Below, one piece after another: positions 1 to 64,000 of a stretch of 64,000 bases of DNA. Within the stretch, counting starts at the first letter, position 1. Every line of letters starts with the position of its first letter. The stretch is taken from the IMG/VR virus record IMGVR_UViG_3300037467_001303, positions 40,866-104,865 of that record; one strand, given 5' to 3'. The position numbers and the translations under genes are program-made. The DNA is from a virus. The notes beneath the pieces were generated by a model that was not told the DNA's origin, did not search any database, and was given only the letters and a program-made list of their open reading frames with translations.

Positions 1-390
1 GCCGCGGACCACCCGGCACCACTCGGGTTTCACCCCGAGCTGTTCGAGGAAATCGCGGCGGTAGGCGAAGCTGTTGCGGTCGTCCTTGAGTTCTCCGACC
101 TCGTCGTGGTATTGCACGTCGCCGCCTCCTTCAGGTTCCGTCCCCAGTAGAGGGATCAGTGTGTAATTAGCGCCAGTTGGTACATTAACACTAATTCCGG
201 CTGACAACCATTCAACTGTTGTTTCTAGCGCCTCGGCAATTTTCTTTAACCGATGGTATGCCGGTATCGCCCCTTTTTCCTCCCATCCGTGGACCGCCTG
301 CTGTGTCACGCCGGATTCGATGCCGAGGTCATTGCGGCTCATTTTGAGTTCTTCGCGTCTCTGTTTGATGCGTGCACCGATGGTCGACAT
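1..390 (-). CDS. cI: Phage CI-like repressor (HTH_3 plus linker towards a probable S24 peptidase domain), truncated by the window edge
   Basis: Not in the ORF track. Manual translation: MSTIGARIKQRREELKMSRNDLGIESGVTQQAVHGWEEKGAIP...KIAEALETTVEWL...SFAYRRDFLEQLGVKPEWCRVVRG. GGAGAA RBS upstream; divergent from cro. Confidence 0.9.
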   Translation of the reverse strand, partial: MSTIGARIKQRREELKMSRNDLGIESGVTQQAVHGWEEKGAIPAYHRLKKIAEALETTVEWLSAGISVNVPTGANYTLIPLLGTEPEGGGDVQYHDEVGELKDDRNSFAYRRDFLEQLGVKPEWCRVVRG

Positions 391-446
391 GGCCAATTCT
401 CCGTCATTGGGAAGTATTCACGAGTAGCAACATAACACAGCGCACA

Positions 447-506
447 TTAAAGTGGCGCTTGCCCGTTTCAAGTTTTACTTGAAGTTTCAAGTAGGACTTG
501 TAAAAT
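447..506. promoter_or_regulatory. Three 17-bp operators and rightward promoter PR
   Basis: TTAAAG-TGGCG-CTTGCC (447-463), TTCAAG-TTTTA-CTTGAA (467-483, perfect arms) and TTCAAG-TAGGA-CTTGTA (486-502). -35 TTGAAG (479-484), 16-bp spacer, -10 TAAAAT (501-506). Confidence 0.75.
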
Positions 507-512
507 GCCCTC

Positions 513-788
513 ATGAAAAAACTTTCCGCACGGATGCTCGCCGCCCGCCTGCGCCGCGAACGCAGGCACCTCGACCGCGCCATCGAGCACGTCGGCTCGC
601 AGTCCAAGCTGGCCCGCCTGCTGGGCGTGTCGCCCCAGGCCGTGCGGCAGTGGTACACCAACGAGACCGGCGTGCCGCCGCGCCGCTGCCCGCAGATCGA
701 ACGCCTCACGCGCGGCAAGGTCATGTGCGAGCAGCTGCGCGAGGAATTCGAGTGGGTGCGCGTCATCAGGAAAGGTGCCCGCGAGTGA
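513..788 (+). CDS. cro: Cro/YdaS-like repressor
   Basis: AIEHVGSQSKLARLLGVSPQAVRQW...VPPRRCPQIERLTRGKV pattern; divergent from cI. Confidence 0.88.
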   Translation: MKKLSARMLAARLRRERRHLDRAIEHVGSQSKLARLLGVSPQAVRQWYTNETGVPPRRCPQIERLTRGKVMCEQLREEFEWVRVIRKGARE

Positions 789-1213
789 AGCGCACGACGC
801 CCATGAAACGCACCGGCTTCAAGGCCAGGGCGCCCGGCGACACGCCGGCCAAGGCGCCGTACCCGCGCGTCACGTTCGCCCGGAAGGAGGGCCTGAAAAC
901 CCGCCAGCGCGCCGTCACGCCCGAGGAAAAGGTCCTGTGGGACCGCCTGGCCAACGAGGTCGGCTGTGTCGCCTGCCTGGTGGCCGGCCTGCCGACCTCG
1001 AACCACGTCTCGATCCACCACATCGACGGCCGCACCAAGGAAGGTTGCCACCGCAATGTCCTTCCCTTGTGCGCGGGCCATCACCAGCAGGGCACCGGCA
1101 ACGACAAGAGCCTGGTGGCCGTGCACCCGAACAAGGCCCGTTTCGAGAAGCTGTACGGCACCCAGGAATACCTGCGTCTGTACGCGTTCAACCTGCTGGA
1201 GGTGCTGCCGTGA
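785..1213 (+). CDS. ref: Ref-family RecA-dependent HNH nuclease
   Basis: GTGA overlap with the cro stop; basic N-terminus, GCVAC, IHHIDGRTK, VLPLCAGHHQ, VHPNKARFEKLYGT. Confidence 0.8.
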   Translation: MKRTTPMKRTGFKARAPGDTPAKAPYPRVTFARKEGLKTRQRAVTPEEKVLWDRLANEVGCVACLVAGLPTSNHVSIHHIDGRTKEGCHRNVLPLCAGHHQQGTGNDKSLVAVHPNKARFEKLYGTQEYLRLYAFNLLEVLP

Positions 1214-1518
1214 GCGCCGGCCTGCCGATGGATGCCGAGCTGGTCGAGCTGGTCGACTCCCTGCGCGACGAGATCGACGTGCTGGAGGCCCAGCTGGCCG
1301 CGCTGGAGGCGGGCGAGCATGGCGAGGCGCTGAAAGCCGAGATCCGCAAGCGCTTCGGCATCGACCGCCGCCTGCAGCAGAGCATGGAACAGGTCAAGGC
1401 GATGGAAGCGACGATCCGCCGTCACGAAAAATGGCACGAGAAGGTCGCCGCACTGGTCGGCACCCGCAATCGTAACGCCATCCTCGAGATCATCCAGGAC
1501 CTGCGGGCGCGCCCATGA
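1210..1518 (+). CDS. Hypothetical coiled-coil protein
   Basis: Coupled by GTGA and ATGA overlaps on both sides; typical codon bias. Confidence 0.7.
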   Translation: MSAGLPMDAELVELVDSLRDEIDVLEAQLAALEAGEHGEALKAEIRKRFGIDRRLQQSMEQVKAMEATIRRHEKWHEKVAALVGTRNRNAILEIIQDLRARP

Positions 1519-3026
1519 CCGAGCTGGCCGTGCCCGACATCTACGCCGGCCTGCGCGGCTACCAGATCGCCGGCATCGAGGCGATCCGCCACGCGATCGC
1601 GGCCGGCAAGCGCCGCATCTGCCTGGTGGCGCCGACCGGCTCCGGGAAAACCAAGCTGGCCGCGTTCATGGTCCGCGAAGCGCGCCGCAAGATGAAGAAG
1701 GTCGCCTTCGTGTGCGACCGCATCAACCTGATCGACCAGACCAGCCGCGTGTTCGACGCCGAGGAGATCCCGCACGGCGTGATGCAGTCCAACCACTACC
1801 GCGTGGTGCCGTGGGAGCGCGTGCAGGTGTGCTCGGTGCAGACCCTGGCCCGGCGCAAGTGGCCCGAGGCCCAGCTGGTCCTGGTCGACGAATGCCACTC
1901 GGTGAGCCGCACCGTCACCCAGAAGATGGCGGCCGAACCCGACACCATCTTCGTCGGCCTGACCGCGACCCCGTTCACGAAGGGCATGGGCAAGCTGTAC
2001 GACGCCATGATCAACGTGGCCACCACCAACGAACTCATCAACACCGGGTTCCTGGCGCCGTACCGGATCTATGCCGCGCGCGAGCCGGACATGACCGGCG
2101 TGCCGGTCATCGGCGGCGAGTGGGAAGTGCGCGAGACCAGCAAGCGCGCCCTGGCCGTGGTCGGCGACTGCGTGGCCGAGTACCTGAAGCTGGGACAAGG
2201 CCGCAAGTTCATCTGCAGCGCGGTCGACACCGCCCACGTGCAGGAGCTGGAGCGCCAGTTCATGGCCGCCGGCGTCATCACCCGGGCCTACACCTACCGC
2301 GAGGACGACATCGAGCGCGCCGAGGTGGTCGAGGAATTCCGCCGGCCCGACTCCAGCATCCGCGGCCTGATCACCGTGACCGCCGCCAGCAAGGGTTTTG
2401 ACGTGCCCGACATCGGCGTGGTCATCATGGCGCGCCCGTTGCGCAACTCGCTGGCCGAATATATCCAGCTGTTCGGCCGGGGCCTGCGCATCAGCGAGGG
2501 CAAGGACGCCTGCATCGTGCTGGACCACTCCGGCAACTCGGAGCGCTTCTGGGCGCGCTGGACCCGCTTTTTCGCCGAGGGCTGCCTGGAACTGGACAAG
2601 GGCAAGCAGGGCCGCAGCAGCAGTGCCAAGGCCGACAAGGAAATCAAGCCGGTGAAATGCCCGTCGTGCGCGCACCTGCACGACCCGCTGCCGTACTGCC
2701 CGGCCTGCGGCCACGTGTACCCGCCCAAGCCGGCGCTGCTGCACAAGCCCGGCAGCCTGGTCGAGCTGGTCGCCACGCGTGACGCCAGCCTCATGGTGGC
2801 CGAGCTGTACCCGCAGATCGTCTCCGAGGCGATCCGCCTGGGCAAGGGAGAAAGCTGGGCCAAGGACAGGTACGCCCAGATCACCGGCCAGCCGCCGGGC
2901 GTGGCGTTCGCCGACGTGGTGCCGGTCGAGGCCGGGCGCGAGGTCAAGGGCAAGCTGCGCTCGATCAACATCGCCTGGGCCAAGGCGCGCATGAAGGCCG
3001 GCCAGCGCCTGCGGGGTGGTGCCTGA
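1515..3026 (+). CDS. Superfamily 2 DEAD/DEAH-box helicase with C-terminal Zn finger
   Basis: APTGSGKT, DECH, GLTATP, KGFDVPD, QLFGRGLR, CPSC...CPAC. Confidence 0.93.
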   Translation: MTELAVPDIYAGLRGYQIAGIEAIRHAIAAGKRRICLVAPTGSGKTKLAAFMVREARRKMKKVAFVCDRINLIDQTSRVFDAEEIPHGVMQSNHYRVVPWERVQVCSVQTLARRKWPEAQLVLVDECHSVSRTVTQKMAAEPDTIFVGLTATPFTKGMGKLYDAMINVATTNELINTGFLAPYRIYAAREPDMTGVPVIGGEWEVRETSKRALAVVGDCVAEYLKLGQGRKFICSAVDTAHVQELERQFMAAGVITRAYTYREDDIERAEVVEEFRRPDSSIRGLITVTAASKGFDVPDIGVVIMARPLRNSLAEYIQLFGRGLRISEGKDACIVLDHSGNSERFWARWTRFFAEGCLELDKGKQGRSSSAKADKEIKPVKCPSCAHLHDPLPYCPACGHVYPPKPALLHKPGSLVELVATRDASLMVAELYPQIVSEAIRLGKGESWAKDRYAQITGQPPGVAFADVVPVEAGREVKGKLRSINIAWAKARMKAGQRLRGGA

Positions 3027-3916
3027 TGGACTTCTACAACACCCTGCTGGCCGCCGGCTTCCTGCCGCGCGAGGTCGCCCCGAACGGCAAGTGGTATCGC
3101 TGCGCCACGGCCGACAAGCCGAAGAAGAAGAACGGCGCCTACATGCTGCGCATCGACGGCCGCCGCGGCTACTACAAGGACTACGCGGTCGACGAGGAGT
3201 GGATCGAGTGGACCGACGACACCCCGGTCTCGCCGATCGAGAGAAAGCGCATCGAGCGCGACAACGCGCAGCGCCGCCAGCGCGAGCGCGAGAAGGCCGC
3301 GCGCGCCTACCAGGGCATGGTCCGCTACTACCAGTCGCTGCCGCGCCTGTACGACGGCCACCCGTACCTGGCCCGCAAGGGCCTGTCCATGCTCGGCGGC
3401 GACAAGCTGCGCCTCGATGGCGAGGTGCTGGTCTGGCCGCTGTTCAGGGACGGGCGCCTCGCCACCGTCCAGCGCATCTGGCCGGACGGCACCAAGCGCA
3501 ACTACACCGGCTGCTCGACCAAGGGCGTCTCGCTGCTGCTGACCCGCCCCGGCGCCGTCCTGCACGGCTTCGCCGAAGGGTTCGCCACCGGCCTGGCGCT
3601 GTTCCAGACCCTGGCCAACAGCCAGATCGAGATCTGCCTGGACGCCGGCAACCTGGTCGAGGTGGTTTCGCGTTCGACCGTGGCCGGCCTGGCCGTGGTG
3701 TGCGGCGACAACGACTGGGAGACCTGCGAACGCCGTGGCTTCAACCCCGGCGTCGAGAAGGCCACCAAGGCGGCCGAGGTGCTCGGCTGCGGCGTGGCCT
3801 ACCCCGAGAACATCGTCGGTTCGGACTGGGCCGACGCGCTGCTGGAGTGGGGAGAAGAGGGGCCGCGACGGCTGCGCATGGCGATCATGCGCGCGGCGAA
3901 GCCGGTGATCCGGTAG
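3026..3916 (+). CDS. Toprim-domain DNA primase
   Basis: HPYLARKGL, AEGFATG, DAGNL, CGDND, SDWAD motifs; TGATG coupling to the helicase. Confidence 0.88.
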   Translation: MDFYNTLLAAGFLPREVAPNGKWYRCATADKPKKKNGAYMLRIDGRRGYYKDYAVDEEWIEWTDDTPVSPIERKRIERDNAQRRQREREKAARAYQGMVRYYQSLPRLYDGHPYLARKGLSMLGGDKLRLDGEVLVWPLFRDGRLATVQRIWPDGTKRNYTGCSTKGVSLLLTRPGAVLHGFAEGFATGLALFQTLANSQIEICLDAGNLVEVVSRSTVAGLAVVCGDNDWETCERRGFNPGVEKATKAAEVLGCGVAYPENIVGSDWADALLEWGEEGPRRLRMAIMRAAKPVIR

Positions 3917-3928
3917 CCGCACAGGCAG

Positions 3929-4110
3929 CGCACTGGTCGGGTCAGAAGACGACAGCGGTGCGTGGTGAGGCTCCTACTGTGGGAAGTGTCTGAAACAGGA
4001 GCGATGGGCGGCGAAGCCAGCACCCATGACACGCAAGGCTGGCGCGTCGTGCGGCTCCGTCGGAGAAGTGCGTAAAGGCAGGCGTCAGGGAAGGCTACGT
4101 CTGCCCACCA
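3929..4110 (+). ncRNA. Candidate structured RNA or ssDNA element (multi-helix junction with pseudoknot)
   Basis: About seven complementary segment pairs in an ORF-free gap; detailed in findings. Confidence 0.5.
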
Positions 4111-4191
4111 TCAGAGAAACGGGGTTGCGCAGGCGGCAGCACAGAGAGAAGCAGGAAAGCGGGCAGTACCTATAACCAGCAAGGGGAACAC

Positions 4192-4764
4192 ATGAAGATC
4201 GAGATCATCAGCATCCTGGACCGCAGCGGCTCGATGTCGCACCTGCGCCACGACACCATCAACGGCTACAACGGCTTCCTGTCCGAGCAGAGGACCGTGC
4301 CCGGCCAGGCGCGCGCGACCCTGGTCCTGTTCGACGACAAGATCGACACCCTGTACGAGGGTGTCAACATCGCGCACCTGGGCAACCTGACCAGCGTGCA
4401 CTACGAGCCGAACGGCACCACGGCGGTCTGGGACGCGATCTGCCGCACCCTGCTGCGCCAGCGCGCGCGCATCACCGCCGAAGGCTGGGCCGACAAGGTG
4501 ATCGTCAACGTCGTCACCGACGACGGCGACAACGCCAGCAAGGACTTCACCGAGGCCAAGACCCGCGCCCTGCGCCGCGAGGTCGAGCAGGAGAACGGCT
4601 GGATCGTGCGCTACGACGCCTGCGGCAAGAAGGCAGAGCTGGGCGGCCAGAACCTGGGCATCGACCCGAAGTACCTGCGCACCTTCGCCGGCAACGCGCA
4701 GGGCGTGGCCGACACCTACGCGACCATGAGCGCGTTCGCCACCAGCGTCCGCACCAGCGCCTGA
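4192..4764 (+). CDS. vWA domain protein
   Basis: MIDAS motif ILDRSGSM, T-A-V-W-D-A-I, VVTDDGDNAS. Confidence 0.88.
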   Translation: MKIEIISILDRSGSMSHLRHDTINGYNGFLSEQRTVPGQARATLVLFDDKIDTLYEGVNIAHLGNLTSVHYEPNGTTAVWDAICRTLLRQRARITAEGWADKVIVNVVTDDGDNASKDFTEAKTRALRREVEQENGWIVRYDACGKKAELGGQNLGIDPKYLRTFAGNAQGVADTYATMSAFATSVRTSA

Positions 4765-5189
4765 TGCCGCGCCTGCCACGTCCTCCGATGCCGGTCGCGC
4801 CCGCGGTGCGCAAGATCCGGGTGACGCGCGAGTTCGAGAAGGATTTCAACAAGGTCGCCTGGTTCTACGACTGGGAGAAGGCCGACATCGACTTCGAGAA
4901 ATCGCGCATCCGCGTCAAGCAGGCCGCCATGGACGACATCCCGGTCCTGGCCCGCGTGATCCGGGCGCTGGAGGTGGTGGCAAGGCACTACGGCTGGACG
5001 GTCGAGGAGATGGGACAGTGGCGCAGTCCCCTGCGCCACCCCGGCCCCGACCGCGATTTCATCCTCACCCTGGCGATGGCCCTGCAGCACGGCTACCGCC
5101 AGACCCCTGGCAACAACCACCAGCGCCTGGGCGAATGGCTGGCCGAGAACGGCCTGGACCCGGTCTATTCCGAAGGAGACGTGCGATGA
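4764..5189 (+). CDS. Hypothetical protein
   Basis: TGATG coupling; codon bias. Confidence 0.7.
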   Translation: MPRLPRPPMPVAPAVRKIRVTREFEKDFNKVAWFYDWEKADIDFEKSRIRVKQAAMDDIPVLARVIRALEVVARHYGWTVEEMGQWRSPLRHPGPDRDFILTLAMALQHGYRQTPGNNHQRLGEWLAENGLDPVYSEGDVR

Positions 5190-5587
5190 AGATGCCGAAC
5201 CCGAACTCGTGTGGCCGCAAGATCACCAACCTGCTGCTGACCGGCGTTGCCATCACGCCCGAGGAAGGCATCCTGTTGCACGGCACGCTGCGCCTGACGC
5301 TGGCCGAGATCGGCGACCTGTACCGCGAGCTGGTGGTGCGCGGCTGCGCAGTCATGGTCAGCGAGATCGGCCCGCGCATCGAGGCCAGTGACGCGCTGCT
5401 GGACAAGTACGGCCTGATCGAGATCTCGGAGAAGGAAAAGGGCGAGAAGGTGCCGCCGCCGACCCGTCCGCCGTTCCGGCCGCTGTCGAACCGCTACCTG
5501 CCGTCCTCGCGTGGCCAGCGCGAAGGCAGCAACGACATGCGCGACAAGCCCAGCCACTACGCCAAGCTGTCCGGGGTCCCTGCATGA
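5186..5587 (+). CDS. Hypothetical protein
   Basis: AAGGAG RBS and ATGA overlap (MKMPNPNSCGRK...). Confidence 0.7.
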   Translation: MKMPNPNSCGRKITNLLLTGVAITPEEGILLHGTLRLTLAEIGDLYRELVVRGCAVMVSEIGPRIEASDALLDKYGLIEISEKEKGEKVPPPTRPPFRPLSNRYLPSSRGQREGSNDMRDKPSHYAKLSGVPA

Positions 5588-5820
5588 GCGTGATCTATCT
5601 CGCCAACGTGCGCGCCGCGCGCGCCGCGCGCAACCTGGCCGAATCCCTGTCGAGCGACCCGGCGGTGCGCCGCGCCGCCCGCGTGCGCGCGATCGCCGCG
5701 ATCAACAAGCGCGAGCAGCGCTGGAAGAACCCGCAGCCGGCCGAGGTGATCTACCTCGACACCCGGATCGCCGAGCTGGGCCGCGCATCCTGGAGCAGCA
5801 GCAACCCGAAGGATTACTGA
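5584..5820 (+). CDS. Hypothetical protein
   Basis: ATGA coupling; codon bias. Confidence 0.65.
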   Translation: MSVIYLANVRAARAARNLAESLSSDPAVRRAARVRAIAAINKREQRWKNPQPAEVIYLDTRIAELGRASWSSSNPKDY

Positions 5821-6158
5821 TGCGCCGGCCCAAGTTCCATAACATCAAGACGATGGTCGATGGCATCCCGTTCGACTCGCGCGCCGAGGCCCGCCGCTGG
5901 AAGAACCTGGTCGCGCTGGAGCAGATGGGGTCGATCTCGAACCTGCGCCGCCAGGTGAAGTTCGAGCTGATCCCGTCGGTGCGCATCCTCGGCAGCAAAC
6001 GGGCCACGCCGGCCCTGCGCTACGTCGCCGACTTCGTCTACGACCAGGGCGGCAGGACGATCGTCGAGGATGTGAAGGGCCTCCTGACCCCGGTCTACAA
6101 GATCAAGCGCCACCTGATGAAGCACATTTTCAACATCGACATCCTGGAGACCAAGTGA
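5820..6158 (+). CDS. DUF1064 family protein (PD-(D/E)xK nuclease-like)
   Basis: KFHNIKTMVDGIPFDSRAEARRW...RQVKFEL...YVADFVY...VEDVKG. Confidence 0.88.
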   Translation: MRRPKFHNIKTMVDGIPFDSRAEARRWKNLVALEQMGSISNLRRQVKFELIPSVRILGSKRATPALRYVADFVYDQGGRTIVEDVKGLLTPVYKIKRHLMKHIFNIDILETK

Positions 6159-6346
6159 TTACCCAAGCCCAAGAGAACGAGCGCGATGCGCGCCGCTACC
6201 GCATGGTGCGCGAACTGCTGTGCGCCAGCGACGAGCGCCTGGACGAGATCGCGGACATGATCGACCCGATCCTGGGCAATCACCCGACCCCGCAGCTGGT
6301 CGACCGCGCCATCGACCACGTCCTGACCACCCTGAAAATCGTTTGA
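6155..6346 (+). CDS. Hypothetical protein
   Basis: GGAG RBS and GTGA overlap; DARRYR motif common in small phage proteins. Confidence 0.65.
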   Translation: MITQAQENERDARRYRMVRELLCASDERLDEIADMIDPILGNHPTPQLVDRAIDHVLTTLKIV

Positions 6347-6353
6347 GGTTCCC

Positions 6354-6869
6354 ATGATCCTGGCCGAACGCTACGCCCGCGCCACCATTTCCGGCAACCT
6401 GCGCAACGACGCGCTGCACCACACGCCCGACGTGCTGATGGCCGTGGCCCTGGCCGGCGGCTTCAGTTCCCAGCTCATCCGCCTGAAATTCGGCAACGAG
6501 GCGCCCAGCTACCGTCGCGTGCTGCACGAATGGACCTGGCTGGTCTCGACCAAGGCGGTGCGCCGCACCTGGCCGGACCACATCCCGGTCGACGCCGTCG
6601 CCCACTACTCGCTGCGTTACTGGCTCAACTCCGTGTGCCCGGCCTGCACCAGCCACGGCAAGGTCAAGGAGCTGGGCGCGCCGGTGCTGTCCGAGCGTGA
6701 CTGCCCGCTGTGCGGCGGCAGCGGCCAGGCCGAACTGCGCTGCGACACCCGCCTGCGCGACTATGTGCTCGACATGATCGAGGAACTGGAAGCGTATGTG
6801 CGCCGCGGCGTGTTCCGTGCAAAGAAGAAAATGCGCAGCGACCGCGAGGACGCCGAGGCCAGGCTCTGA
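6354..6869 (+). CDS. Antitermination protein Q-like (Zn finger)
   Basis: Last gene of the early operon, directly before a sigma70 promoter; WLNSVCPAC...CPLCGGSG. Confidence 0.7.
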   Translation: MILAERYARATISGNLRNDALHHTPDVLMAVALAGGFSSQLIRLKFGNEAPSYRRVLHEWTWLVSTKAVRRTWPDHIPVDAVAHYSLRYWLNSVCPACTSHGKVKELGAPVLSERDCPLCGGSGQAELRCDTRLRDYVLDMIEELEAYVRRGVFRAKKKMRSDREDAEARL

Positions 6870-6894
6870 ATTTGTTGCAGCCTGCAAAAATGGC

Positions 6895-6923
6895 TTGAAG
6901 TCGGCCGCCGGAATCCGTATTCT
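6895..6923 (+). promoter_or_regulatory. Probable late promoter (pR'-like)
   Basis: TTGAAG (6895-6900), 17-bp spacer, TATTCT (6918-6923), just after the Q-like gene. Confidence 0.6.
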
Positions 6924-7143
6924 GGCGGCACTGCTGAGCACATTGGGTTGTATTGGCTGAACACTGGCCCTTTCTGCTTTGCATAACTCGGGCGAATACC
7001 CGGTGTTATCCGGGTCTCAGCGACGAACCGTGCAGTAGCGGACGGCGACCCTGCTGGACCCCGTTCGTCCGTACCATTCTCCGGGGTGCAACACTGTAAG
7101 GCCCAGCCCCTCTATCCCGTCACCGACCCTATAGAGGAACATC

Positions 7144-7416
7144 ATGTCTGATGTCATGGTCTGCAAACTGCAACTCCACAGCGCCAGCCCGGCCCGATCG
7201 AGCAGCAACACCGGCGGCGAGCTGACCGGCGCCTATGTGAAATTCGGCGCGGTCTGGGAAGGCACCACCGAGAAGCAGGCGATGAGCGAGAACGCCATCT
7301 TCGGCCACTGGACCCCCTGCGCGGAATTCAACGCCTCGATCCTGAACCAGGCCGTCGTCGACAAGCTCGTCGTCGGCAAGAAATACTACGTGACCTTCAC
7401 CGAAGCGCCCGACTGA
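7144..7416 (+). CDS. Hypothetical protein
   Basis: GAGG RBS; codon bias; first late gene. Confidence 0.75.
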   Translation: MSDVMVCKLQLHSASPARSSSNTGGELTGAYVKFGAVWEGTTEKQAMSENAIFGHWTPCAEFNASILNQAVVDKLVVGKKYYVTFTEAPD

Positions 7417-7481
7417 TTCCTGCGGAGGTACGGGGCCGCCCTGGCGCTTGGCGCCTGCCCGTCATCCGCAACCCTTTACGC

Positions 7482-7508
7482 AAACCCGCCACCCGGCGGG
7501 TTTTTTTT
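7482..7508 (+). terminator. Intrinsic terminator
   Basis: AAACCCGCC-ACCC-GGCGGG followed by T8. Confidence 0.85.
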
Positions 7509-7557
7509 CGTCTCGACCCCTGTATGTCCGGCGTGAACGCTGGCGAGGAGATCTATC

Positions 7558-7977
7558 ATGGCCATGAACACCCAGCTTGCCGACGCCACCGTCAACGCCC
7601 AGGCGGACGCCCTGTCGGCCCTCCTGAACAACGGCTACCTGCGCATCTACAGCGGCACCCAGCCAGCCACCGCCAACACGGCGCTGTCCGGCAACACGCT
7701 GCTGGCCGAGCTGCGCTTTGCCGCCACCGCCGCGCCGGCCGCAGTCGGCGGCCTGATCACGTTCAACGCGATCACCGCCGATTCCAGCGCCGACAACACC
7801 GGCACCGCGACCTTCTTCCGCGCGTTCAAGAGCGACGGCACGACCGTCGTGCTGGACGGCTCGGTCGGCACCAGCGCCGCCAACATGATCATCGCCACGA
7901 CCAGCATCAGCTCGGGCCAGACCGTGTCTTGCTCGTCGTTCACGCATGATGTCCTGAACTCGTCGGCAGGCCTTTAA
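7558..7977 (+). CDS. Virion structural or fibre-associated protein (paralogue of 42398-43168)
   Basis: LRIYSGTQPATA...LLA and GTATFFR...DGSVGTS motifs shared with the 42398 protein; GAGGAG RBS. Confidence 0.7.
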   Translation: MAMNTQLADATVNAQADALSALLNNGYLRIYSGTQPATANTALSGNTLLAELRFAATAAPAAVGGLITFNAITADSSADNTGTATFFRAFKSDGTTVVLDGSVGTSAANMIIATTSISSGQTVSCSSFTHDVLNSSAGL

Positions 7978-7995
7978 GGCTGAGCTGGGGCCGCC

Positions 7996-10686
7996 ATGAC
8001 CGTCTTTCTCATCGACCCGACGGTGACGGCCGGCTCCGACTTTCCGTACGACGCCTCCAGCAACGGCAGGACGCTGACGGTCCAGTCGACCGTCACCTCG
8101 GTCGGCGACAGTCCGAAGTTCGGGTATGGTTCGCTGGGGTTCAATCTGCCAGGGGCAACCACCGCCGCCAGCATCACGACGGTCGATTCGCCTGACTGGC
8201 TGTTCTCCGGCCAGTTCACGGTCGAGGCCTGGATCTACCTGCAGGCGACCAGCGGCGGCACGTCGCAGCAGGCGATCATGGCGCAGTCGTCTTCGACCGG
8301 CGCCTCCAACAGCGCGTGGATGTTCTCGCTCAACACGGCCCAGACCGCCCTGCAGTTCCAGTATTCGACCAGCGGCACGGCCTTGACCATGCTGTCCGGC
8401 GCCAAGACGTTCGCCCTGAACACCTGGTATCACGTCGCCGTCGACCGTGATGCCGGCGGCGTGATCCGCATCTACTGCGATGGCGCGATGCTCAACTCGG
8501 CGACGATGGCGAGCAGCCTGTTCGACTCGACCACGGCCCTGTATGTGGGCAACCAGTCCAGCAGCAGCGGGCGCTTCCCGGGCCTGATCGAGGAACCGCG
8601 CATCACCAACGGCACCGCGCGCTACGCCAGCAATGCCGGCTACACGATCCCAAGCGCCGAATTCCCGACCAACGGCACCGACGACCCGTACTGGGCCAAC
8701 GTCAAGCTGCTGGTGCGCGGCCCCGGCGGAAAGACCATCAAGGGCCGGTTCCGCTCCTTCTCGGCGTTGAGCACGCTGCGCTGCGGCGCCGGCGACGAGG
8801 CCCGCCTGGCCGCCACGCCCGGCCCGGTCCAGATGGGCACCGCCACCTGGGCGAACGGCAGCCGTTTCCTGACGATGGATACGGCGCGCACCGCCAACAT
8901 CGAGACCTGCGATGCCACCTGGACCGGCGTGTCCACGAACGTCACCCAGGCCGCCAATACCGCGGTGCGCAAGCACAACACCGCGTGCCTGTCGCTGACC
9001 ATCGCGTCCGCCTTCACCACCGGCAAGGTGGCGTACAAGACCCTGCCGTCCACGCTCGACCTCTCAAGCTACCAGCAGGTCAGCTTCTGGTTCCGCACGT
9101 CGGCCGGCCCGGCCGTCGGCACGCTCGAACTGCGCCTGTGCAGCGATACCTTGGGCGACGTGCCGGTCCACACGATTCCGTTGACCGAGTTCAGCTTCTT
9201 GGGGAGCACCTGGCGCGCGATCGTGAAGGACTTCGGCGCCGCGCTGGCGAGCAACATCGCCTCGGTCTCGGTGTATGCCAGCGCCGACCCTGGCTCCCTG
9301 ACGATTTACCTCGACAACATCATCGCCTGCAAGGCATCCAGCAGCGCCGATGCGATCACGCACCTGTCGCTGGTCGGCAAGAACACGGCCGGGGAACCCG
9401 AGTGGTATCCGCTCCAGTCGATCGACGGCACCTCGGTCGAGCTGGGCAACTGGGCCGAGGCCTCGGTCGGGACCGCCGCGAACACCCCGAGACCGTATGC
9501 CGGCACCTCCGAGACGGTGGCGCTGTACCGGCTGCAGCCGCTCGACGCGGTCAACGGCTATACGTCGCCCGCGTCCTTGTCCCCTTCGCGCGTGATCGGG
9601 GCATCCGGCACGGATGGAACGCCGATCACGATCTCCGGCGGCTGGGACGCGACCTACACGAACCAGACCGGCGTGACGTGGCTGAGCGGTGCGCATGCCA
9701 TGTCCGGCTTTCTCGACGCGAGCGGCAAAAGCTATGTCAGCGTGTCGAAGATCGGCGCCGCGCACTTCATGGGCGCCGGGCCGGTCCTGACCAATCTCAC
9801 CTCGACCGGCGTGCGCCTGCAGTACGAGGCCGTGGTCGGGTGCAGCAATACGTTCAACCAGTCGTTCCTCGCTTCGCTCTACATCAGCGCCGGGAATGTC
9901 GTGCACTGCCAGAACGGCTTCAATATCGGCGCCGGCAGCGGCGACTTCACGATCATCGCCCGCCGCGTGACCGGCTCGCTCGGCTACGGCTACAGCGGCG
10001 CCCCGAACGATGGCGGCATCGGGCGCGTCTACATCGACCAGATCGACAACTGCGGCACCTACGGCGTCTGGCCGAGTGCCACGACCGGCAAGGTGACGCT
10101 GTACAGCCCGACCCTGTCGAACAACGTCACCGCGGACGTGTTCTTCCCTCAAGGGAATACGGTACTCATCAACGCGCTGTCGCAGTCGGCCACCAAGGTC
10201 CTGTACAGCGCGCCAGGCATGGGCGACACTGTCCGGTTCCAGAACTTCGGGCGCGATGCGACCGACCAGCGCACCTACTTCCAGTGGGGTACGGTGTTCT
10301 CGGATACGACCACGCGCCACACGGCCAGCGGCCTGGCCTGGAAGCTCTCGATCACGAACGTCACCTACATCAATTCGTCGCGTCCGGCGAGGCTGCCCCT
10401 GGTGCGCCGCCGCGTGCTCGCCGGCGTGGCCACCACGATTGCGTGCTGGATGCTCCGCGACAATGCCGCCCTGAACTGCGGCATCCGGGTCGCGGGCGGG
10501 TCGCTGGCCGGGATCGGCAGCGCCGGCGTGCCCGTCAGCGCGGCGATGACGGCGGCCGCCAACACCTGGGAACAGGTGTCGATCACGTTCACGCCGAGCG
10601 AGGACGGGGTCGTGGAAGTGTTCGGCTGGGCCTGGACCACCGCGACCACCTATTCGTGCTGGTTCGATGACCTGACCGTCGTGTAA
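7996..10686 (+). CDS. Tail fibre / receptor-binding protein with LamG (ConA-like) domain
   Basis: FTVEAWIY, NTWYHVAV, IYCDG, GLIEEPRITNGTARY; later beta-rich carbohydrate-binding-like segments. Confidence 0.8.
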   Translation: MTVFLIDPTVTAGSDFPYDASSNGRTLTVQSTVTSVGDSPKFGYGSLGFNLPGATTAASITTVDSPDWLFSGQFTVEAWIYLQATSGGTSQQAIMAQSSSTGASNSAWMFSLNTAQTALQFQYSTSGTALTMLSGAKTFALNTWYHVAVDRDAGGVIRIYCDGAMLNSATMASSLFDSTTALYVGNQSSSSGRFPGLIEEPRITNGTARYASNAGYTIPSAEFPTNGTDDPYWANVKLLVRGPGGKTIKGRFRSFSALSTLRCGAGDEARLAATPGPVQMGTATWANGSRFLTMDTARTANIETCDATWTGVSTNVTQAANTAVRKHNTACLSLTIASAFTTGKVAYKTLPSTLDLSSYQQVSFWFRTSAGPAVGTLELRLCSDTLGDVPVHTIPLTEFSFLGSTWRAIVKDFGAALASNIASVSVYASADPGSLTIYLDNIIACKASSSADAITHLSLVGKNTAGEPEWYPLQSIDGTSVELGNWAEASVGTAANTPRPYAGTSETVALYRLQPLDAVNGYTSPASLSPSRVIGASGTDGTPITISGGWDATYTNQTGVTWLSGAHAMSGFLDASGKSYVSVSKIGAAHFMGAGPVLTNLTSTGVRLQYEAVVGCSNTFNQSFLASLYISAGNVVHCQNGFNIGAGSGDFTIIARRVTGSLGYGYSGAPNDGGIGRVYIDQIDNCGTYGVWPSATTGKVTLYSPTLSNNVTADVFFPQGNTVLINALSQSATKVLYSAPGMGDTVRFQNFGRDATDQRTYFQWGTVFSDTTTRHTASGLAWKLSITNVTYINSSRPARLPLVRRRVLAGVATTIACWMLRDNAALNCGIRVAGGSLAGIGSAGVPVSAAMTAAANTWEQVSITFTPSEDGVVEVFGWAWTTATTYSCWFDDLTVV

Positions 10687-10696
10687 GGGGGCGACC

Positions 10697-12760
10697 ATGG
10701 CCCTCGACCTGCTGTCGCTCGACACTGCGTTCGAGGGACAACCCTTCGCCGACACCGGCCGGGAATCCAGCACCTCGCTTGACCTGGCCTTCGAGGGCCA
10801 GCCGTTCACCTGCTACGGCGGCGCGGTCGTCGACGCGACCGTCACCACCAGCCAGGCCCAGCACGCGATCGCGGCGCCGCCAGTCGTCGGTACGGTCGCC
10901 ACCAGCCAGGGCCAGAGCAGCGCCGCCATTGTTGGTCTCGGCTGGAACGTCACGGCGACGACCAGTCAGGGGCAGAGCGCGCAGGCCCAGGCCAAGGCGC
11001 ATACGCCCTGGCAGCTCGTCACCGCCGCCCATGGCGACAGCCGCAACGCCGATCCAACGATCCCCGCGTTCACGCTCGCCAGTGGAAACCATGTGGTCGT
11101 CAGCGTGTTCTGCGGCGCCTACACGAACCGTGCCGACGGCACGGTGGACATGAGCACCAGCCGCGCCTGGACCCTTGCGGTCTCGGACTCGGCGGGCAAC
11201 ACCTACGTCGGGCTGACGCCGGTCCGCGACCAGGTTGTCGCATCGCCCCAGTTTTCGGTCTCGTGGCTGTACCAGTTCTATTGCGTCAACGCCGTCGGCA
11301 GCGCCGCCAACACCGTCACGGTGACGCCGGTCTCCGGGCCTTCGGATGCCTACAGCTCGGCCAGCCCGACCCTGATCAGCAGCGTGTCGGTGCTGTCCAG
11401 TTCCGGGGTTTCCGCCGAGTTCGATGCCATCGCGTCGGCGGGTTCGTCCAGCAACAACGCCGTCAGCCTGTCGCTGCCGGCAACGGTGGTGCAGCCCGGC
11501 GCGACCGTGCTGTTCGACTTCGCGGGCAACGGCAACAATACCGAATCCGCCGGCAGCGGCTGGACGGTTGCGGATAACTACATCGACGCCTGGTTCACCT
11601 ACTGGCGGCCGAACAACCAGCCCGCCACCCAGACCGCCACCGCCACCGGCAACGGCGGTATCCGGCTGCTGTCGGGCCTGTCGCTGCGCAACGCGCAGGG
11701 CATTGTCGGCACGACCCGGCAGGGACAGACCAGCAACGCGTCGGTCGAAGCCATCACCACCGTTATTACCAGCTCGGCGACGACCGCGCAGGGCCAGCAC
11801 GGTGCCGCGACGGGTGCGACTGCCGCCGACACCACGGTCGGCACGGCGCAGGGCCAGCACACTGCGGCCAGCAGCGGCGCCACGCTGCAGGCAACGGGCA
11901 CGACGGCGCAGGCGCAGGCGGCCAGCGCCCTGGCGGGCCTGTTCCAGCCGGCCAGCAGCGGCACCGCGCAGGCCCAGGCGGCGAGCGCGCAGGCGAACGT
12001 TGCCGTGGACGGCGCGACCGCTACCGCGCAGGTCCAGCAGGGCGATGCGCAGGGTGAACTGTCCCTTGATGTGGCCGTTACGGCCAGCCAGGCGCAGCAG
12101 CAGGGTGCCGTGCTCGACACGGGCGCGGCGCTGTCCGTACAAACCTCGACCGTCCAGCAGGCCACCGGCCAGCTCGCCAGCGCGTATGTCGCCGATGTCC
12201 TGACGGCGCAGCAGCAGGACACCGAAGCACTGGCCGGGGTCGCCATCGACGCGCAGGTGGACAGCGCACAGGCGCAGGGCGCAAGCGCCGATGCCGCGAC
12301 CGGCGCCGATGCCGCCGTCGCCACGCGCCAGTACCAGCGCGTGCGTGCCCAGGCGCGCGCCGAGAGCGAGAACACGACTGAAACCGGCCAGACCCAGCGC
12401 GCCGCCGGCCAGCTGGGCCTGTCCTCGGACGCGCCAGCGGCCACCATGCAGGGCCAGCACGCCGATCTGCTGGCGGGCGTGGCGTCCGATGTGCAGGCAA
12501 CGACCGGCCAGGCCGAACATATCGGCGACGGAAACATTCTGGTGGTCGGTGTCGTGCTGGGCATCACCACGACGCAGGCGGCGCAACACACGAAGGGCGC
12601 ACTGGCGCAGTACGCGGCCCAGCCCGGCACGCTGTCGCTGGCCACGAAGCGGCTGCACCTGTCACTGGCGGGATCGGCCCAGGCCCAACCCGCGCTACAG
12701 GCGCCCAACCGCGTGCGCACCGCCCTCGGCGGGCGCGTTGATCTGAGGCCCGAACGATGA
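10697..12760 (+). CDS. Ala/Thr/Gln repeat-rich fibre or appendage protein
   Basis: Many T(T/A)(S/A)Q(G/A)Q repeats about 20 aa apart; duplicated SLDxAFEGQPF at the N-terminus. Confidence 0.75.
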   Translation: MALDLLSLDTAFEGQPFADTGRESSTSLDLAFEGQPFTCYGGAVVDATVTTSQAQHAIAAPPVVGTVATSQGQSSAAIVGLGWNVTATTSQGQSAQAQAKAHTPWQLVTAAHGDSRNADPTIPAFTLASGNHVVVSVFCGAYTNRADGTVDMSTSRAWTLAVSDSAGNTYVGLTPVRDQVVASPQFSVSWLYQFYCVNAVGSAANTVTVTPVSGPSDAYSSASPTLISSVSVLSSSGVSAEFDAIASAGSSSNNAVSLSLPATVVQPGATVLFDFAGNGNNTESAGSGWTVADNYIDAWFTYWRPNNQPATQTATATGNGGIRLLSGLSLRNAQGIVGTTRQGQTSNASVEAITTVITSSATTAQGQHGAATGATAADTTVGTAQGQHTAASSGATLQATGTTAQAQAASALAGLFQPASSGTAQAQAASAQANVAVDGATATAQVQQGDAQGELSLDVAVTASQAQQQGAVLDTGAALSVQTSTVQQATGQLASAYVADVLTAQQQDTEALAGVAIDAQVDSAQAQGASADAATGADAAVATRQYQRVRAQARAESENTTETGQTQRAAGQLGLSSDAPAATMQGQHADLLAGVASDVQATTGQAEHIGDGNILVVGVVLGITTTQAAQHTKGALAQYAAQPGTLSLATKRLHLSLAGSAQAQPALQAPNRVRTALGGRVDLRPER

Positions 12761-13080
12761 GCACCATCCATATTCTCTATATTGGCAACAACAGCATCGT
12801 GGACGTGACGGGCCTGAAGAACGAGAACAGCGGCGCGGTCGTGACCGATGCGCGCGTCTCGGTGGCCCTGTTCGACGCCGCCGGCCTGCCGGTCGCCGGG
12901 GCGCAGTGGCCCCTGGAAATGGCGTACCTGGCCGACTCGAACGGTGTCTACCGCGCTACGCTGCCGTACACGCTCGACCTGGCCGAAGGAGGGCGCTACA
13001 TTGCGCGCGTCGTGGCCGATGCCGGCGACGGCCTGCACGCGCAGTGGGACATGCCCTGCGTGGGCCGGCTGCGGACGTAA
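12757..13080 (+). CDS. Hypothetical beta-rich protein (fibre adaptor-like)
   Basis: ATGA coupling; last gene of the module. Confidence 0.7.
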   Translation: MSTIHILYIGNNSIVDVTGLKNENSGAVVTDARVSVALFDAAGLPVAGAQWPLEMAYLADSNGVYRATLPYTLDLAEGGRYIARVVADAGDGLHAQWDMPCVGRLRT

Positions 13081-13102
13081 AAAAGCCGCCCGCAGGCGGC
13101 TC
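13079..13102 (-). terminator. Intrinsic terminator closing the first leftward operon
   Basis: Minus strand AGCCGCC-TGCG-GGCGGC followed by a T run. Confidence 0.75.
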
Positions 13103-13120
13103 GAACGGAACTGTGCCGGC

Positions 13121-13390
13121 TCAACTGCACCAGCCGCCGATCCGGTCCCACAGCAGATTCAGGTAATAGCCGATCTCATTGGTGTTGCCGACCATCGCCT
13201 CGGCGGCATCGTGCAATGAGATCATGCCGTCGAACCCGCCGAAGAAGGCGGCGGTCTGGCCGATCAGGCGGATGTCGTGACAGATCGCCTGTCCGCGCGC
13301 ACCGTTGCGCTGCTGCTTGTCCATCTGGTCCCACTCCCGCACCAGTTCGACGAGCACGTCTGCGATGGGGCGTTCGTTGCTGATGTCCAT
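13121..13390 (-). CDS. Hypothetical protein
   Basis: AAGGAG RBS. Confidence 0.75.
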   Translation of the reverse strand: MDISNERPIADVLVELVREWDQMDKQQRNGARGQAICHDIRLIGQTAAFFGGFDGMISLHDAAEAMVGNTNEIGYYLNLLWDRIGGWCS

Positions 13391-13402
13391 CTTGTCTCCT
13401 TG

Positions 13403-13618
13403 TTAGCGTGGGGAATAGCCCTGTTCGGCCAGCGCCGCCTGGACGGCCTCGATCCCGCGGATCATGCGGTAGGCCAGGGCGGTACGTTCGGCTTCGGGCA
13501 GGTGCGGTTCCGTCTTGTTGTAGAACGTCTGGAACGTTGACCGCTTGCAGAACTGCGCCAGTTCCCACGCACAGTCGTCGTCCATGGTGGCGGTGATGGT
13601 GACGGGATCGTGGCTCAT
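13403..13618 (-). CDS. Hypothetical protein
   Basis: ATGA overlap; MSHDPVTITATMDDDCAWELAQFCKR...GYSPR. Confidence 0.7.
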   Translation of the reverse strand: MSHDPVTITATMDDDCAWELAQFCKRSTFQTFYNKTEPHLPEAERTALAYRMIRGIEAVQAALAEQGYSPR

Positions 13619-14022
13619 GATGGCTCCGACTCGTTTACGATCGCCACGCGCAGCGCCATCATGGACTGAGCATACTCCCAGCGCCATTCGTAGTACGCCG
13701 CCGTCTTGCACATATGGTCGTAGTCCTTGCGCGCCTGATGGTAGGCGTTGACGGCGTCCTGGAACCACGCGTACTCGCCTTCGAGGTCGAAGCAGTCATC
13801 ATTGATCCAGCTTTCGAGCATCTTGCGGTCCTCCTCGGGGATGCCCTCGGGGACCTTCGGGAAGGCCGGTCCATCGTATTTCGGCGTGCTCGGCTTGAAC
13901 CAGTAGGGAATTTCGTGCGGCGCGTGCGCGGCGAAATAGTCCAGCAGGGTAATCACCTGGCCATCGTCGTGGCCGGCTAGTGCGGTGTTGAAGCTGGCGT
14001 GGCGTCGGGTTCTGTTTTGCAT
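13615..14022 (-). CDS. Hypothetical phage protein
   Basis: AAGGAG RBS; TLLDYFAAHAP...WRWEYAQSM. Confidence 0.75.
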   Translation of the reverse strand: MQNRTRRHASFNTALAGHDDGQVITLLDYFAAHAPHEIPYWFKPSTPKYDGPAFPKVPEGIPEEDRKMLESWINDDCFDLEGEYAWFQDAVNAYHQARKDYDHMCKTAAYYEWRWEYAQSMMALRVAIVNESEPS

Positions 14023-14032
14023 GGTCGCTCCT

Positions 14033-14485
14033 TTAGTGAAGGTGGTTGCGAAGGACGGGCTGCTGCTTGACAAGGGACGGCTCGAACCCGGAATCCCATG
14101 GCCATCGCCGATTCTTGTCAGGCCACACTAGTTGTAGCGCGGTGTAGTCGGGGAAACGGTGCAGGACGGCATACATGTACTGGTCGGCTTCGCTGCGCGG
14201 CGCCGGTACAAGGCGCGCGGGGAAGCCCTCGGCCACGTCGTCCAGGTCGGTATCGAGCGCCGGTACGCCGCTGTTCGTGAAGCGCCTGCCCATGTCGTTC
14301 AGGAACCTGTGCGCGATCTCCATCGGCAGGCCGAACATGATGATCTCTGGATAGCCCTTCGCGCTCAGGCCGACCGTGTACGAGAATGGCGGGCTGTTAT
14401 CACTGCCGAACACACCCTGTACGGCCCATCCGTACTTGGCGATCATGGCGTCGAATTCGGCTTCGACGGCTTTGCGGTCTTTCAT
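14033..14485 (-). CDS. DUF4262 family protein
   Basis: IAKYGWAVQGV...FSYTVGL...PEIIMFGL...LQLVWPD...WPWD...QPVL. Confidence 0.85.
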   Translation of the reverse strand: MKDRKAVEAEFDAMIAKYGWAVQGVFGSDNSPPFSYTVGLSAKGYPEIIMFGLPMEIAHRFLNDMGRRFTNSGVPALDTDLDDVAEGFPARLVPAPRSEADQYMYAVLHRFPDYTALQLVWPDKNRRWPWDSGFEPSLVKQQPVLRNHLH

Positions 14486-14506
14486 GCTTGCTCCTTTTGG
14501 TGGTTG

Positions 14507-14530
14507 AAAAAAGGCAGGCCGAAGCCTGCC
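14507..14530 (-). terminator. Intrinsic terminator inside the leftward operon
   Basis: GGCAGGC-TTCG-GCCTGCC-TTTTTT. Confidence 0.85.
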
Positions 14531-14534
14531 GGGG

Positions 14535-14711
14535 TTACTGTTTCGGTTTCGTTCCCTGTTCGGCCTTGTACGCCTTGTACAGGGGCGAACGGTAGATGGT
14601 GGACAGGGCGATCCCGACCTGCCTGGCGGCAGCGTAGGCCGACAGCGTGCCGCCACTCGCGCGCAGCAGGGCGACGGCCTTGGCGACTTCGGCGGACGGA
14701 CGGCCGCTCAT
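14535..14711 (-). CDS. Small Hin-type helix-turn-helix protein (58 aa)
   Basis: Below the ORF-track cut-off. MSGRPSAEVAKAVALLRASGGTLSAYAAARQVGIALSTIYRSPLYK...; AAGGAG RBS. Confidence 0.8.
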   Translation of the reverse strand: MSGRPSAEVAKAVALLRASGGTLSAYAAARQVGIALSTIYRSPLYKAYKAEQGTKPKQ

Positions 14712-14743
14712 TGCTTGGCTCCTTGCATGGTTCTCTCCTTCGG

Positions 14744-14932
14744 TTACAGGCCCGCTTCGCGCGGGTCGATCAGGTCATACTTGCGCGCCCAGGCGTCAAC
14801 CGTGGCTTCCACAGGCCGGTCGCCGGCATCGCACTCGTACAGTTCGGCCAGCATCAACTCGTCGTCCCAGCACCAGCGGTCGCTGGCGTAGGCCAGGATG
14901 CGCTGGAACAGGTGGTCGGTCGTGTCGTTCAC
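14744..14932 (-). CDS. Hypothetical protein
   Basis: GTG start with AAGGGG RBS; alternative start at 14947. Confidence 0.65.
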   Translation of the reverse strand: MNDTTDHLFQRILAYASDRWCWDDELMLAELYECDAGDRPVEATVDAWARKYDLIDPREAGL

Positions 14933-14943
14933 GTCAGCCCCTT

Positions 14944-15261
14944 TCATTTGTGCAGCAGCCCGTTGCGGTCGCCCGGATCAATCGGCGAAGCGGGATGGTA
15001 GTCGAACAGCTTGGCCCAGGGGATGCTGGCCAGTGCTCCGCGCAGGACCGGCAGGGTCTCGATGCAGCACGCTGCGAGCACCAGCACCGCGCTGGCCAGC
15101 ACCAGCGGCCACGTCCTGCGCCCGGCCTGGACAGCGGTGACGGGCCGGTCGCGCATCCACTGGCGCTCGGCTGCGGTCGCCACCCACGGATCACGCGCCG
15201 GGGTGACGAACCGCCCGTCAGGCTTCGTCACATGGTGACGAACTTCGTCAGGGCGGGTCAT
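14944..15261 (-). CDS. Hypothetical membrane protein
   Basis: GGAG RBS; hydrophobic WPLVLASAVLVLAACCI. Confidence 0.6.
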   Translation of the reverse strand: MTRPDEVRHHVTKPDGRFVTPARDPWVATAAERQWMRDRPVTAVQAGRRTWPLVLASAVLVLAACCIETLPVLRGALASIPWAKLFDYHPASPIDPGDRNGLLHK

Positions 15262-15263
15262 GG

Positions 15264-15680
15264 TCAGGCTCCGTCGTTGGCGGCAGCGGGCGCCATGATG
15301 GCGTCGGCGGTCTTGTCCAGCGCAGCACGCATGCGGCGCGCGAGGTCCTTGTCGTCGCGCACGCGGAAGAACGATTCGACGAGGTCGATCAGAATCTCCA
15401 TCGCGTGCGCGTCATTGGGCAGCCCGTTGTACTCGATGATGCTGTCGCCCAGCCAGTCGCCGAATTCCAGACTGACTTCGTACTCGAACACGCCGGGATA
15501 GTCTTCGCGCACGGCCTCGGCAGCCTCGCGCAGCGCATCAATGCGCGGCACCCATTCCATGGCGGCATCGACCAGCTCGATCATGCCTTGGTCGTACGCC
15601 TTGTAGACCTTGTCCAGGTCGGCCCTGTACAGGCCCTGCATCACGAATGCCGCCGTGATTGCGGTCTGACGCTGATCCAT
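15264..15680 (-). CDS. Hypothetical protein
   Basis: AAGGAG RBS before MDQRQTAIT. Confidence 0.75.
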   Translation of the reverse strand: MDQRQTAITAAFVMQGLYRADLDKVYKAYDQGMIELVDAAMEWVPRIDALREAAEAVREDYPGVFEYEVSLEFGDWLGDSIIEYNGLPNDAHAMEILIDLVESFFRVRDDKDLARRMRAALDKTADAIMAPAAANDGA

Positions 15681-15694
15681 TGCTATCTCCTTGG

Positions 15695-15748
15695 GTTGCC
15701 GGGACAATTCCCGCACCAGCGCCCGCACATGGCAGGCGCTGATACTGG
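15695..15748 (-). repeat. Two-hairpin intergenic element, copy A
   Basis: CCAGT-ATCAGCGCCTGC-CATGT-GCGGGCGCTGGT-G-CGGGA-ATTG-TCCCG-GCAAC, then AGGAG RBS. Confidence 0.85.
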
Positions 15749-15753
15749 CGCTG

Positions 15754-16002
15754 TCACTTGGGACGGGTTTCGTCCTTGTACATGCCGCGCGCCTTGGCCA
15801 GGGCCGCATCGAAGTCGATGCCGAGCCGGTCGCACCAGTGCATGAGATCGGCCAGCAGGTCGCCGAGCACGGTGGCGTTATCCTCTCCGGCCCGCACCAT
15901 GCCGGTCGCATGCGCGAAGGTCATCACGCCCTGCGCGGCCCATCCGGCGCGCTGCTCGTTCATCCCGTCCGGGTCGGGCGGCAGGTTGGAGATCGTGTTC
16001 AT
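15754..16002 (-). CDS. Hypothetical helical protein
   Basis: GGAGG RBS and ATGA overlap; DLLADLMHWCD..IDF motif. Confidence 0.75.
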   Translation of the reverse strand: MNTISNLPPDPDGMNEQRAGWAAQGVMTFAHATGMVRAGEDNATVLGDLLADLMHWCDRLGIDFDAALAKARGMYKDETRPK

Positions 16003-16430
16003 TGCCCGTCCTCCGGTTCGTACTCGATGTCGAAGCCGGCTTGACGGTTCGACACCCACATCCACGCCATCACATAGGCGCCGTCATCGTCGCCCTTCGA
16101 GACGACTGCGGGATTGTCCACCTCGATCTCACCGTCCTTGGCCATGCGCTGCGCTGCGGCCACGTAAGGGCTGTGCTGGGCCAGCTCGGCGAACATCGGC
16201 ACGATGGCCGAGAAGTCCAGGCCGTGGTGGTTCAGGCTATCGCACAGCTCGCTGATGTCGTCGCCCTCCAGCGGTTGCAGCGTGCCGCAGTTGCTGGCAA
16301 TGTCGTTGATGCCTGCTGGCAGATCGCCGAACGCGTCCAGATTCGACTGGTAGAAGCGCAGCGCGGCCAGCACGGTCGCGTGGGCTTCCTGGGTCAGCGC
16401 GTACAGCGCGGGTTTCTTGGTGTCGGACAT
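15999..16430 (-). CDS. Hypothetical protein
   Basis: AAGGAG RBS; ATVLAALRFYQ and GAYVMAWMWV segments. Confidence 0.75.
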   Translation of the reverse strand: MSDTKKPALYALTQEAHATVLAALRFYQSNLDAFGDLPAGINDIASNCGTLQPLEGDDISELCDSLNHHGLDFSAIVPMFAELAQHSPYVAAAQRMAKDGEIEVDNPAVVSKGDDDGAYVMAWMWVSNRQAGFDIEYEPEDGQ

Positions 16431-16432
16431 GG

Positions 16433-16885
16433 TCAGGCTCCTTTCGTGGTGTCAAGTGAAGGGCAGTCGGCAGGCGCGGCAACGCTCCAGCCCCGCGCAC
16501 GCATGATGCGGCCGACGATGTACAGGGTGTAGTGCGGCACGTCGCGGTCGGCGATCCCGATCACGGCGCCACACTCCGGGCAGCAGCCGGCCGGGGCAAG
16601 TTCCCCAGGTAGCACGCGGTCGTGAATGTGGTGGATGTGGTGAATCCCGTTGATCTCGCTCATGGTGCCGGTCCAGTCGCACTCCTCGCACGCGTAGGTG
16701 GTCGGCGTGCCCGGCTTCTGCTTCGGCGCGGCCGGCGGCAGCGGTTCGACCAGGTGCCGGAACAGACCGTACAGCACGTTGTAGTCGTCGCCGGTCGGCG
16801 CACGTTCCTCGGCGCTCAGCCTCGCGTCGTAGTCTTGCATGGCCTTCACCAGCCGCTCCAGCGGGTCCTGCGGTGTCGTTGTCAT
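16433..16885 (-). CDS. Hypothetical Zn-ribbon protein
   Basis: AGGAGG RBS; CEEC...CPEC. Confidence 0.75.
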   Translation of the reverse strand: MTTTPQDPLERLVKAMQDYDARLSAEERAPTGDDYNVLYGLFRHLVEPLPPAAPKQKPGTPTTYACEECDWTGTMSEINGIHHIHHIHDRVLPGELAPAGCCPECGAVIGIADRDVPHYTLYIVGRIMRARGWSVAAPADCPSLDTTKGA

Positions 16886-16901
16886 GGCATCCTCCTGTGA
16901 T

Positions 16902-16948
16902 CGGGACTATTCCCGCGTCAGCGCCCCCTCTGGAGACGCTGACACTGG
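16902..16948 (-). repeat. Two-hairpin intergenic element, copy B
   Basis: CCAGT-GTCAGCGTCTCC-AGA-GGGGGCGCTGAC-G-CGGGA-ATAG-TCCCG, then AGGAGG RBS. Confidence 0.85.
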
Positions 16949-16949
16949 C

Positions 16950-17225
16950 CTAGTCTTCGTAGCGTGTCAGTCCGGGGACCGTGTCGCCGTCGCTGTCAAA
17001 GCGCAGCAGCGCGATGCCCAGGCGTTGTGCGTAGCGCATGACGCCCGCCAGATCGTCGGGCAGGCTGGAAAGACTCTGTTCCATCACGTCCGGCACCGTC
17101 ACGAAAAAGCCGTTCGGATAGGCGCCGATGCTCATGGCGGGCCAATTGTTGTCGCCGCGTTGCATCTTGTCCATGGTGCGCTGTGTCAGGTAGCCTGTAG
17201 ACAGGTCCAGGTAGGTATAGAGCAT
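16950..17225 (-). CDS. DUF5983-like protein
   Basis: LDLSTGYL...YPNGFFV...LPDDL..V.RYA...LRFDSDG pattern; AGGAG RBS. Confidence 0.65.
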   Translation of the reverse strand: MLYTYLDLSTGYLTQRTMDKMQRGDNNWPAMSIGAYPNGFFVTVPDVMEQSLSSLPDDLAGVMRYAQRLGIALLRFDSDGDTVPGLTRYED

Positions 17226-17234
17226 GGCGTTCTC

Positions 17235-17609
17235 CTAGAGTCGGGTTGCCACGCGGGCGTTGGCGCGCAGGATCGTCCAGTGCTCGATCTCGTTGTCGCA
17301 GTAGCGGATGTATGCCGCTTCGCGCTGCGCCTCGTCACTGCCGAACACGGCGAAATCGCGCTCGCTCGGGCCGGTCTGGAGCGCAGCGGCTGTTTCGCAA
17401 TGGTCGTCCACGAACGCAATCAGGCCGTCCCACACGACGCTGTAGTGAGCGTATGGCACGTCCTCGTTAAGGGCGATCTCCAGCAGGTTGCCGTTCAGGG
17501 TCCAGGTGCTGTATTCCTCGGGCTGGACCAGTTCGGCCAGCGCCTCGATAGCGGCCTCATGGCCGGGTTTGATGCGCAGCTCGCCGCGCAGGAACAGATT
17601 GGTGCTCAC
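17235..17609 (-). CDS. Hypothetical protein
   Basis: AGGAGG RBS and GTG start. Confidence 0.75.
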   Translation of the reverse strand: MSTNLFLRGELRIKPGHEAAIEALAELVQPEEYSTWTLNGNLLEIALNEDVPYAHYSVVWDGLIAFVDDHCETAAALQTGPSERDFAVFGSDEAQREAAYIRYCDNEIEHWTILRANARVATRL

Positions 17610-17626
17610 AGTGCCTCCTATAGGTG

Positions 17627-17679
17627 GTTGCCGGGGACTGCCCCCGCGTCAGCGCCCGTTGTCCAGGCGCTGACACTGG
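17627..17679 (-). repeat. Two-hairpin intergenic element, copy C
   Basis: CCAGT-GTCAGCGCCTG-GACAA-CGGGCGCTGAC-G-CGGGG-GCAGT-CCCCG-GCAAC, then AGGAGG RBS. Confidence 0.85.
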
Positions 17680-17680
17680 A

Positions 17681-18067
17681 TCAGTCGTCAGCCTGCTCGA
17701 TCTGCGCCTCGACCCACTGCCAGTAACCGCGCAGGGTGTCGCCCTCGGCCACTTCGTGCCGCCAGTCGCGGCGCAGGTACTGCGGATGCTCGCCGTTGTC
17801 GCGCTCGGTGCTGTACTTCTCCTGTAGCTCGTCGGCGGCCAGCAGGCGGTCGGAGCGCGCCAGCTCGGGCCGGTAGGGCATGCCGTCCGGCGCGCCTTTC
17901 TTGATGTTGAAGTCCCACTCGGACACGGTCGCGTCCGTCATGGCCGTCAGGATGTCGTGTTGCCCGATGTGGTGCGCGGCGGATTCCAGGTTGTGGCCAA
18001 GCTGCGCCGCGTCGGATTCGTCCGCGTCGAAGGTGAAGTTCAGGATCAGGCGTCGTTTGATGAGCAT
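17681..18067 (-). CDS. Hypothetical protein
   Basis: GGAGG RBS; GEHPQY..RDWRHEV..GDTLRGYWQWV motif. Confidence 0.75.
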   Translation of the reverse strand: MLIKRRLILNFTFDADESDAAQLGHNLESAAHHIGQHDILTAMTDATVSEWDFNIKKGAPDGMPYRPELARSDRLLAADELQEKYSTERDNGEHPQYLRRDWRHEVAEGDTLRGYWQWVEAQIEQADD

Positions 18068-18080
18068 GGTCGCCTCCGTC

Positions 18081-18587
18081 TCACAGCAGGCCACATTCGG
18101 CCATCGAGCACGATGCGGCCGCGGTGACGATGATGTGGTCAAGCACGCGCACGTCGATCAGGGCCAGCGCCTGCGACAGCTGGTTGGTCAGCACCTTGTC
18201 GGCCTCGCTCGGTTCGACCTTGCCCGACGGATGATTGTGCGCAAGGATCACGTGGGCGGCGTTGTGGTGCAGCGCGGCCTTGACCACTTCGCGCGGGTAG
18301 ACCCTCGCGCCGGTCAGGTCGCCCCGGAACATTTCCTCGCGCGCGATCAGGCAGTTCTTGGCGTCCAGGAACAGCACCATGAAGACTTCGTGTTCCAGCT
18401 CGCCGGCGTACAGGCGCATGTACTCGCGCACCGCCGACGGACGGGTCAGCAGCTCGCCGGGCTTGCGCATGCGGTTCGAGAGGATCGACAGGGCGCGGCG
18501 GATCGTGGCGTCCTCGCGCTGCCTGCGGGTGTCCGGGCGCGGTTGAACCGGCTCGGTGTGAAGGGTAACGACGTTCGTGCGGGTCAT
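18081..18587 (-). CDS. radC: RadC-family JAB/MPN domain protein
   Basis: [41 protein letters not shown]. Confidence 0.93.
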
Positions 18588-18636
18588 GACAGGCTCCAGA
18601 GTAGGGCGCAGCCACATGGGCCGCGCCGTGGGTTCA

Positions 18637-19008
18637 TCAGGCAGGTTGGGCGGCTTCGTCTTGCAGGCGGTAGTATTCGCGCGCCTCGGCCAGCACCTTG
18701 TCGATCTCCAGCAGTGCCTGCGCATGGGTGTCGCGGATGGCCTTCTCGGTGCCGCGCTTGCCTTGTGCTACCAGCAGCACGCGCGACAGGTCGCCGCCAG
18801 TGCCGCCCAGGTTGAACCGATGCGACCGGAAATGGCCCTCCCGCTTGTGGCCCGTCACGCATGTCGCCACGCCGACCACACGGCCCCGCTGTGTGTGCTT
18901 GCCAGTGCGGAGCACGATCACGCGGCTGTTGCCGATGTCGCACTCGGTCTCTGCTTCCCAATCGGCGTGCAGGGTCTTGCCGATCTTGGTCTGGTGCTGC
19001 TGTTCCAT
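18637..19008 (-). CDS. Hypothetical protein (first gene of leftward operon 1)
   Basis: AGGAGG RBS. Confidence 0.75.
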
Positions 19009-19067
19009 GATGCCCTCCTATGGTTGAGTGATTGACGGACAGTGCGGGCGCACAAGCCCACGAACAC

Positions 19068-19096
19068 AGTATATAGCATGATGCTACATAAGTACA
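19068..19096 (-). promoter_or_regulatory. Leftward promoter with a palindromic operator in the spacer
   Basis: Minus strand TGTACT, 17-bp spacer, TATACT; the spacer contains TAGCAT-G-ATGCTA (19074-19086); locally AT-rich. Confidence 0.6.
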
Positions 19097-19142
19097 TGCA
19101 CGATTGCGCACGGCAATGCGCGCATACCCAGGACAGAACACC

Positions 19143-19700
19143 ATGAGCACCCAATACGACTTCGCCGCCGCCGAGATCGACTACGCGGCCGGCGGCTATT
19201 CGATCAACGCACTGGCGATCAAGCACAACATTCCCGAGCCGACCTTGCGCAGGTACGCGAAGAAACAGGGCTGGATCAAGGGGACCAGCGATGTTAAGCG
19301 CGAACTCGTCCGCGAGGCAATGGCCGGGATGCCGCTTGACGAATCGTTGACGAACGAAATGACGAATGGCGAGGCGATTCGTCAGGTCCAGCTCGATGAA
19401 GCGACGCAGGACGTGGCCGACATGAACACCGGCCTGGCAGTGGCCCGTAGAAGCATGGGCAAGCTGCTGCAAATGGTCGACCAGGTCGATCACCCCAAGG
19501 ACGTGAAGACCATCTGCGAGGCCAACAAGCTGGCAGTGGAGACGATCCGCAAGATTCGCGCACTGGACGACGACACCCCGCCCGAAGCCAGCGTGCAGGT
19601 CGAGATCAGCGACGGATTCGCCGAGCTGCGCGCCGCCTTCCACAAGCGCCTCCAGCAGCCCGTAGGAGCTGTCCAGGACGACGATGCTGGCACTGCCTGA
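19143..19700 (+). CDS. terS: Terminase small subunit
   Basis: N-terminal HTH (YAAGGYSINALAIKHNI...LRRYAKKQGW); overlaps the terL start. Confidence 0.8.
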   Translation: MSTQYDFAAAEIDYAAGGYSINALAIKHNIPEPTLRRYAKKQGWIKGTSDVKRELVREAMAGMPLDESLTNEMTNGEAIRQVQLDEATQDVADMNTGLAVARRSMGKLLQMVDQVDHPKDVKTICEANKLAVETIRKIRALDDDTPPEASVQVEISDGFAELRAAFHKRLQQPVGAVQDDDAGTA

Positions 19701-21300
19701 CGAATTCCGCGCCACGCTGCACAGCGCGCCGTTCGACACGGTCGCGGACCTGTGGGAGCTGGTCGAGACCCGCTACGGCATCGAGGGCAAGGCATGGCTG
19801 GGACGCAACGACAGGTTCTACCTGCTCACGCGCCTGCTGCACCGGCTCGACGCGATCCACCCCTGGCTGTACGCGCGCTGCCGTGAAGTGGAAGCCGAAC
19901 CCGACGGATGCCTCGACCTGTGGGCGCGCGAGCACTACAAGAGCACGATCATCACCTTCGCCGGCATCATCCAGGAAATGATCGTCAATCCCGAGATCAC
20001 CATCGGCATCTTCTCGCATACCAAGCCGGTTGCCCGGAAGTTCCTCTTGCAGATCAAGCAGGAGCTGGAAGCGAACAAGGACCTGCACAGCACCTACCCG
20101 GACGTGTTCTACACCGATCCACGCGGCCAGTCGCCGAAGTGGAGCGAAGAGAAGGGCATCGTCATCAAGCGCAAGAGCAACCCCAAGGAAGCCACGCTCG
20201 AAGCGCACGGCCTCGTCGACGGCCAGCCGACGGGCGCCCACTTTTTGCTGCGCGTCTACGACGACGTGGTGACGCGCGAGTCTGTCTCTACGCCGGACCA
20301 GGTGAACAAGACCACCACCGCATGGGAGCTGTCCGACAACCTCGGCGCACGCGGGGAAGACGGGCGCATCCGGGCCTGGCACGTCGGGACCCGCTACTCC
20401 TACATGGACACGTACCAGGAGATCATCGACAGGAAGATCCTCAAGGTGCGGCTGTATCCGGCCACGAAGGACGGCACGCCGGACGGCGAGCCGGTCTTCC
20501 TGACGGCCCAGGCATGGCGCGACAAGAAGCTCGCACAAGGCCCGTCCACGATCGCGTGCCAGCAGCTGATGAACCCCGCGGCCGGCAATGAGGCCATGTT
20601 CAAGAAGGAATGGCTGTCCTTCATCGACATCCGGCCCGCAACCCTGAACGTCTACATCATGGTCGACCCCGCCCACTCGAAGAAGAAGGGCAGCGACAAC
20701 ACCGCCATGGCCGTGGTCGGTATCGACGCCGGCGGCAACAAGTACCTCTTGGACGGCTACCGCCACAAGATGGGCCTGCGGGAGCGATGGGAAGCCTTGA
20801 AGGGCCTGCGCAGGTACTGGACCAGCCAGCCAGGTGTGCAGGCCGTGTTCTGCGGCTACGAACGCTACGGCATGCAGGCCGATCTCGAATACATGGAAGA
20901 ACAGATGCAGCGCGACCGCGAGGCGTTCGAGATCATCGAGCTGAACTGGACCAGCGACGGCGCCCAGGCCAAGGATGACAGGGTCCAGAGGCTTCAGCCC
21001 GACTTCATCAGCAAGCGGTTCTACCTGGCCGCCGTGGTGCAGGGCGAGACTGCCAACCAGCGCCGTATCCGTGAGCAGGGTCAGCCCTTCCGCATCTTCA
21101 AGCCCGTCATGCGCCGCGACCACGAAGGGAACATGTACAGCCTCAACAAAGGGTTCCTCGAAGAGTTCCTGACCTACCCATTCAGCGCCAAGAAGGACCT
21201 GATCGACGCCGTCAGCCGCATCTACGACATGTCGCCGGTCTCCCCGATCCTGATCGACGAGCGGGTGCTGGAGCCGGAAACCTACGCCGACGGGATGTGA
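19684..21300 (+). CDS. terL: Terminase large subunit
   Basis: AREHYKST Walker A variant, YDDVV Walker B, GTRY coupling motif, VDPA...SDNTAM and KDLIDA nuclease motifs. Confidence 0.92.
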   Translation: MLALPDEFRATLHSAPFDTVADLWELVETRYGIEGKAWLGRNDRFYLLTRLLHRLDAIHPWLYARCREVEAEPDGCLDLWAREHYKSTIITFAGIIQEMIVNPEITIGIFSHTKPVARKFLLQIKQELEANKDLHSTYPDVFYTDPRGQSPKWSEEKGIVIKRKSNPKEATLEAHGLVDGQPTGAHFLLRVYDDVVTRESVSTPDQVNKTTTAWELSDNLGARGEDGRIRAWHVGTRYSYMDTYQEIIDRKILKVRLYPATKDGTPDGEPVFLTAQAWRDKKLAQGPSTIACQQLMNPAAGNEAMFKKEWLSFIDIRPATLNVYIMVDPAHSKKKGSDNTAMAVVGIDAGGNKYLLDGYRHKMGLRERWEALKGLRRYWTSQPGVQAVFCGYERYGMQADLEYMEEQMQRDREAFEIIELNWTSDGAQAKDDRVQRLQPDFISKRFYLAAVVQGETANQRRIREQGQPFRIFKPVMRRDHEGNMYSLNKGFLEEFLTYPFSAKKDLIDAVSRIYDMSPVSPILIDERVLEPETYADGM

Positions 21301-21491
21301 GCATGCGGATCACCACCAGGAAGTACAGCGAAGCGGGCGGGCTGACGTTCTACCGCATGCGCTTGGGCGATCACGCCATCGAGCTGATGGCCACCGCCAA
21401 GGAAATGCAGGTGGAAGGGCGCCGCCAGGTAGTCGCAAGGCTGCTGTGGCGTGCCAGGGCCGAGCTGCGCCGGGCAGCAGCCGGCGCCTGA
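21297..21491 (+). CDS. Hypothetical protein
   Basis: GTGA coupling to terL. Confidence 0.6.
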   Translation: MSMRITTRKYSEAGGLTFYRMRLGDHAIELMATAKEMQVEGRRQVVARLLWRARAELRRAAAGA

Positions 21492-21617
21492 CCGACACCT
21501 CGACTCGCACCAGCAACGCCGCTATACTCGATCCTGCATGGCTGTGGGGGCAATGCCAACGTCCTCGGTGCTGCAAGGTGCCGGGGACGTTTCTACGTCC
21601 GGCTCCGGCACTCAGCA

Positions 21618-21752
21618 TCATCGCTTCCACTTTGCCCCGAGCGCGGCCAGGATCGCGTCGTTGCCCACGCCGCGCACCGTGAACGACCGGAAGTGCTTCC
21701 ACCGGCAGCGGCCAACGTAGCGCCCCTCTCTCTGGTTGCGGCTAGTCGTCAT
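21618..21752 (-). CDS. Small protein with SRNQREG motif (44 aa)
   Basis: Manual translation MTTSRNQREGRYVGRCRWKHFRSFTVRG...; GGAGG RBS. Confidence 0.6.
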   Translation of the reverse strand: MTTSRNQREGRYVGRCRWKHFRSFTVRGVGNDAILAALGAKWKR

Positions 21753-22005
21753 GGCCTGCCTCCTCCAGCACCACCTCGGCCATGATGCCCTTGCTGCGGT
21801 AGCGGATGCGCAGCGGCAGGACCGGCGGCACAGGGCTACGGGCGTTCATCGTCAGCCATGCGACCCCACTGTCAGGGAAGGGGATCGAGACCGGCAGCAC
21901 CTCAACGTCGCCGACCATCAGCGCATCGAGCATGGCGCGGCGCCGGACATGCTTGCCGGCCCAGGTTCCGACGTACCAGCCTTCGCGCTGTCGCCGGCTG
22001 CTCAT
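21742..22005 (-). CDS. Hypothetical protein with SRRQREG motif
   Basis: GGGAG RBS and ATGA overlap. Confidence 0.65.
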   Translation of the reverse strand: MSSRRQREGWYVGTWAGKHVRRRAMLDALMVGDVEVLPVSIPFPDSGVAWLTMNARSPVPPVLPLRIRYRSKGIMAEVVLEEAGHDD

Positions 22006-22166
22006 GCCGCTCCCTGCTGGCCGGTCAGTCTAGCCACGGTCTCTTCCAGTTCGCGGACTTTCTCCAGCAAGGCAGCAGCACGCTGCTGTGCCCACTCGGC
22101 AGTCTCGAAGGGAAACTGTGCCCGGTAGATGTACTCCTGCAAGGCCGGGATAATGCTGTCGTTCAT
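22002..22166 (-). CDS. Hypothetical protein (54 aa)
   Basis: Manual translation MNDSIIPALQEYIYRAQFPFETAEW...; ATGA overlaps at both ends. Confidence 0.65.
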   Translation of the reverse strand: MNDSIIPALQEYIYRAQFPFETAEWAQQRAAALLEKVRELEETVARLTGQQGAA

Positions 22167-22519
22167 AGCGCCCCCTGTCCATCGAGCATGCGGTTCGCCA
22201 CCAGCGGCACGCCGAGTTCCCGCGCCATCCTGCGTGCGAGCTGGCCACGACGGAAGGCGCGAGCGAACTGCGCGTGCGGCCTCGGCACCAGTGGAGCGTA
22301 GCGGCGCACCGCCCTGCCATCCACATGGCCCATGTAGAAGCCCTCCCGCTGGTTGCGGCTGGTGGGCATGGTCCCCGGCAAGATACCCGACACGACCCAG
22401 GCAGCGTACTGGTTGCGGGTCAGGCCCAGGAACTCGCGCAGGGTCCGGCCCTCGCCCTCACCGGCATGCCAGCGTTCGGTGAGATCGTCGAGCTGTTCAA
22501 GGGATGGCAGTCGGGTCAT
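22163..22519 (-). CDS. Hypothetical protein with internal SRNQREG motif
   Basis: ATGA overlap; RWH..EG..TLREFLGLT..QYAAWV. Confidence 0.7.
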   Translation of the reverse strand: MTRLPSLEQLDDLTERWHAGEGEGRTLREFLGLTRNQYAAWVVSGILPGTMPTSRNQREGFYMGHVDGRAVRRYAPLVPRPHAQFARAFRRGQLARRMARELGVPLVANRMLDGQGAL

Positions 22520-22806
22520 GCAGGCAGCTCGCCGGTATGCACCTGGCCAGCCTGCACCAGTGCAAGGTACTCTGGATCGTCGTAGATGCGCTTCGAGCCG
22601 ACCACGGCGCGGTAGATGCGACCCTCGGCGTCCGAGAACAGGCACAGGTCGCTGTTCGAGACGGTGCGATTGCGCCCGCAGGCCTTGCCGTTGGAGACGA
22701 CGTAGCGGACCGCGCAGCCGGCGTCCAGCGCCTTGCGGAACGCGTGCTCGTCCTTCATGCCGATCACGGTGTCGGCAATGCGTTGCGCCCTCTTGATCAC
22801 GGCCAT
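22516..22806 (-). CDS. Hypothetical protein
   Basis: GAGG RBS; tight packing. Confidence 0.7.
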   Translation of the reverse strand: MAVIKRAQRIADTVIGMKDEHAFRKALDAGCAVRYVVSNGKACGRNRTVSNSDLCLFSDAEGRIYRAVVGSKRIYDDPEYLALVQAGQVHTGELPA

Positions 22807-22807
22807 G

Positions 22808-23038
22808 TCAGAAGTCCTCGTAGTTCAGGGTTGGCTTGTCCAGGGCGACCAGCATCTTCGTCAGGCCGGTCCGCAGGTCCTCGACGCTGTCAAAGCTGGT
22901 CGTCATGGCGTTCTGCGTGATCGAGTGCGGCGCCTCGATGGGCGTGTCGTAGTGCGCTTCGTGGATCGCGTAGGACTCGTAGCGCACGCCTTCGACGATC
23001 TGCGTCGAGCGGACGACGCGGTAGTTCCAGGTGTTCAT
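22808..23038 (-). CDS. Conserved phage hypothetical protein
   Basis: MNTWNYRVV...YAIHEAHY...MLVALDKPTL; ATGA overlap. Confidence 0.75.
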   Translation of the reverse strand: MNTWNYRVVRSTQIVEGVRYESYAIHEAHYDTPIEAPHSITQNAMTTSFDSVEDLRTGLTKMLVALDKPTLNYEDF

Positions 23039-23229
23039 TCGGATTGGTTCCTCGGCAGGGCGTGGAAGGTGTGGTTGCAGTGCGGGCAGGTGTAGATCAC
23101 CAGGTTGAAGAACGGCTCGACCTCGACCGCATCGGGATGGCCCCACTGATAGCGGTCCTTGTCCTCCTTCGGCATCGGGTATTCGGCCGTGCAGTAGCGG
23201 CGGTGCAGCGGGATGTACGTGGCCTGCAT
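23035..23229 (-). CDS. Hypothetical protein with CPHC motif
   Basis: Tight packing; codon bias. Confidence 0.65.
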   Translation of the reverse strand: MQATYIPLHRRYCTAEYPMPKEDKDRYQWGHPDAVEVEPFFNLVIYTCPHCNHTFHALPRNQSE

Positions 23230-23231
23230 CG

Positions 23232-23471
23232 TCAGTCCCGCTCCAGCACCCATTCGGCACGGCCGATGTACACCATTTCTTCCCACTGAGCGAAGTAGAA
23301 CGCCGCGCCACCGGGCTGGCCGTTCTCTCCAGTCATCTGGACGTAGACCATGGCGCCGAAGTCCTTCGGCTCGCGGACAGTGGCGAAGCAGCAGGCGAAC
23401 ATCGGGTTGCGGCACTCGGGCGAGAGCTGGACGACATCGCCCTCTTCGAGCTGGCGGGCGTCCGGCTTCAT
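23232..23471 (-). CDS. Hypothetical protein
   Basis: ATGA overlap. Confidence 0.7.
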   Translation of the reverse strand: MKPDARQLEEGDVVQLSPECRNPMFACCFATVREPKDFGAMVYVQMTGENGQPGGAAFYFAQWEEMVYIGRAEWVLERD

Positions 23472-23692
23472 GCCTTGCGCTTCTCAAGCGCCTCGATCAC
23501 GTCGCCGATGGCGCTGCGCAGGGCTTCCAGGTACTTATCGGCGGGCATGTCCTCGGGGTCCAGCATTTCGGTCAGGTAGGCCGCGATGTCCTCGTCGGTG
23601 TTCAGGTAGTCGGACGCCTTCCACGGTTGCAGCGCGGCGATCTTGTCCTGGTCGAACTGGATGTTGTCGTTGGTGTCGTTGGTGTCGGTCAT
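23468..23692 (-). CDS. Orphan HI1420-like addiction-module antidote, N-terminal domain only
   Basis: PWKASDYLNTDEDIAAYL...LRSAIGDV, with no C-terminal HTH. Confidence 0.65.
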   Translation of the reverse strand: MTDTNDTNDNIQFDQDKIAALQPWKASDYLNTDEDIAAYLTEMLDPEDMPADKYLEALRSAIGDVIEALEKRKA

Positions 23693-23702
23693 GGTTGCTC
23701 TC

Positions 23703-24041
23703 TCAGCGGTCGGAAATTCGGGTCATCTGCCCGCACTTCTCGCACTTGGTGCGGGATCGTTCGCGCAGGCGTTGCAGCTGGTCATGGTAGCTGCGGCGGT
23801 AGTTGTGCCACTGCGTCTCCTGCCTGGCCAGTTCGCCCAGCACGTGCATCGGGTTCAATCTGGCATGGCAGGTGCCGCACTCGACCTCTGCCAGCTTCTC
23901 GTCGATCAGGTACGGCCCCTTGTGGCGGAACATGCAGGGGCTACGGTCCTTCGGCGCCAGCGTCAGCACCGGCGGATTGTCGGCATCAAGCGGCCCGCGA
24001 TAGCGTACGCCAAGGGACACCACGTTGTCGTCTTCGATCAC
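23703..24041 (-). CDS. Zn-finger hypothetical protein
   Basis: VECGTC..RLNP...RTKCEKCGQMTRI; start uncertain. Confidence 0.7.
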   Translation of the reverse strand: MIEDDNVVSLGVRYRGPLDADNPPVLTLAPKDRSPCMFRHKGPYLIDEKLAEVECGTCHARLNPMHVLGELARQETQWHNYRRSYHDQLQRLRERSRTKCEKCGQMTRISDR

Positions 24042-24043
24042 GG

Positions 24044-24181
24044 TCAGCCCCAGATCGCGTACAGGCCGCCGATCATCCCGATGATGCACAGGACACCATA
24101 GACAGGTTCGGCGAAGGCGATGAGGGTACAGCCAGCGCAGCAGGCCACGCTGGCGATGGCGCGGGCGGTCGGGTTGGTCAT
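24044..24181 (-). CDS. Small membrane protein (45 aa)
   Basis: Manual translation MTNPTARAIASVACCAGCTLIAFAEPVYGVLCIIGMIGGLYAIWG; ATGA overlap. Confidence 0.6.
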   Translation of the reverse strand: MTNPTARAIASVACCAGCTLIAFAEPVYGVLCIIGMIGGLYAIWG

Positions 24182-24456
24182 GCTTGGCCCTCGGGATCGT
24201 CATCGAACGGGATCGGCCTCTCCACCTCGGACGGATCGAGCCGGCGATAGGCGCGGAACACGTCGAACACATAGTCGTCTTCCGGGTCCTTGATCGACTC
24301 CAGAAAGACCTGGCCAAACTTGGTACGCCAGTGGATGAACACGCCGCGCTCGCCGTTCCAACGGGCCACGGTGGCGTTGCGGCAGCGGCCCTCGTAGTAG
24401 GCGCCATGCACCAGCTCGGCGCGGGCGATGATCGGTCGTTCCTTGGGATGCGTCAT
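24178..24456 (-). CDS. Conserved phage hypothetical protein
   Basis: AGGAG RBS; LVHGAYYEGRCRNATVARW...WRTKFG. Confidence 0.75.
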   Translation of the reverse strand: MTHPKERPIIARAELVHGAYYEGRCRNATVARWNGERGVFIHWRTKFGQVFLESIKDPEDDYVFDVFRAYRRLDPSEVERPIPFDDDPEGQA

Positions 24457-24710
24457 TCGGTGCGTTCTCCTGGTCCATAAGGCCACGGCAGCGTTTCGAC
24501 GGTGTAGCCGCAGCCGGCCTTGCAGCACCAGTGGCCCGGATGGGCGTGCAGCTCGGTCAGCTGCCACCAGCCCAGGTCGTGCCGGCAGCAGGCGCGGCAG
24601 ATCGTGCTGTGGTTCTCGTCGTACATGTACACGCCCGCTCCCTTGCAGGTCGGGCAATCGGGCCGCGCATTCTCTGCCGCGTGCCGGAACACGTTGGTCA
24701 ATTGTGGCAC
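24453..24710 (-). CDS. Cys-rich hypothetical protein
   Basis: CPTC, CRACC, CCKAGC; start may be TTG at 24701. Confidence 0.65.
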   Translation of the reverse strand: MPQLTNVFRHAAENARPDCPTCKGAGVYMYDENHSTICRACCRHDLGWWQLTELHAHPGHWCCKAGCGYTVETLPWPYGPGERTE

Positions 24711-25162
24711 TCCGGGTCCAGCAGATGGCGCAGCTGTCGATAGTCGCCCAGGCTCACGCCGAAGTCGGGGTTGGTCTGGACGAAGCGCGCCGCCAGCTCG
24801 GGATGCCCGTCGCAGATCGCCACGTCATCGACGATGGCGAAGGTCGTCACCTCCGGGTGCCGGGCGAGCCAGGCCGCGATCTCCGTGCCCCGTGTGTCGT
24901 AGCCGCCATGGTCCGGCGTCTCGTCGATCACCGGCAGGTCCAGCGCCTCGGCGACAACGCCGGGACGGTGGTAGATGCGCCAGGTCGACGACAGCACGAT
25001 CACCGCCCCGGTCACGCGGCACACGCGGCGGATCAGGCCGAGGGCGACGTGGTCGAACCTGGCCATGTCGGCTTCCGAGAAGTCGTGCGGATAGCCGCCC
25101 AGCGCAAGGCTGCTGCGCTCGCTGTTGACCACGCCATCAATATCAAAGAACAGCACCTTCAT
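24698..25162 (-). CDS. HAD-family phosphatase (Swiss-army-knife RNA-repair-like HAD)
   Basis: FFDIDGVVN, IVLSSTWR, RGTEIAAWL, FAIVDD. Confidence 0.85.
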   Translation of the reverse strand: MKVLFFDIDGVVNSERSSLALGGYPHDFSEADMARFDHVALGLIRRVCRVTGAVIVLSSTWRIYHRPGVVAEALDLPVIDETPDHGGYDTRGTEIAAWLARHPEVTTFAIVDDVAICDGHPELAARFVQTNPDFGVSLGDYRQLRHLLDPECHN

Positions 25163-26751
25163 GCTTGGCCCTCGGTCTTCTGCATGCGGTCGGTGAAGTC
25201 CTGCACGCTGCGGTAGAACACTGCGCCGCTCTCGACGCTGCGGTAGACCACCACTTCGGGCAGATCCCGGCTGGTGCCTGCACCCCTGGCGATCCCGGCC
25301 AGCTCGTAGTTCCCGCCCTTGCCGATGCAGGTGTAGAACTCGCCGGTGACGGTATTGAGCCGTCGGGCGATTTCCTCGGCATGGGCGCGTTCGCGCTCCA
25401 CCGAGCCGAAGTCGCCGCTGATTTCCAGCGACACGTCGTGCGTGAAGTCGTCGGACTGGATCACGATGCGGCCCTGGCCCCAGTCGTTGACCTGCCACGG
25501 ACCCTTTTCCGTGACTGTCACGGATTCGCGCTCCAGCGCTGCGCGCAGCTTCGGCAGCGCCTTCTCGGCTTCCTTGTACGCCTGGCCATCGTCGCCCTGC
25601 AGGATGTCGTCGAGCCGGTTGATCGCCACCCGCAGCGCGTCAATTCCCCCGAATTCGCGGGAATTGGCCAGCCCACTGCCGCCGCACGCCTTGCAGGTGT
25701 CGTCGCCACCAGGCGGCACCGGCGAAGTCTTGATGCCCTGGCCGACGCATTCCTTGCACCAGTCGCCCAGCATGGCCTGCGCTTCCGCATCGGCAGCAGC
25801 GTGGCCAGCTGGATCGGCGCGGCGCGAGGCGGCCTCGTAGATCGCGCCGTCGCCCGGGGCGTCTTCCTGATCGAGGCTGGCCAGAATCTTGCGGATGTCC
25901 TGGGCATAGACTTTTGCCACCGCATGGCTTACCCCGCCGAACTCGAACCGGCCGGCCAGGAATTCGAGCATGCCGCGCGCCGTCGTTGCCACAGGATCGT
26001 TGCAGCCGCAGTCGCAGTCCTTCCTGATCCTGGCCTCGGCCGCCGGACTGGCCGCCATCCGTTCGCGCAGCTCGATGCACTCCTGCGACTTCGCCGTAGC
26101 CCTGGCTTCGGCCCGGTCGGCGCGCAGCGTCTCGGCAGCAAGCCGGCGGTGCAGCGCGATGATCTCCTCGTCGGCCGTGATCGCGGTTCCCCAGCAGGTC
26201 CTGTTGATCTCGGCCTCGATCTCGGCATGGGTCCGCTCCGGGTAGGCCCGCACCATGTTGACGTGGAAGGCGGCGCGCAACTGGCGCAGCCTGGCCAGCA
26301 CCGCCTCGGACACGAACATCGGCGGCACCCGCTCGTCGATCAGCCCCGCCTCGACCAGCTCCTGGCGAACCATGTCCATGCAGTCGGCCATGCCCTGCAG
26401 CGCCAGGCGCTCCGTATCGACCTCCGGGCGGTCCAGCAGCCGCGCGAAGGAGCGGTCAAACGCTTCCAGTTCGTGCTGCCAGTACGCGGCCGAATCGTGG
26501 TTGCGCCGTTCCGTCTCGGCGTTGATGCACTCCGTGATCGCGTCCCGCCATGCCGAGCGGTGCGTCGTGAAGTTCGCCGGGATGTACTGCTGCGCCGGAT
26601 CGCCGGCGCGGGCCTGCTCCACCAGCGGCTTGAGCGCGGCACGCGCGTCCGCCGGCAGGATCTGCTCCCACTCGTCGTAGTAGTGCACCAGTTGCCGGTC
26701 GCGGCTCATGCCCCCGCCAGCGCCTTGTTCTGTTTCTTTTTGGATATCCAT
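25159..26751 (-). CDS. Mosaic multidomain protein with C-terminal DUF1653-like segment
   Basis: Long ORF with typical codon bias; CKEC/CKAC; KGGNY...VVVYRS....FYR....F at the C-terminus; alternative start 26709. Confidence 0.7.
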   Translation of the reverse strand: MDIQKETEQGAGGGMSRDRQLVHYYDEWEQILPADARAALKPLVEQARAGDPAQQYIPANFTTHRSAWRDAITECINAETERRNHDSAAYWQHELEAFDRSFARLLDRPEVDTERLALQGMADCMDMVRQELVEAGLIDERVPPMFVSEAVLARLRQLRAAFHVNMVRAYPERTHAEIEAEINRTCWGTAITADEEIIALHRRLAAETLRADRAEARATAKSQECIELRERMAASPAAEARIRKDCDCGCNDPVATTARGMLEFLAGRFEFGGVSHAVAKVYAQDIRKILASLDQEDAPGDGAIYEAASRRADPAGHAAADAEAQAMLGDWCKECVGQGIKTSPVPPGGDDTCKACGGSGLANSREFGGIDALRVAINRLDDILQGDDGQAYKEAEKALPKLRAALERESVTVTEKGPWQVNDWGQGRIVIQSDDFTHDVSLEISGDFGSVERERAHAEEIARRLNTVTGEFYTCIGKGGNYELAGIARGAGTSRDLPEVVVYRSVESGAVFYRSVQDFTDRMQKTEGQA

Positions 26752-26757
26752 CACGCC

Positions 26758-26787
26758 AGTTTCTCGCGTGCTGTTACCACCTGTCAA
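26758..26787 (-). promoter_or_regulatory. Probable promoter of leftward operon 2
   Basis: Perfect TTGACA (26787-26782), 18-bp spacer, GAAACT; ATG follows after 6 nt. Confidence 0.45.
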
Positions 26788-26804
26788 GAGTTCGGAGACC
26801 TCCC

Positions 26805-27068
26805 ATGAAGAAGTTCGTCACTCCTGTCGCAGTACCGGAACAGGTCCCCAGCATGAAGGCGCCGCCGGCCCCGCCGAAAGCGGCCCAGCCGCCGCGCGTG
26901 CCGGCGCCGAACCCCGACGTGCCGTCGCCGATGGCGCGCCCGCCGGTGGCCAAGACCAGCCGCCAGGTCCCGAGCGTGCCGACCGGCCGCGGCGTGGTGC
27001 GCACCGACACCCATAACCAGGCCAACCAGATCCCGCATCACGCCAAGCACAAGGGCCGGGGTGTGTGA
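26805..27068 (+). CDS. Pro-rich basic hypothetical protein
   Basis: GGAG RBS. Confidence 0.6.
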   Translation: MKKFVTPVAVPEQVPSMKAPPAPPKAAQPPRVPAPNPDVPSPMARPPVAKTSRQVPSVPTGRGVVRTDTHNQANQIPHHAKHKGRGV

Positions 27069-27196
27069 TGGCGACCGGCGCGTTCCCTCCCGCGCCGTTC
27101 CAGCCATCCCCCGACTTCGTGGCCTGGCTCGACAGCCTGCCGCCCAGCTCGCTACCACCGCAACCGCTGCCGATTCCCGAGGATTCCGATGAGTGA
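27068..27196 (+). CDS. Small Pro-rich protein (42 aa)
   Basis: TGATG coupling; manual translation MATGAFPPAPFQPSPDFVAWLDSL... Confidence 0.45.
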   Translation: MATGAFPPAPFQPSPDFVAWLDSLPPSSLPPQPLPIPEDSDE

Positions 27197-29648
27197 CGAC
27201 CGTACCATCCCGCGCTATTCGACCCGCCTGTGGTCGGAAGAGGTCGGGATGGCCGATCCCGGCGCGAATTTCGACGCCCCGCCGGTGCTCGGCTACAGCT
27301 TCGGCGGCCGCACGCTCACCACCGATGTCAACACGACCCTGTACGCCCCGATCCCGCCGATGCAGCCGGTGGTCGAGGCGGCCACGCGCCAGACCCAGAT
27401 CGCCCAGGCCGTGGCCGAGGTCGTGATCCAGGCGCCGGAGTCGATCGTCACCAGCCAGTTCCAGTCCGTGCAGGCGGTCCTCGCCGCCGTCACCCCGCCG
27501 GCCCTGCTCGACGTGGCCACCGGCCAGGCCCAGTCCAGCCGCGCGATCGCGCCGGTCGACGGCACCCGCCCGCTGGCAGTGGCCAGCGCCACCACCCGCC
27601 AGGGCCAGCGCACCGTCGGCTACGCCAGCGCCGCCGCCGCCAGCGATCCGCCGCAGACCGGCACGCCGATCGACATGGGCGCCCAGATCACCACGCTCAA
27701 GCTGGAAAACACCACCACCAGCGCCGTCACCAACCAGGCCTTCGCGCTCGGCCACGTGTTTGCCCTCGGGAACCTGCCGGCGGCCGGCGCCGGTATCGCC
27801 CTGCAGCTGCCCGACGGCAGCAGCATCGCCTCCCAGCTCAACGTCAAGGCGCTGCACGCGGACGGTTCGGTGCGCCACGCCGTCATCAGCGGCGTGCTGC
27901 CCAGCCTGGGCGCGTCGGCCTCGCAGACGCTGTCGATCCGGCGCGCGCCCGCCGCCGCCAGCGCACCCGCCATCGGCCTGCCGGCCACGCTGCCAAACGT
28001 GTCCATCACGATCAGCGGCGCGGTCTACACCGCCAGCGCACAGGGCGCCACCTACAGCACCTGGTTCGCCGGCCCGATCTGCTCCGACTACATCTTCAAC
28101 GTGCCGTTCGTGGGCGCCGCCGGCCCGCACCCGACCCTGACCGCGCAATTCTCGGTACGCGTGTTCAACACCGGCACCACCCGCGTCGACGCGGTCGTCG
28201 AGCACTGCAAGGCCTACGCCTCGACCACCGACATCACCTACGACGTGACCGTCAGCGCCGGCGGCACGACCTACTACAGCAAGACCGGCCTGATCCATAC
28301 CCCAGCGGCGCGCTGGAAGCGCACCTTCTGGATCGGCACCGCGCCAAAGCTGCACATCCGCCACGACACCGCCTACCTGATCGCCTCCAGGGCCGTGCCG
28401 AACTACGACCAGCGCATCAGGATCTCCGAATCCCTGCTGGCCGGCTACGCGACCGCGCTGGGCAACGGCAAGTTCGTGCCGATGGGCACCGGCAGCCTGC
28501 TGCCGGCGATGGAAACCACCGGCGGGCGCGCCGACATCGGCATCATGCCGGACACCCACGTCGCCCTGATCCTGTCGATGGACAAGCGCGCCAAGGACAT
28601 CGCCCTGGGCAACGCCGACGCCGGCGGCACCTGGCCGGCCTGCCGCCGCGACGACAGCACCGGGCCGGGCGCCGGCTATCCGCTGTCGGTCCTGAACTTC
28701 CCGTATGCCACGGTCCTGGGCGGCGGCAGCGACGGCATCAACCCGACCACCGGCAAGAACGAGCACCTGCCTGCGCTCTCCACCGTCACCCAGGCGCACT
28801 GGGATTCGTCGCACCAGCCGGGCGTGTTCTACCTGCCGTACCTGCTGACGGCGGACCTGTACTACCTCGAAGGCCTGCACTTCTGGTGCGCCGCGAACAT
28901 CTACCAGTCCAACCCGTACTACCGCAACAAGGCGCAGGGCCTGATCTCGCCGGACCAGGTGCGCGGCCAGGGCTGGAACATCCGCTCGCTGGCCGAGTGC
29001 GCCTACGTGACGCCGGACGACCACCCGCTGAAGTCCCACTTCGACTACTGGATCGGCACGAACTTCGCCTGGTACAACCAGAAATACACCGACGGCAACG
29101 ACAACGTGCTGGGCATCATCACCGGCAGCGCGTTCGCCTACAACAACGGGCGCGGCATGGCGCCGTGGCAGGACGACTTCTTCACCCAGGCCCTGAGGCA
29201 CGCCGTCGAGCTGCTCGACAACAGCGCCGCCAAGCGCCTCTTGATGTGGAAGGCGAAGTTCCAGGTCTCGCGCATCGTCGGCGAGGGCACCTGCATCATG
29301 GACGCCGCCAACTACGACCTGAACGCCCGCGACAGCTCCACGTCGCCGTACTACACCACCATCGGCCAGTGCATGGCGGCGACCATCCCGGCCACCATGA
29401 GCCAGTATCCGTGCAACTCGCCGCAGCGCCTGGCCACCGCCAGCTCGCCGAACCTGCTGCCCGGCGACATCGACGGCTACCCGGACTCGACCCAGGGCTA
29501 TCCGGCCAACATGCAGCCGGCGCTGGCCGCCGCGGTCGACATCGGCTACCCGCAGGCCGACATCGCCTGGGCCATGTTCGACGCGCGGCCCACGAAACCG
29601 GACTACTCGACCGGCCCGCAGTTCGCCATCGTGCCGCGCCCGCGCTAG
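27189..29648 (+). CDS. Fibre-like protein: TxQ(G/A)Q repeats fused to a glycan-lyase-like (PcRGLX/YetA-like) body
   Basis: ATGQAQ/ATTRQGQ repeats; FALGHVF..G...HADGSVRHA barrel-like start; aromatic helical C-terminus SHQP...YLPYLLT...QVRGQGW...APWQDDF. Confidence 0.6.
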   Translation: MSDDRTIPRYSTRLWSEEVGMADPGANFDAPPVLGYSFGGRTLTTDVNTTLYAPIPPMQPVVEAATRQTQIAQAVAEVVIQAPESIVTSQFQSVQAVLAAVTPPALLDVATGQAQSSRAIAPVDGTRPLAVASATTRQGQRTVGYASAAAASDPPQTGTPIDMGAQITTLKLENTTTSAVTNQAFALGHVFALGNLPAAGAGIALQLPDGSSIASQLNVKALHADGSVRHAVISGVLPSLGASASQTLSIRRAPAAASAPAIGLPATLPNVSITISGAVYTASAQGATYSTWFAGPICSDYIFNVPFVGAAGPHPTLTAQFSVRVFNTGTTRVDAVVEHCKAYASTTDITYDVTVSAGGTTYYSKTGLIHTPAARWKRTFWIGTAPKLHIRHDTAYLIASRAVPNYDQRIRISESLLAGYATALGNGKFVPMGTGSLLPAMETTGGRADIGIMPDTHVALILSMDKRAKDIALGNADAGGTWPACRRDDSTGPGAGYPLSVLNFPYATVLGGGSDGINPTTGKNEHLPALSTVTQAHWDSSHQPGVFYLPYLLTADLYYLEGLHFWCAANIYQSNPYYRNKAQGLISPDQVRGQGWNIRSLAECAYVTPDDHPLKSHFDYWIGTNFAWYNQKYTDGNDNVLGIITGSAFAYNNGRGMAPWQDDFFTQALRHAVELLDNSAAKRLLMWKAKFQVSRIVGEGTCIMDAANYDLNARDSSTSPYYTTIGQCMAATIPATMSQYPCNSPQRLATASSPNLLPGDIDGYPDSTQGYPANMQPALAAAVDIGYPQADIAWAMFDARPTKPDYSTGPQFAIVPRPR

Positions 29649-29652
29649 GACC

Positions 29653-29802
29653 ATGGACCAGACCAGCCTGTCCTACCGCGACTACCAGGCCCTGCCCGAG
29701 TCGATCCGCGCCCTGTATTCGTTCGAGCAGTACCTGTGGCTGTCGGACGCCGAGAAATCCCGCCTGGTCCAGCTCGAATGCGAGCCGGACAGCTACGACT
29801 GA
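29653..29802 (+). CDS. Hypothetical protein (49 aa)
   Basis: Manual translation MDQTSLSYRDYQALPESIRALYSFEQYLWLSDAEK...; AGGA RBS. Confidence 0.7.
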   Translation: MDQTSLSYRDYQALPESIRALYSFEQYLWLSDAEKSRLVQLECEPDSYD

Positions 29803-29819
29803 CCACGAAGGACCCACAC

Positions 29820-30176
29820 ATGAGCAAAATCCTCGTCGGCCTGGATGACGACGCCGACCCGACCTGCGCCAACGACATGCTGCTGGCCAAGGAGATCGCC
29901 GACACCCTGCACAGCCACTACCACGGCCACCTGTGGGGCGTGCAGGTCAGCGGCAGGACCGGCATGGCCGACATCTTCCTGGTGCTGGTGTCGGGGAACA
30001 TGGGTTTCAGGCTGAAACTCAAGAACATGTTCTCGGCCTCGGACTTCAAGAAGGACGTGATCCGCGCCGGCGGCGAGATCCTGGAGCGCTACAACCTGAC
30101 CCGCGGCCGCTTCGACGAGGCCCAGTTCGCCCAGCTCAAGACCAACTTCGCCGGCGACTACCTGTATCACCGCTAA
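29820..30176 (+). CDS. Hypothetical protein preceding the portal
   Basis: AAGGA RBS; LHSHYHGHLW...RAGGEILERY. Confidence 0.75.
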   Translation: MSKILVGLDDDADPTCANDMLLAKEIADTLHSHYHGHLWGVQVSGRTGMADIFLVLVSGNMGFRLKLKNMFSASDFKKDVIRAGGEILERYNLTRGRFDEAQFAQLKTNFAGDYLYHR

Positions 30177-30192
30177 CACCCAAGGCCCCGAC

Positions 30193-33100
30193 ATGGACGA
30201 CCAGACCCCAACCCCGAATCCGACCGACTGGGTCGGCCTGGCGCGTGACGCCTACAGTGCGTCCTCGAACTGGTTCGACAGTTCCGTGCGCGCGCAGGTC
30301 GAGGGAGACCTGCGCCAGTTCCAGGGCCAGCACCCGACCGGCAGTAAATACCTGGCCGAGGCCAACAAGGGCAGGTCGAAACTGTTCCGGCCCAAGACCC
30401 GCACCACGATCAGGAAAAACGAGGCCGCCGCAGCACAGGCCTTCTTCGCCTCCAACGATGTCGTCACCGTCACCGCCGAGGATGCCGACAGCGCCGAGCA
30501 CGAGGCCGCCGCCGCCGTCATGGGCGAGCTGCTGCAGTACCGCCTGACCAAGTCCATTCCGTGGTTCCTGACCCTGGTCGGCGCCTACCAGGACGCCCAG
30601 ACCGTGGGCGTGGTGGCCAGCTACCAGTATTGGGAATACAACGAGGCCAAGGGCATCGACCGCCCCGCGATCCGCCTGATCCCGGTCGAGAACCTGCGCC
30701 TGGACCCCGGCGCCGACTGGACCGACCCAATCAACACCAGCCCTTACGTGATCGAGCTGATCCCGATGTACGTCAAGGACGTGAAGGCGCGCATGCGCAA
30801 CGTCGATCCCAAGACCGGCGAGCCGAAGTGGAACCAGCTGCCGGAAGCGACCATCATGGGCGCCACCAAGACCTACGGCGACACCATCCGCCTGCAGCGC
30901 GAGGCACCGCGCCCGGACAGCAAGTACCAGCAGCAGGCCAACAACAATTACTCGGTGGTCTGGGTCCACAAGAACATCGTCGAGGTCGAGGGCGTCGACT
31001 ACTGCTACTACACGCTGGGCTGCGAACACCTGCTGTCCGACCCGGTGCCGCTGAAGGACATGTATTTCCACGGCCGCCGCCCGTACGCCATGGGCTGCGC
31101 CGTGCTCGAAGCGCACAAGCTCTATCCGTCGTCGGTGCCGCGCCTGACCCGCGACGTGCAGGCCGAGATCAACGAAGTGGCCAACCAGCGCATCGACAAC
31201 GTCAAGCTGGCCATGAACAAGCGGTACTTTGCGCGCCGCAATAAACAGGTCGACCTGCGCAGCGTGACCCGGAACGTGCCCGGCTCGGTGACGCTGGTGC
31301 AGGACATCGACGACGTGAAGGTCGTCGAGTTCAACGACGTGACCGGCTCCAGCTACAAGGAACAGGAAGTCCTGAACCTGGACTTCGACGACGTGGCCGG
31401 CACCTTCTCCGGCTCGTCGGTCCAGTCCAACAGGAAGCTGAACGAGACGGTGGGCGGCATGCAGATGCTCGACGCCGGCGCCAACCAGGTCTCCGGCTAC
31501 CAGCTGCGCACCTTCGTCGAAACCTGGGTCGAGCCGGTGCTGCGCCAGCTGGTGCTGCTGGAGCAGTATTACGAGACCGACGACACGGTGCTGGCCCTGT
31601 GCGGCAAGAGCGCGCAGCTGTTCGAGCGCTTCGGCATCGACCAGATCACCGACGAAGCCCTGATGGGCGAACTGACCCTGAACGTCAACGTCGGCATGGG
31701 CGCCGTCAACCCGGCCGACCAGGTGCGCCAGTTCGTCGACGCCATGAACGCGCTGGGCAACATGCTGGCCAACGGTTCGCTGGTGAACCTGGGCCTGAAC
31801 ATCGAAGAGGTCGTCAAGGAGCTGTTCGGCAAGCTCGGCTACAAGAACGGCGCGCGCTTCTTCAAGATGGACGGCACCGACCCGATGGTCAAGCAGCTGC
31901 AGCAGCAGATCGAGCAGCTGAACCAGCAGCTGGCGCAGAAGGCCGACCCGGCCCTGATCGCGGCCCAGATCCGCAGGATCGACGCCGAAGTCGCCAGCAT
32001 GGCCGTCAAGGACCGGGTCGCCACCGCCGACGCCGTGAAAAAGGGTTCGGAGGCGCAGTTCTCGGCCATGCAGACCGCCGAGGTGATCGCCGCGGTGCCG
32101 GACGTGGCGCCGATCGCCGACGAACTGATGAAGGCCGCCGGCTACCGCCCGCCGACGCCTGGCGGCGTCGACCCGAACTTCCCGATGCCGGGCGCACCCG
32201 CCGCCGGCCTCGGGCTGGAAGCGGTCAAGAACCGCCGCACCGGGGTCGGCTTCATGCCCGGTGGCGGATCGACCACCCTGAATCCCCTGCCGTCGATGCC
32301 CCCGACGGCAGGGACGGGAGCACACGCCGGCATCGAGACCACCCGCCCGGATTCGCTTGGCGCCAACCTGATCGCCCAGGCCGCCTACGCCAACGGCGGC
32401 CTGCTGCCGTCCTACGCCGCCGACGAGCGCGCCGACCAGATGGACCGGATGCGGATCGAGGCCGACAACGCGCGCCTCTACCGCGCCGAGCTGGGCGGCA
32501 GGGTCCCGGACCCGATCTCGAACCAGTTGAACGGTTTTACCAGCGACACCAACGAGGACCTGACCGGCCGCTCGCGCCTGCCGTACCCGCAAGGTGAGGG
32601 TTATGCCGACGGCGGCCTGGTCGACGCGCCCAATCCATTGCAACAGGCCTGGAACGGTGGCGTGGCGGCGCTGAGCAGCAGCGCCCGCCAGGTCGCCAGC
32701 CTGCCGGGCCGCGCCCTGGACCGCTACGACCAGCTCTCGAACGCCTACCCGAAGACCAAGCTGGCACTCGATGTGCTGCCGGGCACGAACGTCGCCACCT
32801 CGGCGCTGGACGTGGCCAGCGACCTGCACAAGGGCGACATCGCGGCCGCCGCCGGTGACGCGATCGGCCTGCTGCCGGGCTACAAGCTGCTCAAGGCACC
32901 GATGCACACGCCAATCCAGCGCGGCCTGGCCAAGCTGTCCAGGAACGCCCCGACGCTCGACACCGCGATCAACGCCATCCCGGAATACGCCCAGAAGGTC
33001 TACGGCCAGCAGCAGCCGCCAGGCTACGCCGACGGTGGCCTGATCCAGGGTCCGGGCACCGGCACCTCCGACTCGATCCCGGCCACCATCGACGGCCAGC

Positions 33101-33342
33101 AGCCGGCCCAGGTCTCGGACGGCGAGTACCTCGTCCCGGCCAACGTGGTCCAGGCCATCGGACAGGACTTCTTCGAGCACCTGGTGCAGCAGCTGCACAC
33201 CCCGGTCCCGGGCGAACCCGGCCCGGTGGCCGATGTCGACCCGGTCGGCATGAACGGCGGCGACTTCGTGGTCCCCGCCGATGTCGTCGCCCAGCTGGGC
33301 CGCGACTACTTCGACAAACTCGTCCAGGACTACGGCGCATGA
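30193..33342 (+). CDS. Portal protein with long C-terminal extension
   Basis: SKLFRPKTR, QAEINEVANQRIDNVKL, LNETVGGM, LRTFVETWVEPVLRQLV; sits upstream of scaffold and capsid. Confidence 0.88.
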   Translation: MDDQTPTPNPTDWVGLARDAYSASSNWFDSSVRAQVEGDLRQFQGQHPTGSKYLAEANKGRSKLFRPKTRTTIRKNEAAAAQAFFASNDVVTVTAEDADSAEHEAAAAVMGELLQYRLTKSIPWFLTLVGAYQDAQTVGVVASYQYWEYNEAKGIDRPAIRLIPVENLRLDPGADWTDPINTSPYVIELIPMYVKDVKARMRNVDPKTGEPKWNQLPEATIMGATKTYGDTIRLQREAPRPDSKYQQQANNNYSVVWVHKNIVEVEGVDYCYYTLGCEHLLSDPVPLKDMYFHGRRPYAMGCAVLEAHKLYPSSVPRLTRDVQAEINEVANQRIDNVKLAMNKRYFARRNKQVDLRSVTRNVPGSVTLVQDIDDVKVVEFNDVTGSSYKEQEVLNLDFDDVAGTFSGSSVQSNRKLNETVGGMQMLDAGANQVSGYQLRTFVETWVEPVLRQLVLLEQYYETDDTVLALCGKSAQLFERFGIDQITDEALMGELTLNVNVGMGAVNPADQVRQFVDAMNALGNMLANGSLVNLGLNIEEVVKELFGKLGYKNGARFFKMDGTDPMVKQLQQQIEQLNQQLAQKADPALIAAQIRRIDAEVASMAVKDRVATADAVKKGSEAQFSAMQTAEVIAAVPDVAPIADELMKAAGYRPPTPGGVDPNFPMPGAPAAGLGLEAVKNRRTGVGFMPGGGSTTLNPLPSMPPTAGTGAHAGIETTRPDSLGANLIAQAAYANGGLLPSYAADERADQMDRMRIEADNARLYRAELGGRVPDPISNQLNGFTSDTNEDLTGRSRLPYPQGEGYADGGLVDAPNPLQQAWNGGVAALSSSARQVASLPGRALDRYDQLSNAYPKTKLALDVLPGTNVATSALDVASDLHKGDIAAAAGDAIGLLPGYKLLKAPMHTPIQRGLAKLSRNAPTLDTAINAIPEYAQKVYGQQQPPGYADGGLIQGPGTGTSDSIPATIDGQQPAQVSDGEYLVPANVVQAIGQDFFEHLVQQLHTPVPGEPGPVADVDPVGMNGGDFVVPADVVAQLGRDYFDKLVQDYGA

Positions 33343-33647
33343 GCATCGAGATCGACTTTTCCCGCTTCCCCCCGGAAGTGCGCGAGCAACTGAAAACGGT
33401 GCAGTTCGGCCTGGACGTGGCCGCTTTCGCCGAGACCGCCGTCGGCCAGTACCTGATCGGCCGCGCCGAGCAGGAGAGGGAAGCCGCGCTGGAGGCGATG
33501 GCCTACGGCAGCGCCAGCGACATCGACCGCATGCGCGAGCTGCAGCTGGTGGTGCGCCGCGCCGACAGCTTCGCCCAGTGGCTGGCCGACGCCCAGATCG
33601 CCGGCGAAGCGGCCGCCACCGAACTGCAACAACGCGAAGGAGAGTAA
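33339..33647 (+). CDS. Hypothetical portal-adjacent helical protein
   Basis: ATGA coupling to the portal. Confidence 0.75.
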   Translation: MSIEIDFSRFPPEVREQLKTVQFGLDVAAFAETAVGQYLIGRAEQEREAALEAMAYGSASDIDRMRELQLVVRRADSFAQWLADAQIAGEAAATELQQREGE

Positions 33648-33916
33648 TGGATACCGCAATGCTCGACGAACTGCTGGAAGGCGACGAAGCGATGCTGCTC
33701 GATCCGCGCGAGGTGTTCGACGCCTGCGTGATCGGCATCGCCGAGCGCATCAACCTGCGCGTGGCCGCCTACGACGTGGACAAGGTGCTGCAGGCGCTGA
33801 TGGACCACCACGGCATGGACGAGGACGACGCCCAGGAATACTTCGACTTCAACATCGCCGGCAGCTGGGTCGGCGAGGGTTCCCCGGTGTTCATCTACCC
33901 GTTCGGTGACGAATGA
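33647..33916 (+). CDS. Conserved phage hypothetical protein
   Basis: FDACVIG...AYD..K....L...GM..DDA.EYFDFNIAGSWVGE..PVF. Confidence 0.8.
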   Translation: MDTAMLDELLEGDEAMLLDPREVFDACVIGIAERINLRVAAYDVDKVLQALMDHHGMDEDDAQEYFDFNIAGSWVGEGSPVFIYPFGDE

Positions 33917-34191
33917 CGGACGGCCGCAAGAACGATGCCGGCAAGCTGCGCTACGAGCTGCTGCCGATGGCGCCGGTCGACGCGATCGTCGATGTGCTGA
34001 CCTTCGGCGCCGCGAAATACGACGACGACAACTGGCGCCGCGTACCCGACGCCGAGAACCGCTACTACGCCGCCGCCATGCGCCACCTGTCGGCCTGGCG
34101 CCAGGGCGAGAACATCGACCCGGAATCGGGCCGCTCGCATTTGGCCCACGCGGCATGCTGCCTGGTGTTCCTGATGGAGCTGCACGAATGA
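33913..34191 (+). CDS. dATP/dGTP diphosphohydrolase domain protein (DUF5664-type)
   Basis: GRKNDAGKLRYELLP...VLTFGAAKY..DNWR...AAMRHL.AW..GE..DPESG.SHLAHA.C. Confidence 0.85.
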   Translation: MTDGRKNDAGKLRYELLPMAPVDAIVDVLTFGAAKYDDDNWRRVPDAENRYYAAAMRHLSAWRQGENIDPESGRSHLAHAACCLVFLMELHE

Positions 34192-35345
34192 GCGCCGCCA
34201 TAAACACTGTTACCTTGCGCCAGGGCGATTGCCTGGACTTGATCCGCACACTGGCGGACGCGTCGGTTGACGCGATCGTCACCGATCCACCCTATGAACT
34301 CGGATTCATGGGGAAAAGCTGGGACGCCTCGGGCATCGCCTACAGTGTCGAAATATGGCGCGAGGCGCTGCGCGTGTTGAAACCGGGCGGGCACCTGCTC
34401 GCGTTCTCGGGCTCGCGCACCTATCACCGCATGACCTGCGCGATCGAGGACGCCGGTTTCGAAGTCCGCGATCAGATCATGTGGGTGTACGGGTCGGGTT
34501 TCCCGAAGTCGCTAAATGTTTCAAAAGCATTGGAGGATAAGGCCGTTGAGCAGCTTTTCACCGGGCCGACGACTTCCGCGCTTGACGCCGCGCGCCAATG
34601 GGAAGGCTGGGGGACCGCCTTGAAACCCGCGCACGAGCCGATCTGTGTCGCCCGCAAGCCGCTGGCCGGCACCGTGGCCGCAAACGTCCTTGCGCACGGC
34701 ACCGGGGCGCTCAATATCGACGGTTGCCGGGTGCCGACTGATGACAATGACCCGAATCACCGTCCGGGTGAAACCGAAATCACCACTGGAAGCGCATCAA
34801 TGTTTGGCAATGCCAGTCGGCGTCGTGGGTCTTTGGGTGACGGCCGCTGGCCCGCCAACCTGATCCACGACGGCTCGCCCGAGGTGGTAGCGCTGTTCCC
34901 GGCCCAGGCTGGGGCCGCCGCGCCGGTCCACAAGCGGGGCGCCGACAAGGGCCGCAACGCCTACGGCGCCTTCGCCGGCAACATCGACGAAGACGGCAGC
35001 ACGTTCCACGCCGACAGCGGCAGCGCGGCAAGGTTCTTCTACTGCGCCAAGACCAGCAAGGCCGATCGCGGCGAAGGCAACACGCATCCGACCGTGAAGC
35101 CGACCGACCTGATGGCCTACCTGGTACGGCTGGTGACGCCGCCGGGCGGCGTGGTGCTCGACCCGTTCATGGGCAGCGGCTCGACCGGCAAAGCCTGCGT
35201 CCTCGAAGGCTTTTCCTTCATCGGTTTCGATCTCTCGCCCGAGTACGTGGCGATCGCCAGCGCCCGCATCGAGGCTGTGCACGAACAGGCGCGGGCTTCG
35301 GCCAACGCGCTCCCGCCACAAGCCGACCTGTTTAGCGAGGGTTAA
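34188..35345 (+). CDS. DNA N6-adenine/N4-cytosine methyltransferase (beta class)
   Basis: TDPPY, RVLKPGG, HPTVKP, VLDPFMGSGSTG. Confidence 0.93.
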   Translation: MSAAINTVTLRQGDCLDLIRTLADASVDAIVTDPPYELGFMGKSWDASGIAYSVEIWREALRVLKPGGHLLAFSGSRTYHRMTCAIEDAGFEVRDQIMWVYGSGFPKSLNVSKALEDKAVEQLFTGPTTSALDAARQWEGWGTALKPAHEPICVARKPLAGTVAANVLAHGTGALNIDGCRVPTDDNDPNHRPGETEITTGSASMFGNASRRRGSLGDGRWPANLIHDGSPEVVALFPAQAGAAAPVHKRGADKGRNAYGAFAGNIDEDGSTFHADSGSAARFFYCAKTSKADRGEGNTHPTVKPTDLMAYLVRLVTPPGGVVLDPFMGSGSTGKACVLEGFSFIGFDLSPEYVAIASARIEAVHEQARASANALPPQADLFSEG

Positions 35346-35355
35346 TCAGACAAGA

Positions 35356-35583
35356 ATGAAAACCATCATCCACGTCCACCAGCAAAAGATCCGCGCCAAC
35401 ATCGGCAAGCCGGCCAGCGAGCAGGAGCCGGTGCTGACCGTGAAAACCTACAAGAGCAATACCTACGCGTTCGAGGTCGAGATCCTCGGGCCGTCCCGCC
35501 TCGTCTATTCCCCGGACAAGCCGCTCTCGTGCGGCGCCCGCGTCTGGCTGGAAACCGAGGGCGAGGTCCGGGTGGTGCGCTAG
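35356..35583 (+). CDS. Conserved phage hypothetical protein
   Basis: IHVHQQKIR...LTVK...Y..DKPLSCGARVWLET. Confidence 0.75.
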   Translation: MKTIIHVHQQKIRANIGKPASEQEPVLTVKTYKSNTYAFEVEILGPSRLVYSPDKPLSCGARVWLETEGEVRVVR

Positions 35584-35604
35584 ACGCGCGCCCCCAGCCG
35601 CTTT

Positions 35605-35629
35605 ACCCGCCGCCCGGCGGGTTTTTTTT
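35605..35629 (+). terminator. Intrinsic terminator
   Basis: ACCCGCC-GCCC-GGCGGG followed by T8. Confidence 0.8.
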
Positions 35630-35666
35630 CGCCCGCACCCCGCGGGCGCTGACCCAGGAGTAATCA

Positions 35667-36725
35667 ATGAGCGCTATCCAACCGGACGTGCAAAACGATG
35701 CAGCAGCACCCGCAGCACCCGCAGTCGACGCAATCCCGCAGCGCACCGCGCGCGAAGAGGCCCTGGAGGCCCTGGAAGCGCGCCACCAGGCCGAAATGGC
35801 CAAGGCCAACGGATGGGAACTGCCCACCGAGGACGAACCCGAGCCGGCCGCCGCGCCCGAACCCGCGCCCGACCAGCTGCAGCAGCAAATGAACGACCCG
35901 GCCCCCGAGCCGGAACCGGCCGCCAGCCAGCCGGCCAAGGTGAAGGTCAAGATCGACGGCGAGGAAGCCGAGGTCCCGGTCGACGACCTGGTGCGCCAGT
36001 ACCAGAAGAACGCCACCGCCGACAAGCGACTGGCCGAGGCGACCCGCCTGCTGCGCGAGGCCCAGGAGGCCGAAGCCCAGCGCCTGCTGCGCGAGCAGCA
36101 GCACCAGCAGTACCTGCAGCAGCAGCTCGAACAGCAGCAGCTGCAACAGCAACCCGCAGCCCAGAATCCCGCAGGCGACGACAGCGTCGCCGCCCGCAAG
36201 GAGTTCCTCAAGGCCCTGTTCGAGGGCGACGAGGACAACGCGCTCACCAAGCTCGACGAAATGTTGGCTGGACGGCAGCAGGCCCCCGCGCCCGCGCCCA
36301 TCCTCGATGTCGACCAGATCGCCCAGACGGTGACGCAGCACGTGCAGCAGAAGCTCGTCGTAGAGAGTGTACTGACGCAGAATCGCCGCGACTATCCCGA
36401 GATGTACGCAGACCCCGACATGGAAGCCCTGGCCCTGGCCAAGATCCAGCGCATGCAGTCCGAAGAAGGAACCGATTTCTTCGCCGCGCTCGATACCGTC
36501 AGCAAGCAGATGGCAACCAAATTCGGATGGGGTGCTGCCGTGCCTGAACCGGGCCGCCGCGAAGATCCAGCACCGGCCACGAATCCCCGAGCGCAAAAGC
36601 TGGAAGCAAAGAAGACGATCGACAACGTCGCGTCGATCAACACCAAGACCGCGCCCAACGAGCCGGCGCCCGAGGACGCATCCTCGATCATCGCCGCCAT
36701 GAAGGCGGCACGCGCCGGTGGCTAA
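35667..36725 (+). CDS. Capsid scaffolding protein
   Basis: Acidic, Pro/Gln-rich; KVKIDGEEAEVPVDDLVRQYQK; directly before the capsid gene. Confidence 0.85.
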   Translation: MSAIQPDVQNDAAAPAAPAVDAIPQRTAREEALEALEARHQAEMAKANGWELPTEDEPEPAAAPEPAPDQLQQQMNDPAPEPEPAASQPAKVKVKIDGEEAEVPVDDLVRQYQKNATADKRLAEATRLLREAQEAEAQRLLREQQHQQYLQQQLEQQQLQQQPAAQNPAGDDSVAARKEFLKALFEGDEDNALTKLDEMLAGRQQAPAPAPILDVDQIAQTVTQHVQQKLVVESVLTQNRRDYPEMYADPDMEALALAKIQRMQSEEGTDFFAALDTVSKQMATKFGWGAAVPEPGRREDPAPATNPRAQKLEAKKTIDNVASINTKTAPNEPAPEDASSIIAAMKAARAGG

Positions 36726-36761
36726 AGCGCAATCCATCTTTTACAATCAAGGAGCATCATC

Positions 36762-37706
36762 ATGGCAGGACAAGTCTGGTTGACCAATTCGCTCGGCGGC
36801 TACATGTGGTCGCCGAATCTCTCGAAGGTGCTGCGCATGTCCGTGCAGCCGCTGACCAAGTTCCGCCAGTTCGCGGACATCAAGGACGCGGCCGTGCAGG
36901 GCAAGGGCATCGGCGAGGCCTTCCACTGGAACGTCTACAGCGATGTCGCCACCCAGGGCACCACCCTGGCAGAGGGCACCGCCATGCCGACCACCAACTT
37001 CGTCATCACGCAGGGCACGATGACGGTGACGGAGGCCGGCAACAGCGTTCCCTACACCTCCAAGCTCGACGACCTGTCGGAGCAGCCGGTCAAGGAGATC
37101 ATCGCCAAGGTCCTGAAGAACGACGCCAAGAAAGCGTTCGACATCATGGCCGAAGCGCAGTTCAACCTGACCCCGCTGCGCGTGGTCCCGACCGGCGGCA
37201 CCTCGACCAACTCGGTCACGCTGTCGACCAACGGCACCGCCGCCGCGGCCAACAACGCCGCCCTGGGCAAGGACCACGTCAAGGCGATCGTGGACGTGAT
37301 GAAGGAACGTAACATCCCGCCGTACACCGGCGACGACTACATCTCCCTCGCACACCCGACCACCTTCCGCAAGTTGAAGAACGACCTGGAAGCCGTCCAC
37401 CAGTACGTGGACGCCGGTTTCCAGATGATCCTCAACGGCGAGATCGGCCGCTACGAATCGGTTCGCTTCGTGGAGCAGACCAACATCGCCAAGGCCGCCT
37501 GGGCCTCGGGCGCCTCCAACTGGGCGTACTTCTTCGGTAACGACACCGTCGCCGAAGGCATCGTCATCCCGGAGGAAATGCGCGGCGCGATCCCGAGCGA
37601 CTACGGCCGCTCGCGTGGCATCGCCTGGTACTACCTGGGCGGCTTCGGTCTGATCCACAACCAGCCGAAGAACGCCCGCATCATCAAGTGGGATTCGGCC
37701 TCGTAA
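36762..37706 (+). CDS. Major capsid protein (N4-gp56-like)
   Basis: KFRQFAD, HPTTFRKLKND, GEIGRYESVRFVE, DYGRSRGIAW; strong RBS; terminator after. Confidence 0.9.
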   Translation: MAGQVWLTNSLGGYMWSPNLSKVLRMSVQPLTKFRQFADIKDAAVQGKGIGEAFHWNVYSDVATQGTTLAEGTAMPTTNFVITQGTMTVTEAGNSVPYTSKLDDLSEQPVKEIIAKVLKNDAKKAFDIMAEAQFNLTPLRVVPTGGTSTNSVTLSTNGTAAAANNAALGKDHVKAIVDVMKERNIPPYTGDDYISLAHPTTFRKLKNDLEAVHQYVDAGFQMILNGEIGRYESVRFVEQTNIAKAAWASGASNWAYFFGNDTVAEGIVIPEEMRGAIPSDYGRSRGIAWYYLGGFGLIHNQPKNARIIKWDSAS

Positions 37707-37721
37707 GAGGTCCGGCCCATG

Positions 37722-37760
37722 AACGCCCGTCCCGCCTAGCGTGGGGCGGGCGTTTTTTTT
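37722..37760 (+). terminator. Intrinsic terminator after the capsid gene
   Basis: AACGCCCGTCCCGC...GTGGGGCGGGCG followed by T8. Confidence 0.85.
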
Positions 37761-37783
37761 GATGCGTACCACATGGAGGTCGT

Positions 37784-38035
37784 ATGACCATCGAGAACAG
37801 CGAGCTGAATAAAAGCGGCCCGCTCAAGTCGTCCAACGACGGCCTGACCGGCGGCACCGGCACCGGCAACGATCCGTCCGTGTCCGATCTGGGCAAGGGT
37901 TTCAGCACGGTCGCGGCGCCCGAGAAGGTCCCGCACTGGCTGCCGCAGAACGCCGACGACGGCGAGAACTACGTCGGCGACATCTTCGGCGAGCGCGGTG
38001 GCTTCGCCGGCCGCCCGCGTGGCAGCGAACGTTAA
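37784..38035 (+). CDS. Small Gly-rich virion-region protein
   Basis: GGAGG RBS. Confidence 0.7.
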   Translation: MTIENSELNKSGPLKSSNDGLTGGTGTGNDPSVSDLGKGFSTVAAPEKVPHWLPQNADDGENYVGDIFGERGGFAGRPRGSER

Positions 38036-38051
38036 TCATCAGGAGAACAGC

Positions 38052-38294
38052 ATGTCCGAATCGAACTACAAGCCGGACGGCACCGGCGTCGTCATGGGCG
38101 ACACCCGCGCCGTTCCCGATCGCGGCACCGGCACCGGCATGACCGGCGTCCACACCGACCTGGGCGGCATGAGCATCGCCGTCGACGCCACCAACAGCAT
38201 GGGCGCGGTCGGCGACACCGCCAGCGACCCGATGGACCAGTGCTACGCGCCGGACCCGACCTTCGGCAAGACCGGCCACAGCTTCAAGGAGTAA
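38052..38294 (+). CDS. Small Gly/Thr-rich virion-region protein
   Basis: AGGAG RBS. Confidence 0.7.
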   Translation: MSESNYKPDGTGVVMGDTRAVPDRGTGTGMTGVHTDLGGMSIAVDATNSMGAVGDTASDPMDQCYAPDPTFGKTGHSFKE

Positions 38295-38298
38295 GCAC

Positions 38299-38490
38299 AT
38301 GGCCGAACTCGATCGCAACAAGCCCTACGCGCAGGTCGTGAACGACAGCGAAGGCCGCCACTTCGAGCAGGGCGGCAACTACTTCACCGCCGACGGCAAG
38401 CCCTGGCTTGATGGCACCGCGCCGGCGCCCAGCAAGCCGAAGAAGGGCGCCGCTTCCCAGCTCGACGCCCAGCTGCAGGAGCCGGCTTGA
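38299..38490 (+). CDS. Hypothetical protein
   Basis: AAGGAG RBS; LDRNKPY...FEQGGNYFTADG. Confidence 0.7.
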   Translation: MAELDRNKPYAQVVNDSEGRHFEQGGNYFTADGKPWLDGTAPAPSKPKKGAASQLDAQLQEPA

Positions 38491-40088
38491 GCTGGCGCCC
38501 GGATGACCCGATGGGCGACGAAGCCCGCAAGGTGGTCTGGGACGTAGTGCAGTACCTGCGCGGCACCGTGCTCGATCTCGGGTGCGGTCCGCGCAAGGTC
38601 CTGCCGCACGTGGTCGGCGTCGACAGCTGCGCCGACACCCAGCTTTTCGGCATCCCGATCAAGCCCGACGTAAAGGTCGACGACTGCGCCGACCTGTCCG
38701 ACTTCGAGGACGCCGCCTGTGACGCCGTGTTCTCCTCGCACCTGCTGGAACACATCGTCGACACCGAAAAGGCGCTGGCCGAATGGTGGCGCGTCCTGAA
38801 GCCGGGCGGCTACCTGGTGCTGTACCTGCCGCACCGCGACCTCTACCCCCGCATCGGCACCCCGGGCGCCAACCCCGACCACAAGCACGATTTCGCCCCC
38901 GACGACGTGCTGACCCACATCGCATCCGTGGCGGCCGCCAGCCAGACTGGCGTCGACGTGATCGTCAACCAGACCCGCGACGGCGGCATGGAATACAGTT
39001 TTCTCCTTGTCGTGCAAAAGCTCGAAGGCCTGAACTGGCGCCTGAGCTGCAACGAGCCGAAACCCGTCAAGACCTGCTGTATCTCTCGCTTCGGCGGCTT
39101 CGGCGACATGCTGCAGATGTCGAACATCCTGCCCGAGCTGAAACGCCAGGGCTACCACATCACGGTCAACACCACGCCGGCCGGCCAGAGCATCATCCAG
39201 CACGACCCGCACGTCGACGACTGGCTGATCCTCGACCCCGACCTGGTTCCCAACCACGAGCTGCCGGAATTCTGGGCCGCGCTGGGCCGCCGCTTCGACA
39301 AGTTCGTGCAGCTCTCCGAATCCATCGAGGGCACCCTGCTGGCGATGCCCGGCCGCGCGAACCACATGTGGCCCCAGGCCGTGCGCCAGGTGGTGCTGAA
39401 CAAGAACTACCTCGAATGGACCAGTTTCCTGGCCGAGCTGCCGTACCACTCGGAGGCGCGCTTCTACGCCACCCCCGAGGAAGCCGGCAAGGCGCGCGGT
39501 TTCCTGACCGCGATCCAGACCGCGCGCGCCCCGGACGAACTCCTGATCGGCATGCGCGGCCCGCAGGTGTTTTCCATCATGTGGGCGCTGGCCGGTTCCT
39601 CGGTCCACAAGTTCACCCCGCACATGGACGCCGTCATCGCCCGCGTGCTGCTGGAGATCCCCGAGGCCGTCATCATCTTCACCGGCGACGAGGCCTGCCA
39701 GATCCTGGAGGCCGGCTGGGAGCTGGAACCGCGCGTGTACCGCGAATCCGGCAAGCAGACCATCCGCGAGACGCTGGCGCTGGCGCAGAAGGTGGACCTT
39801 GTCATCGGCCCGGAAACGGGCGTCCTGAACGCCGTCGCGTTCGAGGAAGACGTGGCCAAGATCGTCATGCTCTCGCACAGCAGCGTGGAAAACCTGACCA
39901 AGCACTGGTTCAACACCCAGTCGCTGGCGCCGGCCGGCACCGCCTGCTGGCCGTGCCACATGCTGCACTACGGTTCGGCGCACTGCCACACCGACAAGGC
40001 GACGGGTGCGGCCCAGTGCCAGGTCGACATCACGCCCGGCGAGATCTTCGACGCCATCAAGCGCGCCTACGACGACTGGAAGGAGTGA
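38487..40088 (+). CDS. Class I SAM methyltransferase fused to GT9 (heptosyltransferase-like) glycosyltransferase
   Basis: VLDLGCG, DAVFSSHLLEH, RVLKPGGYL; then RFGGFGDML and DLVIGPETGVLNAVA. TTG start with AGGAG RBS; alternative ATG at 38511. Confidence 0.85.
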   Translation: MSWRPDDPMGDEARKVVWDVVQYLRGTVLDLGCGPRKVLPHVVGVDSCADTQLFGIPIKPDVKVDDCADLSDFEDAACDAVFSSHLLEHIVDTEKALAEWWRVLKPGGYLVLYLPHRDLYPRIGTPGANPDHKHDFAPDDVLTHIASVAAASQTGVDVIVNQTRDGGMEYSFLLVVQKLEGLNWRLSCNEPKPVKTCCISRFGGFGDMLQMSNILPELKRQGYHITVNTTPAGQSIIQHDPHVDDWLILDPDLVPNHELPEFWAALGRRFDKFVQLSESIEGTLLAMPGRANHMWPQAVRQVVLNKNYLEWTSFLAELPYHSEARFYATPEEAGKARGFLTAIQTARAPDELLIGMRGPQVFSIMWALAGSSVHKFTPHMDAVIARVLLEIPEAVIIFTGDEACQILEAGWELEPRVYRESGKQTIRETLALAQKVDLVIGPETGVLNAVAFEEDVAKIVMLSHSSVENLTKHWFNTQSLAPAGTACWPCHMLHYGSAHCHTDKATGAAQCQVDITPGEIFDAIKRAYDDWKE

Positions 40089-40092
40089 CGCC

Positions 40093-40749
40093 ATGACCCT
40101 GCAGGACCTCATCACGCTGTTTCGCAACGAGGCCGACGACGCCACGGAACCGTACCTGTGGAGCGACGAGGAAGTGATCGAGTTCGCCAACGACGCCGAG
40201 AACGAGGCCTGCCGCCGCGCCCGCCTGCTGGTCGATTCGACCAGCGCGCTGACCCAGCTGCTGGTCGACCCGCTCGACGCCGGCGTGATCGCGCTCGACC
40301 CGGCGGTCGTGTTCGTGCGCCGCGCCAGCCTGGCCAACCGCCGCCCGCTGGCGCGCATGACGGTGCGCGACCTGGACGACCAGAATCCGTACTGGCAGGC
40401 CACTTCGCCCGGCACCCCGCGCGCCTTCGTCACCGACTACCAGACCGGCGCGATCCTGCTGTACCCGGCCCCCGCCGAAGACGACATGCTGCTGCTGACC
40501 ATCGTGCGCACCCCGCTGGTCGAAATGGCGAGCCTGGAGGACAGCCCGGAGATCTCCCCGCGCTTTCACCGCTCGCTGCGCTACTGGATGCTGTACCGCG
40601 CGTACAGCAAGCAGGACAGCCAGGCCAACGACCCGAAGAAGGCGGCCGACAGCCTGGCCCTGTTCGAGCAGGAGTTCGGCAAGAAATCGTCCGCCATCGA
40701 CGAGAACTGGATCGCCCACGAACAGCTGAACGACGACGGCACCTACTGA
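40093..40749 (+). CDS. Head-tail adaptor / tail tubular protein A-like
   Basis: YLWSDEEVIEFANDA..EACRR, LLYPAP, PEI..RFH..L.YW.LYRAYSKQD. Confidence 0.75.
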   Translation: MTLQDLITLFRNEADDATEPYLWSDEEVIEFANDAENEACRRARLLVDSTSALTQLLVDPLDAGVIALDPAVVFVRRASLANRRPLARMTVRDLDDQNPYWQATSPGTPRAFVTDYQTGAILLYPAPAEDDMLLLTIVRTPLVEMASLEDSPEISPRFHRSLRYWMLYRAYSKQDSQANDPKKAADSLALFEQEFGKKSSAIDENWIAHEQLNDDGTY

Positions 40750-40801
40750 CCCAGGCCTTCCGTCAAATTTGACAGAAGGCTCCCACCCAAGGAGGAACAC
40801 C

Positions 40802-40903
40802 ATGCAAGCGGTACTACGACCCAAGAAGAACTGTGGCTGCACCCTGGAACAGGCCGTGTTCCTCATCCTGCTCTGGAACGCCTATGTTCGCGCGACTCGC
40901 TAA
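40802..40903 (+). CDS. Small peptide (33 aa)
   Basis: AAGGAGG RBS; MQAVLRPKKNCGCTLEQAVFLILLWNAYVRATR. Confidence 0.55.
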   Translation: MQAVLRPKKNCGCTLEQAVFLILLWNAYVRATR

Positions 40904-41051
40904 GGCCTGGGACCGCACGGTCGACAAGGTCCTGGACTTCGTCTGGGACGTGACGCTGCCGGTGGCGACCCGCTGCCCGGTGTGCGCGTTCTGGCGCGGC
41001 GTGCTGCTGGGCATCCTGTGGACCCTCACCGTCCTCTGGGCCGTCCAGTGA
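40884..41051 (+). CDS. Small membrane protein (55 aa)
   Basis: CPVCAFWRGVLLGILWTLTVLW; GTGA coupling to the next gene. Confidence 0.6.
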   Translation: MFARLAKAWDRTVDKVLDFVWDVTLPVATRCPVCAFWRGVLLGILWTLTVLWAVQ

Positions 41052-42253
41052 AACCCGTCCTCATCACCGGGTTTCGCGGCGTGGTCAACACCGAGGCGCA
41101 CGAGCGCCTGCAGGCGCTGCCCACCCGCGACGACCCGTTCGTCGACCTGGCGGACGCCGTCAACGTCGACATCGACGACAGCGGCCGGATCTCGCGCCGC
41201 GGCGGGCAGAGCCTCCTGATCCCGGGTCCGGCCCACTCGCTCTACTCGGACGGATCGAACTGCCTGTTCGTCCAGGACGGCACCATGTACCGGCTCGACC
41301 GCAGCATGACGCCGACCGCCGTGGCGATGGGCCTGGACGACGTGCCGATCGCCTACGTCACCGTCGGCAACCGCGTCTACCACAGCAACGGACTGACCTC
41401 GGCGGTCTACGAGGACGGCTACGTGCGCAGCTGGGGCATCCCGCTGGCCGCAACCGGCGTGGCGGCCGCCGTCACCACCGGCCAGCTCCCGGCCGGCGTG
41501 TACCTGTGCGCGATGACGCTGCTGCGCGAGGACGGCCAGGAATCCGGCACCGGCCTGCCGGTGCGGATCGACCTGCCGGACAATGCCGGCGTCGTGTTCA
41601 CCTGGGACGTGCCGTCCGACCCGGGCATCGTGCGCGCCGTCCTGTACCTCTCCCAGGCCGACGGCGAGACGCTGTTCAAGGCGGGAGAAGCCGACGTGGT
41701 GGCCGGCACCTATATCTATACCGGCGGCCCGCGCTCGCTGCCGCTGGCCACCCAGTGGCTGGACAAGCCGCCCGCCGGGCGTGCGCTGGCCCTGTACCGG
41801 GGCCGGATCTACATCGCCGTCGGCGAGCACCTGTTCGCCACCACCGCCCTGTCCTACGAACACTGCGACCTGCGCGACTACCGCGCCATCGACGGCAGCG
41901 AGATCCTGCTGCTGGCGCCGGTCGAATCCGGGATCTTCGTCGGCACGGCCAGCGCGATCTGGTTCCTCTCGGGCGCCAGTTTCGCCGACAACGCCCTGGT
42001 CCGAAAGCTGGACGGCCCGCCGATCGCCGGCACCGTCGCCTTTGGCGACATCGGCGACATCCTGGGCAACGACCAGCTGGCCGGCCAGCGCGGCGTGATG
42101 TTCGCCACCCCGCAGGGCATCGTGCTGGGCATGCCGGACGGCACGCTGCTGAACCTGACCGTCGACACCTACACGCTGCCGAAAGCCGGGCAGGGCGCCG
42201 CCCTGCTGCGCACCGGCAAGGCGCACCAGTACCTGCTGACCCTCGACGCCTAG
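41048..42253 (+). CDS. Tail / head-closure protein (tail tubular protein B-like)
   Basis: GFRGVVN...L.DAVNVDIDDSGRI.RR.G start; beta-rich; follows the adaptor. Confidence 0.7.
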   Translation: MKPVLITGFRGVVNTEAHERLQALPTRDDPFVDLADAVNVDIDDSGRISRRGGQSLLIPGPAHSLYSDGSNCLFVQDGTMYRLDRSMTPTAVAMGLDDVPIAYVTVGNRVYHSNGLTSAVYEDGYVRSWGIPLAATGVAAAVTTGQLPAGVYLCAMTLLREDGQESGTGLPVRIDLPDNAGVVFTWDVPSDPGIVRAVLYLSQADGETLFKAGEADVVAGTYIYTGGPRSLPLATQWLDKPPAGRALALYRGRIYIAVGEHLFATTALSYEHCDLRDYRAIDGSEILLLAPVESGIFVGTASAIWFLSGASFADNALVRKLDGPPIAGTVAFGDIGDILGNDQLAGQRGVMFATPQGIVLGMPDGTLLNLTVDTYTLPKAGQGAALLRTGKAHQYLLTLDA

Positions 42254-42334
42254 CACATCCGCGCCACCCGGTTAAGTGCCCGTTTTCGCACGAAAACTGG
42301 CCTTTTCTTCACAGTAATCCCGCTTTCCCCAAGC

Positions 42335-42362
42335 AGCCCCGCCTCCGCGGGGCTTTTTTTTT
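42335..42362 (+). terminator. Intrinsic terminator
   Basis: AGCCCCGC-CTCC-GCGGGGC followed by T9. Confidence 0.85.
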
Positions 42363-42397
42363 GCCCCGCTGACGGGGTTGACCCAAGGAGATTCACC

Positions 42398-43168
42398 ATG
42401 ACGCTGCGCCTCTCGACTGCCGCCCGCGACTACATCAACGGCGCCGGTTCCCTCAAATCGGCCTTCCAGGACGGCCAGATCCAGATCTATTCCGGCGCCC
42501 AGCCGGCCACCGCCGACAGCGCCCCGACCGGCACCCTGCTCGCCACCATCACCGCCATCTCGGTAGCGCGCACCGCCGAAGTGCTGGCCACCGGCACCGT
42601 CACCCTGTCCGGCTCGGCCGGTTCCGTCAACGGCGTCACTGTCGGCGGCGTGTCCATCATGGATGGCAGCGTGCCGTTCAATACCGACCTGAACGCCACC
42701 GCCGCCGCCGTCGCCGCCGCGATCAACGCCACCCGCTCGGTGCCGGACTACACCGCCACCGCCGCCGGCGCCGTCGTCACCATCAGCGCCCCGCGTGGCA
42801 TGGGCGCGGCCGCCAACGGCCTGACCGTGGCCGCCGACACCACCACCCTGTCGGCCACCGTCGCCGCCATGGCCGGCGGCGTCACCGCCGCCAACGGCCT
42901 GAAGTTCGGCACCTCCAGCGGCGGCGTGGTCTCGAAGCTGGACACCCAGGTCTGGTCCGGGGTCGCGGTCGCCAGCGGCACCGCCGGCTGGTTCCGTTTC
43001 ACCGGCAGCGTGGCCGATACCGGCGCGCTGGACACCACGGCCACCCAGATCCGCATGGACGGCGCGATCGCCACCTCGGGCGCGCAGCTGAACATGTCGA
43101 GCACCGCCGTCACCTCGGGCGCCACGCAGACCATCGCGTCGTTCCCGATCACCCTGCCGAGCGCGTAA
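42398..43168 (+). CDS. Virion structural protein (paralogue of 7558-7977 with an inserted domain)
   Basis: IQIYSGAQPATAD...LLATI; GTAGWFRF; RMDGAIATSGA. Confidence 0.8.
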   Translation: MTLRLSTAARDYINGAGSLKSAFQDGQIQIYSGAQPATADSAPTGTLLATITAISVARTAEVLATGTVTLSGSAGSVNGVTVGGVSIMDGSVPFNTDLNATAAAVAAAINATRSVPDYTATAAGAVVTISAPRGMGAAANGLTVAADTTTLSATVAAMAGGVTAANGLKFGTSSGGVVSKLDTQVWSGVAVASGTAGWFRFTGSVADTGALDTTATQIRMDGAIATSGAQLNMSSTAVTSGATQTIASFPITLPSA

Positions 43169-43180
43169 GGGGAGTCCACC

Positions 43181-44452
43181 ATGGCGAACAACGGCAATGT
43201 CGACCTGGGCGACCTGAGCGGCCAGGAAACTCCGTTCCTGCTCGAAGGTTCCCTGGAACCGGCATTGCCGTTGCCGCTGTTCGCGGTCGACGCCTCCGGC
43301 ACGATCGGCGCCCGGCTGGACGGCTACCCGTCCGGCCTGACGCTTCCCTCCTTTGGCCTGGCCAACGCCGGCATGGCCGACGGCATGCAGTTGCCCGCCT
43401 TCGGCGCCGCCGGCACGATGGAAGCCGGCAGCACGATCGCCGGCCGCCTGGCGATGCCCGCCTTTGGCCTGTCCGGCTCGCTGGAGCCGCCGCTGGCCCT
43501 GCCGTTCCCGCAGCTGGCCGGCACCGCCGGGGCCGGCGCCCTGATCGCAGCGCCCCTGCTGCAACTGCCCGCGCCGCAGGTCTCGGCCACCGGCGGCGGC
43601 AACGCCACCATGCAGCCCGAACCGTTCGCGCTCGCCGCGTCGGGCCTGGCCGGCACCGTGGCCAGCGCCAACGTCGCGCTGCTGCCGTTCAGGAACGGCT
43701 CGACCGCCCTGCAGGACACGAGCGCCGACGGCCAGATCACCCTCGGCCTGCTGCAGGTCAACGCCTGGGGCGGCGCCGACGCCCTGATCGAGGGCAATGT
43801 CACCCTCGACAGGTTCGCGCTGGCCGCGACCGCCGGCACCGGCCAGACCGCCACGGCGCTGCTGACCCTGCCGCTGTTCGAGGTGGGCGCGGGCAGCCAC
43901 GACGAGGCGATCGGCAACGCCACCATCGTCCTGCCGGCCTTCCAGATGGGCGGCGCCGGGGCCTTCACCCTGACGCTGACCCGCCCGCACACGGTGGCCG
44001 TGGTCCTGAACACGCGCCTGAAAGGCGTGGTGCGCTACGACGGCGTGGCCGCCAACAGCTTCGCCCAGTTCGCCAGCATGCAGCTGGCCGCCACCAGTGA
44101 CGGCATCGTGGCCCTGATGGGCGACACCGACCTGGGCGCACCGATCGCGGCCTCGATCGTCTCCGGCACCAGCGACCTGTCGGTGCCGCAAAGAAAACGC
44201 ATCGAGGCGGGTTATGTCGGCTACCGCTCGCAGGGCGAGATGGAAATGACGCTCATCACCGACGAGCACCACGAGTACACCTACCGCCTGGTGCCGCGCC
44301 AGATCCCGGACGCGATCCACAGCACGCGCGTCAAGTTCGGACGCGGCGTCGACGGCAACTACTGGGCCTGGAAGCTGGCCAACGTCAACGGCGGCCGGTT
44401 CGACCTGGCCAGCATGCAGCTGAACGTCAACCCGCTGGGCAGGAGCGTATGA
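43181..44452 (+). CDS. Tail-associated protein with LPxF repeats
   Basis: GGGGAG RBS; repeated LP(A/S/L)F; globular C-terminus. Confidence 0.75.
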   Translation: MANNGNVDLGDLSGQETPFLLEGSLEPALPLPLFAVDASGTIGARLDGYPSGLTLPSFGLANAGMADGMQLPAFGAAGTMEAGSTIAGRLAMPAFGLSGSLEPPLALPFPQLAGTAGAGALIAAPLLQLPAPQVSATGGGNATMQPEPFALAASGLAGTVASANVALLPFRNGSTALQDTSADGQITLGLLQVNAWGGADALIEGNVTLDRFALAATAGTGQTATALLTLPLFEVGAGSHDEAIGNATIVLPAFQMGGAGAFTLTLTRPHTVAVVLNTRLKGVVRYDGVAANSFAQFASMQLAATSDGIVALMGDTDLGAPIAASIVSGTSDLSVPQRKRIEAGYVGYRSQGEMEMTLITDEHHEYTYRLVPRQIPDAIHSTRVKFGRGVDGNYWAWKLANVNGGRFDLASMQLNVNPLGRSV

Positions 44453-46476
44453 GCGAGCCGATCTACACCGGCCCGCTGCCGATCCAGATCTCGGGCAACA
44501 TCGAGCTGGGCAAGACCTACGAGCGGGAAGGGCGCCGCCTGCTCGGCAAGATGCTCGCCATCAACGGCGTGGACGAACGCATCGCCGCCGGCGAGCCGGG
44601 CGGCTTCTACAAGCAGCACCAGACCATGCCCGACGGCAGCCGGCTGACGGTGACGACCAACAACGGCAGCCATGTGCTGCGCATCGACAGCCCCTACACC
44701 AGCGCGAAGCAGGAGACGCGCAGCGAGCGCCACGAGACCGGCGGCGAAGCCCCGGGCGCGACCCTGCACACCACGGCCGAAGGCGGCTACATCCCGCCCG
44801 AGGTGCCGCTGCCGGGCCTGGCCGAGCGCCAGGTCGAACCCGAGGAAGAGGAACCCAAGCGCCAGGAAACCAGCCCCTACATGTGGGTCGGCATCCGCTA
44901 CCTCAATTCCGGCGTGCGCTGGTACACGCCCAGCGCCATCATGATCGAGCCGGACACCGGGCCGGAATTCGCCGACAGCGGCCTGCCGCTGCGCGGCATC
45001 ATCAGCAGCCAGGACTTCTGGTCTGCCACCAACCTGTTCCTGTCCGGCGCCGGGGACGACTGGGAGATCGGGTTCGCAACCTACGGGGGCGACACCCTCG
45101 ACCAGGCTGTGCAGATCATGTACGACGGCTACCGGGACCGGATCGACGACGGCAACGATCACGCCGAGACCCACATCATCCGCGGCACCCACGCGATTCC
45201 CGTCTGGATGAACGACGAGGGCATCATGGCGGTGTCGGGCAACGGCCTGCGCTGCGAGTCGCTGCCGATGCAGTGGGATTGGCCGTTCACCGGCGAGTGG
45301 ATCGGCTACGACCCGCTGTCCGACACCCAGTTCGGCGACGGCGTGCGCAGCGTCGGCGACCGGCACACCACGCGCAACGAGCCGCTGCCGCTGTGGGACA
45401 TCGTCTACACGCTCGACCCGGACGAGGACGAGCAGATCGACCCCTGCGACAACCGGCCTGCGATGCAGGGCGTGCGCAAGTGCCTGGAGCGGGATTTCGG
45501 CATCCAGACCCGCGTGCTGTCGGGCGAATACATCCTGGCGCTGCACTCCTACGACCACACGCCGGAGATTGCCTCGCGCCGCGCCGGCGAGAAGATCCCG
45601 CTGTACGACACCAAGGACGACGAGGAGAGCGGCTTGAACCGCCGCAGCGAACACAGCGACTATGCCTCGTTCATGGCGCCGGTCAGCACGACCAATGGCC
45701 TGCAGATGGAAGTCGAGGTGCGGCTCGGCCGCGGCGACAGCGCGACCACGTTCCACTTCTCGACCACGATCGCCGAATCGAACGACGACCTGTACGCCAA
45801 CGTGCCCTACGGCAGCGACTGGCACAGCGCCTGCAGCCCGATCGGCGGGCCGAACCCGATCGGGCCGAACTTCGCCCCCAGCTTCATCGCCATCGACGTG
45901 AACGGTTACAACGCGCGCTGGATCGGCCACGACGAGGCGAACCTGTACCCGATCCTGGGCGGCGGCGTCTATTCCTACCAGAACGACACCCGCCGATCGC
46001 TGTACATCTACTTCGGCTTCCACCCCTTTTCCCAGCCCAGCGACGAGACCTGGCCCGAGTACGCCGGGCGCGCCCTGTGGAAGGTGATGGAGGCGGCCAC
46101 CGCCGGCGTGTACGGCAACGTGTTCATCAGCGACCCCGGCGGCGAAGAGGGCTGCGTGGCCGTCTTCGCGGACACCAGCAAGAACTACATCTGGCGCTAC
46201 GACGCCATGGGCGGGACGGTCGAGCCGGTCCCCCACCTCGGTTCGATGGACGACTACCAGTACGACTGGATCGAGGACCCGACCTATGAAGAGGGCGGGT
46301 TCTGGAGTCCCTACGTGCGCGAACTGGCCTGGTACTACCCGTACAAGTACATCGAACGGGACGCCTGCAACCAAAGCATCGGCGTCTCGGTCTGGGCCAC
46401 CTACGACAATTACACCATTGCCACCGGCACCTCGGTCTACTTCGACGACCCGCCGTCCACTTCCGACTGCTGCTGA
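44449..46476 (+). CDS. Acidic tail-region hypothetical protein
   Basis: AGGAG RBS and ATGA overlap; Asp/Tyr/Trp-rich. Confidence 0.75.
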   Translation: MSEPIYTGPLPIQISGNIELGKTYEREGRRLLGKMLAINGVDERIAAGEPGGFYKQHQTMPDGSRLTVTTNNGSHVLRIDSPYTSAKQETRSERHETGGEAPGATLHTTAEGGYIPPEVPLPGLAERQVEPEEEEPKRQETSPYMWVGIRYLNSGVRWYTPSAIMIEPDTGPEFADSGLPLRGIISSQDFWSATNLFLSGAGDDWEIGFATYGGDTLDQAVQIMYDGYRDRIDDGNDHAETHIIRGTHAIPVWMNDEGIMAVSGNGLRCESLPMQWDWPFTGEWIGYDPLSDTQFGDGVRSVGDRHTTRNEPLPLWDIVYTLDPDEDEQIDPCDNRPAMQGVRKCLERDFGIQTRVLSGEYILALHSYDHTPEIASRRAGEKIPLYDTKDDEESGLNRRSEHSDYASFMAPVSTTNGLQMEVEVRLGRGDSATTFHFSTTIAESNDDLYANVPYGSDWHSACSPIGGPNPIGPNFAPSFIAIDVNGYNARWIGHDEANLYPILGGGVYSYQNDTRRSLYIYFGFHPFSQPSDETWPEYAGRALWKVMEAATAGVYGNVFISDPGGEEGCVAVFADTSKNYIWRYDAMGGTVEPVPHLGSMDDYQYDWIEDPTYEEGGFWSPYVRELAWYYPYKYIERDACNQSIGVSVWATYDNYTIATGTSVYFDDPPSTSDCC

Positions 46477-46488
46477 CAAGGAACCATC

Positions 46489-48810
46489 ATGAGCTGCTCA
46501 TTCTCTGTCAACTTTTCCCAGCTGCCGGCCGCGCCGGCGCCGCCGCCGATCCCGGACCTGCCGGCCCTGCCGCCCCTGCCCGACCTGTCCTTGATCGAGC
46601 CGTTCGAGCCGCTCCCGGCGCCGACCGACCTGCCCGACGCGCCCACTGCGCCGACCCTGCCGGACTACCAGCTGCAGCCGATCCCCGATGCAAACTGGGG
46701 CACCGGCGATGCCCCCGGCGTCGTGGCGAATGTGATGACGAGCACTGGCCGACTGGCCTCGGTGAGCATGTCGGCCGCGATGACCTATCTGGTGTCGCTG
46801 GCGGACCTGGCCAACGGGTTCACGCCGATCACGGCGCCATTGCACCCCGGCACCGATGTCGACCTGCCGGACGCGGTCGAAGCACCAGCCGGGTTCGACC
46901 TGGCCCCGGCGTTCCCGCCGCTGCCCGAGGCCCCGGCAACCGCCACGCCGACCCCGTTCGTGATGCCCGAGGTGCCCGCCTACGACGCCGGCGAGCTGAC
47001 CCTGGCCGACCTGGCGCTGCCCGACCCGGCAACGATCCTGTTGCCGGCCGCCCCGGACCTGCTGCCGGTCTCGGCGCCGCCGCCGCCCGACTTCATCCTG
47101 CCACCCGCGCCGACGCTGGCCGAGCTGGTCATCCCCGACCCGCCGGTGCTCACCCTGCCGCTGTTCGAGGCCGAGCTGGGCGCGCGCCCGGACCTGCCGA
47201 CGGTCGCATTCGCCTACGATGAGGTGGCCTACCAGTCCCAGCTGCTCACCGAAATGACCTCGGCGCTGGCCGGCCTCATCATGGACGAGCACGCCACCGG
47301 CCTGCGCCCCGATGTCGAAGAGGCCATCTGGAGCCGCGCCGCCTCCCGCGAAGCCCGCCTGACCGCGCGCGCCACCGGCGAAGCGGCGCGCGTGCTGCAG
47401 GCGCGCGGGTTCGCCATGCCGGCCGCGACCCTGGACCGCATGGTGCAGCAGGCGCTGTCCGGCGGCCTGACCCGCGCCAGCGGCTTTGCCCGCGCCGTCG
47501 CCGTCGAGCGCGCCCAGCTGGCCCAGCAGAACCTGCGCTTCGCGCTGGAGAGCACGATCGCGCTGGAGTCGCGCCTGATCGACAAGCACAACGCCACCCA
47601 GGCCCGCGCGCTGGACGCGGCCAAGGCCATGCTGGCCCACGAGATCGCCATCTTCAACGCCCAGGTCAAACTGATGCAGGCCGACGTGGCCGCGTTCGCC
47701 ATGAAGGCCGAGGTGTTCAAGGTCCGGCTCACCAGCGCCCTCGCGCAAATCTCGGTGTTCCGCGCCCAGATCGAGGCCCAGATCGCGCGCGGCGAGGTCA
47801 ACGCCCAGAAAATCGCCATCTACCAGGCCCAGATCGGCGGCGTGCGCGTGATCGCCGACACCTACCGCAGCCAGGTCGAGGCGGCGCGCGAACTGACCGA
47901 CGCCAACAAGGCGCGCGCCGACCAGTACCAGGCCCGGATCTCGGCGTACCAGGCCGAAGTGACGGCCAAGCAGAGCGAGTACGAGGCCTTCGGCGGCGCC
48001 GTGCGCGCCCAGGTCGAACGCGCCCACATGTTCGAGAAGCAGGTGGCCAGCTACCGTTCCAAGGTCGGCGCGTTCGACGCCCTGGTGAAAGCCAAGGTCG
48101 GGGTGCTGGACCTGCAGCTCAAGCAGACCGGCGACTACCCGCTGGAGATGTTTCGCGCCAGGATCGACGCCTACCGCGGCGCCAGCGAAGCGACCGTCGA
48201 GCAGCTGCGCTCGTCCGCCAGCGTGTACGGCGCCAAGATCCGCGCCTATGTCGCGTCCGAGTCGGTCAAGACCGAGCTGGCCGACGCCAAGGTACGGGTG
48301 GCCCAGGCCAACGCCGAGCGGGCGCTGGCCGACGCGACTGCGCTGCTCGACGCCGGCCGCGCCAACCTGGCCAGCGCCGAAGCCTACGCCGCGACGGTCC
48401 AGAACAACGTGCGCACCGCCGGCCAGCTCGCAGGCCAGATCGCGGCGGCCGCCGTTGCCGCCCAGAGCGTGCACGCCTCGATCTCCGAGAGCGGCAGCAT
48501 GGGCGTGTCGAACAGCCACGGCGAATCGAGCAGCCACTCGGACAGCCAGGCCGCCGTCAACTCGACCAGCACCAGCAGCAGCCTCAACACCAGCTTCACG
48601 CAGATCTCGGGCAGCACCTCCAACAACGTGGTCTCCAACAGCTCCGGGCGCCACCGCAACAAGGGCACGAGCAAGTCCGAATCCGTCGCCTACAGCAACA
48701 CCACCGGCAATTCGATGACCTCGCACTTCACCAACTCGATCACGTCGAGCCTGTCCGACAACTTCTCGGAGTCGAGGGAGTGCATCGACCGCACCGTCCA
48801 CTCCGACTGA
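46489..48810 (+). CDS. Virion or ejection protein (Pro-rich, coiled-coil, Ser-rich), paralogue 1
   Basis: VEEAIWSRA...ARGFAMP; KAEVFKVRL; Ser-rich C-terminus. Confidence 0.8.
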   Translation: MSCSFSVNFSQLPAAPAPPPIPDLPALPPLPDLSLIEPFEPLPAPTDLPDAPTAPTLPDYQLQPIPDANWGTGDAPGVVANVMTSTGRLASVSMSAAMTYLVSLADLANGFTPITAPLHPGTDVDLPDAVEAPAGFDLAPAFPPLPEAPATATPTPFVMPEVPAYDAGELTLADLALPDPATILLPAAPDLLPVSAPPPPDFILPPAPTLAELVIPDPPVLTLPLFEAELGARPDLPTVAFAYDEVAYQSQLLTEMTSALAGLIMDEHATGLRPDVEEAIWSRAASREARLTARATGEAARVLQARGFAMPAATLDRMVQQALSGGLTRASGFARAVAVERAQLAQQNLRFALESTIALESRLIDKHNATQARALDAAKAMLAHEIAIFNAQVKLMQADVAAFAMKAEVFKVRLTSALAQISVFRAQIEAQIARGEVNAQKIAIYQAQIGGVRVIADTYRSQVEAARELTDANKARADQYQARISAYQAEVTAKQSEYEAFGGAVRAQVERAHMFEKQVASYRSKVGAFDALVKAKVGVLDLQLKQTGDYPLEMFRARIDAYRGASEATVEQLRSSASVYGAKIRAYVASESVKTELADAKVRVAQANAERALADATALLDAGRANLASAEAYAATVQNNVRTAGQLAGQIAAAAVAAQSVHASISESGSMGVSNSHGESSSHSDSQAAVNSTSTSSSLNTSFTQISGSTSNNVVSNSSGRHRNKGTSKSESVAYSNTTGNSMTSHFTNSITSSLSDNFSESRECIDRTVHSD

Positions 48811-48820
48811 AGGGCGCACC

Positions 48821-50953
48821 ATGACCAACGTTCCAGAACCGACCGAGATCAAGCTTGCGAGCGGGCTTGTCACCACCGTCCTGGGCGAGTCGCAGGCGCT
48901 GGCCAACCTGGCGCAGACCGGCGGCATCGCCGCGATCGAGGCGCTGGCCACGCTCGACATCGAGATCCCGCCGATCGTTCCGCCCGACATCGACATCCCG
49001 GCGATCGCCGTGGCGCCGTCCGCCGCACTGCCGCAGGAGCCGGCCCTGGCGCTGCAGATGCCGGAGCTGCCGCAGGCGCCGGACGCGCCGGCCGCCGCCA
49101 GCCTGGACGTGGGCACGCCGCCCGCCTACGACCTGGTGCCGCCGCTTCTCATCGACGTGCCGCTGCCCGACCCGTTCGATGCGCTGGTGCCCGACGCGCC
49201 GGTGCTCGACGACGTGCAGGCGCCGGTCGAACCGGATTTCACCCTGCCGGCCGTGCCCGACCTGGTGTCCCTGAACCTGCCCGACGCGCCCACCTACGAG
49301 GTGCCGACCTTCGCCGGCGAGGCGCCGACCGCGCCCATGGTGCCGGACCTGCAGTTCACCTGGAACGAAATCGAGTACCACAGCGAGCTGCTGGCCAGCG
49401 TCAACAACCGCCTGCTGACGTTCGTGCAGGGCGGGTTCTCGGCGCTGCCCGAGGAGGTCGAGCAGCGGATCTGGGACAAGGCCGTCGACGACGAGGTGGC
49501 CGCCACCTGGAGCGCGACCGACGCCGCAGCCCAGCAGGTCGCCGCGCGCGGTTTCAATTTGCCCGGCGGGGAACTGCTGCGCCTGGTGCAGGCGGCGCTG
49601 GACGCCGGCCTGAAACAGGACGTGCAGGCCAGCCGCGAGACCATGGTGGCGCAGGCCCGCATGCAGCAGGCCAATTTCGCCTTCGCGTTCTCGAACGCGA
49701 TGCAGCTGGAAACCCAGCTCATCAACCTGTTCAACCAGGTCCGGCAGCGCGCGCTCGACGCCGCGAAATACCGCGTCGAGTCAAGCATGCAGCTGTTCGA
49801 TGCGCGGGTGATGCTGTACCAGGCGGACGTGCAGGCCTTCGGCGCCAAGGCCGAGGTGTTCAAGGCCCGCCTGCAGGCGGTGCTGGCCCAGCTCGACGTG
49901 TACAAGGCCGAGCTGGAAGCGGTGAAGGCACGCGGCCAGCTCAACCTCCAGCTGGCCCAGCAGTATGCGGCCCAGGTCGACAGCCTGAAAGTGATCGCCG
50001 ACGTGTACCGCGCGCGCGTGTCCGCCGTCAGCCTGGCCGTGGCCAACAACAAGAACCGCACCGAACTGTATAAAAGCGCGATCGACGGCGCCGCCGCGCA
50101 GGCCAAGGGCGCCGCCCTGGCCGTGCAGGGCTACCTGGCCCAGGTACAGCAGGAATCCGGCAAGGCCGACCTGTTCGCCGCCCGCGTGGCCGGGTACGCC
50201 AGCCAGGTCGAGGCGTTCCGGGTACTGGCCGACGGCAAGCTGTCCGAAGCGGGCATGAATTTCCGCCAGCTGCAGCAGTTCCCGCTGGAACTCTACAAGA
50301 GCCAGATCGCGGCCGCGCAGGCCGCGACCCGCGCCGAGAGCACGCGCCTGAGCGCGACCGCCGAGCTGTTCAACAGCCGGGTCGACGCCTATGCGGCCCA
50401 GCAGCGCGTGATCAACAAGCAGGCCACCACCAAGGGCGAGGTCGAGAACCTGGAAACCCGTGTCTACGCCAGCCGCGCCCAGCTGGCCATCAATGCCGCC
50501 TCGATCACCCAGCGCCTGGAGCAGGCGCGCACCGATACCGCCCAGGCCTCGCTGCGCGCCGCGGCGCAGCTGTCGTCGCAGCTGGCCTCGGCCGCGATGA
50601 GTGCGCGCAACGTCTCGGCCTCGATGTCGGGCAGCGTCAGCAATTCGGGCAGCTACAGCGTCTCGAACACCACTGCCAAGTCGACCAGCAACAGCAGCTC
50701 GATCTCGGTCTCGAACGCGACCAACTTCTCGGCCGGGACCTCGGACACCCGCGGCGGCGTGTCCAGCTACAACACCAGCCAGACCTACAGCGACAACGAG
50801 ACCGTCAGCGAGTCGGTCAACCACTCCACCTCCGAAGTGGTCTCGCACTCGTCGATGTACGACAGCCGCGTCGACAACCGCAATACCCGCTCGTACGGCG
50901 TCAGCAAGCGCAACGAAGCGACCACGCAGGACATCTACAACCACAAAGCGTAA
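48821..50953 (+). CDS. Virion or ejection protein (Pro-rich, coiled-coil, Ser-rich), paralogue 2
   Basis: VEQRIWDKA...ARGFNLP; KAEVFKARL; Ser-rich C-terminus. Confidence 0.8.
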   Translation: MTNVPEPTEIKLASGLVTTVLGESQALANLAQTGGIAAIEALATLDIEIPPIVPPDIDIPAIAVAPSAALPQEPALALQMPELPQAPDAPAAASLDVGTPPAYDLVPPLLIDVPLPDPFDALVPDAPVLDDVQAPVEPDFTLPAVPDLVSLNLPDAPTYEVPTFAGEAPTAPMVPDLQFTWNEIEYHSELLASVNNRLLTFVQGGFSALPEEVEQRIWDKAVDDEVAATWSATDAAAQQVAARGFNLPGGELLRLVQAALDAGLKQDVQASRETMVAQARMQQANFAFAFSNAMQLETQLINLFNQVRQRALDAAKYRVESSMQLFDARVMLYQADVQAFGAKAEVFKARLQAVLAQLDVYKAELEAVKARGQLNLQLAQQYAAQVDSLKVIADVYRARVSAVSLAVANNKNRTELYKSAIDGAAAQAKGAALAVQGYLAQVQQESGKADLFAARVAGYASQVEAFRVLADGKLSEAGMNFRQLQQFPLELYKSQIAAAQAATRAESTRLSATAELFNSRVDAYAAQQRVINKQATTKGEVENLETRVYASRAQLAINAASITQRLEQARTDTAQASLRAAAQLSSQLASAAMSARNVSASMSGSVSNSGSYSVSNTTAKSTSNSSSISVSNATNFSAGTSDTRGGVSSYNTSQTYSDNETVSESVNHSTSEVVSHSSMYDSRVDNRNTRSYGVSKRNEATTQDIYNHKA

Positions 50954-50969
50954 CCCGAGGACCACGACC

Positions 50970-53882
50970 ATGCCGAATCCCGACGACCTGCTCGAACCCA
51001 CCAGCCAGCAGCCGAATTTGCGTCAGCGCATCGCGGACGCCGCGCCGCAGCAGCAGGCCCAGGCGCGTGCCGTGGCCGACCGCCTCAAGCCGCCCACGCT
51101 CACCGATGTCGTCCGCCCGGGCAACGTCAACCCGGCGCTGCGCGACGACCTGGCGAAGACTTCGCTGAACGCGCAGGCCGACGCGAAAGCCGTGCAGGCC
51201 CGCCTGAACGGCAACGCCGCCGCCCCGGCCGCCGAGCCGGCCGCCTCGCCGCTGCGCGAGCGCCTGCAGGCGCGCGCCAGCGCGGCCCCGAGCGCGGCCG
51301 ACCAGGCCCTGCGCCAGCGCATGGGAGGCGGTATCGCCCAGGCCGCCCAGCAGGCCGCTGGCGCGCCGCCGCAGCTGCCGGCCCCGGCCAGCCCGGCGCC
51401 CGCCGCTGCCGCGCCGTCGCCGGCCAGCATCCGCGTCGATGGCGCCGGCAATGCCGCCGCGCCCGGCGCGCCGCGCACCACCATGCCGGTGGCGCAGGGT
51501 CCGGCAGCGGTCCCGCCCAGCAGCTCGCGCGCGCTCGTGCCGGCCAGCACCCCGCGCCCCGGCGTCATGGTGCCGTCCGGCCCCGGCGCCACGCCGCCCA
51601 GCGCTTCGCGCGCGATGGTCCCTGCAGGTCCTGGCGCCACGCCCCCGGCCGCCGATCCGGCCGCCGTACCGAAGGCGCCGTACAGCAAGCCAGGCGCGCC
51701 GCCGGTGCGCCCTGGCGTCTCCGTCGTCAACGGCGCGGGTGACGCCACGGTGCCGAACCCGGGCCTGCGCGACCGCATCACCGTCAACGCCAACCAGGCG
51801 CAGGCCGACCTGAAAGCCGCCGCCGACCGCATGGCCGCGCACCCGACCAACGTCGGACCGCAAAACCCGAACGTGGCCAGCCTGCGCCAGAGCGTGGGCC
51901 TGCACCCGGTGCCGCCGGGCGCGGCCGGCGCCGCCGAACCGGGCGTGATCGGCAAGTACGCCGGCAAGATCCTCGGCTCGGGCGAAGACTGGGCCGCGCT
52001 GGGCAACAAGCTCAAGCCGGCCGGCATGAAACTGCTGAAAGCGACCGGCGCCCTGGCCATCGGCGACGGCGCCTACAACGCCTACGAGGGCATCCGCCAG
52101 GGCGACCTGGGCCGCGCCGCATGGGGTGTCGGTGACGCCATCGCCGGCGTGGCCAGCTTCACCCCGGCCAAGCCGATCGCCGCCGCCTACCTGGGCGGCC
52201 GCGCCGCCTACGAGATCGGCCACGCGGCCAGCGAGGCCTTCGGCAGCGGCAAGAAACCGGCCGCCCCGGCCGCCGGGCCTGCCGCCAAGCCCGCCGCCGC
52301 CCCGGCCGCGGCACCCGCCGCCAAGCCCGCCGCCGCCCCGGCCGAGAAGCCGGCCGCGAAACCGGCGGCCGCCGCTCCGGCCCCGGCCATGGCCCAGCCG
52401 CGCCCGGACTACAGCAGCATGGCTGCCGCCGCGCGCGACGAGGCCCTGGGCGCGATCGACAACGAGGAAGCGTCCGACCCGCGCGCCGCCTACTACCAGA
52501 CGGTCGACCACAACACCGGCACCACCACCTACGACACGCGCGACCGTGGCCAGATCGTGGTCAAGGATGGCGTGCCGCTCAGCGAGGACGACCAGAAGCG
52601 CGTCGACGCCTTCACCGCCCGCCAGCAGCAGCGCGACGGCATCCACGAGCGCTACCAGCAGATGCTGGCCCAGCTGCAGGGAGAAGAGGAAGCCGGCGGT
52701 CCGGTGGCCGAGGCCGCCCGCGCCAGCGCCGGCGGTGGCGGCAACGCCAATGTCGCCGCCTTCGTGCAGCAGTACGGCGAAGCGGCCAAGGCCGCCGGCG
52801 ACAAGCTCGGCGTCGACCCGAACCTGCTCCTGACCCAGTGGGGCCACGAGACGGGCTGGGGCAAGAGCGTGATCCCGGGCACCAACAACCTCGGCAACAT
52901 CAAGGCCGTCAAGGGCCAGGCCGGCGTGGCCGCGACCGACAACATGACCGGCTCGCGCGACCAGTACGCCCAGTACGCCAGCCCGCACGAGTTCGCCGAC
53001 CAGTACGTGAACCTGGTCAACAGCCGCTATCCGGGCGCCGTCGGCGCCGGCAGCGACATGGGCAAGTTCGCCACCGCCCTGAAGGCCGGCGGCTATGCCG
53101 AGGACCCGGCCTACGTCAACAAGCTGCAGGCCGCCTATAAGACCGTGCTCGGCGCGGCCGGCGGCGCCCCGGCGCAGGCCCCGGCGGCCGCCGGTCCGCT
53201 GCCCTACGCGCGCGACCCGCTGGCCGGCGCCATCCCGGTGATGGACATGGCCAACGGCCGCACCTCCGTCACCATGCCCGGCATGGGAGAAGTGCGCGAC
53301 GGCATCACGATGGACGCCTACAACGCCGCCCGCACCGCGCTGAAGAACAACCCGTCGCTGGCGCAGCGCATGACGATCACCGACCAGGGTCCGGCCGTCG
53401 ACGGCGTGCTGATGCCGCTGAATGTGTTGCTGGCAGGCGACGGTGCGATGGCGAAGTACGCGCGCAACGCCGAACAGGCCCAGCGCTTCGCCGCCAACCC
53501 GACCGCCGGCAAGCTGGCCGAGACCGCGCTGGCGGGCGAGTACGCCAGCCGCAACCAGGAGACCCAGGCCGGCGCCACCCGCTACACGGCCGACCAGCAC
53601 CTCGAAGCGGCGAAGGTCGGCGCCTCGGCCGGCAACAAGCGCTACATCGAAATGAAGGGTGGTGTCAACCCGAAGACCTACACCCCCGAACCCGATATGG
53701 TGTTCGACACGCAATCGGGGCAGTACGTGCAGCGCCCGGGTGCGGGCGCCGCGCCGCAGCAGGGACAGCCGCAGATCCCGCCGGCGGCGATCGACATGCT
53801 CAGGAAACAGCCGCAAACCGCAGCCCAATTCGACGCCCAGTTCGGCGCCGGCGCCTCCAAGCGCTACCTGCAAGGGAACTAA
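50970..53882 (+). CDS. Ejection protein with FlgJ/GH73 glucosaminidase domain
   Basis: GAGG RBS before MPNPDD; QWGHETGWG, NNLGNIK, GGYAEDPAYVNKL; Ala/Pro-rich linkers. Confidence 0.85.
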   Translation: MPNPDDLLEPTSQQPNLRQRIADAAPQQQAQARAVADRLKPPTLTDVVRPGNVNPALRDDLAKTSLNAQADAKAVQARLNGNAAAPAAEPAASPLRERLQARASAAPSAADQALRQRMGGGIAQAAQQAAGAPPQLPAPASPAPAAAAPSPASIRVDGAGNAAAPGAPRTTMPVAQGPAAVPPSSSRALVPASTPRPGVMVPSGPGATPPSASRAMVPAGPGATPPAADPAAVPKAPYSKPGAPPVRPGVSVVNGAGDATVPNPGLRDRITVNANQAQADLKAAADRMAAHPTNVGPQNPNVASLRQSVGLHPVPPGAAGAAEPGVIGKYAGKILGSGEDWAALGNKLKPAGMKLLKATGALAIGDGAYNAYEGIRQGDLGRAAWGVGDAIAGVASFTPAKPIAAAYLGGRAAYEIGHAASEAFGSGKKPAAPAAGPAAKPAAAPAAAPAAKPAAAPAEKPAAKPAAAAPAPAMAQPRPDYSSMAAAARDEALGAIDNEEASDPRAAYYQTVDHNTGTTTYDTRDRGQIVVKDGVPLSEDDQKRVDAFTARQQQRDGIHERYQQMLAQLQGEEEAGGPVAEAARASAGGGGNANVAAFVQQYGEAAKAAGDKLGVDPNLLLTQWGHETGWGKSVIPGTNNLGNIKAVKGQAGVAATDNMTGSRDQYAQYASPHEFADQYVNLVNSRYPGAVGAGSDMGKFATALKAGGYAEDPAYVNKLQAAYKTVLGAAGGAPAQAPAAAGPLPYARDPLAGAIPVMDMANGRTSVTMPGMGEVRDGITMDAYNAARTALKNNPSLAQRMTITDQGPAVDGVLMPLNVLLAGDGAMAKYARNAEQAQRFAANPTAGKLAETALAGEYASRNQETQAGATRYTADQHLEAAKVGASAGNKRYIEMKGGVNPKTYTPEPDMVFDTQSGQYVQRPGAGAAPQQGQPQIPPAAIDMLRKQPQTAAQFDAQFGAGASKRYLQGN

Positions 53883-53885
53883 GCC

Positions 53886-56800
53886 ATGTCCGACGATACC
53901 CAGCCGAACCCGTACGCCCAGTTTGTCGACAAGCCGGCCGATCCGGCCGCCCAACCGGCCAACCCGTACGCGCAGTTCGCCCAGCAGCCGGCCGGCGCCA
54001 ATCCGTATGCCCAGTATTCGTACGCGGGCGCGGACCAGCAGCCGGTCAAGCAGCGCGGCGCACTCGGCGAGATCGCCAACCAGCTCAAGGCCGGTTTCAT
54101 TTCCGACCTGCCGAAGATGGCCGGCCAGGCGCTGCAGTACGCCGTCGAGCCGGGCGACAAGCTGTACGACATCGGCAAGAGTATCGCGGACTACGGCCGT
54201 GCCCAGGCCCAGCGCCCGGACCTGCAGCCGCAGGAAAGCACCCACAACTTCGCCACCAACGCGCTGGCCTCCGGCGCGCGCATGATCCCGCAGTCGATCG
54301 TGCCCGCGATGGCGGTCGGCGCGGCGATCGCGCGGCCCACGTCGGCGCTGCCGATGGTGGCGCGGCTGGGCATCGGCTCGGTGGCCTCGTCGCTGCCGGC
54401 CGCCATGAGCCAGGGCCAGGAAACCCTGGACAAGGCCCATGAAAAGGGCGGCATCCCCGAAGACCAGGCGCGCGAAGCGGCGCGCATCACCGCGTTCGAG
54501 GAAGGCGCCGGCGAGTCGATCGGCACCTTCGCGCTGGGCAAGCTGTTCGGCATCGCCGGGCGCGCGCTCGGCAAGAGCCACGCCGGCACCGCCGCCGAGC
54601 AGGCCCTGGAAGGCGCGACCAACACCCAGGTCCTGAAACCCTGGCTGCGCCAGCTGCCCGAGACGATCGGCGTCGAGGTCGGCACCGAAATGGGCCAGAA
54701 CGCCTCGGAAGCCGAGACCGAGCGCCGCTACGGCATCGACGACCATTCGCCGTGGGACGCGGCCAAGGAAGCGATCGCCCCGACCGTCGGCATGACCCTG
54801 CTGCTGGCGCCGTTCGGCCTGGCCGGACACGGCATCGACGCCGGCCGCACCAAGCAACGCAACGACATCTTCCAGTCGCCGGACGCCGACCAGCAGCAGC
54901 GGACCCAGGTCGCCAACGAGATCGCCAGCCAGATTGGCGAGGTCGACAAGACCGCCGAGCGCAACTTCCGCGCCAACGTCGCGCGCGCGATCTCGGCCAA
55001 CGAGCCGCTGCCGATCGACGGCTCGCTGTTCGCCGACCCGTCCCAGCCGCGCCAGGCCCCGGCCACCCCGGCCGCAGGCAGCGCGCCCGCCAACCCGGAC
55101 GACCCGAGCGCAGGCGCCGCCGTCCCGGAGAACCCGCTGACGGCGGCCGCCGGCCGTTCGCCGCTGCGCGCGTTCCCGTTCCGCAACCAGGATCTGGCCC
55201 AGAAACAGGCCGATGCGCTGGCCGCCCGCGATGGCGTGCCGTACCAGGTGATCCCGCACCCGAAGCAGCAGGGCAAATTCATCGCCGTGCCGGTCGAGCA
55301 GTCGGGCGCGCAAGACGCCGCCGCCGCCGCCGCGCCGCTGGCCGAGGCCGCTGGCGTGGCCCCGCAGGACGGTGCAGCCCCGCCGGCCCCGGTCGGCCTG
55401 CAGCCGGGCGAGCCGGTGCAGGTGACGATCAATGGCGTGGACCAGTTCGAGAACGGCACCCAGCTGATCGACCTGTCCGACGATGGCCAGTGGGCGCGCG
55501 TGCAGGGGGCCGATGCCGCCGTGCCGGTCTCCAGCCTGACCCGGATCGACCCGGCGGCCGCCGCCGCGATCGACGCCGGCGCGCACCAGGCCGCCACCAG
55601 CGACCAGAACGACCGCAAGCCGCCGAGCGAAGCCCAGCAGCGCGCCGGCAACTACAAGAAGGGCGAGGCCGAGCTGCAGGGCATCCCCCTCATGGTCGAG
55701 AACCCGGTTGGCACCACCCGCGAGGGCACGGACCCGGACGGCGCGCCGTGGTCGACCACGATGTCGGACCACTACGGCTACATTCGCGGCACCAGGGGCG
55801 CCGACGGTGACGCGGTCGATACCTACATCGGCCCGAACCCGGCCAGCCACCACGTGTTCGTGATCGACCAGCTGGACCAGGACACCGGCGAATTCGACGA
55901 ACACAAGGTCATGCTCGGCTACAACAGCCCGGAGCAGGCGCAAAAAGCCTACGAGGCCCACTACACCCAGGGCTGGCAGGGCGGCGAGAACATCACCGCC
56001 ACCACCGTCGACGGCCTCAAGAAGTGGATCAAGGAAGGCGACACCACGGCGCCGTTCAACCCGGTCTATTTCGGCGGCGAGGCGCGCCCCAAGGAAGTTG
56101 CCGCACCGGCTGCGCCGGCGGCGAAGCCGCAGGGCCAGGCCGCCACCGGCCCGATCGAGATCCCGGGCAGCGTGACGCCGGAACAGAAGAAGGCCGCCGG
56201 CAACCAGGTCGCCGCTTCGCCCTACTTCATCATGAACGGGCGCACCTACGAGACCATCGACCGCAACAGCGGCAGCGGCACCGTGTGGGCCGCGCGCGCA
56301 ACGCTGCAGCCGGCGAAGCGAGGCGCCGGCGTGGGCGGCACCACCCAGTTCGATTTCGTCGAACATGACGGCCAGCTGTGGATGGCCGACAGCAAGGGAG
56401 ACAGGACGCGCCTGACGCCGGTGACGTTGACCGGCGCCCCGACCTGGGCCGGCGACGGCAAGCTCGACCCGCACGACGCGTATGTGCTCGAACGTTCCCT
56501 GGACGGCTACCACGAAGGCGTGACCGGCCGCGCGGCCGACATCCGCAAGTCGCTGCTCGCCTACCAGGCCGAGCTGCGTGGCGAACACCAGGGCGACAAG
56601 CTGATGCCGGACGACATTGTCTATGACGTGTCGGACACCCCGCGCGAATCGCAAAAGGTGGGCGCCAACGGCCCGATCACGGTCGTCGCCACCTCGCAAT
56701 CCACCGGCCAGCGTGGCCACGGCACCGGCCACACCGAGGAGGAAGCCGCCGCCAAGGCCCGCATGGGCCTGTGGACGAACCTGAACGAGCAGCGCAACAA

Positions 56801-59800
56801 GGCGGCGGCCGCGAAGCCGCAGGCCGAGGCCGCGCCGGCGCGCCCGGGCGTCCAGGCCGCCGAGCACAGCGAAATCATCGACGTGAAGGACTTCGTCGCC
56901 AAGTCGACCCCGGTCGGCAAGAACGACGCCGGCGAAGCGCTGTACGAGAGCGAGCGCGGGCGCTTCCGCCTGCGCAACGACCGCCCCGACCGTCCGCACG
57001 GCTACCCCGACTTCGGCGGCGACCTGTCCCCGAAGCGCAGCGACCAGTACAAGCGCTACCAGACCACGATCGAGCGCCAGCTGTCCAATGGCCAGGAGAT
57101 CCCGGCCGGCGTGCTGGAGCAGATCCGCGCCGACGAACGCCTCGACGATGGCGAGGCCGAAGACCTGCACGACATGGCCACCGGCGGCTTGAGGGGCGGG
57201 CCGGCGCAGAAGCTGTCGGCACAGCAGCTCCAATACAAGCTGCAGAACTACCGGAAGGACGGCCGCGACAAGGACGGCAACCAGGTCTGGCGCAAGTTCG
57301 ACGACGCCGGCGAGAGCGAGGTCGCGGTCGACAAGGACGGCCGCGTGGTGCGCGACCACGCCGTCACGCACACTTTCGACCTGGACGACAAGCGCAGTGT
57401 CGAAATGTCGGTCAACGGCCTGACCGGCCAGTGGTTCGCCACCGAGTACGACGCCAGGCACAACCAGATCAAGCGCGTGCTGCTGTCGGACGCCGACATG
57501 CAGCGCCGCGACCGCGAGAAGATGCTCGGCGAGAAGTTCGGCGCCGACAAGGTCGAGGAACTCGACCGCAAGGTTGCCCGCACCCCGGCCAAGGCCTGGG
57601 CCACGCGCCCGCACGCCCGCAAGGCGCCCGGCTTCAACCGCCAGGACTTCGAGAACGATGTCCGCGCGTATGACTGGGGCATCGTCGGCTCCAAGACGGA
57701 GCCGGCCAAGCTGGCCGCGCACAAGGCGCTGGGCAAGAAGCTGGCCGACCCGGGCAACTACGTGACCCCGGCCGAGCAGCGCGCCGAGCGGATCAAGAAG
57801 CTGGACGACGAGATCGCCAAGCGCAGCGCCGAGGTGGCGCAGATCGAGGCCGACAAGAAGGCGGCCGACGAGAAGAAGCAGGGCTGGCAGTACGTCACCA
57901 AGCTGAAGGTGGCGCGCGAGGCCCTGGCCAGCGCCAGGGAAACCCGCGACAGCCTGGCCGGCGCGCAGGCGCAGACCGACAAGGCCGCCGCCGAGCCGTC
58001 GACGGTCGAGAAGCCGTCCCTGCACGACCAGCTCGAAGCGCTGCTCGACGAGCAGGCGCACCACCCGGAGCGCAAGGATCGCAACACCGTAGCCGGCAAT
58101 CGCATCTTCTCGTTCAAGTTCCACACCTCGATCCCGGTCTCGCAGGAGGCCCTGGACCAGTTCGTCCCGCTCAAGGGTGACGCGCTGAAAGCGCGCACCG
58201 CCAAGGTCGAGAAACAGTGGGAAGAGGAGCGTGCCCGCCAGCAGGCCGAGAAGGACAACTTCCCGACCAGGGGTTTTGAACACGTCATCAAGCCGGAATC
58301 GTCCGACGTGCAGCTGCAGCTGGCGACCGCCAAGGGCTGGGGCTTTACGGAGAAGACGGTGCCGGTCCGCTATCCGGGCAGCATCGACACCGTGTTCCAC
58401 GACTACGAGCGCGGTCTGGAATACGACAATGGCAAGCCCAGCAGCACCAAGGATTCGGTGAAATTCGAGGTGCGGGTGGCGCAAGGTCCGAACGGCAACT
58501 GGACCTACTCGACCGCGTACAACGTGGGGAACAGTGGCGGCGCGAGCAGCGCACCGAGCATCTGGGACCCGCAGTATGCCACGCGCGAACAGGCCATCAC
58601 CGCCGGCAAGGACGAGCTGCTCGACCGCATGAAAGACCGCCCGGACGTGGTCAAGAAGATCGAGCGGGAGTACGCCAAGCTGGGCATCAGCGGCGAAGCG
58701 AAGGCGATCGCGCCCACCGGCGACTGGCCGTGGAAGGATTCGCCGTTCGCGGCGCGCATCGACGCCGCGCTGGCCAAGCTGGCCGCGCACGCCCCGGACT
58801 ACCTGCGGGCGTACCGCAGCGGCTTCGTGCAGGACGCCAACGCCAACCGCCTGACCGAGGAATCGGTGGCGTTCCGCGAGAAGAAGGTCGACCAGATCGT
58901 CGGCGAGAAGACCGGCAAGGCAACTGCCGTGCCGTTCACGCCGCTCGACGCGGCCGGCATGCAGAAGGTCAGCGACGTGTCCGACGCCCTGCCCAAGGAA
59001 ATCGTCGACGCCGCGATCGCCAGGTGGAACCCGGTCGCCGAGCAGCTGGCGCAACTGGGCTACCAGCACGGCGAGGTGTTTACCAACGCGCCGCAGGCCG
59101 CGCAGGCCCTGGAACGCCAGCTGAAGGACATCGCCAACGCCCTGATGAGCCTGGCGCCGCGCCGCTGGCTGGTCGAGCGCGACAAGAAGCTGGACCCGCC
59201 GAAGACGGAAAAGGAAGCCAAGCGCCGCGCCGCCACCCTGCGCCACCTGGAGCGCGCCGAGGACTACGCGACCGAAGTGCTGGGCATCAAGACCCGCGAT
59301 TACCCGGCCGTCGACACCGCGAACCGGATCACGCTGGCGGCCGGTATCCGCAAGAAGGCCGGCGAACTGGAGTCGAGCGACGAGGAGATCGCGGCATCGG
59401 CCGCCCCGGCCATGCAGCCGAAGGGCACCTGGCAGGAATCCGCCTTCGCCAAGCGCATCGAGACCATGATCGGGCAGCTGCGCGGCGTCGGCAACGACGA
59501 CATGGCGCGCGTGGTCGAGGACGACATGAAGACGGCCGCCGGGCGCGGCCTGCTCGACGAGGCCGAGGTCAAGCGCAAGGAAGAACTCACGCGCAACATC
59601 CTCGCCAAGGTGGCGCCAAAGCCCGGCCAGTCGATGGTCGTGACGAAGGGCAAGGACGGCCACCCGCAGGTGGATTTCTGGCGGATCGAGTTCAAGGGCG
59701 TCGTCCACGCCGATGTCGACCTGCCGGCGCCGCTGGTGGCGCGCGTGCAGAACGTGCTGCGCACCCGCCCGGACGCCTACCACCTGAGCCGCCCTTACCG

Positions 59801-62800
59801 CCAGAACGATACCCGCATCCACCTCGGCCAGGAAGACGACCGCAACGCCAACAGCCAGGCCTCGATGCTGCTGCTGGACAACGGCACCGTGGAAATGCTG
59901 GGCGACGATTCCCACCACTGGGGTTCGACCATGACCCAGGCCAGCGCGGTCAAGGCGCTGAACAACTGGCTGAACAGCCTGCCGGAGCTGGACCACAACC
60001 CGAGGAATCTGCCGAACGGCATGTGGGGCACGGTCGAGAACCCGCTGAAATTCGTCTCCGGCATGAGCCGGCCGGGCGACTACAGCAAGTTGTTCGAAGG
60101 CCACCGCAGCGTCGGCGTGATGGTCTCCGAGCTGTCCAACAGGGATGTCGACAAGGCCCTGGCCGAGCAGATGGCCAAGTCGAACGGCTACCTGTTCGTC
60201 GATTCGGGCGCGTTCCCGATCTATAAACTGAACGAGCGCGCGTTCGCCAAGGCGCTGGAAAAGGGTTTTGAGGATTTTAAAGGCGAACAGATCCTGACGT
60301 TCGACCAGATCCTGGAGCGCTACGAGCGCCTGGACCGGGCGATTTCGGAAGCCTCCGATGGCGAAGCCAACGACCGCGCCTTCTTCGTGATGCCCGACAT
60401 CGTCGGCCGGCAGGAGGAATCGCTGCGCCTGGTCGGCGAGTATGCCCGCACGATCAAGCAGTACGGCGACCGCGCCATCATCCCGCTGCAGTCGGGCAAG
60501 TTGAGCCTGACCCAGGCCTACGAGTCGGCCATGCTGGAGCTGGCGCGCGACCCGGACCTGGATGACGGCCCGGTCATCGGCATCCCGAGCGCGGCCGAAG
60601 CGGTCTCGAACGAGGAACTGACGGCCCTGCTGAAAAAGCACGGCGACCGCATCGCCGGCGTGCACGTGCTGGGGGCATACTCCGACCTGCGCCTGGCGCC
60701 GCGCCTGAAAGCGATCCGTGACGCCGGCTACGAGGGCAACGTCTCGGCCGACGCCAACCGCCTGCGCGCGCTGATGTATGGCGACCGCACCCGCGGCCAG
60801 GCCTGGGAGGAACTGTTCAACCAGTCGCAGCCCGAGGGCGGGCGCGTCGACACGACCGAGCAGCGCAAGGAAGAGGCCAGCAAGCTGGTGCTCGCCCGCT
60901 GGGGTTTTACCCAGGACACCGTCCCGGCCAACGGCGAGTTCGGCGACTGGGAAGTGGCGGTTCGCAAGGACAACGGCCGCTTCGGCAAGGAGCAGCTCGC
61001 ATTCGAGATCAACGTCGCACAGGCGCCGAACGGCAAGTGGGCGTATTCGGCCAGCTATAGCCAAGGCGGCACGACCGGCAACAAGATCGGCATGGGTACG
61101 CCCGGCGCCGCGCCGAAACTGGCCTCGCCGGCCTACGCCACCCGGATGCAGGCGATCGAGGCGGGTTCCGAGGCGATCCGCACCGACATGCTGAAAACCC
61201 ACGGCGACATCACCCGCCTGGCCGCGCCGCTGCACAACGCCGTCAAGCGACTCAAGGAGGCCGAGCAGGAAGCGGCCAAGCCGGCGAAGGCCGACAGGCG
61301 CGTCGTGAAAGGCTTTGCGACCATGGAGCAGGAGGCCGCGCGCCTCAAGCAGCTGCAGGAGATCGTGCGCTACCAAGCCATGCCGACCGCCGGCCTGACC
61401 TCCGAGCAGAGGAAGACCATCACGCGCGGCATCAGCGGCGCGCAGAAGGCGCTGGGCCAGCTGCCGGCCGGCCGCCTGACGCTGGCTGGCGCACGCGACC
61501 TGCGCGGAGTCGCCGATCCCTTGAACAGCAAGCTGTTCAAGGACTGGGTCGAGAACATCCGCATCCGCATCGAGGAAAAGACCCCGGCCGACCTGCACGC
61601 CGTCTATGCCAACTACCGCCACGACCGCAACGGCGAGCAGCCGCTGACGAAGGAATTTGTCGCGCAGATGCTGGCCGAGCAGGTCGGCAAGACGGAGCGC
61701 CCGCTGGCCGAACCGGGCTGGCTCGGCACGCTGAACGACGACCAGGTCGAGGACGTGCGGGACGCCATGCAGGACCTGCGCGAGCAATCGAACACGTTGC
61801 TGCGCGAGTACGAACGGCTGGCGCCGGTGGATGGCATCGCCCCGCAGGGCGGCGCCTACGTCGACGCGCTGGCGCGCGGGCAGGCCCTGGCCACCCTGCT
61901 CCAGCGCGTGGCGCAAGGCGACACCGTGAGCGAGGCCAAGATCCGCGCCAAGCTGTTCGGCAGCCAGATCCTGGGCAACGCCGCCCACACGGACAACCCG
62001 ATCCATCGCAGCGCCGAGCCGCTCAACCGCTTCATCGACGAGGCCGGCGCGAAGATCATCGAGGCCAGCGAGATCGACGCCCAGATCAAGGCGAGAACGG
62101 ATGCAGCGAAAACGAAACCCGCGCCGTTCACCGAAGCGCCGGTCCGCAACTACACGGTGGAGCGCGCCGCAGCCAACAGCGTGAAGCTGCGCCCATTGCC
62201 GGGACAGAGTTTCAGCCAGGAGGACATCGCGGCGCTGCAGTCCTGGTTGAAGGAGAACGGCTGGAGTGCGTTCTCGGAGAAGAACTACGTGCATGGCATC
62301 GGACCGACCGGCGCCGCATGGAGCGACGTGCCGGACGCAGACCGCGTGACCAAAAAGGACGCCGCGGCACAGGCCGCCAGCGACAAACGCGATGCCGAGC
62401 GCAAGGCTGCCGAGGAAAGCCGGGCGGCCGATCTCGCGCGCCTCGGATCGGCCGCTTGGATCGACCAGGTCTTCGGCACCGATAGCATGAACGGCTTCAA
62501 CAAGGCGGCGTTGGCGCGCTACCTGGATGGTGAGGCGGCGCAGTTCGCAGGCTTGATGAACCACAAGTGGGAAGCCGGGCTGCGCACGCTCGGCTTGCAG
62601 GAAGCCGATCTCGCAAACGGACGGGTCGACGACATCTTGCAGAAGGTGAAGCGTGCTTACGACCAGGCGAAAACCGCCCCGCGACTCAACCCGGAAACCA
62701 AGCCCGCACCGCGCCAGATCACCGACGACGAGCTGTTCGACGCCGATTTCCAGGACGCACTCGGCCACCTGGGCGACGTGCTGGGCGACGTGTTCGGCGG

Positions 62801-64000
62801 CAAGCTGAACATCACCGGCCAGAAGTACACCGCAGGTGATTTGCTGCCGGCGCTGTCCAGGGTCATCGAAATGCTGGTGAAGAAGGGCGTGCGCTCGTTC
62901 TCGAAGGCCGTCGCCACCGCCGCGCGCGGCATGCGCGCCAACGACAAGACCGCGCCGTTTGTCGACCAGATCAGCCCGCGCCAGTGGAAGGCCGCCTACA
63001 ACGCGATCGCCGAAATGCACGAGGGCACCGACACCGAGGCGGCCGTCAACGCCGTCTCGAACGACGAGGTGGCGCGCCTGGTGGCGCCGCCGGCGCCGGT
63101 GACGGCCGAGGGCATCGACATGCTCGGCAAGCGGATCGGCGAGATCGAGGCACGCCTGTCGACGCTCAGGACGCTGCGCGAGCGGGCCGAATCGACCGGC
63201 AACGCCTGGGTCTACGACGAGAAGATCGCCGAGCACGAGAAGGAGTTGCAGGAATTCCGTGACGCCCGCGAGCGCGCCATGCTGGCGCAGGGCAAGGCCG
63301 AACCGTCCATCGAGCAGCGCGTCGACGACCTGCCGAACGACAAGGTCTACGCCTTGCACGAGGCACTGAACCTGTATACCGGCCGCTCGTACACCATCGA
63401 GAAGATGCGTGAGCGCATCAAGGCGCAGCCGGCCGACGAGATCCAGCGCGGATTCGACGCGCTGAAAGCAGCGCAGGACTGGCGCGAATCCATTGGCCGC
63501 GCCGGCGCGCCGTACGGCCTGGTGCTGGTCGACTACCACCCCGGCATCATGGGGGCCAATCTCGCCCTGCGCGACGACCCGCAGGCGCCGTTCGCGCAGG
63601 TCAACCTCATGGGGGACGCCAAGCACTACGAGGTGCGCTATCGTGGGATCAGCGCCTGGGACGCGCGCAACAGCGATCTGGACGCTATGCTCAAGGAAGC
63701 GGCCGAGGTGCTGCGCGAGTTCGAGGACCCGTCCGTCAGCAAGGAGCAGCGCGAGGCGAACGACCTGGCCCGCTACAAGGAAAACCAGCGCCGCGGCGAA
63801 GCGGAGCGCAAGGAGCGGGGCGAGCGCCTGGCGAACGACAAAGCCGGCAAGGCCGGCACGTCGGCCAAGGAACAGCCGAAGAAACCCGGCAAGGTGTATG
63901 GACAGGCCAAGTTGCGCCTGGACTACGGTGTGCCGGCGATCGACGGCTACACGGAAACGAAGGAATTCCCGCACGGTCCGCCCGGCGACATCCCGAGCGG
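53886..64000 (+). CDS. Giant polyvalent virion protein (>3370 aa, runs off the window) with inorganic-pyrophosphatase-like and TGT-like domains
   Basis: Absent from the ORF track because it has no stop in the window. MSDDTQPNPYAQF...; frame open in every segment I translated (not checked codon by codon throughout). GNYKKG...ENP.G..R.G...W...M..HYGYI.GT.GADGD.VD...FDEHKVMLGY at about 55570-56060. Confidence 0.88.
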   Translation, partial: MSDDTQPNPYAQFVDKPADPAAQPANPYAQFAQQPAGANPYAQYSYAGADQQPVKQRGALGEIANQLKAGFISDLPKMAGQALQYAVEPGDKLYDIGKSIADYGRAQAQRPDLQPQESTHNFATNALASGARMIPQSIVPAMAVGAAIARPTSALPMVARLGIGSVASSLPAAMSQGQETLDKAHEKGGIPEDQAREAARITAFEEGAGESIGTFALGKLFGIAGRALGKSHAGTAAEQALEGATNTQVLKPWLRQLPETIGVEVGTEMGQNASEAETERRYGIDDHSPWDAAKEAIAPTVGMTLLLAPFGLAGHGIDAGRTKQRNDIFQSPDADQQQRTQVANEIASQIGEVDKTAERNFRANVARAISANEPLPIDGSLFADPSQPRQAPATPAAGSAPANPDDPSAGAAVPENPLTAAAGRSPLRAFPFRNQDLAQKQADALAARDGVPYQVIPHPKQQGKFIAVPVEQSGAQDAAAAAAPLAEAAGVAPQDGAAPPAPVGLQPGEPVQVTINGVDQFENGTQLIDLSDDGQWARVQGADAAVPVSSLTRIDPAAAAAIDAGAHQAATSDQNDRKPPSEAQQRAGNYKKGEAELQGIPLMVENPVGTTREGTDPDGAPWSTTMSDHYGYIRGTRGADGDAVDTYIGPNPASHHVFVIDQLDQDTGEFDEHKVMLGYNSPEQAQKAYEAHYTQGWQGGENITATTVDGLKKWIKEGDTTAPFNPVYFGGEARPKEVAAPAAPAAKPQGQAATGPIEIPGSVTPEQKKAAGNQVAASPYFIMNGRTYETIDRNSGSGTVWAARATLQPAKRGAGVGGTTQFDFVEHDGQLWMADSKGDRTRLTPVTLTGAPTWAGDGKLDPHDAYVLERSLDGYHEGVTGRAADIRKSLLAYQAELRGEHQGDKLMPDDIVYDVSDTPRESQKVGANGPITVVATSQSTGQRGHGTGHTEEEAAAKARMGLWTNLNEQRNKAAAAKPQAEAAPARPGVQAAEHSEIIDVKDFVAKSTPVGKNDAGEALYESERGRFRLRNDRPDRPHGYPDFGGDLSPKRSDQYKRYQTTIERQLSNGQEIPAGVLEQIRADERLDDGEAEDLHDMATGGLRGGPAQKLSAQQLQYKLQNYRKDGRDKDGNQVWRKFDDAGESEVAVDKDGRVVRDHAVTHTFDLDDKRSVEMSVNGLTGQWFATEYDARHNQIKRVLLSDADMQRRDREKMLGEKFGADKVEELDRKVARTPAKAWATRPHARKAPGFNRQDFENDVRAYDWGIVGSKTEPAKLAAHKALGKKLADPGNYVTPAEQRAERIKKLDDEIAKRSAEVAQIEADKKAADEKKQGWQYVTKLKVAREALASARETRDSLAGAQAQTDKAAAEPSTVEKPSLHDQLEALLDEQAHHPERKDRNTVAGNRIFSFKFHTSIPVSQEALDQFVPLKGDALKARTAKVEKQWEEERARQQAEKDNFPTRGFEHVIKPESSDVQLQLATAKGWGFTEKTVPVRYPGSIDTVFHDYERGLEYDNGKPSSTKDSVKFEVRVAQGPNGNWTYSTAYNVGNSGGASSAPSIWDPQYATREQAITAGKDELLDRMKDRPDVVKKIEREYAKLGISGEAKAIAPTGDWPWKDSPFAARIDAALAKLAAHAPDYLRAYRSGFVQDANANRLTEESVAFREKKVDQIVGEKTGKATAVPFTPLDAAGMQKVSDVSDALPKEIVDAAIARWNPVAEQLAQLGYQHGEVFTNAPQAAQALERQLKDIANALMSLAPRRWLVERDKKLDPPKTEKEAKRRAATLRHLERAEDYATEVLGIKTRDYPAVDTANRITLAAGIRKKAGELESSDEEIAASAAPAMQPKGTWQESAFAKRIETMIGQLRGVGNDDMARVVEDDMKTAAGRGLLDEAEVKRKEELTRNILAKVAPKPGQSMVVTKGKDGHPQVDFWRIEFKGVVHADVDLPAPLVARVQNVLRTRPDAYHLSRPYRQNDTRIHLGQEDDRNANSQASMLLLDNGTVEMLGDDSHHWGSTMTQASAVKALNNWLNSLPELDHNPRNLPNGMWGTVENPLKFVSGMSRPGDYSKLFEGHRSVGVMVSELSNRDVDKALAEQMAKSNGYLFVDSGAFPIYKLNERAFAKALEKGFEDFKGEQILTFDQILERYERLDRAISEASDGEANDRAFFVMPDIVGRQEESLRLVGEYARTIKQYGDRAIIPLQSGKLSLTQAYESAMLELARDPDLDDGPVIGIPSAAEAVSNEELTALLKKHGDRIAGVHVLGAYSDLRLAPRLKAIRDAGYEGNVSADANRLRALMYGDRTRGQAWEELFNQSQPEGGRVDTTEQRKEEASKLVLARWGFTQDTVPANGEFGDWEVAVRKDNGRFGKEQLAFEINVAQAPNGKWAYSASYSQGGTTGNKIGMGTPGAAPKLASPAYATRMQAIEAGSEAIRTDMLKTHGDITRLAAPLHNAVKRLKEAEQEAAKPAKADRRVVKGFATMEQEAARLKQLQEIVRYQAMPTAGLTSEQRKTITRGISGAQKALGQLPAGRLTLAGARDLRGVADPLNSKLFKDWVENIRIRIEEKTPADLHAVYANYRHDRNGEQPLTKEFVAQMLAEQVGKTERPLAEPGWLGTLNDDQVEDVRDAMQDLREQSNTLLREYERLAPVDGIAPQGGAYVDALARGQALATLLQRVAQGDTVSEAKIRAKLFGSQILGNAAHTDNPIHRSAEPLNRFIDEAGAKIIEASEIDAQIKARTDAAKTKPAPFTEAPVRNYTVERAAANSVKLRPLPGQSFSQEDIAALQSWLKENGWSAFSEKNYVHGIGPTGAAWSDVPDADRVTKKDAAAQAASDKRDAERKAAEESRAADLARLGSAAWIDQVFGTDSMNGFNKAALARYLDGEAAQFAGLMNHKWEAGLRTLGLQEADLANGRVDDILQKVKRAYDQAKTAPRLNPETKPAPRQITDDELFDADFQDALGHLGDVLGDVFGGKLNITGQKYTAGDLLPALSRVIEMLVKKGVRSFSKAVATAARGMRANDKTAPFVDQISPRQWKAAYNAIAEMHEGTDTEAAVNAVSNDEVARLVAPPAPVTAEGIDMLGKRIGEIEARLSTLRTLRERAESTGNAWVYDEKIAEHEKELQEFRDARERAMLAQGKAEPSIEQRVDDLPNDKVYALHEALNLYTGRSYTIEKMRERIKAQPADEIQRGFDALKAAQDWRESIGRAGAPYGLVLVDYHPGIMGANLALRDDPQAPFAQVNLMGDAKHYEVRYRGISAWDARNSDLDAMLKEAAEVLREFEDPSVSKEQREANDLARYKENQRRGEAERKERGERLANDKAGKAGTSAKEQPKKPGKVYGQAKLRLDYGVPAIDGYTETKEFPHGPPGDIPS

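Follow-up and report, generated by a model that had tools for sequence, protein, structure and literature searches.

The 275-nt gap (3917-4191) that follows the helicase and primase genes of this phage encodes a structured RNA which is almost certainly a genuine member of RF02932 (Betaproteobacteria-1 RNA), a family of phages and prophages. Comparison with its relatives indicates that the conserved RNA runs from ~3926 to ~4119 on the + strand, has a length of ~195 nt, and is ~75 nt longer than the 120-nt Rfam model. Taken as a whole, the explanation that we consider probable is that of an RF02932 member in the form of an RNA of ~195 nt, with a five-helix, pseudoknotted fold and a setting in a replication and recombination module. 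The window, by which we mean the whole 64-kb stretch of DNA analysed, is part of a complete viral record of 104,865 bp. A search of sequencing runs located the sequence in soil and rhizosphere metagenomes; the runs carrying it consist of DNA contigs, none of RNA, and the ends of the RNA are therefore inferred solely from where conservation stops.

Identity and locus of the element

A cmscan search with Rfam 15 assigns nucleotides 3926-4047 (+) to RF02932 with 93.4 bits (E 3.9e-16), the gathering score of this family being 49.4 bits, and the match spans model positions 1-120 of 120. RF02932 is the sole Rfam family matched in the whole window, and a permissive search of 3700-4400 (E up to 1) returned nothing besides it; the models of self-cleaving ribozymes (hammerhead, twister, pistol, hatchet and others) and those of C4 and IsrK gave no match in that region. 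ARAGORN finds neither tRNA nor tmRNA in the whole window, in keeping with the initial annotation, which had seen no tRNA consensus. The unpaired sequences that are invariant in the family are all present in the window, namely GUCGG in the loop of P1, CUGUGGGA and CUGAGA in the loop of P2, and GGYGGCGAAG ahead of P3. The element had been put forward as an unannotated structured ncRNA; structured, pseudoknotted and on the + strand it is, but it is not unannotated, and the full-length match at 93.4 bits brings down the claim of a new RNA. An Rfam match found by cmscan was the very outcome that had been named beforehand as removing the novelty.

We take RF02932 to stem from the comparative-genomics survey of Weinberg et al. 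2017, and the family is presumably betaproteobacterial and often located in prophages. A literature search returned no paper naming RF02932, discussing the motif or giving Betaproteobacteria-1 RNA a function, and the Betaproteobacteria-1 motif goes unmentioned in the main text of PMC5737381.

The gap is the only one in the coupled series of helicase, primase and downstream genes, as had been observed before, and the stop codon of the primase gene lies 10 nt 5′ of the RNA (Table 1). Neither a sigma-70 promoter nor an intrinsic terminator was found between 3500 and 4500, and the earlier remark that the gap holds no U-tract terminator is borne out; with no promoter or terminator nearby in the window, the RNA must be made within the helicase-primase message. 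The conserved GCAGTACCTATAACCAGC that lies between the RNA and the next gene is identical in four relatives (L002, L005, L006 and L009) despite variable flanks, and AGTACC-type motifs occur at a comparable distance in ~15 other lineages. It has no further copy elsewhere in the window and is probably not part of the RNA. The candidate GCAGTACCTATAA, considered as a repeated phage promoter, was rejected, as it occurs in a single exact copy in the window with near matches at chance level.

Eight viral loci encode primases that are 77-100% identical to that of the window. The RNA lies behind the primase in four of these, scoring 94-96 bits with the RF02932 model; the other four loci, which derive from three contigs, have unrelated sequence in the same gap. 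None of 50,697 phage records matched the gap in a blastn search, and a peptide-pattern scan revealed no relatives of the primase in cellular genomes. Relatives of the RNA were gathered with a pattern of two invariant family stretches, CTGTGGGA and GGGNGGCGAAG, the invariance of which among the relatives is partly an artefact because the pattern required both. This search returned at least 118 viral stretches, together with prophage copies in Caballeronia and Rugamonas, and the loci sampled from it score 85-108 bits with the Rfam model. Only 2 of the 151 genomes sampled from the Caballeronia order have the RNA, which occurs sporadically and belongs to mobile elements. Removal of false hits and duplicates from among the matches listed left a working set of ~85 distinct sequences from ~60 lineages.

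Table 1. Coordinates in the window of the RNA, its modelled elements and the neighbouring genes.
Feature	Position	Strand	Details
SF2 helicase gene	1515-3026		Translationally coupled to primase; 5′ of the gap
Toprim-type DNA primase gene	3026-3916	+	phrog_2249 DNA primase, E 2.7e-34; weak Pfam Toprim_3 match
RF02932 full-length match	3926-4047	+	cmscan
P1 hairpin	3926-3965	+	Outer arms 3926-35/3956-65; inner GUCG/CGAC 3936-39/3950-53
P2 hairpin	3970-4002	+	Arms 3970-75/3997-4002; loop with conserved CUGUGGGA and CUGA(A/G)A
PK-A pseudoknot stem	4005-4026	+	4005-4009/4022-4026: U-A, GGG/CCC, then C4009·A4022
P3	4016-4043	+	GCCAGC 4016-21 with GCUGGC 4038-43; in Rfam consensus structure
P4, outside Rfam model	4048-4072	+	CGUGC 4048-52 with GUGCG 4068-72; loop GGCUCCG (4053-59) plus X
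X, first copy of word	4060-4068	+	UCGGAGAAG; 3′ half of P4 loop, directly after GGCUCCG
Junction U(A/G)AAGG between P4 and P5	4073-4078	+	AAGG nearly invariant in alignment
P5 hairpin, outside Rfam model	4077-4105	+	GGCAGGCGU 4077-85 with ACGUCUGCC 4097-4105
CACCA tail, single-stranded	4106-4110	+	Family form ...CC-ACCA or GCYC-ACCA
X′, second copy of word	4111-4119	+	UCAGAGAAA; directly after ACCA; close-relative conservation ends here
Conserved GCAGTACCTATAACCAGC	4163-4180	+	Directly 5′ of the ribosome-binding site of the next gene
phrog_7371 gene	4192-4764	+	First gene of downstream coupled block; differs between lineages

Core fold and 3′ domain

At a GC content of 65-70% the pairing potential of the gap, which the initial annotation had described as almost fully pairable, does not exceed chance: the MFE z-score is -1.29 for the + strand of the gap, +0.19 for its - strand and -1.10 for 3926-4110, and 25 of 200 shuffles fold as well as 3926-4110. 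Since these scores are not significant, the fold of the single sequence is no evidence, and comparison with relatives alone sorts the stems. Support for the structure was obtained from anchored pair counts (in Python) and from pair counting on a MAFFT alignment; the model of P1-P5 was scored on an alignment of 44 sequences, the counts from which understate P4 and P5 because MAFFT misaligns parts of both. Over the whole model 84.3% of cells are paired versus 68.8% in shuffles, and the covariation score is 0.440 versus 0.181 in shuffles (none of 500 reaches 0.440) and 0.06-0.10 with the partners slid by 1-3 columns. A lack of covariation coupled with a shuffle-level energy had been named as grounds for abandoning the element; the energy is at shuffle level, but the covariation is not. 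Chance pairing in GC-rich spacer DNA, devoid of function, would sit well with z-scores of -1.1 to -1.3, but is refuted by the comparative data: the Rfam match at E 3.9e-16, the extensive covariation across the 44 sequences and the retention of the element in more than 100 viral contigs (at least 118 viral stretches) leave this reading virtually no credence.

Every stem that the initial annotation had listed is present in the window, and measured against the family its structure appears about half right. Its CGCACTG/CGGTGCG stem is part of P1 and is kept by covariation, with changes on both sides at 9 of 14 pairs in the 44 sequences, whilst GCTCCT/AGGAGC is P2, where compensatory changes are seen at 6 of 6 pairs in the same alignment. 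GCCAGC and GCTGGC do pair, not as the loop-loop match that had been proposed but as a true stem, the P3 of Rfam, which has 98% of its cells paired and compensatory changes at 2 pairs (again in the 44 sequences). ATGGG/CCCAT is a real pseudoknot stem (PK-A) that crosses P3, making the arrangement an H-type pseudoknot; it is absent from the structure line of the Rfam model, which shows three plain hairpins. The innermost position of PK-A is U·G in 35 and C·A in 21 of 56 distinct sequences, with nothing else observed, a pattern which, as read from these sequences, is classic covariation between isosteric wobble pairs; the outer pair is A-U in 20, G-C in 19 and U-A in 5. Three of the listed stems do not hold across the family. 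Only 6 of 42 distinct relatives could form the closing stem TGGTG/CACCA; CTCCG/CGGAG as drawn would close on a loop of 1 nt, and just 7 of the 42 could form its counterpart; GACACGC/GCGCGTC overlaps both P3 and P4 and shows no covariation. We regard the architecture of the RNA as modelled as very likely to be correct.

Two observations on computed folds may be added. The fold of the single sequence disagrees in its details with the family structure. A pairing of GGGYGGCG with GYGGCUCC, which came from RNAalifold, is unsupported, as it shows no variation in any column and is incompatible with PK-A, which does covary.

Conservation continues past the end of the Rfam model at 4047 to ~4119, both in close relatives and family-wide, and the 3′ domain is present in ~80 of the 85 distinct sequences, including the Caballeronia prophage copies. 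P4 is bounded by CGNGU (after P3), to which it lies directly 3′, and by the conserved U(A/G)AAGG, to which it lies directly 5′. Its first 4 pairs are 95% paired versus 44% (maximum 66%) in 2000 shuffles, with 26 distinct arm combinations and 5-6 pair types at each position, and its outer pair is formed in 43 of the 44 sequences with 5 pair types. The loop has the family form G-Y-GGCUCC-R, followed by the word X. P4 is absent from the stem list of the initial annotation. P5 is a hairpin of 9 bp in the window, which that list did contain as GGCAGGCGT/ACGTCTGCC (4077-4105), and its loop carries a conserved AGGnnnGGCU. It is predicted in 39 of 41 distinct relatives, the folds of L131 and L134 retaining the upper hairpin alone; arms taken from the same RNA give a duplex energy of -11.5 kcal/mol, versus -7.4 kcal/mol for arms from unrelated RNAs. 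The G·U pair of P5 in the window is replaced by A-U in L005 and L006.

ACCA follows P5 in at least 56 of the 85 distinct sequences, whilst ~19 have other tails and ~3 lack the domain. A hairpin of 9-11 bp with a single-stranded ACCA behind it resembles a tRNA acceptor-T minihelix or tRNA-like 3′ end, but there is no cloverleaf and no G3·U70, and ACCA is missing in about a fifth of variants. Because ACCA is replaced in ~19 of the 85 and the tail varies from 4 to 8 nt, mimicry of a tRNA end is not universal. All tail variants would also permit a pairing of CACCA with GUGGG from the loop of P2, but the columns involved do not vary. With the RF02932 model the element shares the three hairpins P1-P3, the invariant loops and junctions (GUCGG, CUGUGGGA, GGYGGCGAAG) and the phage or prophage setting; the model stops at 4047, without PK-A, P4, P5, the ACCA tail and X/X′, though ~80 of 85 members have them.

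The duplicated word X/X′

The loop of P4 and the sequence behind the ACCA tail contain two copies of a word of 8-9 nt, X and X′, which differs between phages and matches within each phage. In 46 distinct pairs, X and X′ of the same phage are identical at 6.9 of 8 positions, versus 3.4 of 8 for unrelated phages. Among close relatives (the window, L219, L182 and L167) the two copies change in step, as illustrated by GAGAAG/GAGAAA in the window, GAGGUG/GAGGUC in L219 and GGGGGAA/GGGGGUC in L182. Mismatches between the copies are biased, with G in X and A in X′ (24 versus 9). X covaries solely with the columns of X′, and does so by identity; no alignment column shows Watson-Crick covariation with X. 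The identity of X and X′ is retained even in variants without GGCUCC and ACCA, and the two lie 47-56 nt apart in most sequences with a plain CCR-X repeat. Given the identity within each phage and the concerted change, the pair is, on this comparative evidence, under selection for identity.

The reverse complements of CCA-X′ and GGCUCCG-X have no other occurrence in the window, and no complementary partner for X/X′ was found in the RNA or in 5-10 kb of flanking sequence on either strand; the best complementary sites in 35 loci lie at scattered positions. A search for a third copy of the word, as expected of iterons, gave matches at chance level only. In the window the GGCUCC loop can form 8 bp with a G-rich run 3′ of X′, but this pairing was rejected, the family-wide value being 4.46 versus 4.47 in shuffles.

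Two near-identical sites flanking a hairpin could mark a self-processing or nuclease-guided module, in which the RNA itself or a site-specific nuclease (for example RNase P at the P5 minihelix) cuts after CCG-X and CCA-X′ and thereby releases or removes the P5 domain. The likeness of P5 with ACCA to an RNase P minihelix substrate agrees with such a scheme, as does the reported excision of the P4 CI and P1 C4 RNAs from longer transcripts. No Rfam ribozyme family is matched, however, the ACCA tail is not universal, and a cut 5′ of P5 would split the conserved core from the conserved 3′ domain, so that we consider this scheme highly improbable.

The P4 CI RNA (seqA/seqC) and the P1/P7 C4 RNA, the details of which reportedly go back to Sabbattini et al. 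1995 and Citron & Schuster 1990, resemble the present element in being small phage RNAs in an operon beside a primase-helicase gene, bordered on either side by a direct repeat of a short, phage-specific sequence and cut from a longer transcript (for our RNA, excision is presumed). They differ from it in that their repeats complement sequence inside the RNA (seqB; a′, b′), whereas X of our RNA has no complement inside it or in the surrounding 5-10 kb, and neither C4 nor IsrK of Rfam is matched. The phage P4 CI RNA and the C4 antisense RNA of P1/P7 exist as immunity RNAs (PMC3632133).

It is conceivable, if doubtful, that RF02932 RNAs are ~195-nt phage RNAs bearing a phage-specific 'address' word (CCR + 8 nt, 8-11 nt), which is shown in the P4 loop and again after the hairpin-ACCA and evolves in concert without a complement in cis. 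Such a word would be a new specificity device, by which a phage factor of the replication/recombination module might tell its own RNA or genome from those of relatives, or it might direct cleavage or joining where two sites match.

Genomic setting and candidate functions

The RNA sits in phage replication and recombination modules and is co-directional with its neighbours in every case among the matches listed. A primase-family ORF ends just 5′ of it in 16 of the 48 lineages with enough upstream sequence, and it is kept directly behind the primase even where the primase/helicase homologues are only 27-40% identical to those of the window. The typical order of the module is a ParB-like gene, helicase, primase and then the RNA; other neighbours include a RecE-like exonuclease, a replication initiator, primase/helicase, RusA, a ParB-like protein and the small terminase. 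A protein family common to the neighbourhoods of all lineages was not found; the primase comes first with 18 of 60, and the RNA also occurs far from any primase. A long hairpin with a T-tract (terminator-like) lies 5-25 nt 5′ of P1 in 22 of 58 lineages, and in the same lineages a near-consensus sigma-70-like promoter is present on the same strand, ~110 nt further upstream; this leader has no Rfam match.

The element very probably works as an RNA, because its G·U pairs occur on the + strand only (the strand preference pointed out in the initial annotation holds), the pseudoknot shows U·G/C·A covariation, the element shares the direction of its neighbours throughout the matches listed, and transcription signals flank it in 22 of 58 lineages. 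The initial annotation had also raised a folded ssDNA origin or priming site, of the G4 or ssi type, for the adjacent helicase-primase, for which X/X′ would be iteron-like words spaced ~five helical turns apart. The retention of the element behind primases with homologues of 27-40% identity is in keeping with this, as are neighbours that include replication initiators, primase/helicase and recombination genes, and a word that is phage-specific, as iterons are, with copies 47-56 nt apart in most plain CCR-X sequences. The cumulative GC skew of the 105-kb genome moreover turns at 40-46 kb and the RNA lies at 44.8 kb; the sign of the turn is, however, that usual at a terminus, and the turn may merely reflect gene content. 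No primase adjoins the element in two thirds of lineages, the word is present in two copies only, without further iterons, and in many lineages (22 of 58) promoter and terminator-like signals flank the element on the same strand, whilst the pseudoknot, its isosteric U·G/C·A covariation and the many G·U pairs constitute an RNA signature. The G4-type and ssi signals are likewise multi-hairpin and located beside primase genes, but they are DNA hairpins without pseudoknots, whereas RF02932 is flanked by transcription signals and mostly lacks a primase. A role as RNA is therefore favoured, and a priming signal in ssDNA appears very unlikely.

As to how the RNA acts, a processed, trans-acting stable RNA is a possibility that we advance tentatively. 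In this phage the helicase-primase message would include the RNA as its distal part, and the longer transcript would then probably be trimmed to a discrete, stable RNA, the end of which, a hairpin with ACCA like the acceptor end of a tRNA, may resist 3′ exonucleases. The pseudoknotted core, rich in invariant unpaired bases, could bind a partner, be it a protein or a small ligand, and the two identical words would lend this interaction its phage specificity.

The RNA might instead act in cis, as a leader or intergenic mRNA element that controls what lies downstream through processive antitermination like that of HK022 put, through a ligand-sensing, riboswitch-like device, or by stabilising the distal message. 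Among the matches listed it is always 5′ of, and co-directional with, further genes; in the 22 of 58 lineages it directly follows the promoter and terminator-like hairpin and so sits in a long leader there; and in the window it is not divided from its neighbours by any promoter or terminator. An invariant pseudoknotted core is, in addition, typical of ligand- or polymerase-binding RNAs. The downstream genes are nevertheless heterogeneous in class, encoding a vWA-like protein, RecE-like exonuclease, replication initiator, primase/helicase or TerS, and the 3′ part is conserved, whereas the expression platforms of riboswitches vary. X/X′ lacks the complementary partner that alternative pairing in a riboswitch or attenuator would employ, and the ribosome-binding site of the next gene is ~60 nt away and unpaired with the element. 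Control in cis thus seems to us unlikely.

The element is one more member of an orphan RNA family, and with that the claim of a new RNA is gone; the part worth carrying forward is family-wide, namely the shortness of the Rfam model and the X/X′ word. The family is abundant in uncultivated phages, with at least 118 viral stretches, and is tied to replication and recombination modules. Its Rfam model covers ~60% of the conserved RNA and misses the pseudoknot, two helices and the tRNA-like end. The concertedly evolving X/X′ word is a testable handle on these RNAs and offers an experimental route into their function.

Module position and neighbouring genes

The cumulative GC skew of the whole 105-kb genome (G000) has its global maximum at 40–46 kb (about 1–5000 of the window), coincident with the helicase–primase–RNA module, and its minimum at 97–103 kb. 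Upstream of the helicase lie two long overlapping ORFs, both on the + strand, one of which contains a RecA-dependent nuclease / HNH-like domain; in related modules their position is occupied by a ParB-like gene. For phrog_7371, the product of the first gene downstream of the RNA, a von Willebrand A / MIDAS fold is suggested by a DxSxS-like motif (D-R-S-G-S) at its start in a beta-strand-like context; no Pfam match to this protein was found at E 0.01.

Some phages with primases 77–83% identical to that of the window have, in the same primase-downstream gap, a GC-rich, hairpin-rich sequence of ~200–270 nt in place of RF02932 (the Betaproteobacteria-1 RNA of Rfam). This sequence, present in L004, L008 and L003 (L003 and L007 being one contig), is unmatched in Rfam at E up to 1; a non-homologous replacement RNA is one possible reading of it, the beginning of a longer downstream ORF another.

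Coordinates of features in and around the RNA module
Feature	Locus	Coordinates	Position
Overlapping ORFs	window	452–1213, 775–1518 (+)	upstream of helicase
phrog_7371 gene	window	4192–4764 (+)	first gene downstream of RNA
Non-RF02932 gap sequence	L003	3889–4180	beside primase
Non-RF02932 gap sequence	L004	3892–4165	beside primase
Non-RF02932 gap sequence	L008	3889–4180	beside primase
GCAGTACC(T)nTA-type motif	window	4163–4180	just upstream of next gene's ribosome-binding site
GCAGTACC(T)nTA-type motif	L149, L161, L232, L185, L200, L205, L152, L168		+150 to +225 from CTGTGGGA anchor
Promoter and structured leader	L131	170–345	upstream of P1
Promoter and structured leader	L137	5940–6115	upstream of P1
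Promoter and structured leader	L168	600–775	upstream of P1

Short motifs within and downstream of the RNA

The loop of hairpin P5 in the window (4085–4092; UCAGGGAA) differs at one position from X′ (4111–4118; UCAGAGAA), the second copy of the phage-specific word X. In lineage L172 the P5 loop is alike to X at 9/10 positions by eye, or 7/8 by 8-mer search. Such a likeness is absent in most lineages, and is probably a coincidence between purine-rich sequences.

Several lineages that are otherwise unrelated share a conserved GCAGTACC(T)nTA-type motif 30–90 nt 3′ of X′; it may be a promoter or operator of a non-sigma-70 system. Two tandem copies are present in L149, L161 and L232; the window has no further copy elsewhere.

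A promoter and leader upstream of P1

In L131, L137, L168 and ~20 other lineages, a near-consensus sigma-70 promoter followed by a structured RNA of ~110 nt, absent from Rfam, is located 110–180 nt upstream of P1, the first hairpin of RF02932. This leader terminates in a long hairpin and T-tract which lie just upstream of RF02932. The layout resembles the PR′–6S–tR′ unit of lambda, or an attenuator; by analogy with these, RF02932 in the leader-bearing lineages would be produced through terminator read-through.

Follow-up and report, generated by a model that had tools for sequence, protein, structure and literature searches.

In phage T7, RNase III cleaves the 7-kb early mRNA at five positions between cistrons (PMC4858673). 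The put antiterminator RNAs of HK022 are about 70 nt long, with long bulged stems that contain non-canonical pairs and a triplex, and each early promoter has a single such RNA shortly behind it (PMC9378689). They act in cis, suppressing terminators by way of the zinc-binding domain of the beta-prime subunit.

We analyzed a two-hairpin element that an uncultured phage (virus record IMGVR_UViG_3300037467_001303, 104,865 bp) shares with about 20 related IMG/VR phage contigs; the window is the whole stretch of 64,000 nt taken from this record. The element is a new structured RNA family, of a known kind of element. It resembles HK022 put in that two stem-loops of nascent early RNA lie side by side and a G marks their bifurcation, and differs from it in size, stem irregularity, promoter position and copy number (PMC9378689). 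On the basis of its sequence and context, we tentatively interpret it as a putative intercistronic processing or stabilizing signal, comparable to the RNase III sites of T7 and equipped with a core for specific recognition, a reading that we regard as plausible rather than probable.

Copies, fold and covariation of the element

In each of the three copies in the record the same order is found, namely a stop codon, CCAGU, a hairpin of 13-14 bp (stem 1), a hairpin of 4-5 bp (CGGGR/YCCCG, stem 2), a C/A-rich leader, a Shine-Dalgarno sequence (SD) and a start codon. A strict pattern run on the entire 104,865-bp record gave three matches on the reverse strand and none on the forward strand, and a reversed control pattern gave none. 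The three copies (Table 1) score 66-74 bits with the covariance model (CM), with E values of 1e-15 to 1e-17.

The covariance-model search of phages proposed in the first-pass annotation yielded 48 copies, all in the related phages, with 1-5 copies per phage. All 48 belong to the same operon, where they fall in a single stretch of 3-4 kb and always on the sense strand, and they score 38-76 bits, against at most 33 bits for the mirror strand. An Rfam 15 scan of 14 kb, with E values up to 10, gave no match to any curated family at the element copies, so identity with an Rfam motif was not found. The metagenome scan returned 80 loci, of which two were true copies, both from the same clade, the other loci being unrelated. 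In bacterial genome contigs, a pattern with an overly wide gap gave 16 matches, all attributable to chance (at most 26 bits), a result that does not establish absence from bacteria. The phage TerL is only about 26% identical to those of known phages, and neither DNA nor TerL comparisons revealed a cultured relative. Pairwise identity is 0.77-0.86 for the element versus 0.46-0.73 for its flanks, and orthologous proteins are 34-67% identical in most pairs.

Table 1. Features of the element-bearing operon (positions in the window; CM, covariance model)
Feature	Position	Strand	Details
Operon promoter	19044..19090	minus	Extended -10 (TGcTATATA) inside the perfect inverted repeat TATAGCAT-c-ATGCTATA
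Module 1	17681..19008	minus	ORF 18637-19008; RadC/JAB ORF 18081-18587 (RadC Pfam E 1e-43); ORF 17681-18067
Element copy A	17627..17681	minus	CM 65.8 bits; RNA fold -34.5 kcal/mol; stop-to-CCAGU gap 1 nt; upstream, stop of ORF 17681-18067; downstream, GTG start of ORF 17235-17609
Module 2	16950..17609	minus	ORF 17235-17609 and DUF5983 ORF 16950-17225 (E 5e-17), 9 nt apart
Element copy B	16896..16950	minus	CM 74.1 bits; RNA fold -30.6 kcal/mol, z -5.3; stop-to-CCAGU gap 1 nt; between DUF5983 ORF (16950-17225) and Zn-ribbon ORF (16433-16885)
Module 3	15754..16885	minus	Zn-ribbon ORF 16433-16885; ORF 15999-16430; ORF 15754-16002; overlapping or 2 nt apart
Element copy C	15694..15750	minus	CM 71.3 bits; RNA fold -34.8 kcal/mol; stop-to-CCAGU gap 5 nt; between ORF 15754-16002 and ORF 15264-15680
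Module 4	14535..15680	minus	ORFs 15264-15680, 14944-15261 and 14744-14932; HTH-like ORF 14535-14711
Intrinsic terminator	14507..14530	minus	7-bp stem 14530-14513, T run; follows the HTH-like ORF
Terminal intrinsic terminator of the minus-strand gene block	13083..13102	minus	

Folded as RNA, the minus strand of the three copies reaches -30.6 to -34.8 kcal/mol (z -3.6 to -5.3), and the plus strand -20.4 to -28.6 kcal/mol (z -1.1 to -1.9). In copies B and C, 63-77% of the ensemble is in the minimum free energy structure, and a bistable or alternative fold was therefore rejected. RNAalifold independently predicts the same structure from the alignment of copies. The element is 47-55 nt long with nearly perfect stems, and its core measures 45-53 nt in 40 of the 41 distinct copies and 67 nt in the remaining one, in which stem 1 is extended. 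Stem 1 ranges from 11 to 22 bp (median 13) and has no internal loop in most copies; its typical layout is arms of 12-14 bp around a loop of 3-5 nt. A C x C mismatch interrupts it in 12 of 41 copies.

Compensatory changes were found at about 7-8 of the 12 pairs of stem 1, in which 96% of cells are paired compared with 38-52% in slid controls, and two U-G wobbles are almost invariant. The sense RNA folds better than the antisense RNA in 39/41 copies (-30.2 versus -23.8 kcal/mol). Together, the compensatory changes, the invariant wobbles and the strand bias of the fold therefore indicate an RNA structure and not a DNA operator. In stem 2 the only change is from A-U to G-U, with no double compensatory change, and its pairing is thus deduced from conservation. 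The invariant core comprises CCAG, which is single-stranded, a U-G pair that closes the base of the helix, GCGCC/GGCGC and the GGG/CCC of hairpin 2, and the G of loop 2 is conserved. The apical loop can be as short as 3 nt or exceed 25 nt and tolerates insertions of 23-25 nt, which confines recognition to the base of the helix, the junction and stem 2.

Most of what the first-pass annotation had said of the anatomy stood, with some corrections. The position between a stop codon and a ribosome-binding site was confirmed and is strengthened by the 48 copies in the related phages; the coordinates and minus strand were also right, except that copy B extends to about 16897, beyond the 16902 initially noted. 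Differences between copies that preserve pairing, and wobbles that work only on the coding strand, had both been described, and they agree with the compensatory changes and the sense-strand bias. The hairpin announced as an 11-12-bp stem is real, but RNAfold and RNAalifold lengthen it to 13-14 bp, while the CGGGR/YCCCG second stem is present with 4 bp in their folds instead of 5. GCAAC, presented as usual after stem 2, is not general, whereas a C/A-rich leader is. Finally, the single G said to be unpaired between the stems pairs in both folds with the U of CCAGU, as a U-G pair in 42 of 45 copies, and the G that precedes it pairs with the first C of stem 2. Because these U-G and G-C pairs form, no base is free at the junction and the two stems abut.

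The operon and the placement of the element

The operon promoter is a single site in each related phage, the first element copy invariably following it at a distance of 0.7-1.9 kb, and the operator-like inverted repeat sits at this promoter, not at the element. In this phage and in every relative, the primary 5' untranslated region contains a GGGC-N6-GCCC hairpin, a C/A-rich leader and an SD, an arrangement that resembles the 3' half of the element. The terminator proposed in the first-pass annotation at 14507 was borne out; after it the same layout of C/A-rich leader and SD recurs, with more genes downstream.

The ORFs of the four modules (Table 1) were called by GC3. Genes within a module overlap or are at most 15 nt apart, and the only long gaps are those at the element. 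The HTH-like ORF gave a weak HTH_7 match (E 0.006, below the cut-off), and the CxxC...CxxC of the Zn-ribbon ORF is invariant. In the giant ORF, an InPase domain was the only one seen. The operon follows a grammar of operator-bearing promoter, 5' hairpin, modules separated by the element, HTH-like gene and terminator, and this early accessory operon of about 6 kb looks like an anti-defense operon.

Each of the 45 copies examined begins 1-7 nt past a stop codon (gaps of 1, 2, 5, 6 and 7 nt), which places the start of stem 1 5-11 nt past the stop, just outside the terminating ribosome. The SD and start codon lie 16-31 nt after stem 2 in 44 of these copies. As the distance to the start varies more than that to the stop, the element appears anchored to the upstream gene and not to the initiation site. 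TAG and TAA occur among the upstream stops, and the reading frame in which the element is met differs between copies. No sigma-70 promoter hexamer, terminator-like site or T run was found at any copy.

Candidate functions

Of the three functions offered by the first-pass annotation, processing or stabilization of the message fits this anatomy best. The number of copies, their covariation and placement, the module borders and the likeness to the 5' untranslated region all argue for it, and T7 provides a precedent. As a cis-acting structure in the sense RNA, the element would punctuate the polycistronic mRNA at the borders of translationally coupled modules. A specific factor would recognize the invariant core, the most economical candidate being host RNase III acting on a coaxial stack of 17-19 bp, although another endoribonuclease or an RNA-binding protein might play this role. 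The message would be cut at or beside the junction of stems 1 and 2. The upstream fragment would then end in the stable stem 1, serving as a 3' cap against exonucleases, and the downstream fragment would start with stem 2, the C/A-rich leader and the SD, just as the primary transcript does at its 5' end. In this way every module would be stabilized separately and translated from a de novo start. The conserved DNA of about 55 nt would, as a by-product, act as a homology patch for module exchange between related phages.

Two features sit less well with this reading. RNase III sites typically span two helical turns, more than stem 1 offers with its median of 13 bp, mostly without an internal loop, and coaxial stacking of stems 1 and 2 would thus be required, about 17-19 bp being reached only in that stacked form. 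In addition, a generic stabilizer has no need for an invariant CCAG or a conserved stem 2 sequence, features that a sequence-specific binder would explain no less well than a nuclease.

Such a binder could also work on translation. In this alternative, which we consider unlikely, the element is a translational operator or standby site, and a trans-acting RNA-binding protein would occupy the core upstream of the first SD of each module and turn the translation of entire modules on or off in concert. The invariant CCAG, U-G wobbles, GGG/CCC and loop 2 G suggest a specific binder, the copies are close enough to a start codon with an SD to be within reach of the 30S footprint, and one operator could control all the tightly coupled genes of the module downstream. 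The binder might be phage encoded, for instance the Zn-ribbon protein, whose gene invariably comes after one of the copies; its ORF and ORF 15264-15680 are nearly always located directly 3' of an element copy. However, its AlphaFold model is of low confidence (pLDDT 65) and gives no functional hint, and the tight link of the element is to the upstream stop, the distance to the start being variable. Families F12, F14, F6 and F18 occur with or without the element. Moreover, SD accessibility in silico is alike with the element (0.54), without it (0.53) and with a shuffled one (0.52), values that also led us to reject the element as an insulator keeping the SD open.

The last sense codon of the upstream gene is GAC in 19 of 32 cases, representing 7 unrelated families, whereas among other genes this holds for 10 of 173. 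The unit thus seems to bring its own stop context with it. A rather unlikely reading that builds on this makes the element a portable cassette joint, which would supply the last codon and stop (GAC-TGA) to the upstream gene and a protected leader and ribosome-binding site to the downstream one, and would be read by a dedicated factor. If true, anti-defense genes could be swapped and still be expressed, an integron-like economy without integrase in a phage of the virulent type.

The GAC enrichment also counts in favor of a DNA-level recombination module, in which the element would exist primarily to swap genes as cassettes, like T4-type PeSLs or integron attC sites, any RNA role being secondary. 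The first-pass annotation had asked whether flanking genes vary cassette-wise, and the content of the modules does differ between phages, with the same element variant preceding different genes (F14 in L111 and L116, F12 in L114 and L115). Blastn homology ends within 30 nt of the element in 15% of cases versus 7% expected, typically just outside it, in comparisons that are not phylogenetically independent. Neighboring copies share derived changes within a lineage, and the recurrent C x C mismatch resembles partial conversion. Nevertheless, homologous recombination needs only sequence identity and gives no account of the compensatory changes, the U-G wobbles, the strand asymmetry or the placement from stop to SD. 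Most copies are positional orthologues in conserved synteny, and the element has neither attC-type R''/R' core sites nor sigma-70-type hexamers. Recombination, as the annotation had suggested, is partly supported as a secondary property by the variable modules, the shared variants and the roughly twofold enrichment of homology ends; as the primary function it is improbable.

Antitermination of the put type, the remaining suggestion of the first-pass annotation, is hardly likely. Nascent hairpins would bind the elongating polymerase and suppress pausing or termination, for example at 14530-14513. The two adjacent hairpins and the invariant G at their junction loosely recall HK022 put (PMC9378689), a canonical terminator with more genes behind it lies past the last copy, and the untranslated position lets the RNA fold. 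However, the length of 47-55 nt, the perfect stems and the second hairpin of 4-5 bp do not match put, nor do the 0.7-1.9 kb between the single conserved promoter and the first copy or the presence of 1-5 copies per operon. Copy number tracks module number, an extra module bringing its own copy, which antitermination does not predict, and there is no terminator-like site between copies.

N4-type promoters are small template-strand hairpins with a stem of 5-7 bp and a 3-nt loop. The hairpins of the element also fold as DNA (z -2.6 to -4.4), and G-T wobbles are tolerated in DNA hairpins, but a folded single-stranded DNA signal, be it a priming or ssi-like site or an N4-type hairpin promoter, is very improbable: the stems are 11-22 bp, the wobbles favor the non-template strand, and the placement from stop to SD in 45 copies is not predicted by a DNA role. 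No T7- or N4-type polymerase was found among the proteins scanned. The hairpin promoter was accordingly rejected for its stem length and wobble strand.

Other candidates were rejected as well. For a double-stranded DNA operator of a dimeric repressor, the arm sequences differ within the genome yet remain self-complementary, the loops vary and the U-G pairs are strand specific. For an integron attC site, nothing behind stem 2 is complementary to the 5' CCAGU, and R'' (RYYYAAC) and R' (GTTRRRY) are missing. A hammerhead would have its CUGA upstream, but there is no GAAA or three-way core, and a SECIS or read-through signal does not fit stops that include TAG and TAA in different frames (gaps of 1, 2, 5, 6 and 7 nt). 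An RNA anti-CRISPR mimic was also considered; the resemblance to type I-C repeats seems only vague, and the stems of the element are far longer.

Meaning and comparison with known systems

Judged from the sequences, the element supplies a well-supported RNA family of about 48 copies with strong covariation, absent from Rfam and belonging to a clade without a cultured member. If it is a processing or stabilizing signal with a specific reader, it would illustrate the way in which phages of high-GC hosts tune the relative expression of their accessory genes. Synthetic operons might also use it as a compact insulating spacer between genes.

Similar to the PeSLs of T4-type phages, it is a short conserved intergenic motif that flanks variable small ORFs and coincides with sites of module exchange (PMC2839356, PMC4122927). 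PeSLs differ in consisting of an early sigma-70 promoter and a terminator-like stem-loop, whereas the element has no promoter hexamers and no U tract. This link of RNA punctuation to module-exchange points deserves testing.

The SAS/ESAS motifs of cluster K mycobacteriophages likewise are intergenic, conserved among related phages, repeated in one orientation shortly before start codons, and contain an imperfect inverted repeat with a variable spacer (PMC3203893). The ESAS repeats are 17 bp, with a spacer of 4-13 bp, and the arms of 12-14 bp and loop of 3-5 nt of the element are laid out analogously. However, ESAS is tied to a 13-bp SAS that includes the ribosome-binding site and is found genome-wide, whereas here the SD is generic, its distance is variable, the leaders differ and a single operon is concerned. 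The covariation and wobbles of the element point to RNA.

With the T7 sites (R0.3, R0.5, R1, R1.1 and R1.3) there is no sequence or Rfam relationship, and stem 1, mostly perfect with a median of 13 bp, contrasts with their two or so helical turns with an internal loop. The obligatory second hairpin of 4-5 bp and the invariant single-stranded CCAG are further differences. What the element shares with these sites and with the Bs-RNase III sites of SP82 and SPO1 is the presence of several hairpins in the intercistronic gaps of an early operon transcribed by the host polymerase, the division of that operon into mono- to tetracistronic segments, strand specificity, and conserved sequence around the helix base (PMC4858673).

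An intercistronic two-hairpin RNA element

The element is a real and strongly supported RNA motif family, previously uncatalogued. As the first-pass annotation had proposed, the minus strand carries three copies, each between a stop codon and a ribosome-binding site. They read stop codon, 1 to 5 nt, CCAGU, a long GC-rich hairpin (stem 1), the short hairpin CGGGR/YCCCG (stem 2), a C/A-rich leader, a Shine-Dalgarno (SD) sequence and a start codon. A strict pattern had three matches in the whole record, all on the reverse strand, and a control with the pattern reversed had none. The sense-strand folds of the three copies range from -30.6 to -34.8 kcal/mol (z of -3.6 to -5.3), and the opposite-strand folds are clearly less stable. 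An Rfam 15 search with E values up to 10 matched no family to the copies.

IMG/VR pattern scans returned true homologues mixed with chance matches. The covariance-model search suggested at first pass, using a model trained on 15 copies, identified 45 copies in 18 sources and 3 in two more loci; a metagenome scan added only two loci, both of the same phage clade. The element is thus present in approximately 20 contigs of one clade, with 1 to 5 copies per phage. The model matches cluster within 3 to 4 kb, always on the gene strand, and score 38 to 76 bits versus at most 33 bits for the mirror strand.

The reported features of the fold, i.e., differences that preserve pairing, coding-strand-specific wobbles and diverging loops, were borne out in the enlarged set. 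In stem 1, 8 of 12 pairs show both-sided changes among 41 distinct copies, and 96% of the cells are paired, compared with 38 to 52% in slid controls; paired cells amount to 98.8% in the MAFFT alignment. RNAalifold independently recovered the same two helices with 7 covarying pairs. Two U-G wobbles, one at the foot of stem 1 and one close to its top, are nearly invariant and become A-C mismatches when read on the other strand; 39 of 41 copies fold more stably as sense RNA than as its mirror. Double changes were never seen in stem 2, which displays only A-U to G-U changes; we infer its helix from conservation. A palindromic DNA site bound by a dimeric protein was rejected, as copies of the same genome differ in their arms while each remains self-complementary.

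Stem 1 has a variable apical loop, which tolerates insertions of 23 to 25 nt that lengthen the helix, up to 22 bp in one copy (locus L137). Constraint thus falls on CCAG, the lower and middle portions of stem 1, the junction and stem 2. Most pairs of orthologous flanking proteins share 34 to 67% identity, and nucleotide identity is 0.77 to 0.86 in the element versus 0.46 to 0.73 in the flanks. This conservation reflects purifying selection on the RNA, with a putative sequence-specific reader.

The stop codon of an ORF of 50 codons or more is found 1 to 7 nt ahead of CCAGU in all 45 copies (modes, 1 and 5 nt), so that stem 1 begins 5 to 11 nt past the stop, roughly where a terminating ribosome has its leading edge. 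SD and start codon follow stem 2 by 16 to 31 nt in 44/45 copies; the element keeps a tighter distance to the stop before it than to the start after it. The final sense codon is GAC in 19/32 upstream genes, from seven unrelated families, versus 10/173 other genes, indicating that the conserved unit extends into the stop context.

The operon and its phage

Coordinates of the main features
Feature	Position	Strand	Remark
Element copy A	17627-17681	minus	
Element copy B	16896-16950	minus	
Element copy C	15694-15750	minus	
Copies with 23-25 nt stem 1 loop insertion	L137:6465-6539; L245:2916-2990, 4125-4199		related-phage loci
Perfect inverted repeat TATAGCAT-c-ATGCTATA	19070-19090	minus	overlaps extended -10 of operon promoter
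5'-proximal hairpin GGGC-N6-GCCC	19044-19061	minus	directly past promoter; then C/A-rich leader and SD
RadC/JAB protein	18081-18587	minus	
DUF5983 (YeeT-like) protein	16950-17225	minus	
DUF4262 protein	14033-14485	minus	
Giant ORF, >3,371 aa	53886-63998	plus	runs past record end; InPase domain is sole Pfam match

Every relative has one conserved promoter at the head of the operon, its extended -10 lying inside the inverted repeat. This repeat occurs exactly once per related phage, always heading the element-bearing operon, and probably acts as the operator of an autoregulator, for which a 58-aa HTH-like ORF (14535-14711) is a candidate. The 5'-proximal hairpin was found in all relatives checked, and this primary 5' UTR shares its layout of small GC hairpin, C/A leader and SD with the 3' half of the element.

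The operon comprises an ORF, RadC, an ORF, element, two ORFs (one DUF5983), element, a Zn-ribbon ORF and two ORFs, element, and four ORFs ending with a weak HTH; a canonical terminator, DUF4262 with other ORFs and a final terminator follow. Within modules, genes overlap or sit a few nucleotides apart, and the only long gaps are those occupied by elements. A simple 9-bp hairpin (GGCGCGGCC / GGCUGCGCC, approximately 18611-18633, minus) in the 49 nt that separate the first ORF from RadC is unrelated to the element.

The record (104,865 bp, 67.5% GC) is complete by CheckV, and the window is its final 64 kb. Genes for a helicase, primase, large terminase, portal-like protein and head-closure protein denote a tailed phage. 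No cultured relative was found, the TerL being only ~26% identical to those of VpV262/SIO1-type phages. The InPase domain suggests that the giant ORF may encode a polyvalent-type protein; it is preceded by a 1,093-aa glucosaminidase-domain protein (50601-53882). The portal-like protein (1,049 aa, 30193-33342, plus) appears to carry an extra fused domain, its C-terminal ~100 residues matching tape-measure and endolysin PHROGs. Two large neighboring paralogues (46489-48810 and 48821-50953, plus) both match phrog_10969, of unknown function (E ~1e-80), and a protein at 24698-25498 (minus) has a HAD_SAK_2 domain, the HAD domain of 'Swiss Army Knife' RNA repair proteins (E 2e-24).

Possible roles of the element

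Processing and stabilizing punctuation of the mRNA, one of the roles initially considered, would explain the most features. It is favored because the sites are intercistronic, at module borders, with copy number tracking module number; because a very stable upstream-facing hairpin is combined with a small downstream-facing one resembling a primary 5' end; and because the element is strand specific with a free apical loop. It has two weak points: for RNase III, stem 1 is short unless the two helices stack, and a specific binder would account for the invariant core just as well. The main rival is a translational operator; in silico, the element left SD accessibility unchanged.

Recombination had also been proposed, with the genes as exchangeable cassettes. 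Element positions ahead of the Zn-ribbon gene and of one ORF family (F7) are conserved among phages, and the gene content between elements varies; an extra module in one phage comes with its own element, and identical variants, loop included, precede different genes in different phages. Homology ends near the element twice as often as expected, in comparisons that are not independent. Derived arm changes shared by neighboring copies within a lineage, and a recurring C x C mismatch, suggest conversion between copies. However, neither the covariation nor the U-G wobbles can be accounted for by recombination alone, and recombination is likely a by-product. The suggested antitermination like that of HK022 put is not supported, as the element lacks the testable put features (PMC9378689).

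The function of the element is putative, and its motif class is already familiar. Among described motifs of unknown function, the ESAS of cluster K mycobacteriophages (PMC3203893) comes closest. The operator-like repeat at the promoter and the candidate HTH-like autoregulator give the operon an acr-aca-like layout, and DUF5983 and RadC/JAB proteins occur together, as they do in the accessory DNA of cryptic prophages and of integrative elements. Recombination as a by-product is paralleled by PeSLs (PMC2839356, PMC4122927), and processing punctuation by T7 early mRNA, which RNase III cuts at five intercistronic sites (PMC4858673).

Follow-up and report, generated by a model that had tools for sequence, protein, structure and literature searches.

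A candidate DpdA-like transglycosylase domain within a giant DarB-like polyvalent phage protein

The window, a 64,000-nucleotide stretch of a phage genome of 98.9 kb that is 100% complete, includes late structural genes and the first part of a gene for a giant polyvalent protein. The order of features, in window coordinates, is as follows.

50601..53882, + strand: large protein containing a peptidoglycan-cutting glucosaminidase domain (Pfam PF01832, E 6e-20; phrog_3513), upstream of the giant gene
53886..63998, + strand: open reading frame, cut off by the end of the window, for the 3,371-aa N-terminal part of the giant polyvalent protein
55629..56033, + strand: InPase domain, giant-protein aa 582-716 (Pfam PF18823, E 2.9e-55)
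58320..58664, + strand: ~115-aa repeated domain, copy 1, giant-protein aa 1479-1593
60003..60845, + strand: putative DpdA-like/TGT-superfamily (β/α)8 barrel domain, giant-protein aa 2040-2320 (281 aa), with a structured core at ~60042-60821
60885..61226, + strand: ~115-aa repeated domain, copy 2, giant-protein aa 2334-2447, directly 3′ of the DpdA-like domain

The rest of the giant protein is encoded at the opposite contig end (positions 1-17452 of the contig), which brings its length to ~7,199 aa. The InPase domain is a marker of phage polyvalent proteins, and the chain also carries an N6-methylase with an NPPF motif, an SF2 helicase, an ART-PolyVal domain and LPD39. Its C-terminal part matches phrog_10089, 'DarB-like antirestriction', at E=0. 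That is, the giant protein is of the DarB-like polyvalent type, with several unrelated effector domains that include the markers of the family. Polyvalent proteins of phages and conjugative elements were described by Iyer et al. 2017, and many of their effectors are directed at the host (PMC5512222). The methylase-helicase module is common to the giant protein, P1 DarB and the DarB-like virion proteins of phrog_10089; identity over ~1,600 aa is 37-41% with Erwinia PEp14/Pavtok, Ochrobactrum POI1126, Vibrio VvAW1 and others. They also have in common the principle that a DNA-modifying enzyme accompanies the DNA (PMC5512222). In contrast, tblastn with four different queries gives no match to the DpdA-like domain in the DarB-like isolates, and the chemistry it would add is base replacement, whereas that of DarB is methylation.

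Directly upstream of the giant gene, on the same strand, are genes for major head, head-closure Hc3, virion structural and glucosaminidase proteins, i.e., the giant gene sits in the late/structural block. The original prediction placed the domain in a giant, virion-delivered polyvalent protein; the polyvalent setting is borne out by the DarB-like methylase-helicase on the same chain and by the structural neighborhood. Homology and gene position suggest that virions may carry the giant protein and deliver it together with the DNA. For the glucosaminidase protein, whose actual start is likely downstream of 50953, an internal or ejection function is probable. The two copies of the ~115-aa repeat are 38% identical (BLASTP, E 4e-23), and no function is assigned to them. 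The repeat was considered as a conserved cassette flanking the DpdA-like domain and rejected: it occurs in close relatives only, and just one copy adjoins the domain.

Six motifs had been read from the segment 60045-60785 (+ strand) as those of a TGT/DpdA-type base-exchange enzyme. All six are found in one open frame at the positions expected: LFVDSGAF (DSGAF at 60201), FFVMPDIVG (MPDIVG at 60390), IIPLQSG (IIPLQ at 60477), VIGIPS (60573), VHVLG (60660) and VSADANR (VSADAN at 60741). Five of them are listed with their partners in the DpdA of phage 9g, as paired by profile-profile alignment (hhalign); the sixth, GIPS, pairs with VGAST.

60201..60215, + strand: DSGAF motif after β3, identical (DSGAF) in 9g DpdA and aligned with it by hhalign
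60393..60413, + strand: PDIVGRQ motif after β4 (PDVVGDQ in the family), paired by hhalign with LDGIGDP
60483..60497, + strand: PLQSG motif after β5 (PLQxG in the family), paired by hhalign with PCFHAGE
60660..60674, + strand: VHVLG motif at the end of β7 (VHxLG in the family), paired by hhalign with VHGFG
60741..60767, + strand: VSADANRLR motif at the end of β8 (SADAN in the family), paired with SCDSSS of 9g and with VSIDGNA of the DpdA4 of HVTV-1

Conservation was counted in an alignment of 223 relatives. The aspartate of DSGAF, D67, is present in 221/221, and position 71 of the same motif is F in 199 relatives and Y in 19. In the PDIVGRQ motif, the proline is found in 222/223 and D132 in 223/223. 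Position 163, in PLQSG, is Q in 195, P in 21 and H in 7 of the 223. H221 and G224 of VHVLG are invariant (223/223 each), with L223 in 222/223; in the last motif, D250 is kept in 220/221 relatives and R255 in 194/221. This pattern exceeds chance.

The residues so conserved can be given predicted roles by reference to DpdA, for which the functions of Asp95, Phe99, Asp130 and Asp256 have been reported (PMC10164549). D67 is predicted to be the general acid/base, as counterpart of DpdA Asp95 and TGT Asp102, and F71 a base-stacking gate like DpdA Phe99. D132 would bind the edge of the base (DpdA Asp130, TGT Asp156), and Q163 is the putative base-recognition residue, its counterparts being His181 in DpdA, Gln203 in TGT and Lys154 in Cap10. 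D250 is the predicted covalent nucleophile, corresponding to DpdA Asp256 and TGT Asp280. By analogy with the H226/D248 pair in Cap10 (bioRxiv 2025.04.06.647259), H221 likely hydrogen-bonds the nucleophile. The original assignment of the motifs to catalytic residues of the Zymomonas TGT is supported indirectly, by way of the 9g DpdA alignment and the fold. Direct comparison lends it no support: hhalign against one E. coli Tgt sequence falls short of significance (probability 2.5%, with the DSGGF motif alone aligned).

The 9g pairing comes from hhalign of the 223-sequence family alignment against a ~200-sequence alignment of DpdA1, the 9g type. The match has a probability of 92.9%, below 95%, and E 3.6e-7; its confidently aligned core spans β3 to β5 only, and under a relaxed extension setting the six motifs are collinear with 9g DpdA. 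The two proteins thus share six motifs in the same order and a (β/α)8 barrel, and the CxCxxC Zn motif is absent from both. They differ in that identity is < 20%, so that HMMER and BLAST are blind to the likeness, and in motif detail: PD..GDQ in the family is LD..GDP in 9g at β4, and the Gln at β5 is His in 9g. Further, 9g DpdA is a free enzyme of 317 aa with FolE, QueD, QueE and QueC encoded beside it, whereas the window domain is a part of a ~7,199-aa protein of a phage that has none of these genes. On this comparison the closest relatives of the domain appear to be phage DpdA DNA-guanine transglycosylases.

A fainter likeness is to DpdA4, i.e., DUF6610 (PF20314), represented by gp69 of Halovirus HVTV-1. 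It lies in the C-terminal half, with HLLG and VS-x-D-x-N, and two stand-alone family members match PF20314 below threshold, at 23 and 12.5 bits. The profile match, however, is weak (40% probability), the window domain itself is unmatched by PF20314, and DpdA4 is specific to archaeal viruses and tied to preQ1 synthesis genes. A DpdA3 identity was rejected, as the profile of the 40-row family alignment A1 finds no match in the DpdA3 phages phiST and CP220.

Curated profiles see little of this family. Neither as a single sequence nor as a profile does the domain match Pfam (E<=1), NCBIfam, PHROGs or PDB sequences. The Pfam models for TGT (PF01702) and DpdA (PF23859) have no match anywhere in the genome and match 0/40 family members, i.e., all rows of A1. 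Pfam run on 10 stand-alone members and the 40 A1 rows gave nothing above threshold and a single DUF6610 match (E 0.0026). 9g DpdA is likewise missed by PF01702 and PF23859; the latter has zero matches over 50 records that include 9g and is therefore uninformative for phage DpdAs. The ESM Atlas language model provided a lead: 22 of the 30 nearest named clusters belong to a set in whose best cluster 17% of the members have PF23859. PF14350, 'Beta_protein', suggested by an ESM Atlas cluster name, was discarded because it has no match in the genome.

The family comprises at least 308 clusters at 50% identity, which have no Pfam, NCBIfam or PHROGs annotation. Most of them form part of giant polyvalent proteins encoded by phages or conjugative plasmids. 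A homologous methylase is present in 32 of the 75 representatives of at least 1,000 aa and usually lies on the C-terminal side of the DpdA-like domain. The plasmid members are found close to a relaxase gene, in one case, or to an orphan cytosine methylase. Plasmids also encode stand-alone homologues, examples being Pseudomonas megaplasmids and Cupriavidus pRK1-3. Four family queries gave no tblastn match in 50,697 deposited phage genomes, and a profile search of genome contigs with the closer family alignment A3 found no relative. According to the original prediction, the fold is not known as an injected domain of polyvalent proteins, and in agreement we found no paper describing a TGT/DpdA fold inside such proteins.

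The original prediction also reported the window to be free of folE and queCDE. This extends to the whole genome: no FolE, QueD, QueE or QueC is found in its 98.9 kb, so that the genomic hallmark that usually accompanies deazaguanine DNA modification is missing. Among 79 related viral records, deazaguanine synthesis genes are missing from 78, and QueC is above cut-off in one, L077. In that record a stand-alone family member (L077:8022-8807) directly follows QueD-QueC-FolE-QueE. Its match to the family profile has 99.9% probability (E 4e-33), BLASTP links it to the window domain (E 5e-13), and no other TGT-like candidate was found in the record. L077 was considered as an outgroup bridge to other DpdAs and set aside: in the FastTree phylogeny it nests, on a long branch and with weak support, in a clade rich in stand-alone members. 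A 'singleton DpdA' group lacking synthesis genes is known, its role being unsettled in the literature, and 9g DpdA alone puts preQ0 into plasmid DNA in E. coli using the host pool (PMC6884629).

The AF2 model of the domain (pLDDT 92.9, pTM 0.90) is an eight-stranded (β/α)8 barrel with strands at residues 15-18, 37-40, 64-67, 126-129, 158-161, 189-195, 217-223 and 246-251. Each of the six motifs falls at or just past the C-terminal end of one of the strands β3 to β8, in keeping with the barrel-like spacing noted from the sequence, and the domain ends straight after α8. The model was compared with 48,161 PDB representatives using VIA-align. ArcTGT (1iq8) ranks first, with Z 15.0, rmsd 3.4 Å and 224 aligned residues, followed by bacterial TGT (3unt) at rank 3 (Z 13.8), Cap10 (9ntn) at rank 4 (Z 13.5), DpdA (7ui4) at rank 6 (Z 12.8, 218 aligned residues) and QTRT2 at rank 16 (Z 11.4). 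Foldseek likewise returns many TGT entries, with E ~1e-5 and TM-scores of only ~0.5. A TGT/DpdA-like fold, as had been proposed, is what these comparisons indicate.

The margin of the TGT matches over other TIM barrels is small, as class II aldolases reach Z values of 14.1 and 13.1, level with TGT-family members. The top two Foldseek matches are psicose epimerases, and curated HMMs leave the domain unmatched. The domain could then be a generic TIM barrel that carries out some other chemistry, such as an aldolase-like or sugar-phosphate conversion. We consider this highly improbable, as five TGT-superfamily representatives are in the top 16 of the 48,161 chains, 9g DpdA has the very same DSGAF motif and matches all six motifs in order, and one family member lies in a QueDCE/FolE operon. 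Moreover, the domain has no Cys, and its lone invariant His pairs with that of 9g VHGFG and need not bind a metal. Model and alignment together support a DpdA-like TIM barrel of the TGT superfamily that keeps all the catalytic positions.

Within the superfamily, Cap10 is the fourth-best structural match and retains the same Asp/Ser, Asp, His/Asp active-site pattern (bioRxiv 2025.04.06.647259). A domain of this kind might handle protein-linked 7-deazaguanine and serve as a counter-defence, intercepting or reversing the deazaguanylation signalling of type IV CBASS. There is no sequence-level link to Cap10, however; the genomic anchor of the family is a free-base synthesis operon without a CD-NTase or Cap9 partner, and type IV CBASS is rare relative to the spread of the family. 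The chance that the domain acts in this way is thus very slight.

TGT, ArcTGT and QTRT1/2 give the best overall structural matches and arrange their catalytic residues in the same way, at the C-terminal ends of the strands. Since the two leading TGT-type matches, ArcTGT (Z 15.0) and TGT (Z 13.8), are tRNA enzymes, the domain might exchange G, preQ1 or Q in host tRNA and so retune translation early in infection. Against this, the domain has neither the Zn subdomain nor the C-terminal tRNA-binding domains found in TGT/ArcTGT. There is no cysteine in the 281-aa domain, nor in the ~130 aa beyond, and hence no structural Zn site of the form CxCxxC...H after β8, as had been claimed from the sequence. 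The lack of the motif from 9g DpdA as well indicates that the Zn site is not required of phage DNA transglycosylases. In sequence, moreover, the domain resembles the phage DpdAs, which act on DNA, rather than E. coli Tgt. We therefore regard a tRNA substrate as very unlikely.

The bacterial DpdA of Salmonella Montevideo (7ui4), from the Dpd restriction-modification system, resembles the window domain in fold (Z 12.8), and the latter has counterparts of its Asp95, Phe99, Asp130, Leu236 and Asp256. Two features of the bacterial enzyme are missing from the window domain, the Ins8 insertion of 128 residues and the Zn site CxCx2Cx22H. The bacterial system also has DpdB, a ParB-like ATPase; no DpdB partner was found here, leaving the SF2 helicase on the same chain as the only candidate motor.

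Taking motifs, alignment and predicted fold together, the domain is very probably an active transglycosylase of the TGT/DpdA type. A reaction can be outlined on the DpdA and TGT pattern. A guanine would be flipped out of double-stranded DNA into the mouth of the barrel, its Watson-Crick edge read by Asp132 and Gln163 and the base stacked by Phe71 and Leu223. Asp250 would attack C1′ to give an intermediate in which enzyme and DNA are joined covalently, with Asp67 protonating the leaving guanine. A free 7-deazaguanine would then resolve the intermediate, so that 7-deazaguanine is left in the DNA. As the phage is without synthesis genes, the incoming base would most probably be preQ0 made by the host.

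The same nucleophile and acid/base pair would also allow the intermediate to be hydrolyzed. The domain might then act as a glycosylase on host nucleic acid, excising guanine, or 7-deazaguanines such as dPreQ0 and dADG, from host DNA, with the aim of damaging the host chromosome or of erasing the self-mark of a Dpd-type restriction system. The lack of a phage-encoded supply of replacement base would suit such an enzyme, and polyvalent proteins bear many host-directed effectors (PMC5512222). Yet the closest relatives insert bases and do not excise them, one family member is in a preQ0 synthesis operon, and a co-fused protective DNA methylase better fits modification of the element's own DNA. Excision is accordingly a distinctly unlikely function.

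Most likely, the domain serves to shield the DNA of its own element against restriction by marking it in cis at about the time of entry. This role is suggested by the DarB-like N6-adenine methylase and the SF2 helicase that share its polypeptide, and by the position of the gene in the virion block. We put the full reading, i.e., base exchange that protects the element's own DNA from restriction, at a probability of about 0.5. Within it, we infer DNA as the substrate, the identity of the incoming base, packaging in the virion and the timing.

On timing, known phage DpdAs all act after replication in the infected cell (PMC10516641). The giant gene is in the late structural block, so its protein would be present during DNA packaging. 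The domain might thus modify replicated phage DNA before or during packaging, in which case injection would be irrelevant to it. Modification before packaging would need only a free, stand-alone enzyme, however, and the family is repeatedly fused with a DarB-type methylase in polyvalent proteins and is found on conjugative plasmids, once near a relaxase gene. Both settings fit DNA reaching a new cell, and late action is in our judgment unlikely.

A broader proposal can be made, which we regard as tentative and somewhat doubtful: a previously unrecognized 'base swap on arrival' defence common to phages and conjugative plasmids. The transglycosylase would travel in the polyvalent protein or be produced from a plasmid locus close to the relaxase. 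Guanines of the incoming DNA would be replaced by 7-deazaguanine from the queuosine-precursor pool of the recipient, with no need for biosynthesis genes on the element. The helicase on the same polypeptide would take the place of the DpdB motor.

The modification of DNA with 7-deazaguanines is a phage anti-restriction strategy recognized through DpdA1-4, usually with a preQ0 synthesis cluster. The present analysis defines a further DpdA-like family, almost always without synthesis genes and mostly fused beside DarB-type methylases. The window domain offers a compact, 260-aa, zinc-free candidate scaffold for a DNA transglycosylase. If the family is active as proposed, base replacement would join the known chemistry of proteins delivered together with DNA, and a possible explanation would be at hand for how 'singleton' DpdAs work. 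It would also be predicted that the queuosine-precursor metabolism of the host controls its susceptibility to such elements.

As the original prediction had reported, 60045–60785 (plus strand) translates without a stop and carries the motifs LFVDSGAF, FFVMPDIVG, IIPLQSG, VIGIPS, VHVLG and VSADANR, all six placed where it had them. The frame bearing them lies within an ORF beginning at 53886 and still open at the window end. Even when queried with a 40-sequence profile, the 281-residue segment (60003–60845) finds no match in Pfam, NCBIfam, PHROGs or the PDB sequences. A second copy of the domain, 100% identical, lies at contig positions 1970–2812. Directly after the domain (60885–61226) comes the second copy of a ~115-residue repeated domain of the giant protein, the first being at 58320–58664 (38% identity, E 4e-23); it has no Pfam match, and it was detected only in the closest relatives, P0003 and P0006.

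The AlphaFold2 model of the domain, built from the 40-sequence alignment, has eight β-α units (pLDDT 92.9, pTM 0.90). In a structural search against PDB representatives, five TGT-family members are found near the top, as follows.

Rank 1: 1iq8, ArcTGT (Z 15.0, rmsd 3.4 Å, 224 aligned residues)
Rank 3: 3unt, Z. mobilis TGT (Z 13.8)
Rank 4: 9ntn, Cap10 (Z 13.5)
Rank 6: 7ui4, DpdA (Z 12.8)
Rank 16: 6fv5, QTRT2 (Z 11.4)

Many non-TGT barrels are close behind, class II aldolases (Z 14.1 and 13.1) among them. Because these score nearly as high, the fold match by itself is suggestive of TGT-family membership, not decisive. Foldseek is in qualitative agreement, returning many TGT entries (E about 1e-5, TM about 0.49) intermixed with psicose epimerases. 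As modeled, the domain is a TIM barrel nearest the TGT family, with ArcTGT in first place but only a small margin over other barrels. Two less likely rivals are that the substrate is tRNA, and that the barrel carries out an unrelated TIM-barrel chemistry.

The sequence link is to phage DpdA. When the family was aligned by hhalign with the DpdA of Enterobacteria phage 9g, a validated DNA guanine/preQ0 transglycosylase of the DpdA1 type, small alignments gave 87–89% probability; with the two sides enlarged to 223 family and about 200 DpdA1 sequences, the figure was 92.9% (E 3.6e-7). The confident core runs from β3 to β5, and a relaxed extension of 214 columns pairs every motif, family first and 9g DpdA second:

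β3: FVDSGAF with FLDSGAF
β4: PDVVGDQ with LDGIGDP
β5: PLQxG with PCFHAGE
β6: GIPS with VGAST
β7: VHxLG with VHGFG
β8: SADAN with SCDSSS

The equivalent residues of Salmonella DpdA have assigned roles: Asp95 as acid/base, Phe99 as gate and Asp256 as nucleophile, with Asp130 and His181 recognizing the base and Leu236 stacking on it (PMC10164549). Residues D67, D132, H221, G224 and D250 of the domain are essentially invariant among 223 family members, which argues for a functional active site in the family. The pattern recurs in the Cap10 active site (D-S, D, K and H/D), and a further, less likely rival to DpdA-type exchange gives the domain a role like that of Cap10, with the base linked to protein. 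DpdA4/DUF6610 resembles the family in its C-terminal half, and two stand-alone family members give sub-threshold matches to PF20314. The family is not DpdA3, its profile finding no hit in the DpdA3 phages phiST and CP220. The nearest named clusters of the domain in the ESM Atlas lean to Pfam DpdA, a lead consistent with the DpdA-like reading.

One relative sits among deazaguanine synthesis genes. On the related viral contig L077 (42% GC), positions 8022–8807 encode a stand-alone family member of 261 residues (99.9% probability and E 4e-33 against the family profile; BLASTP E 5e-13 against the window domain). Its gene is downstream of a DNA polymerase and immediately 3′ of QueD, QueC, FolE and QueE, and a DNA methylase lies some 0.9 kb farther downstream (segment L077:5874–10552). 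The L077 record (55% complete) yielded no TGT, DpdA1 or other transglycosylase candidate; read most simply, this protein is the DpdA of the L077 phage. It has no tblastn match in deposited phage genomes and appears to represent a DpdA subgroup missing from them.

L077 aside, the family is uncoupled from deazaguanine synthesis. Of 79 related viral records, a single one has QueC above cut-off, and it is not among the 39 whose completeness is rated 90% or higher. The absence of folE/queCDE, first noted for the window, extends to the whole phage genome, where no TGT, QueC, QueD, FolE or radical-SAM gene is found. Also described are 'singleton DpdA' proteins, a group whose status is unsettled, and 9g DpdA by itself is reported to put dPreQ0 into plasmid DNA, drawing on the preQ0 made by E. 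coli (PMC6884629). Since 9g DpdA draws on a host pool, it is plausible that the window domain would do likewise. A less likely rival makes the domain a glycosylase acting on the DNA of the host or on its Dpd marks.

The source contig, an IMG/VR virus of 104,865 bp rated 100% complete, of which the window covers 40866–104865, repeats 98899–104174 at 1–5276 (99.92% identity), and thus the genome is circularly permuted or terminally redundant, at ~98.9 kb. The giant gene reads through the contig ends, giving a protein of about 7,199 residues; a public-library protein of 7,235 residues is 97% identical. Beyond the 5,276-bp overlap the ends diverge by a 531-bp (177-codon) in-frame insertion, found only in the window copy of the giant gene (window ~63310–63852, contig 104175–104717), a difference that may reflect either variation in the population or the assembly; with it taken into account, the protein has about 7,199 or about 7,376 residues. 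Its domains, by residue, are these:

582–716: InPase
2040–2320: DpdA-like domain
~3460–3740: N6-methylase (NPPF at 3641)
~4340–4940: SF2 helicase (GAGKT at 4366, DEAH at 4536)
6149–6271: ART-PolyVal
6321–6495: LPD39

Over its C-terminal part the protein hits phrog_10089, 'DarB-like antirestriction' (E=0). The methylase-helicase module is 37–41% identical over about 1,600 residues to DarB-like-annotated proteins of Erwinia PEp14 and Pavtok, Ochrobactrum POI1126, Vibrio VvAW1 and others; Burkholderia and Ralstonia phage records also match it. Upstream on the same strand are, in order, the major head protein, head-closure Hc3, virion structural proteins, two paralogues of 710–773 residues and a ~1,000-residue glucosaminidase-domain protein. 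The giant protein is, then, a DarB-like polyvalent protein within the structural gene block. Phage polyvalent proteins are predicted to be packaged and delivered along with DNA (Iyer et al. 2017, PMC5512222), and from homology and gene position we infer the same for this one. The likeliest of the rivals would place base exchange prior to packaging instead of at entry.

The paralogues (46489–48810 and 48821–50953), adjacent and just upstream of the glucosaminidase protein, both match phrog_10969 (unknown function, E about 1e-80). A minus-strand ORF of 4,357 codons (50901–63974) mirrors the giant gene and looks like a shadow ORF, not a gene, given 67–72% GC and the plus-strand location of every family match. 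The major head protein (36762–37706) shares 56% identity with hypothetical proteins from the 431E45.1 group of Vibrio crassostreae phages, with matches in Streptomyces phages too, whereas the methylase-helicase module matches Erwinia, Ochrobactrum, Burkholderia and Ralstonia phages; by these affinities the genome looks mosaic.

The domain and its sequence relatives make up a large unannotated family. Exhaustive phmmer of 1.84 billion representatives returned 308 proteins at E<=1e-3 (111 at E<=1e-10). Among the best 150 of the 308, 75 have at least 1,000 residues, 45 at least 3,000, and 54 fewer than 450. In IMG/VR the domain is present at 79 loci, 52 of them in ORFs of >1,000 residues. A methylase homologous to that of the giant protein, almost always C-terminal to the domain, accompanies it in 32 of the 75 representatives of at least 1,000 residues; InPase is found in 22 and an ART domain in 18. 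By tblastn, four different family queries found nothing in 50,697 deposited phage genomes; 42–48 plasmid records matched, including Pseudomonas megaplasmids, Shewanella, Cupriavidus 'LPD1 domain' polyvalent proteins and one DUF6884 fusion. The fusion, from Cupriavidus basilensis plasmid pRK1-3 (L169:5785–7533), is a 582-residue protein with an N-terminal DpdA-like domain and DUF6884 at residues 436–541, encoded near a TraI relaxase, an SprT-like protein and a thermonuclease. In three plasmid contexts examined, the family gene adjoins a TraI relaxase, SprT-like protein and nuclease, lies downstream of a PRTRC cluster, or is near an orphan cytosine methylase; the first and third are compatible with protection of DNA newly arrived in a recipient cell.

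The best-supported proposal is base exchange by double displacement, as in DpdA, which the domain would carry out on the DNA of its own element with a 7-deazaguanine from the host as the incoming base. It would act together with the DarB-like methylase of the giant protein, and the helicase of the same chain may take the place of the DpdB motor that bacterial DpdA requires. The founding polyvalent-protein paper makes no mention of TGT, queuine, deazaguanine or a TIM barrel, and TGT is nowhere mentioned in a jumbo-phage survey. We class the family as a further DpdA-like subfamily in a new deployment, fused into proteins predicted to travel with DNA.
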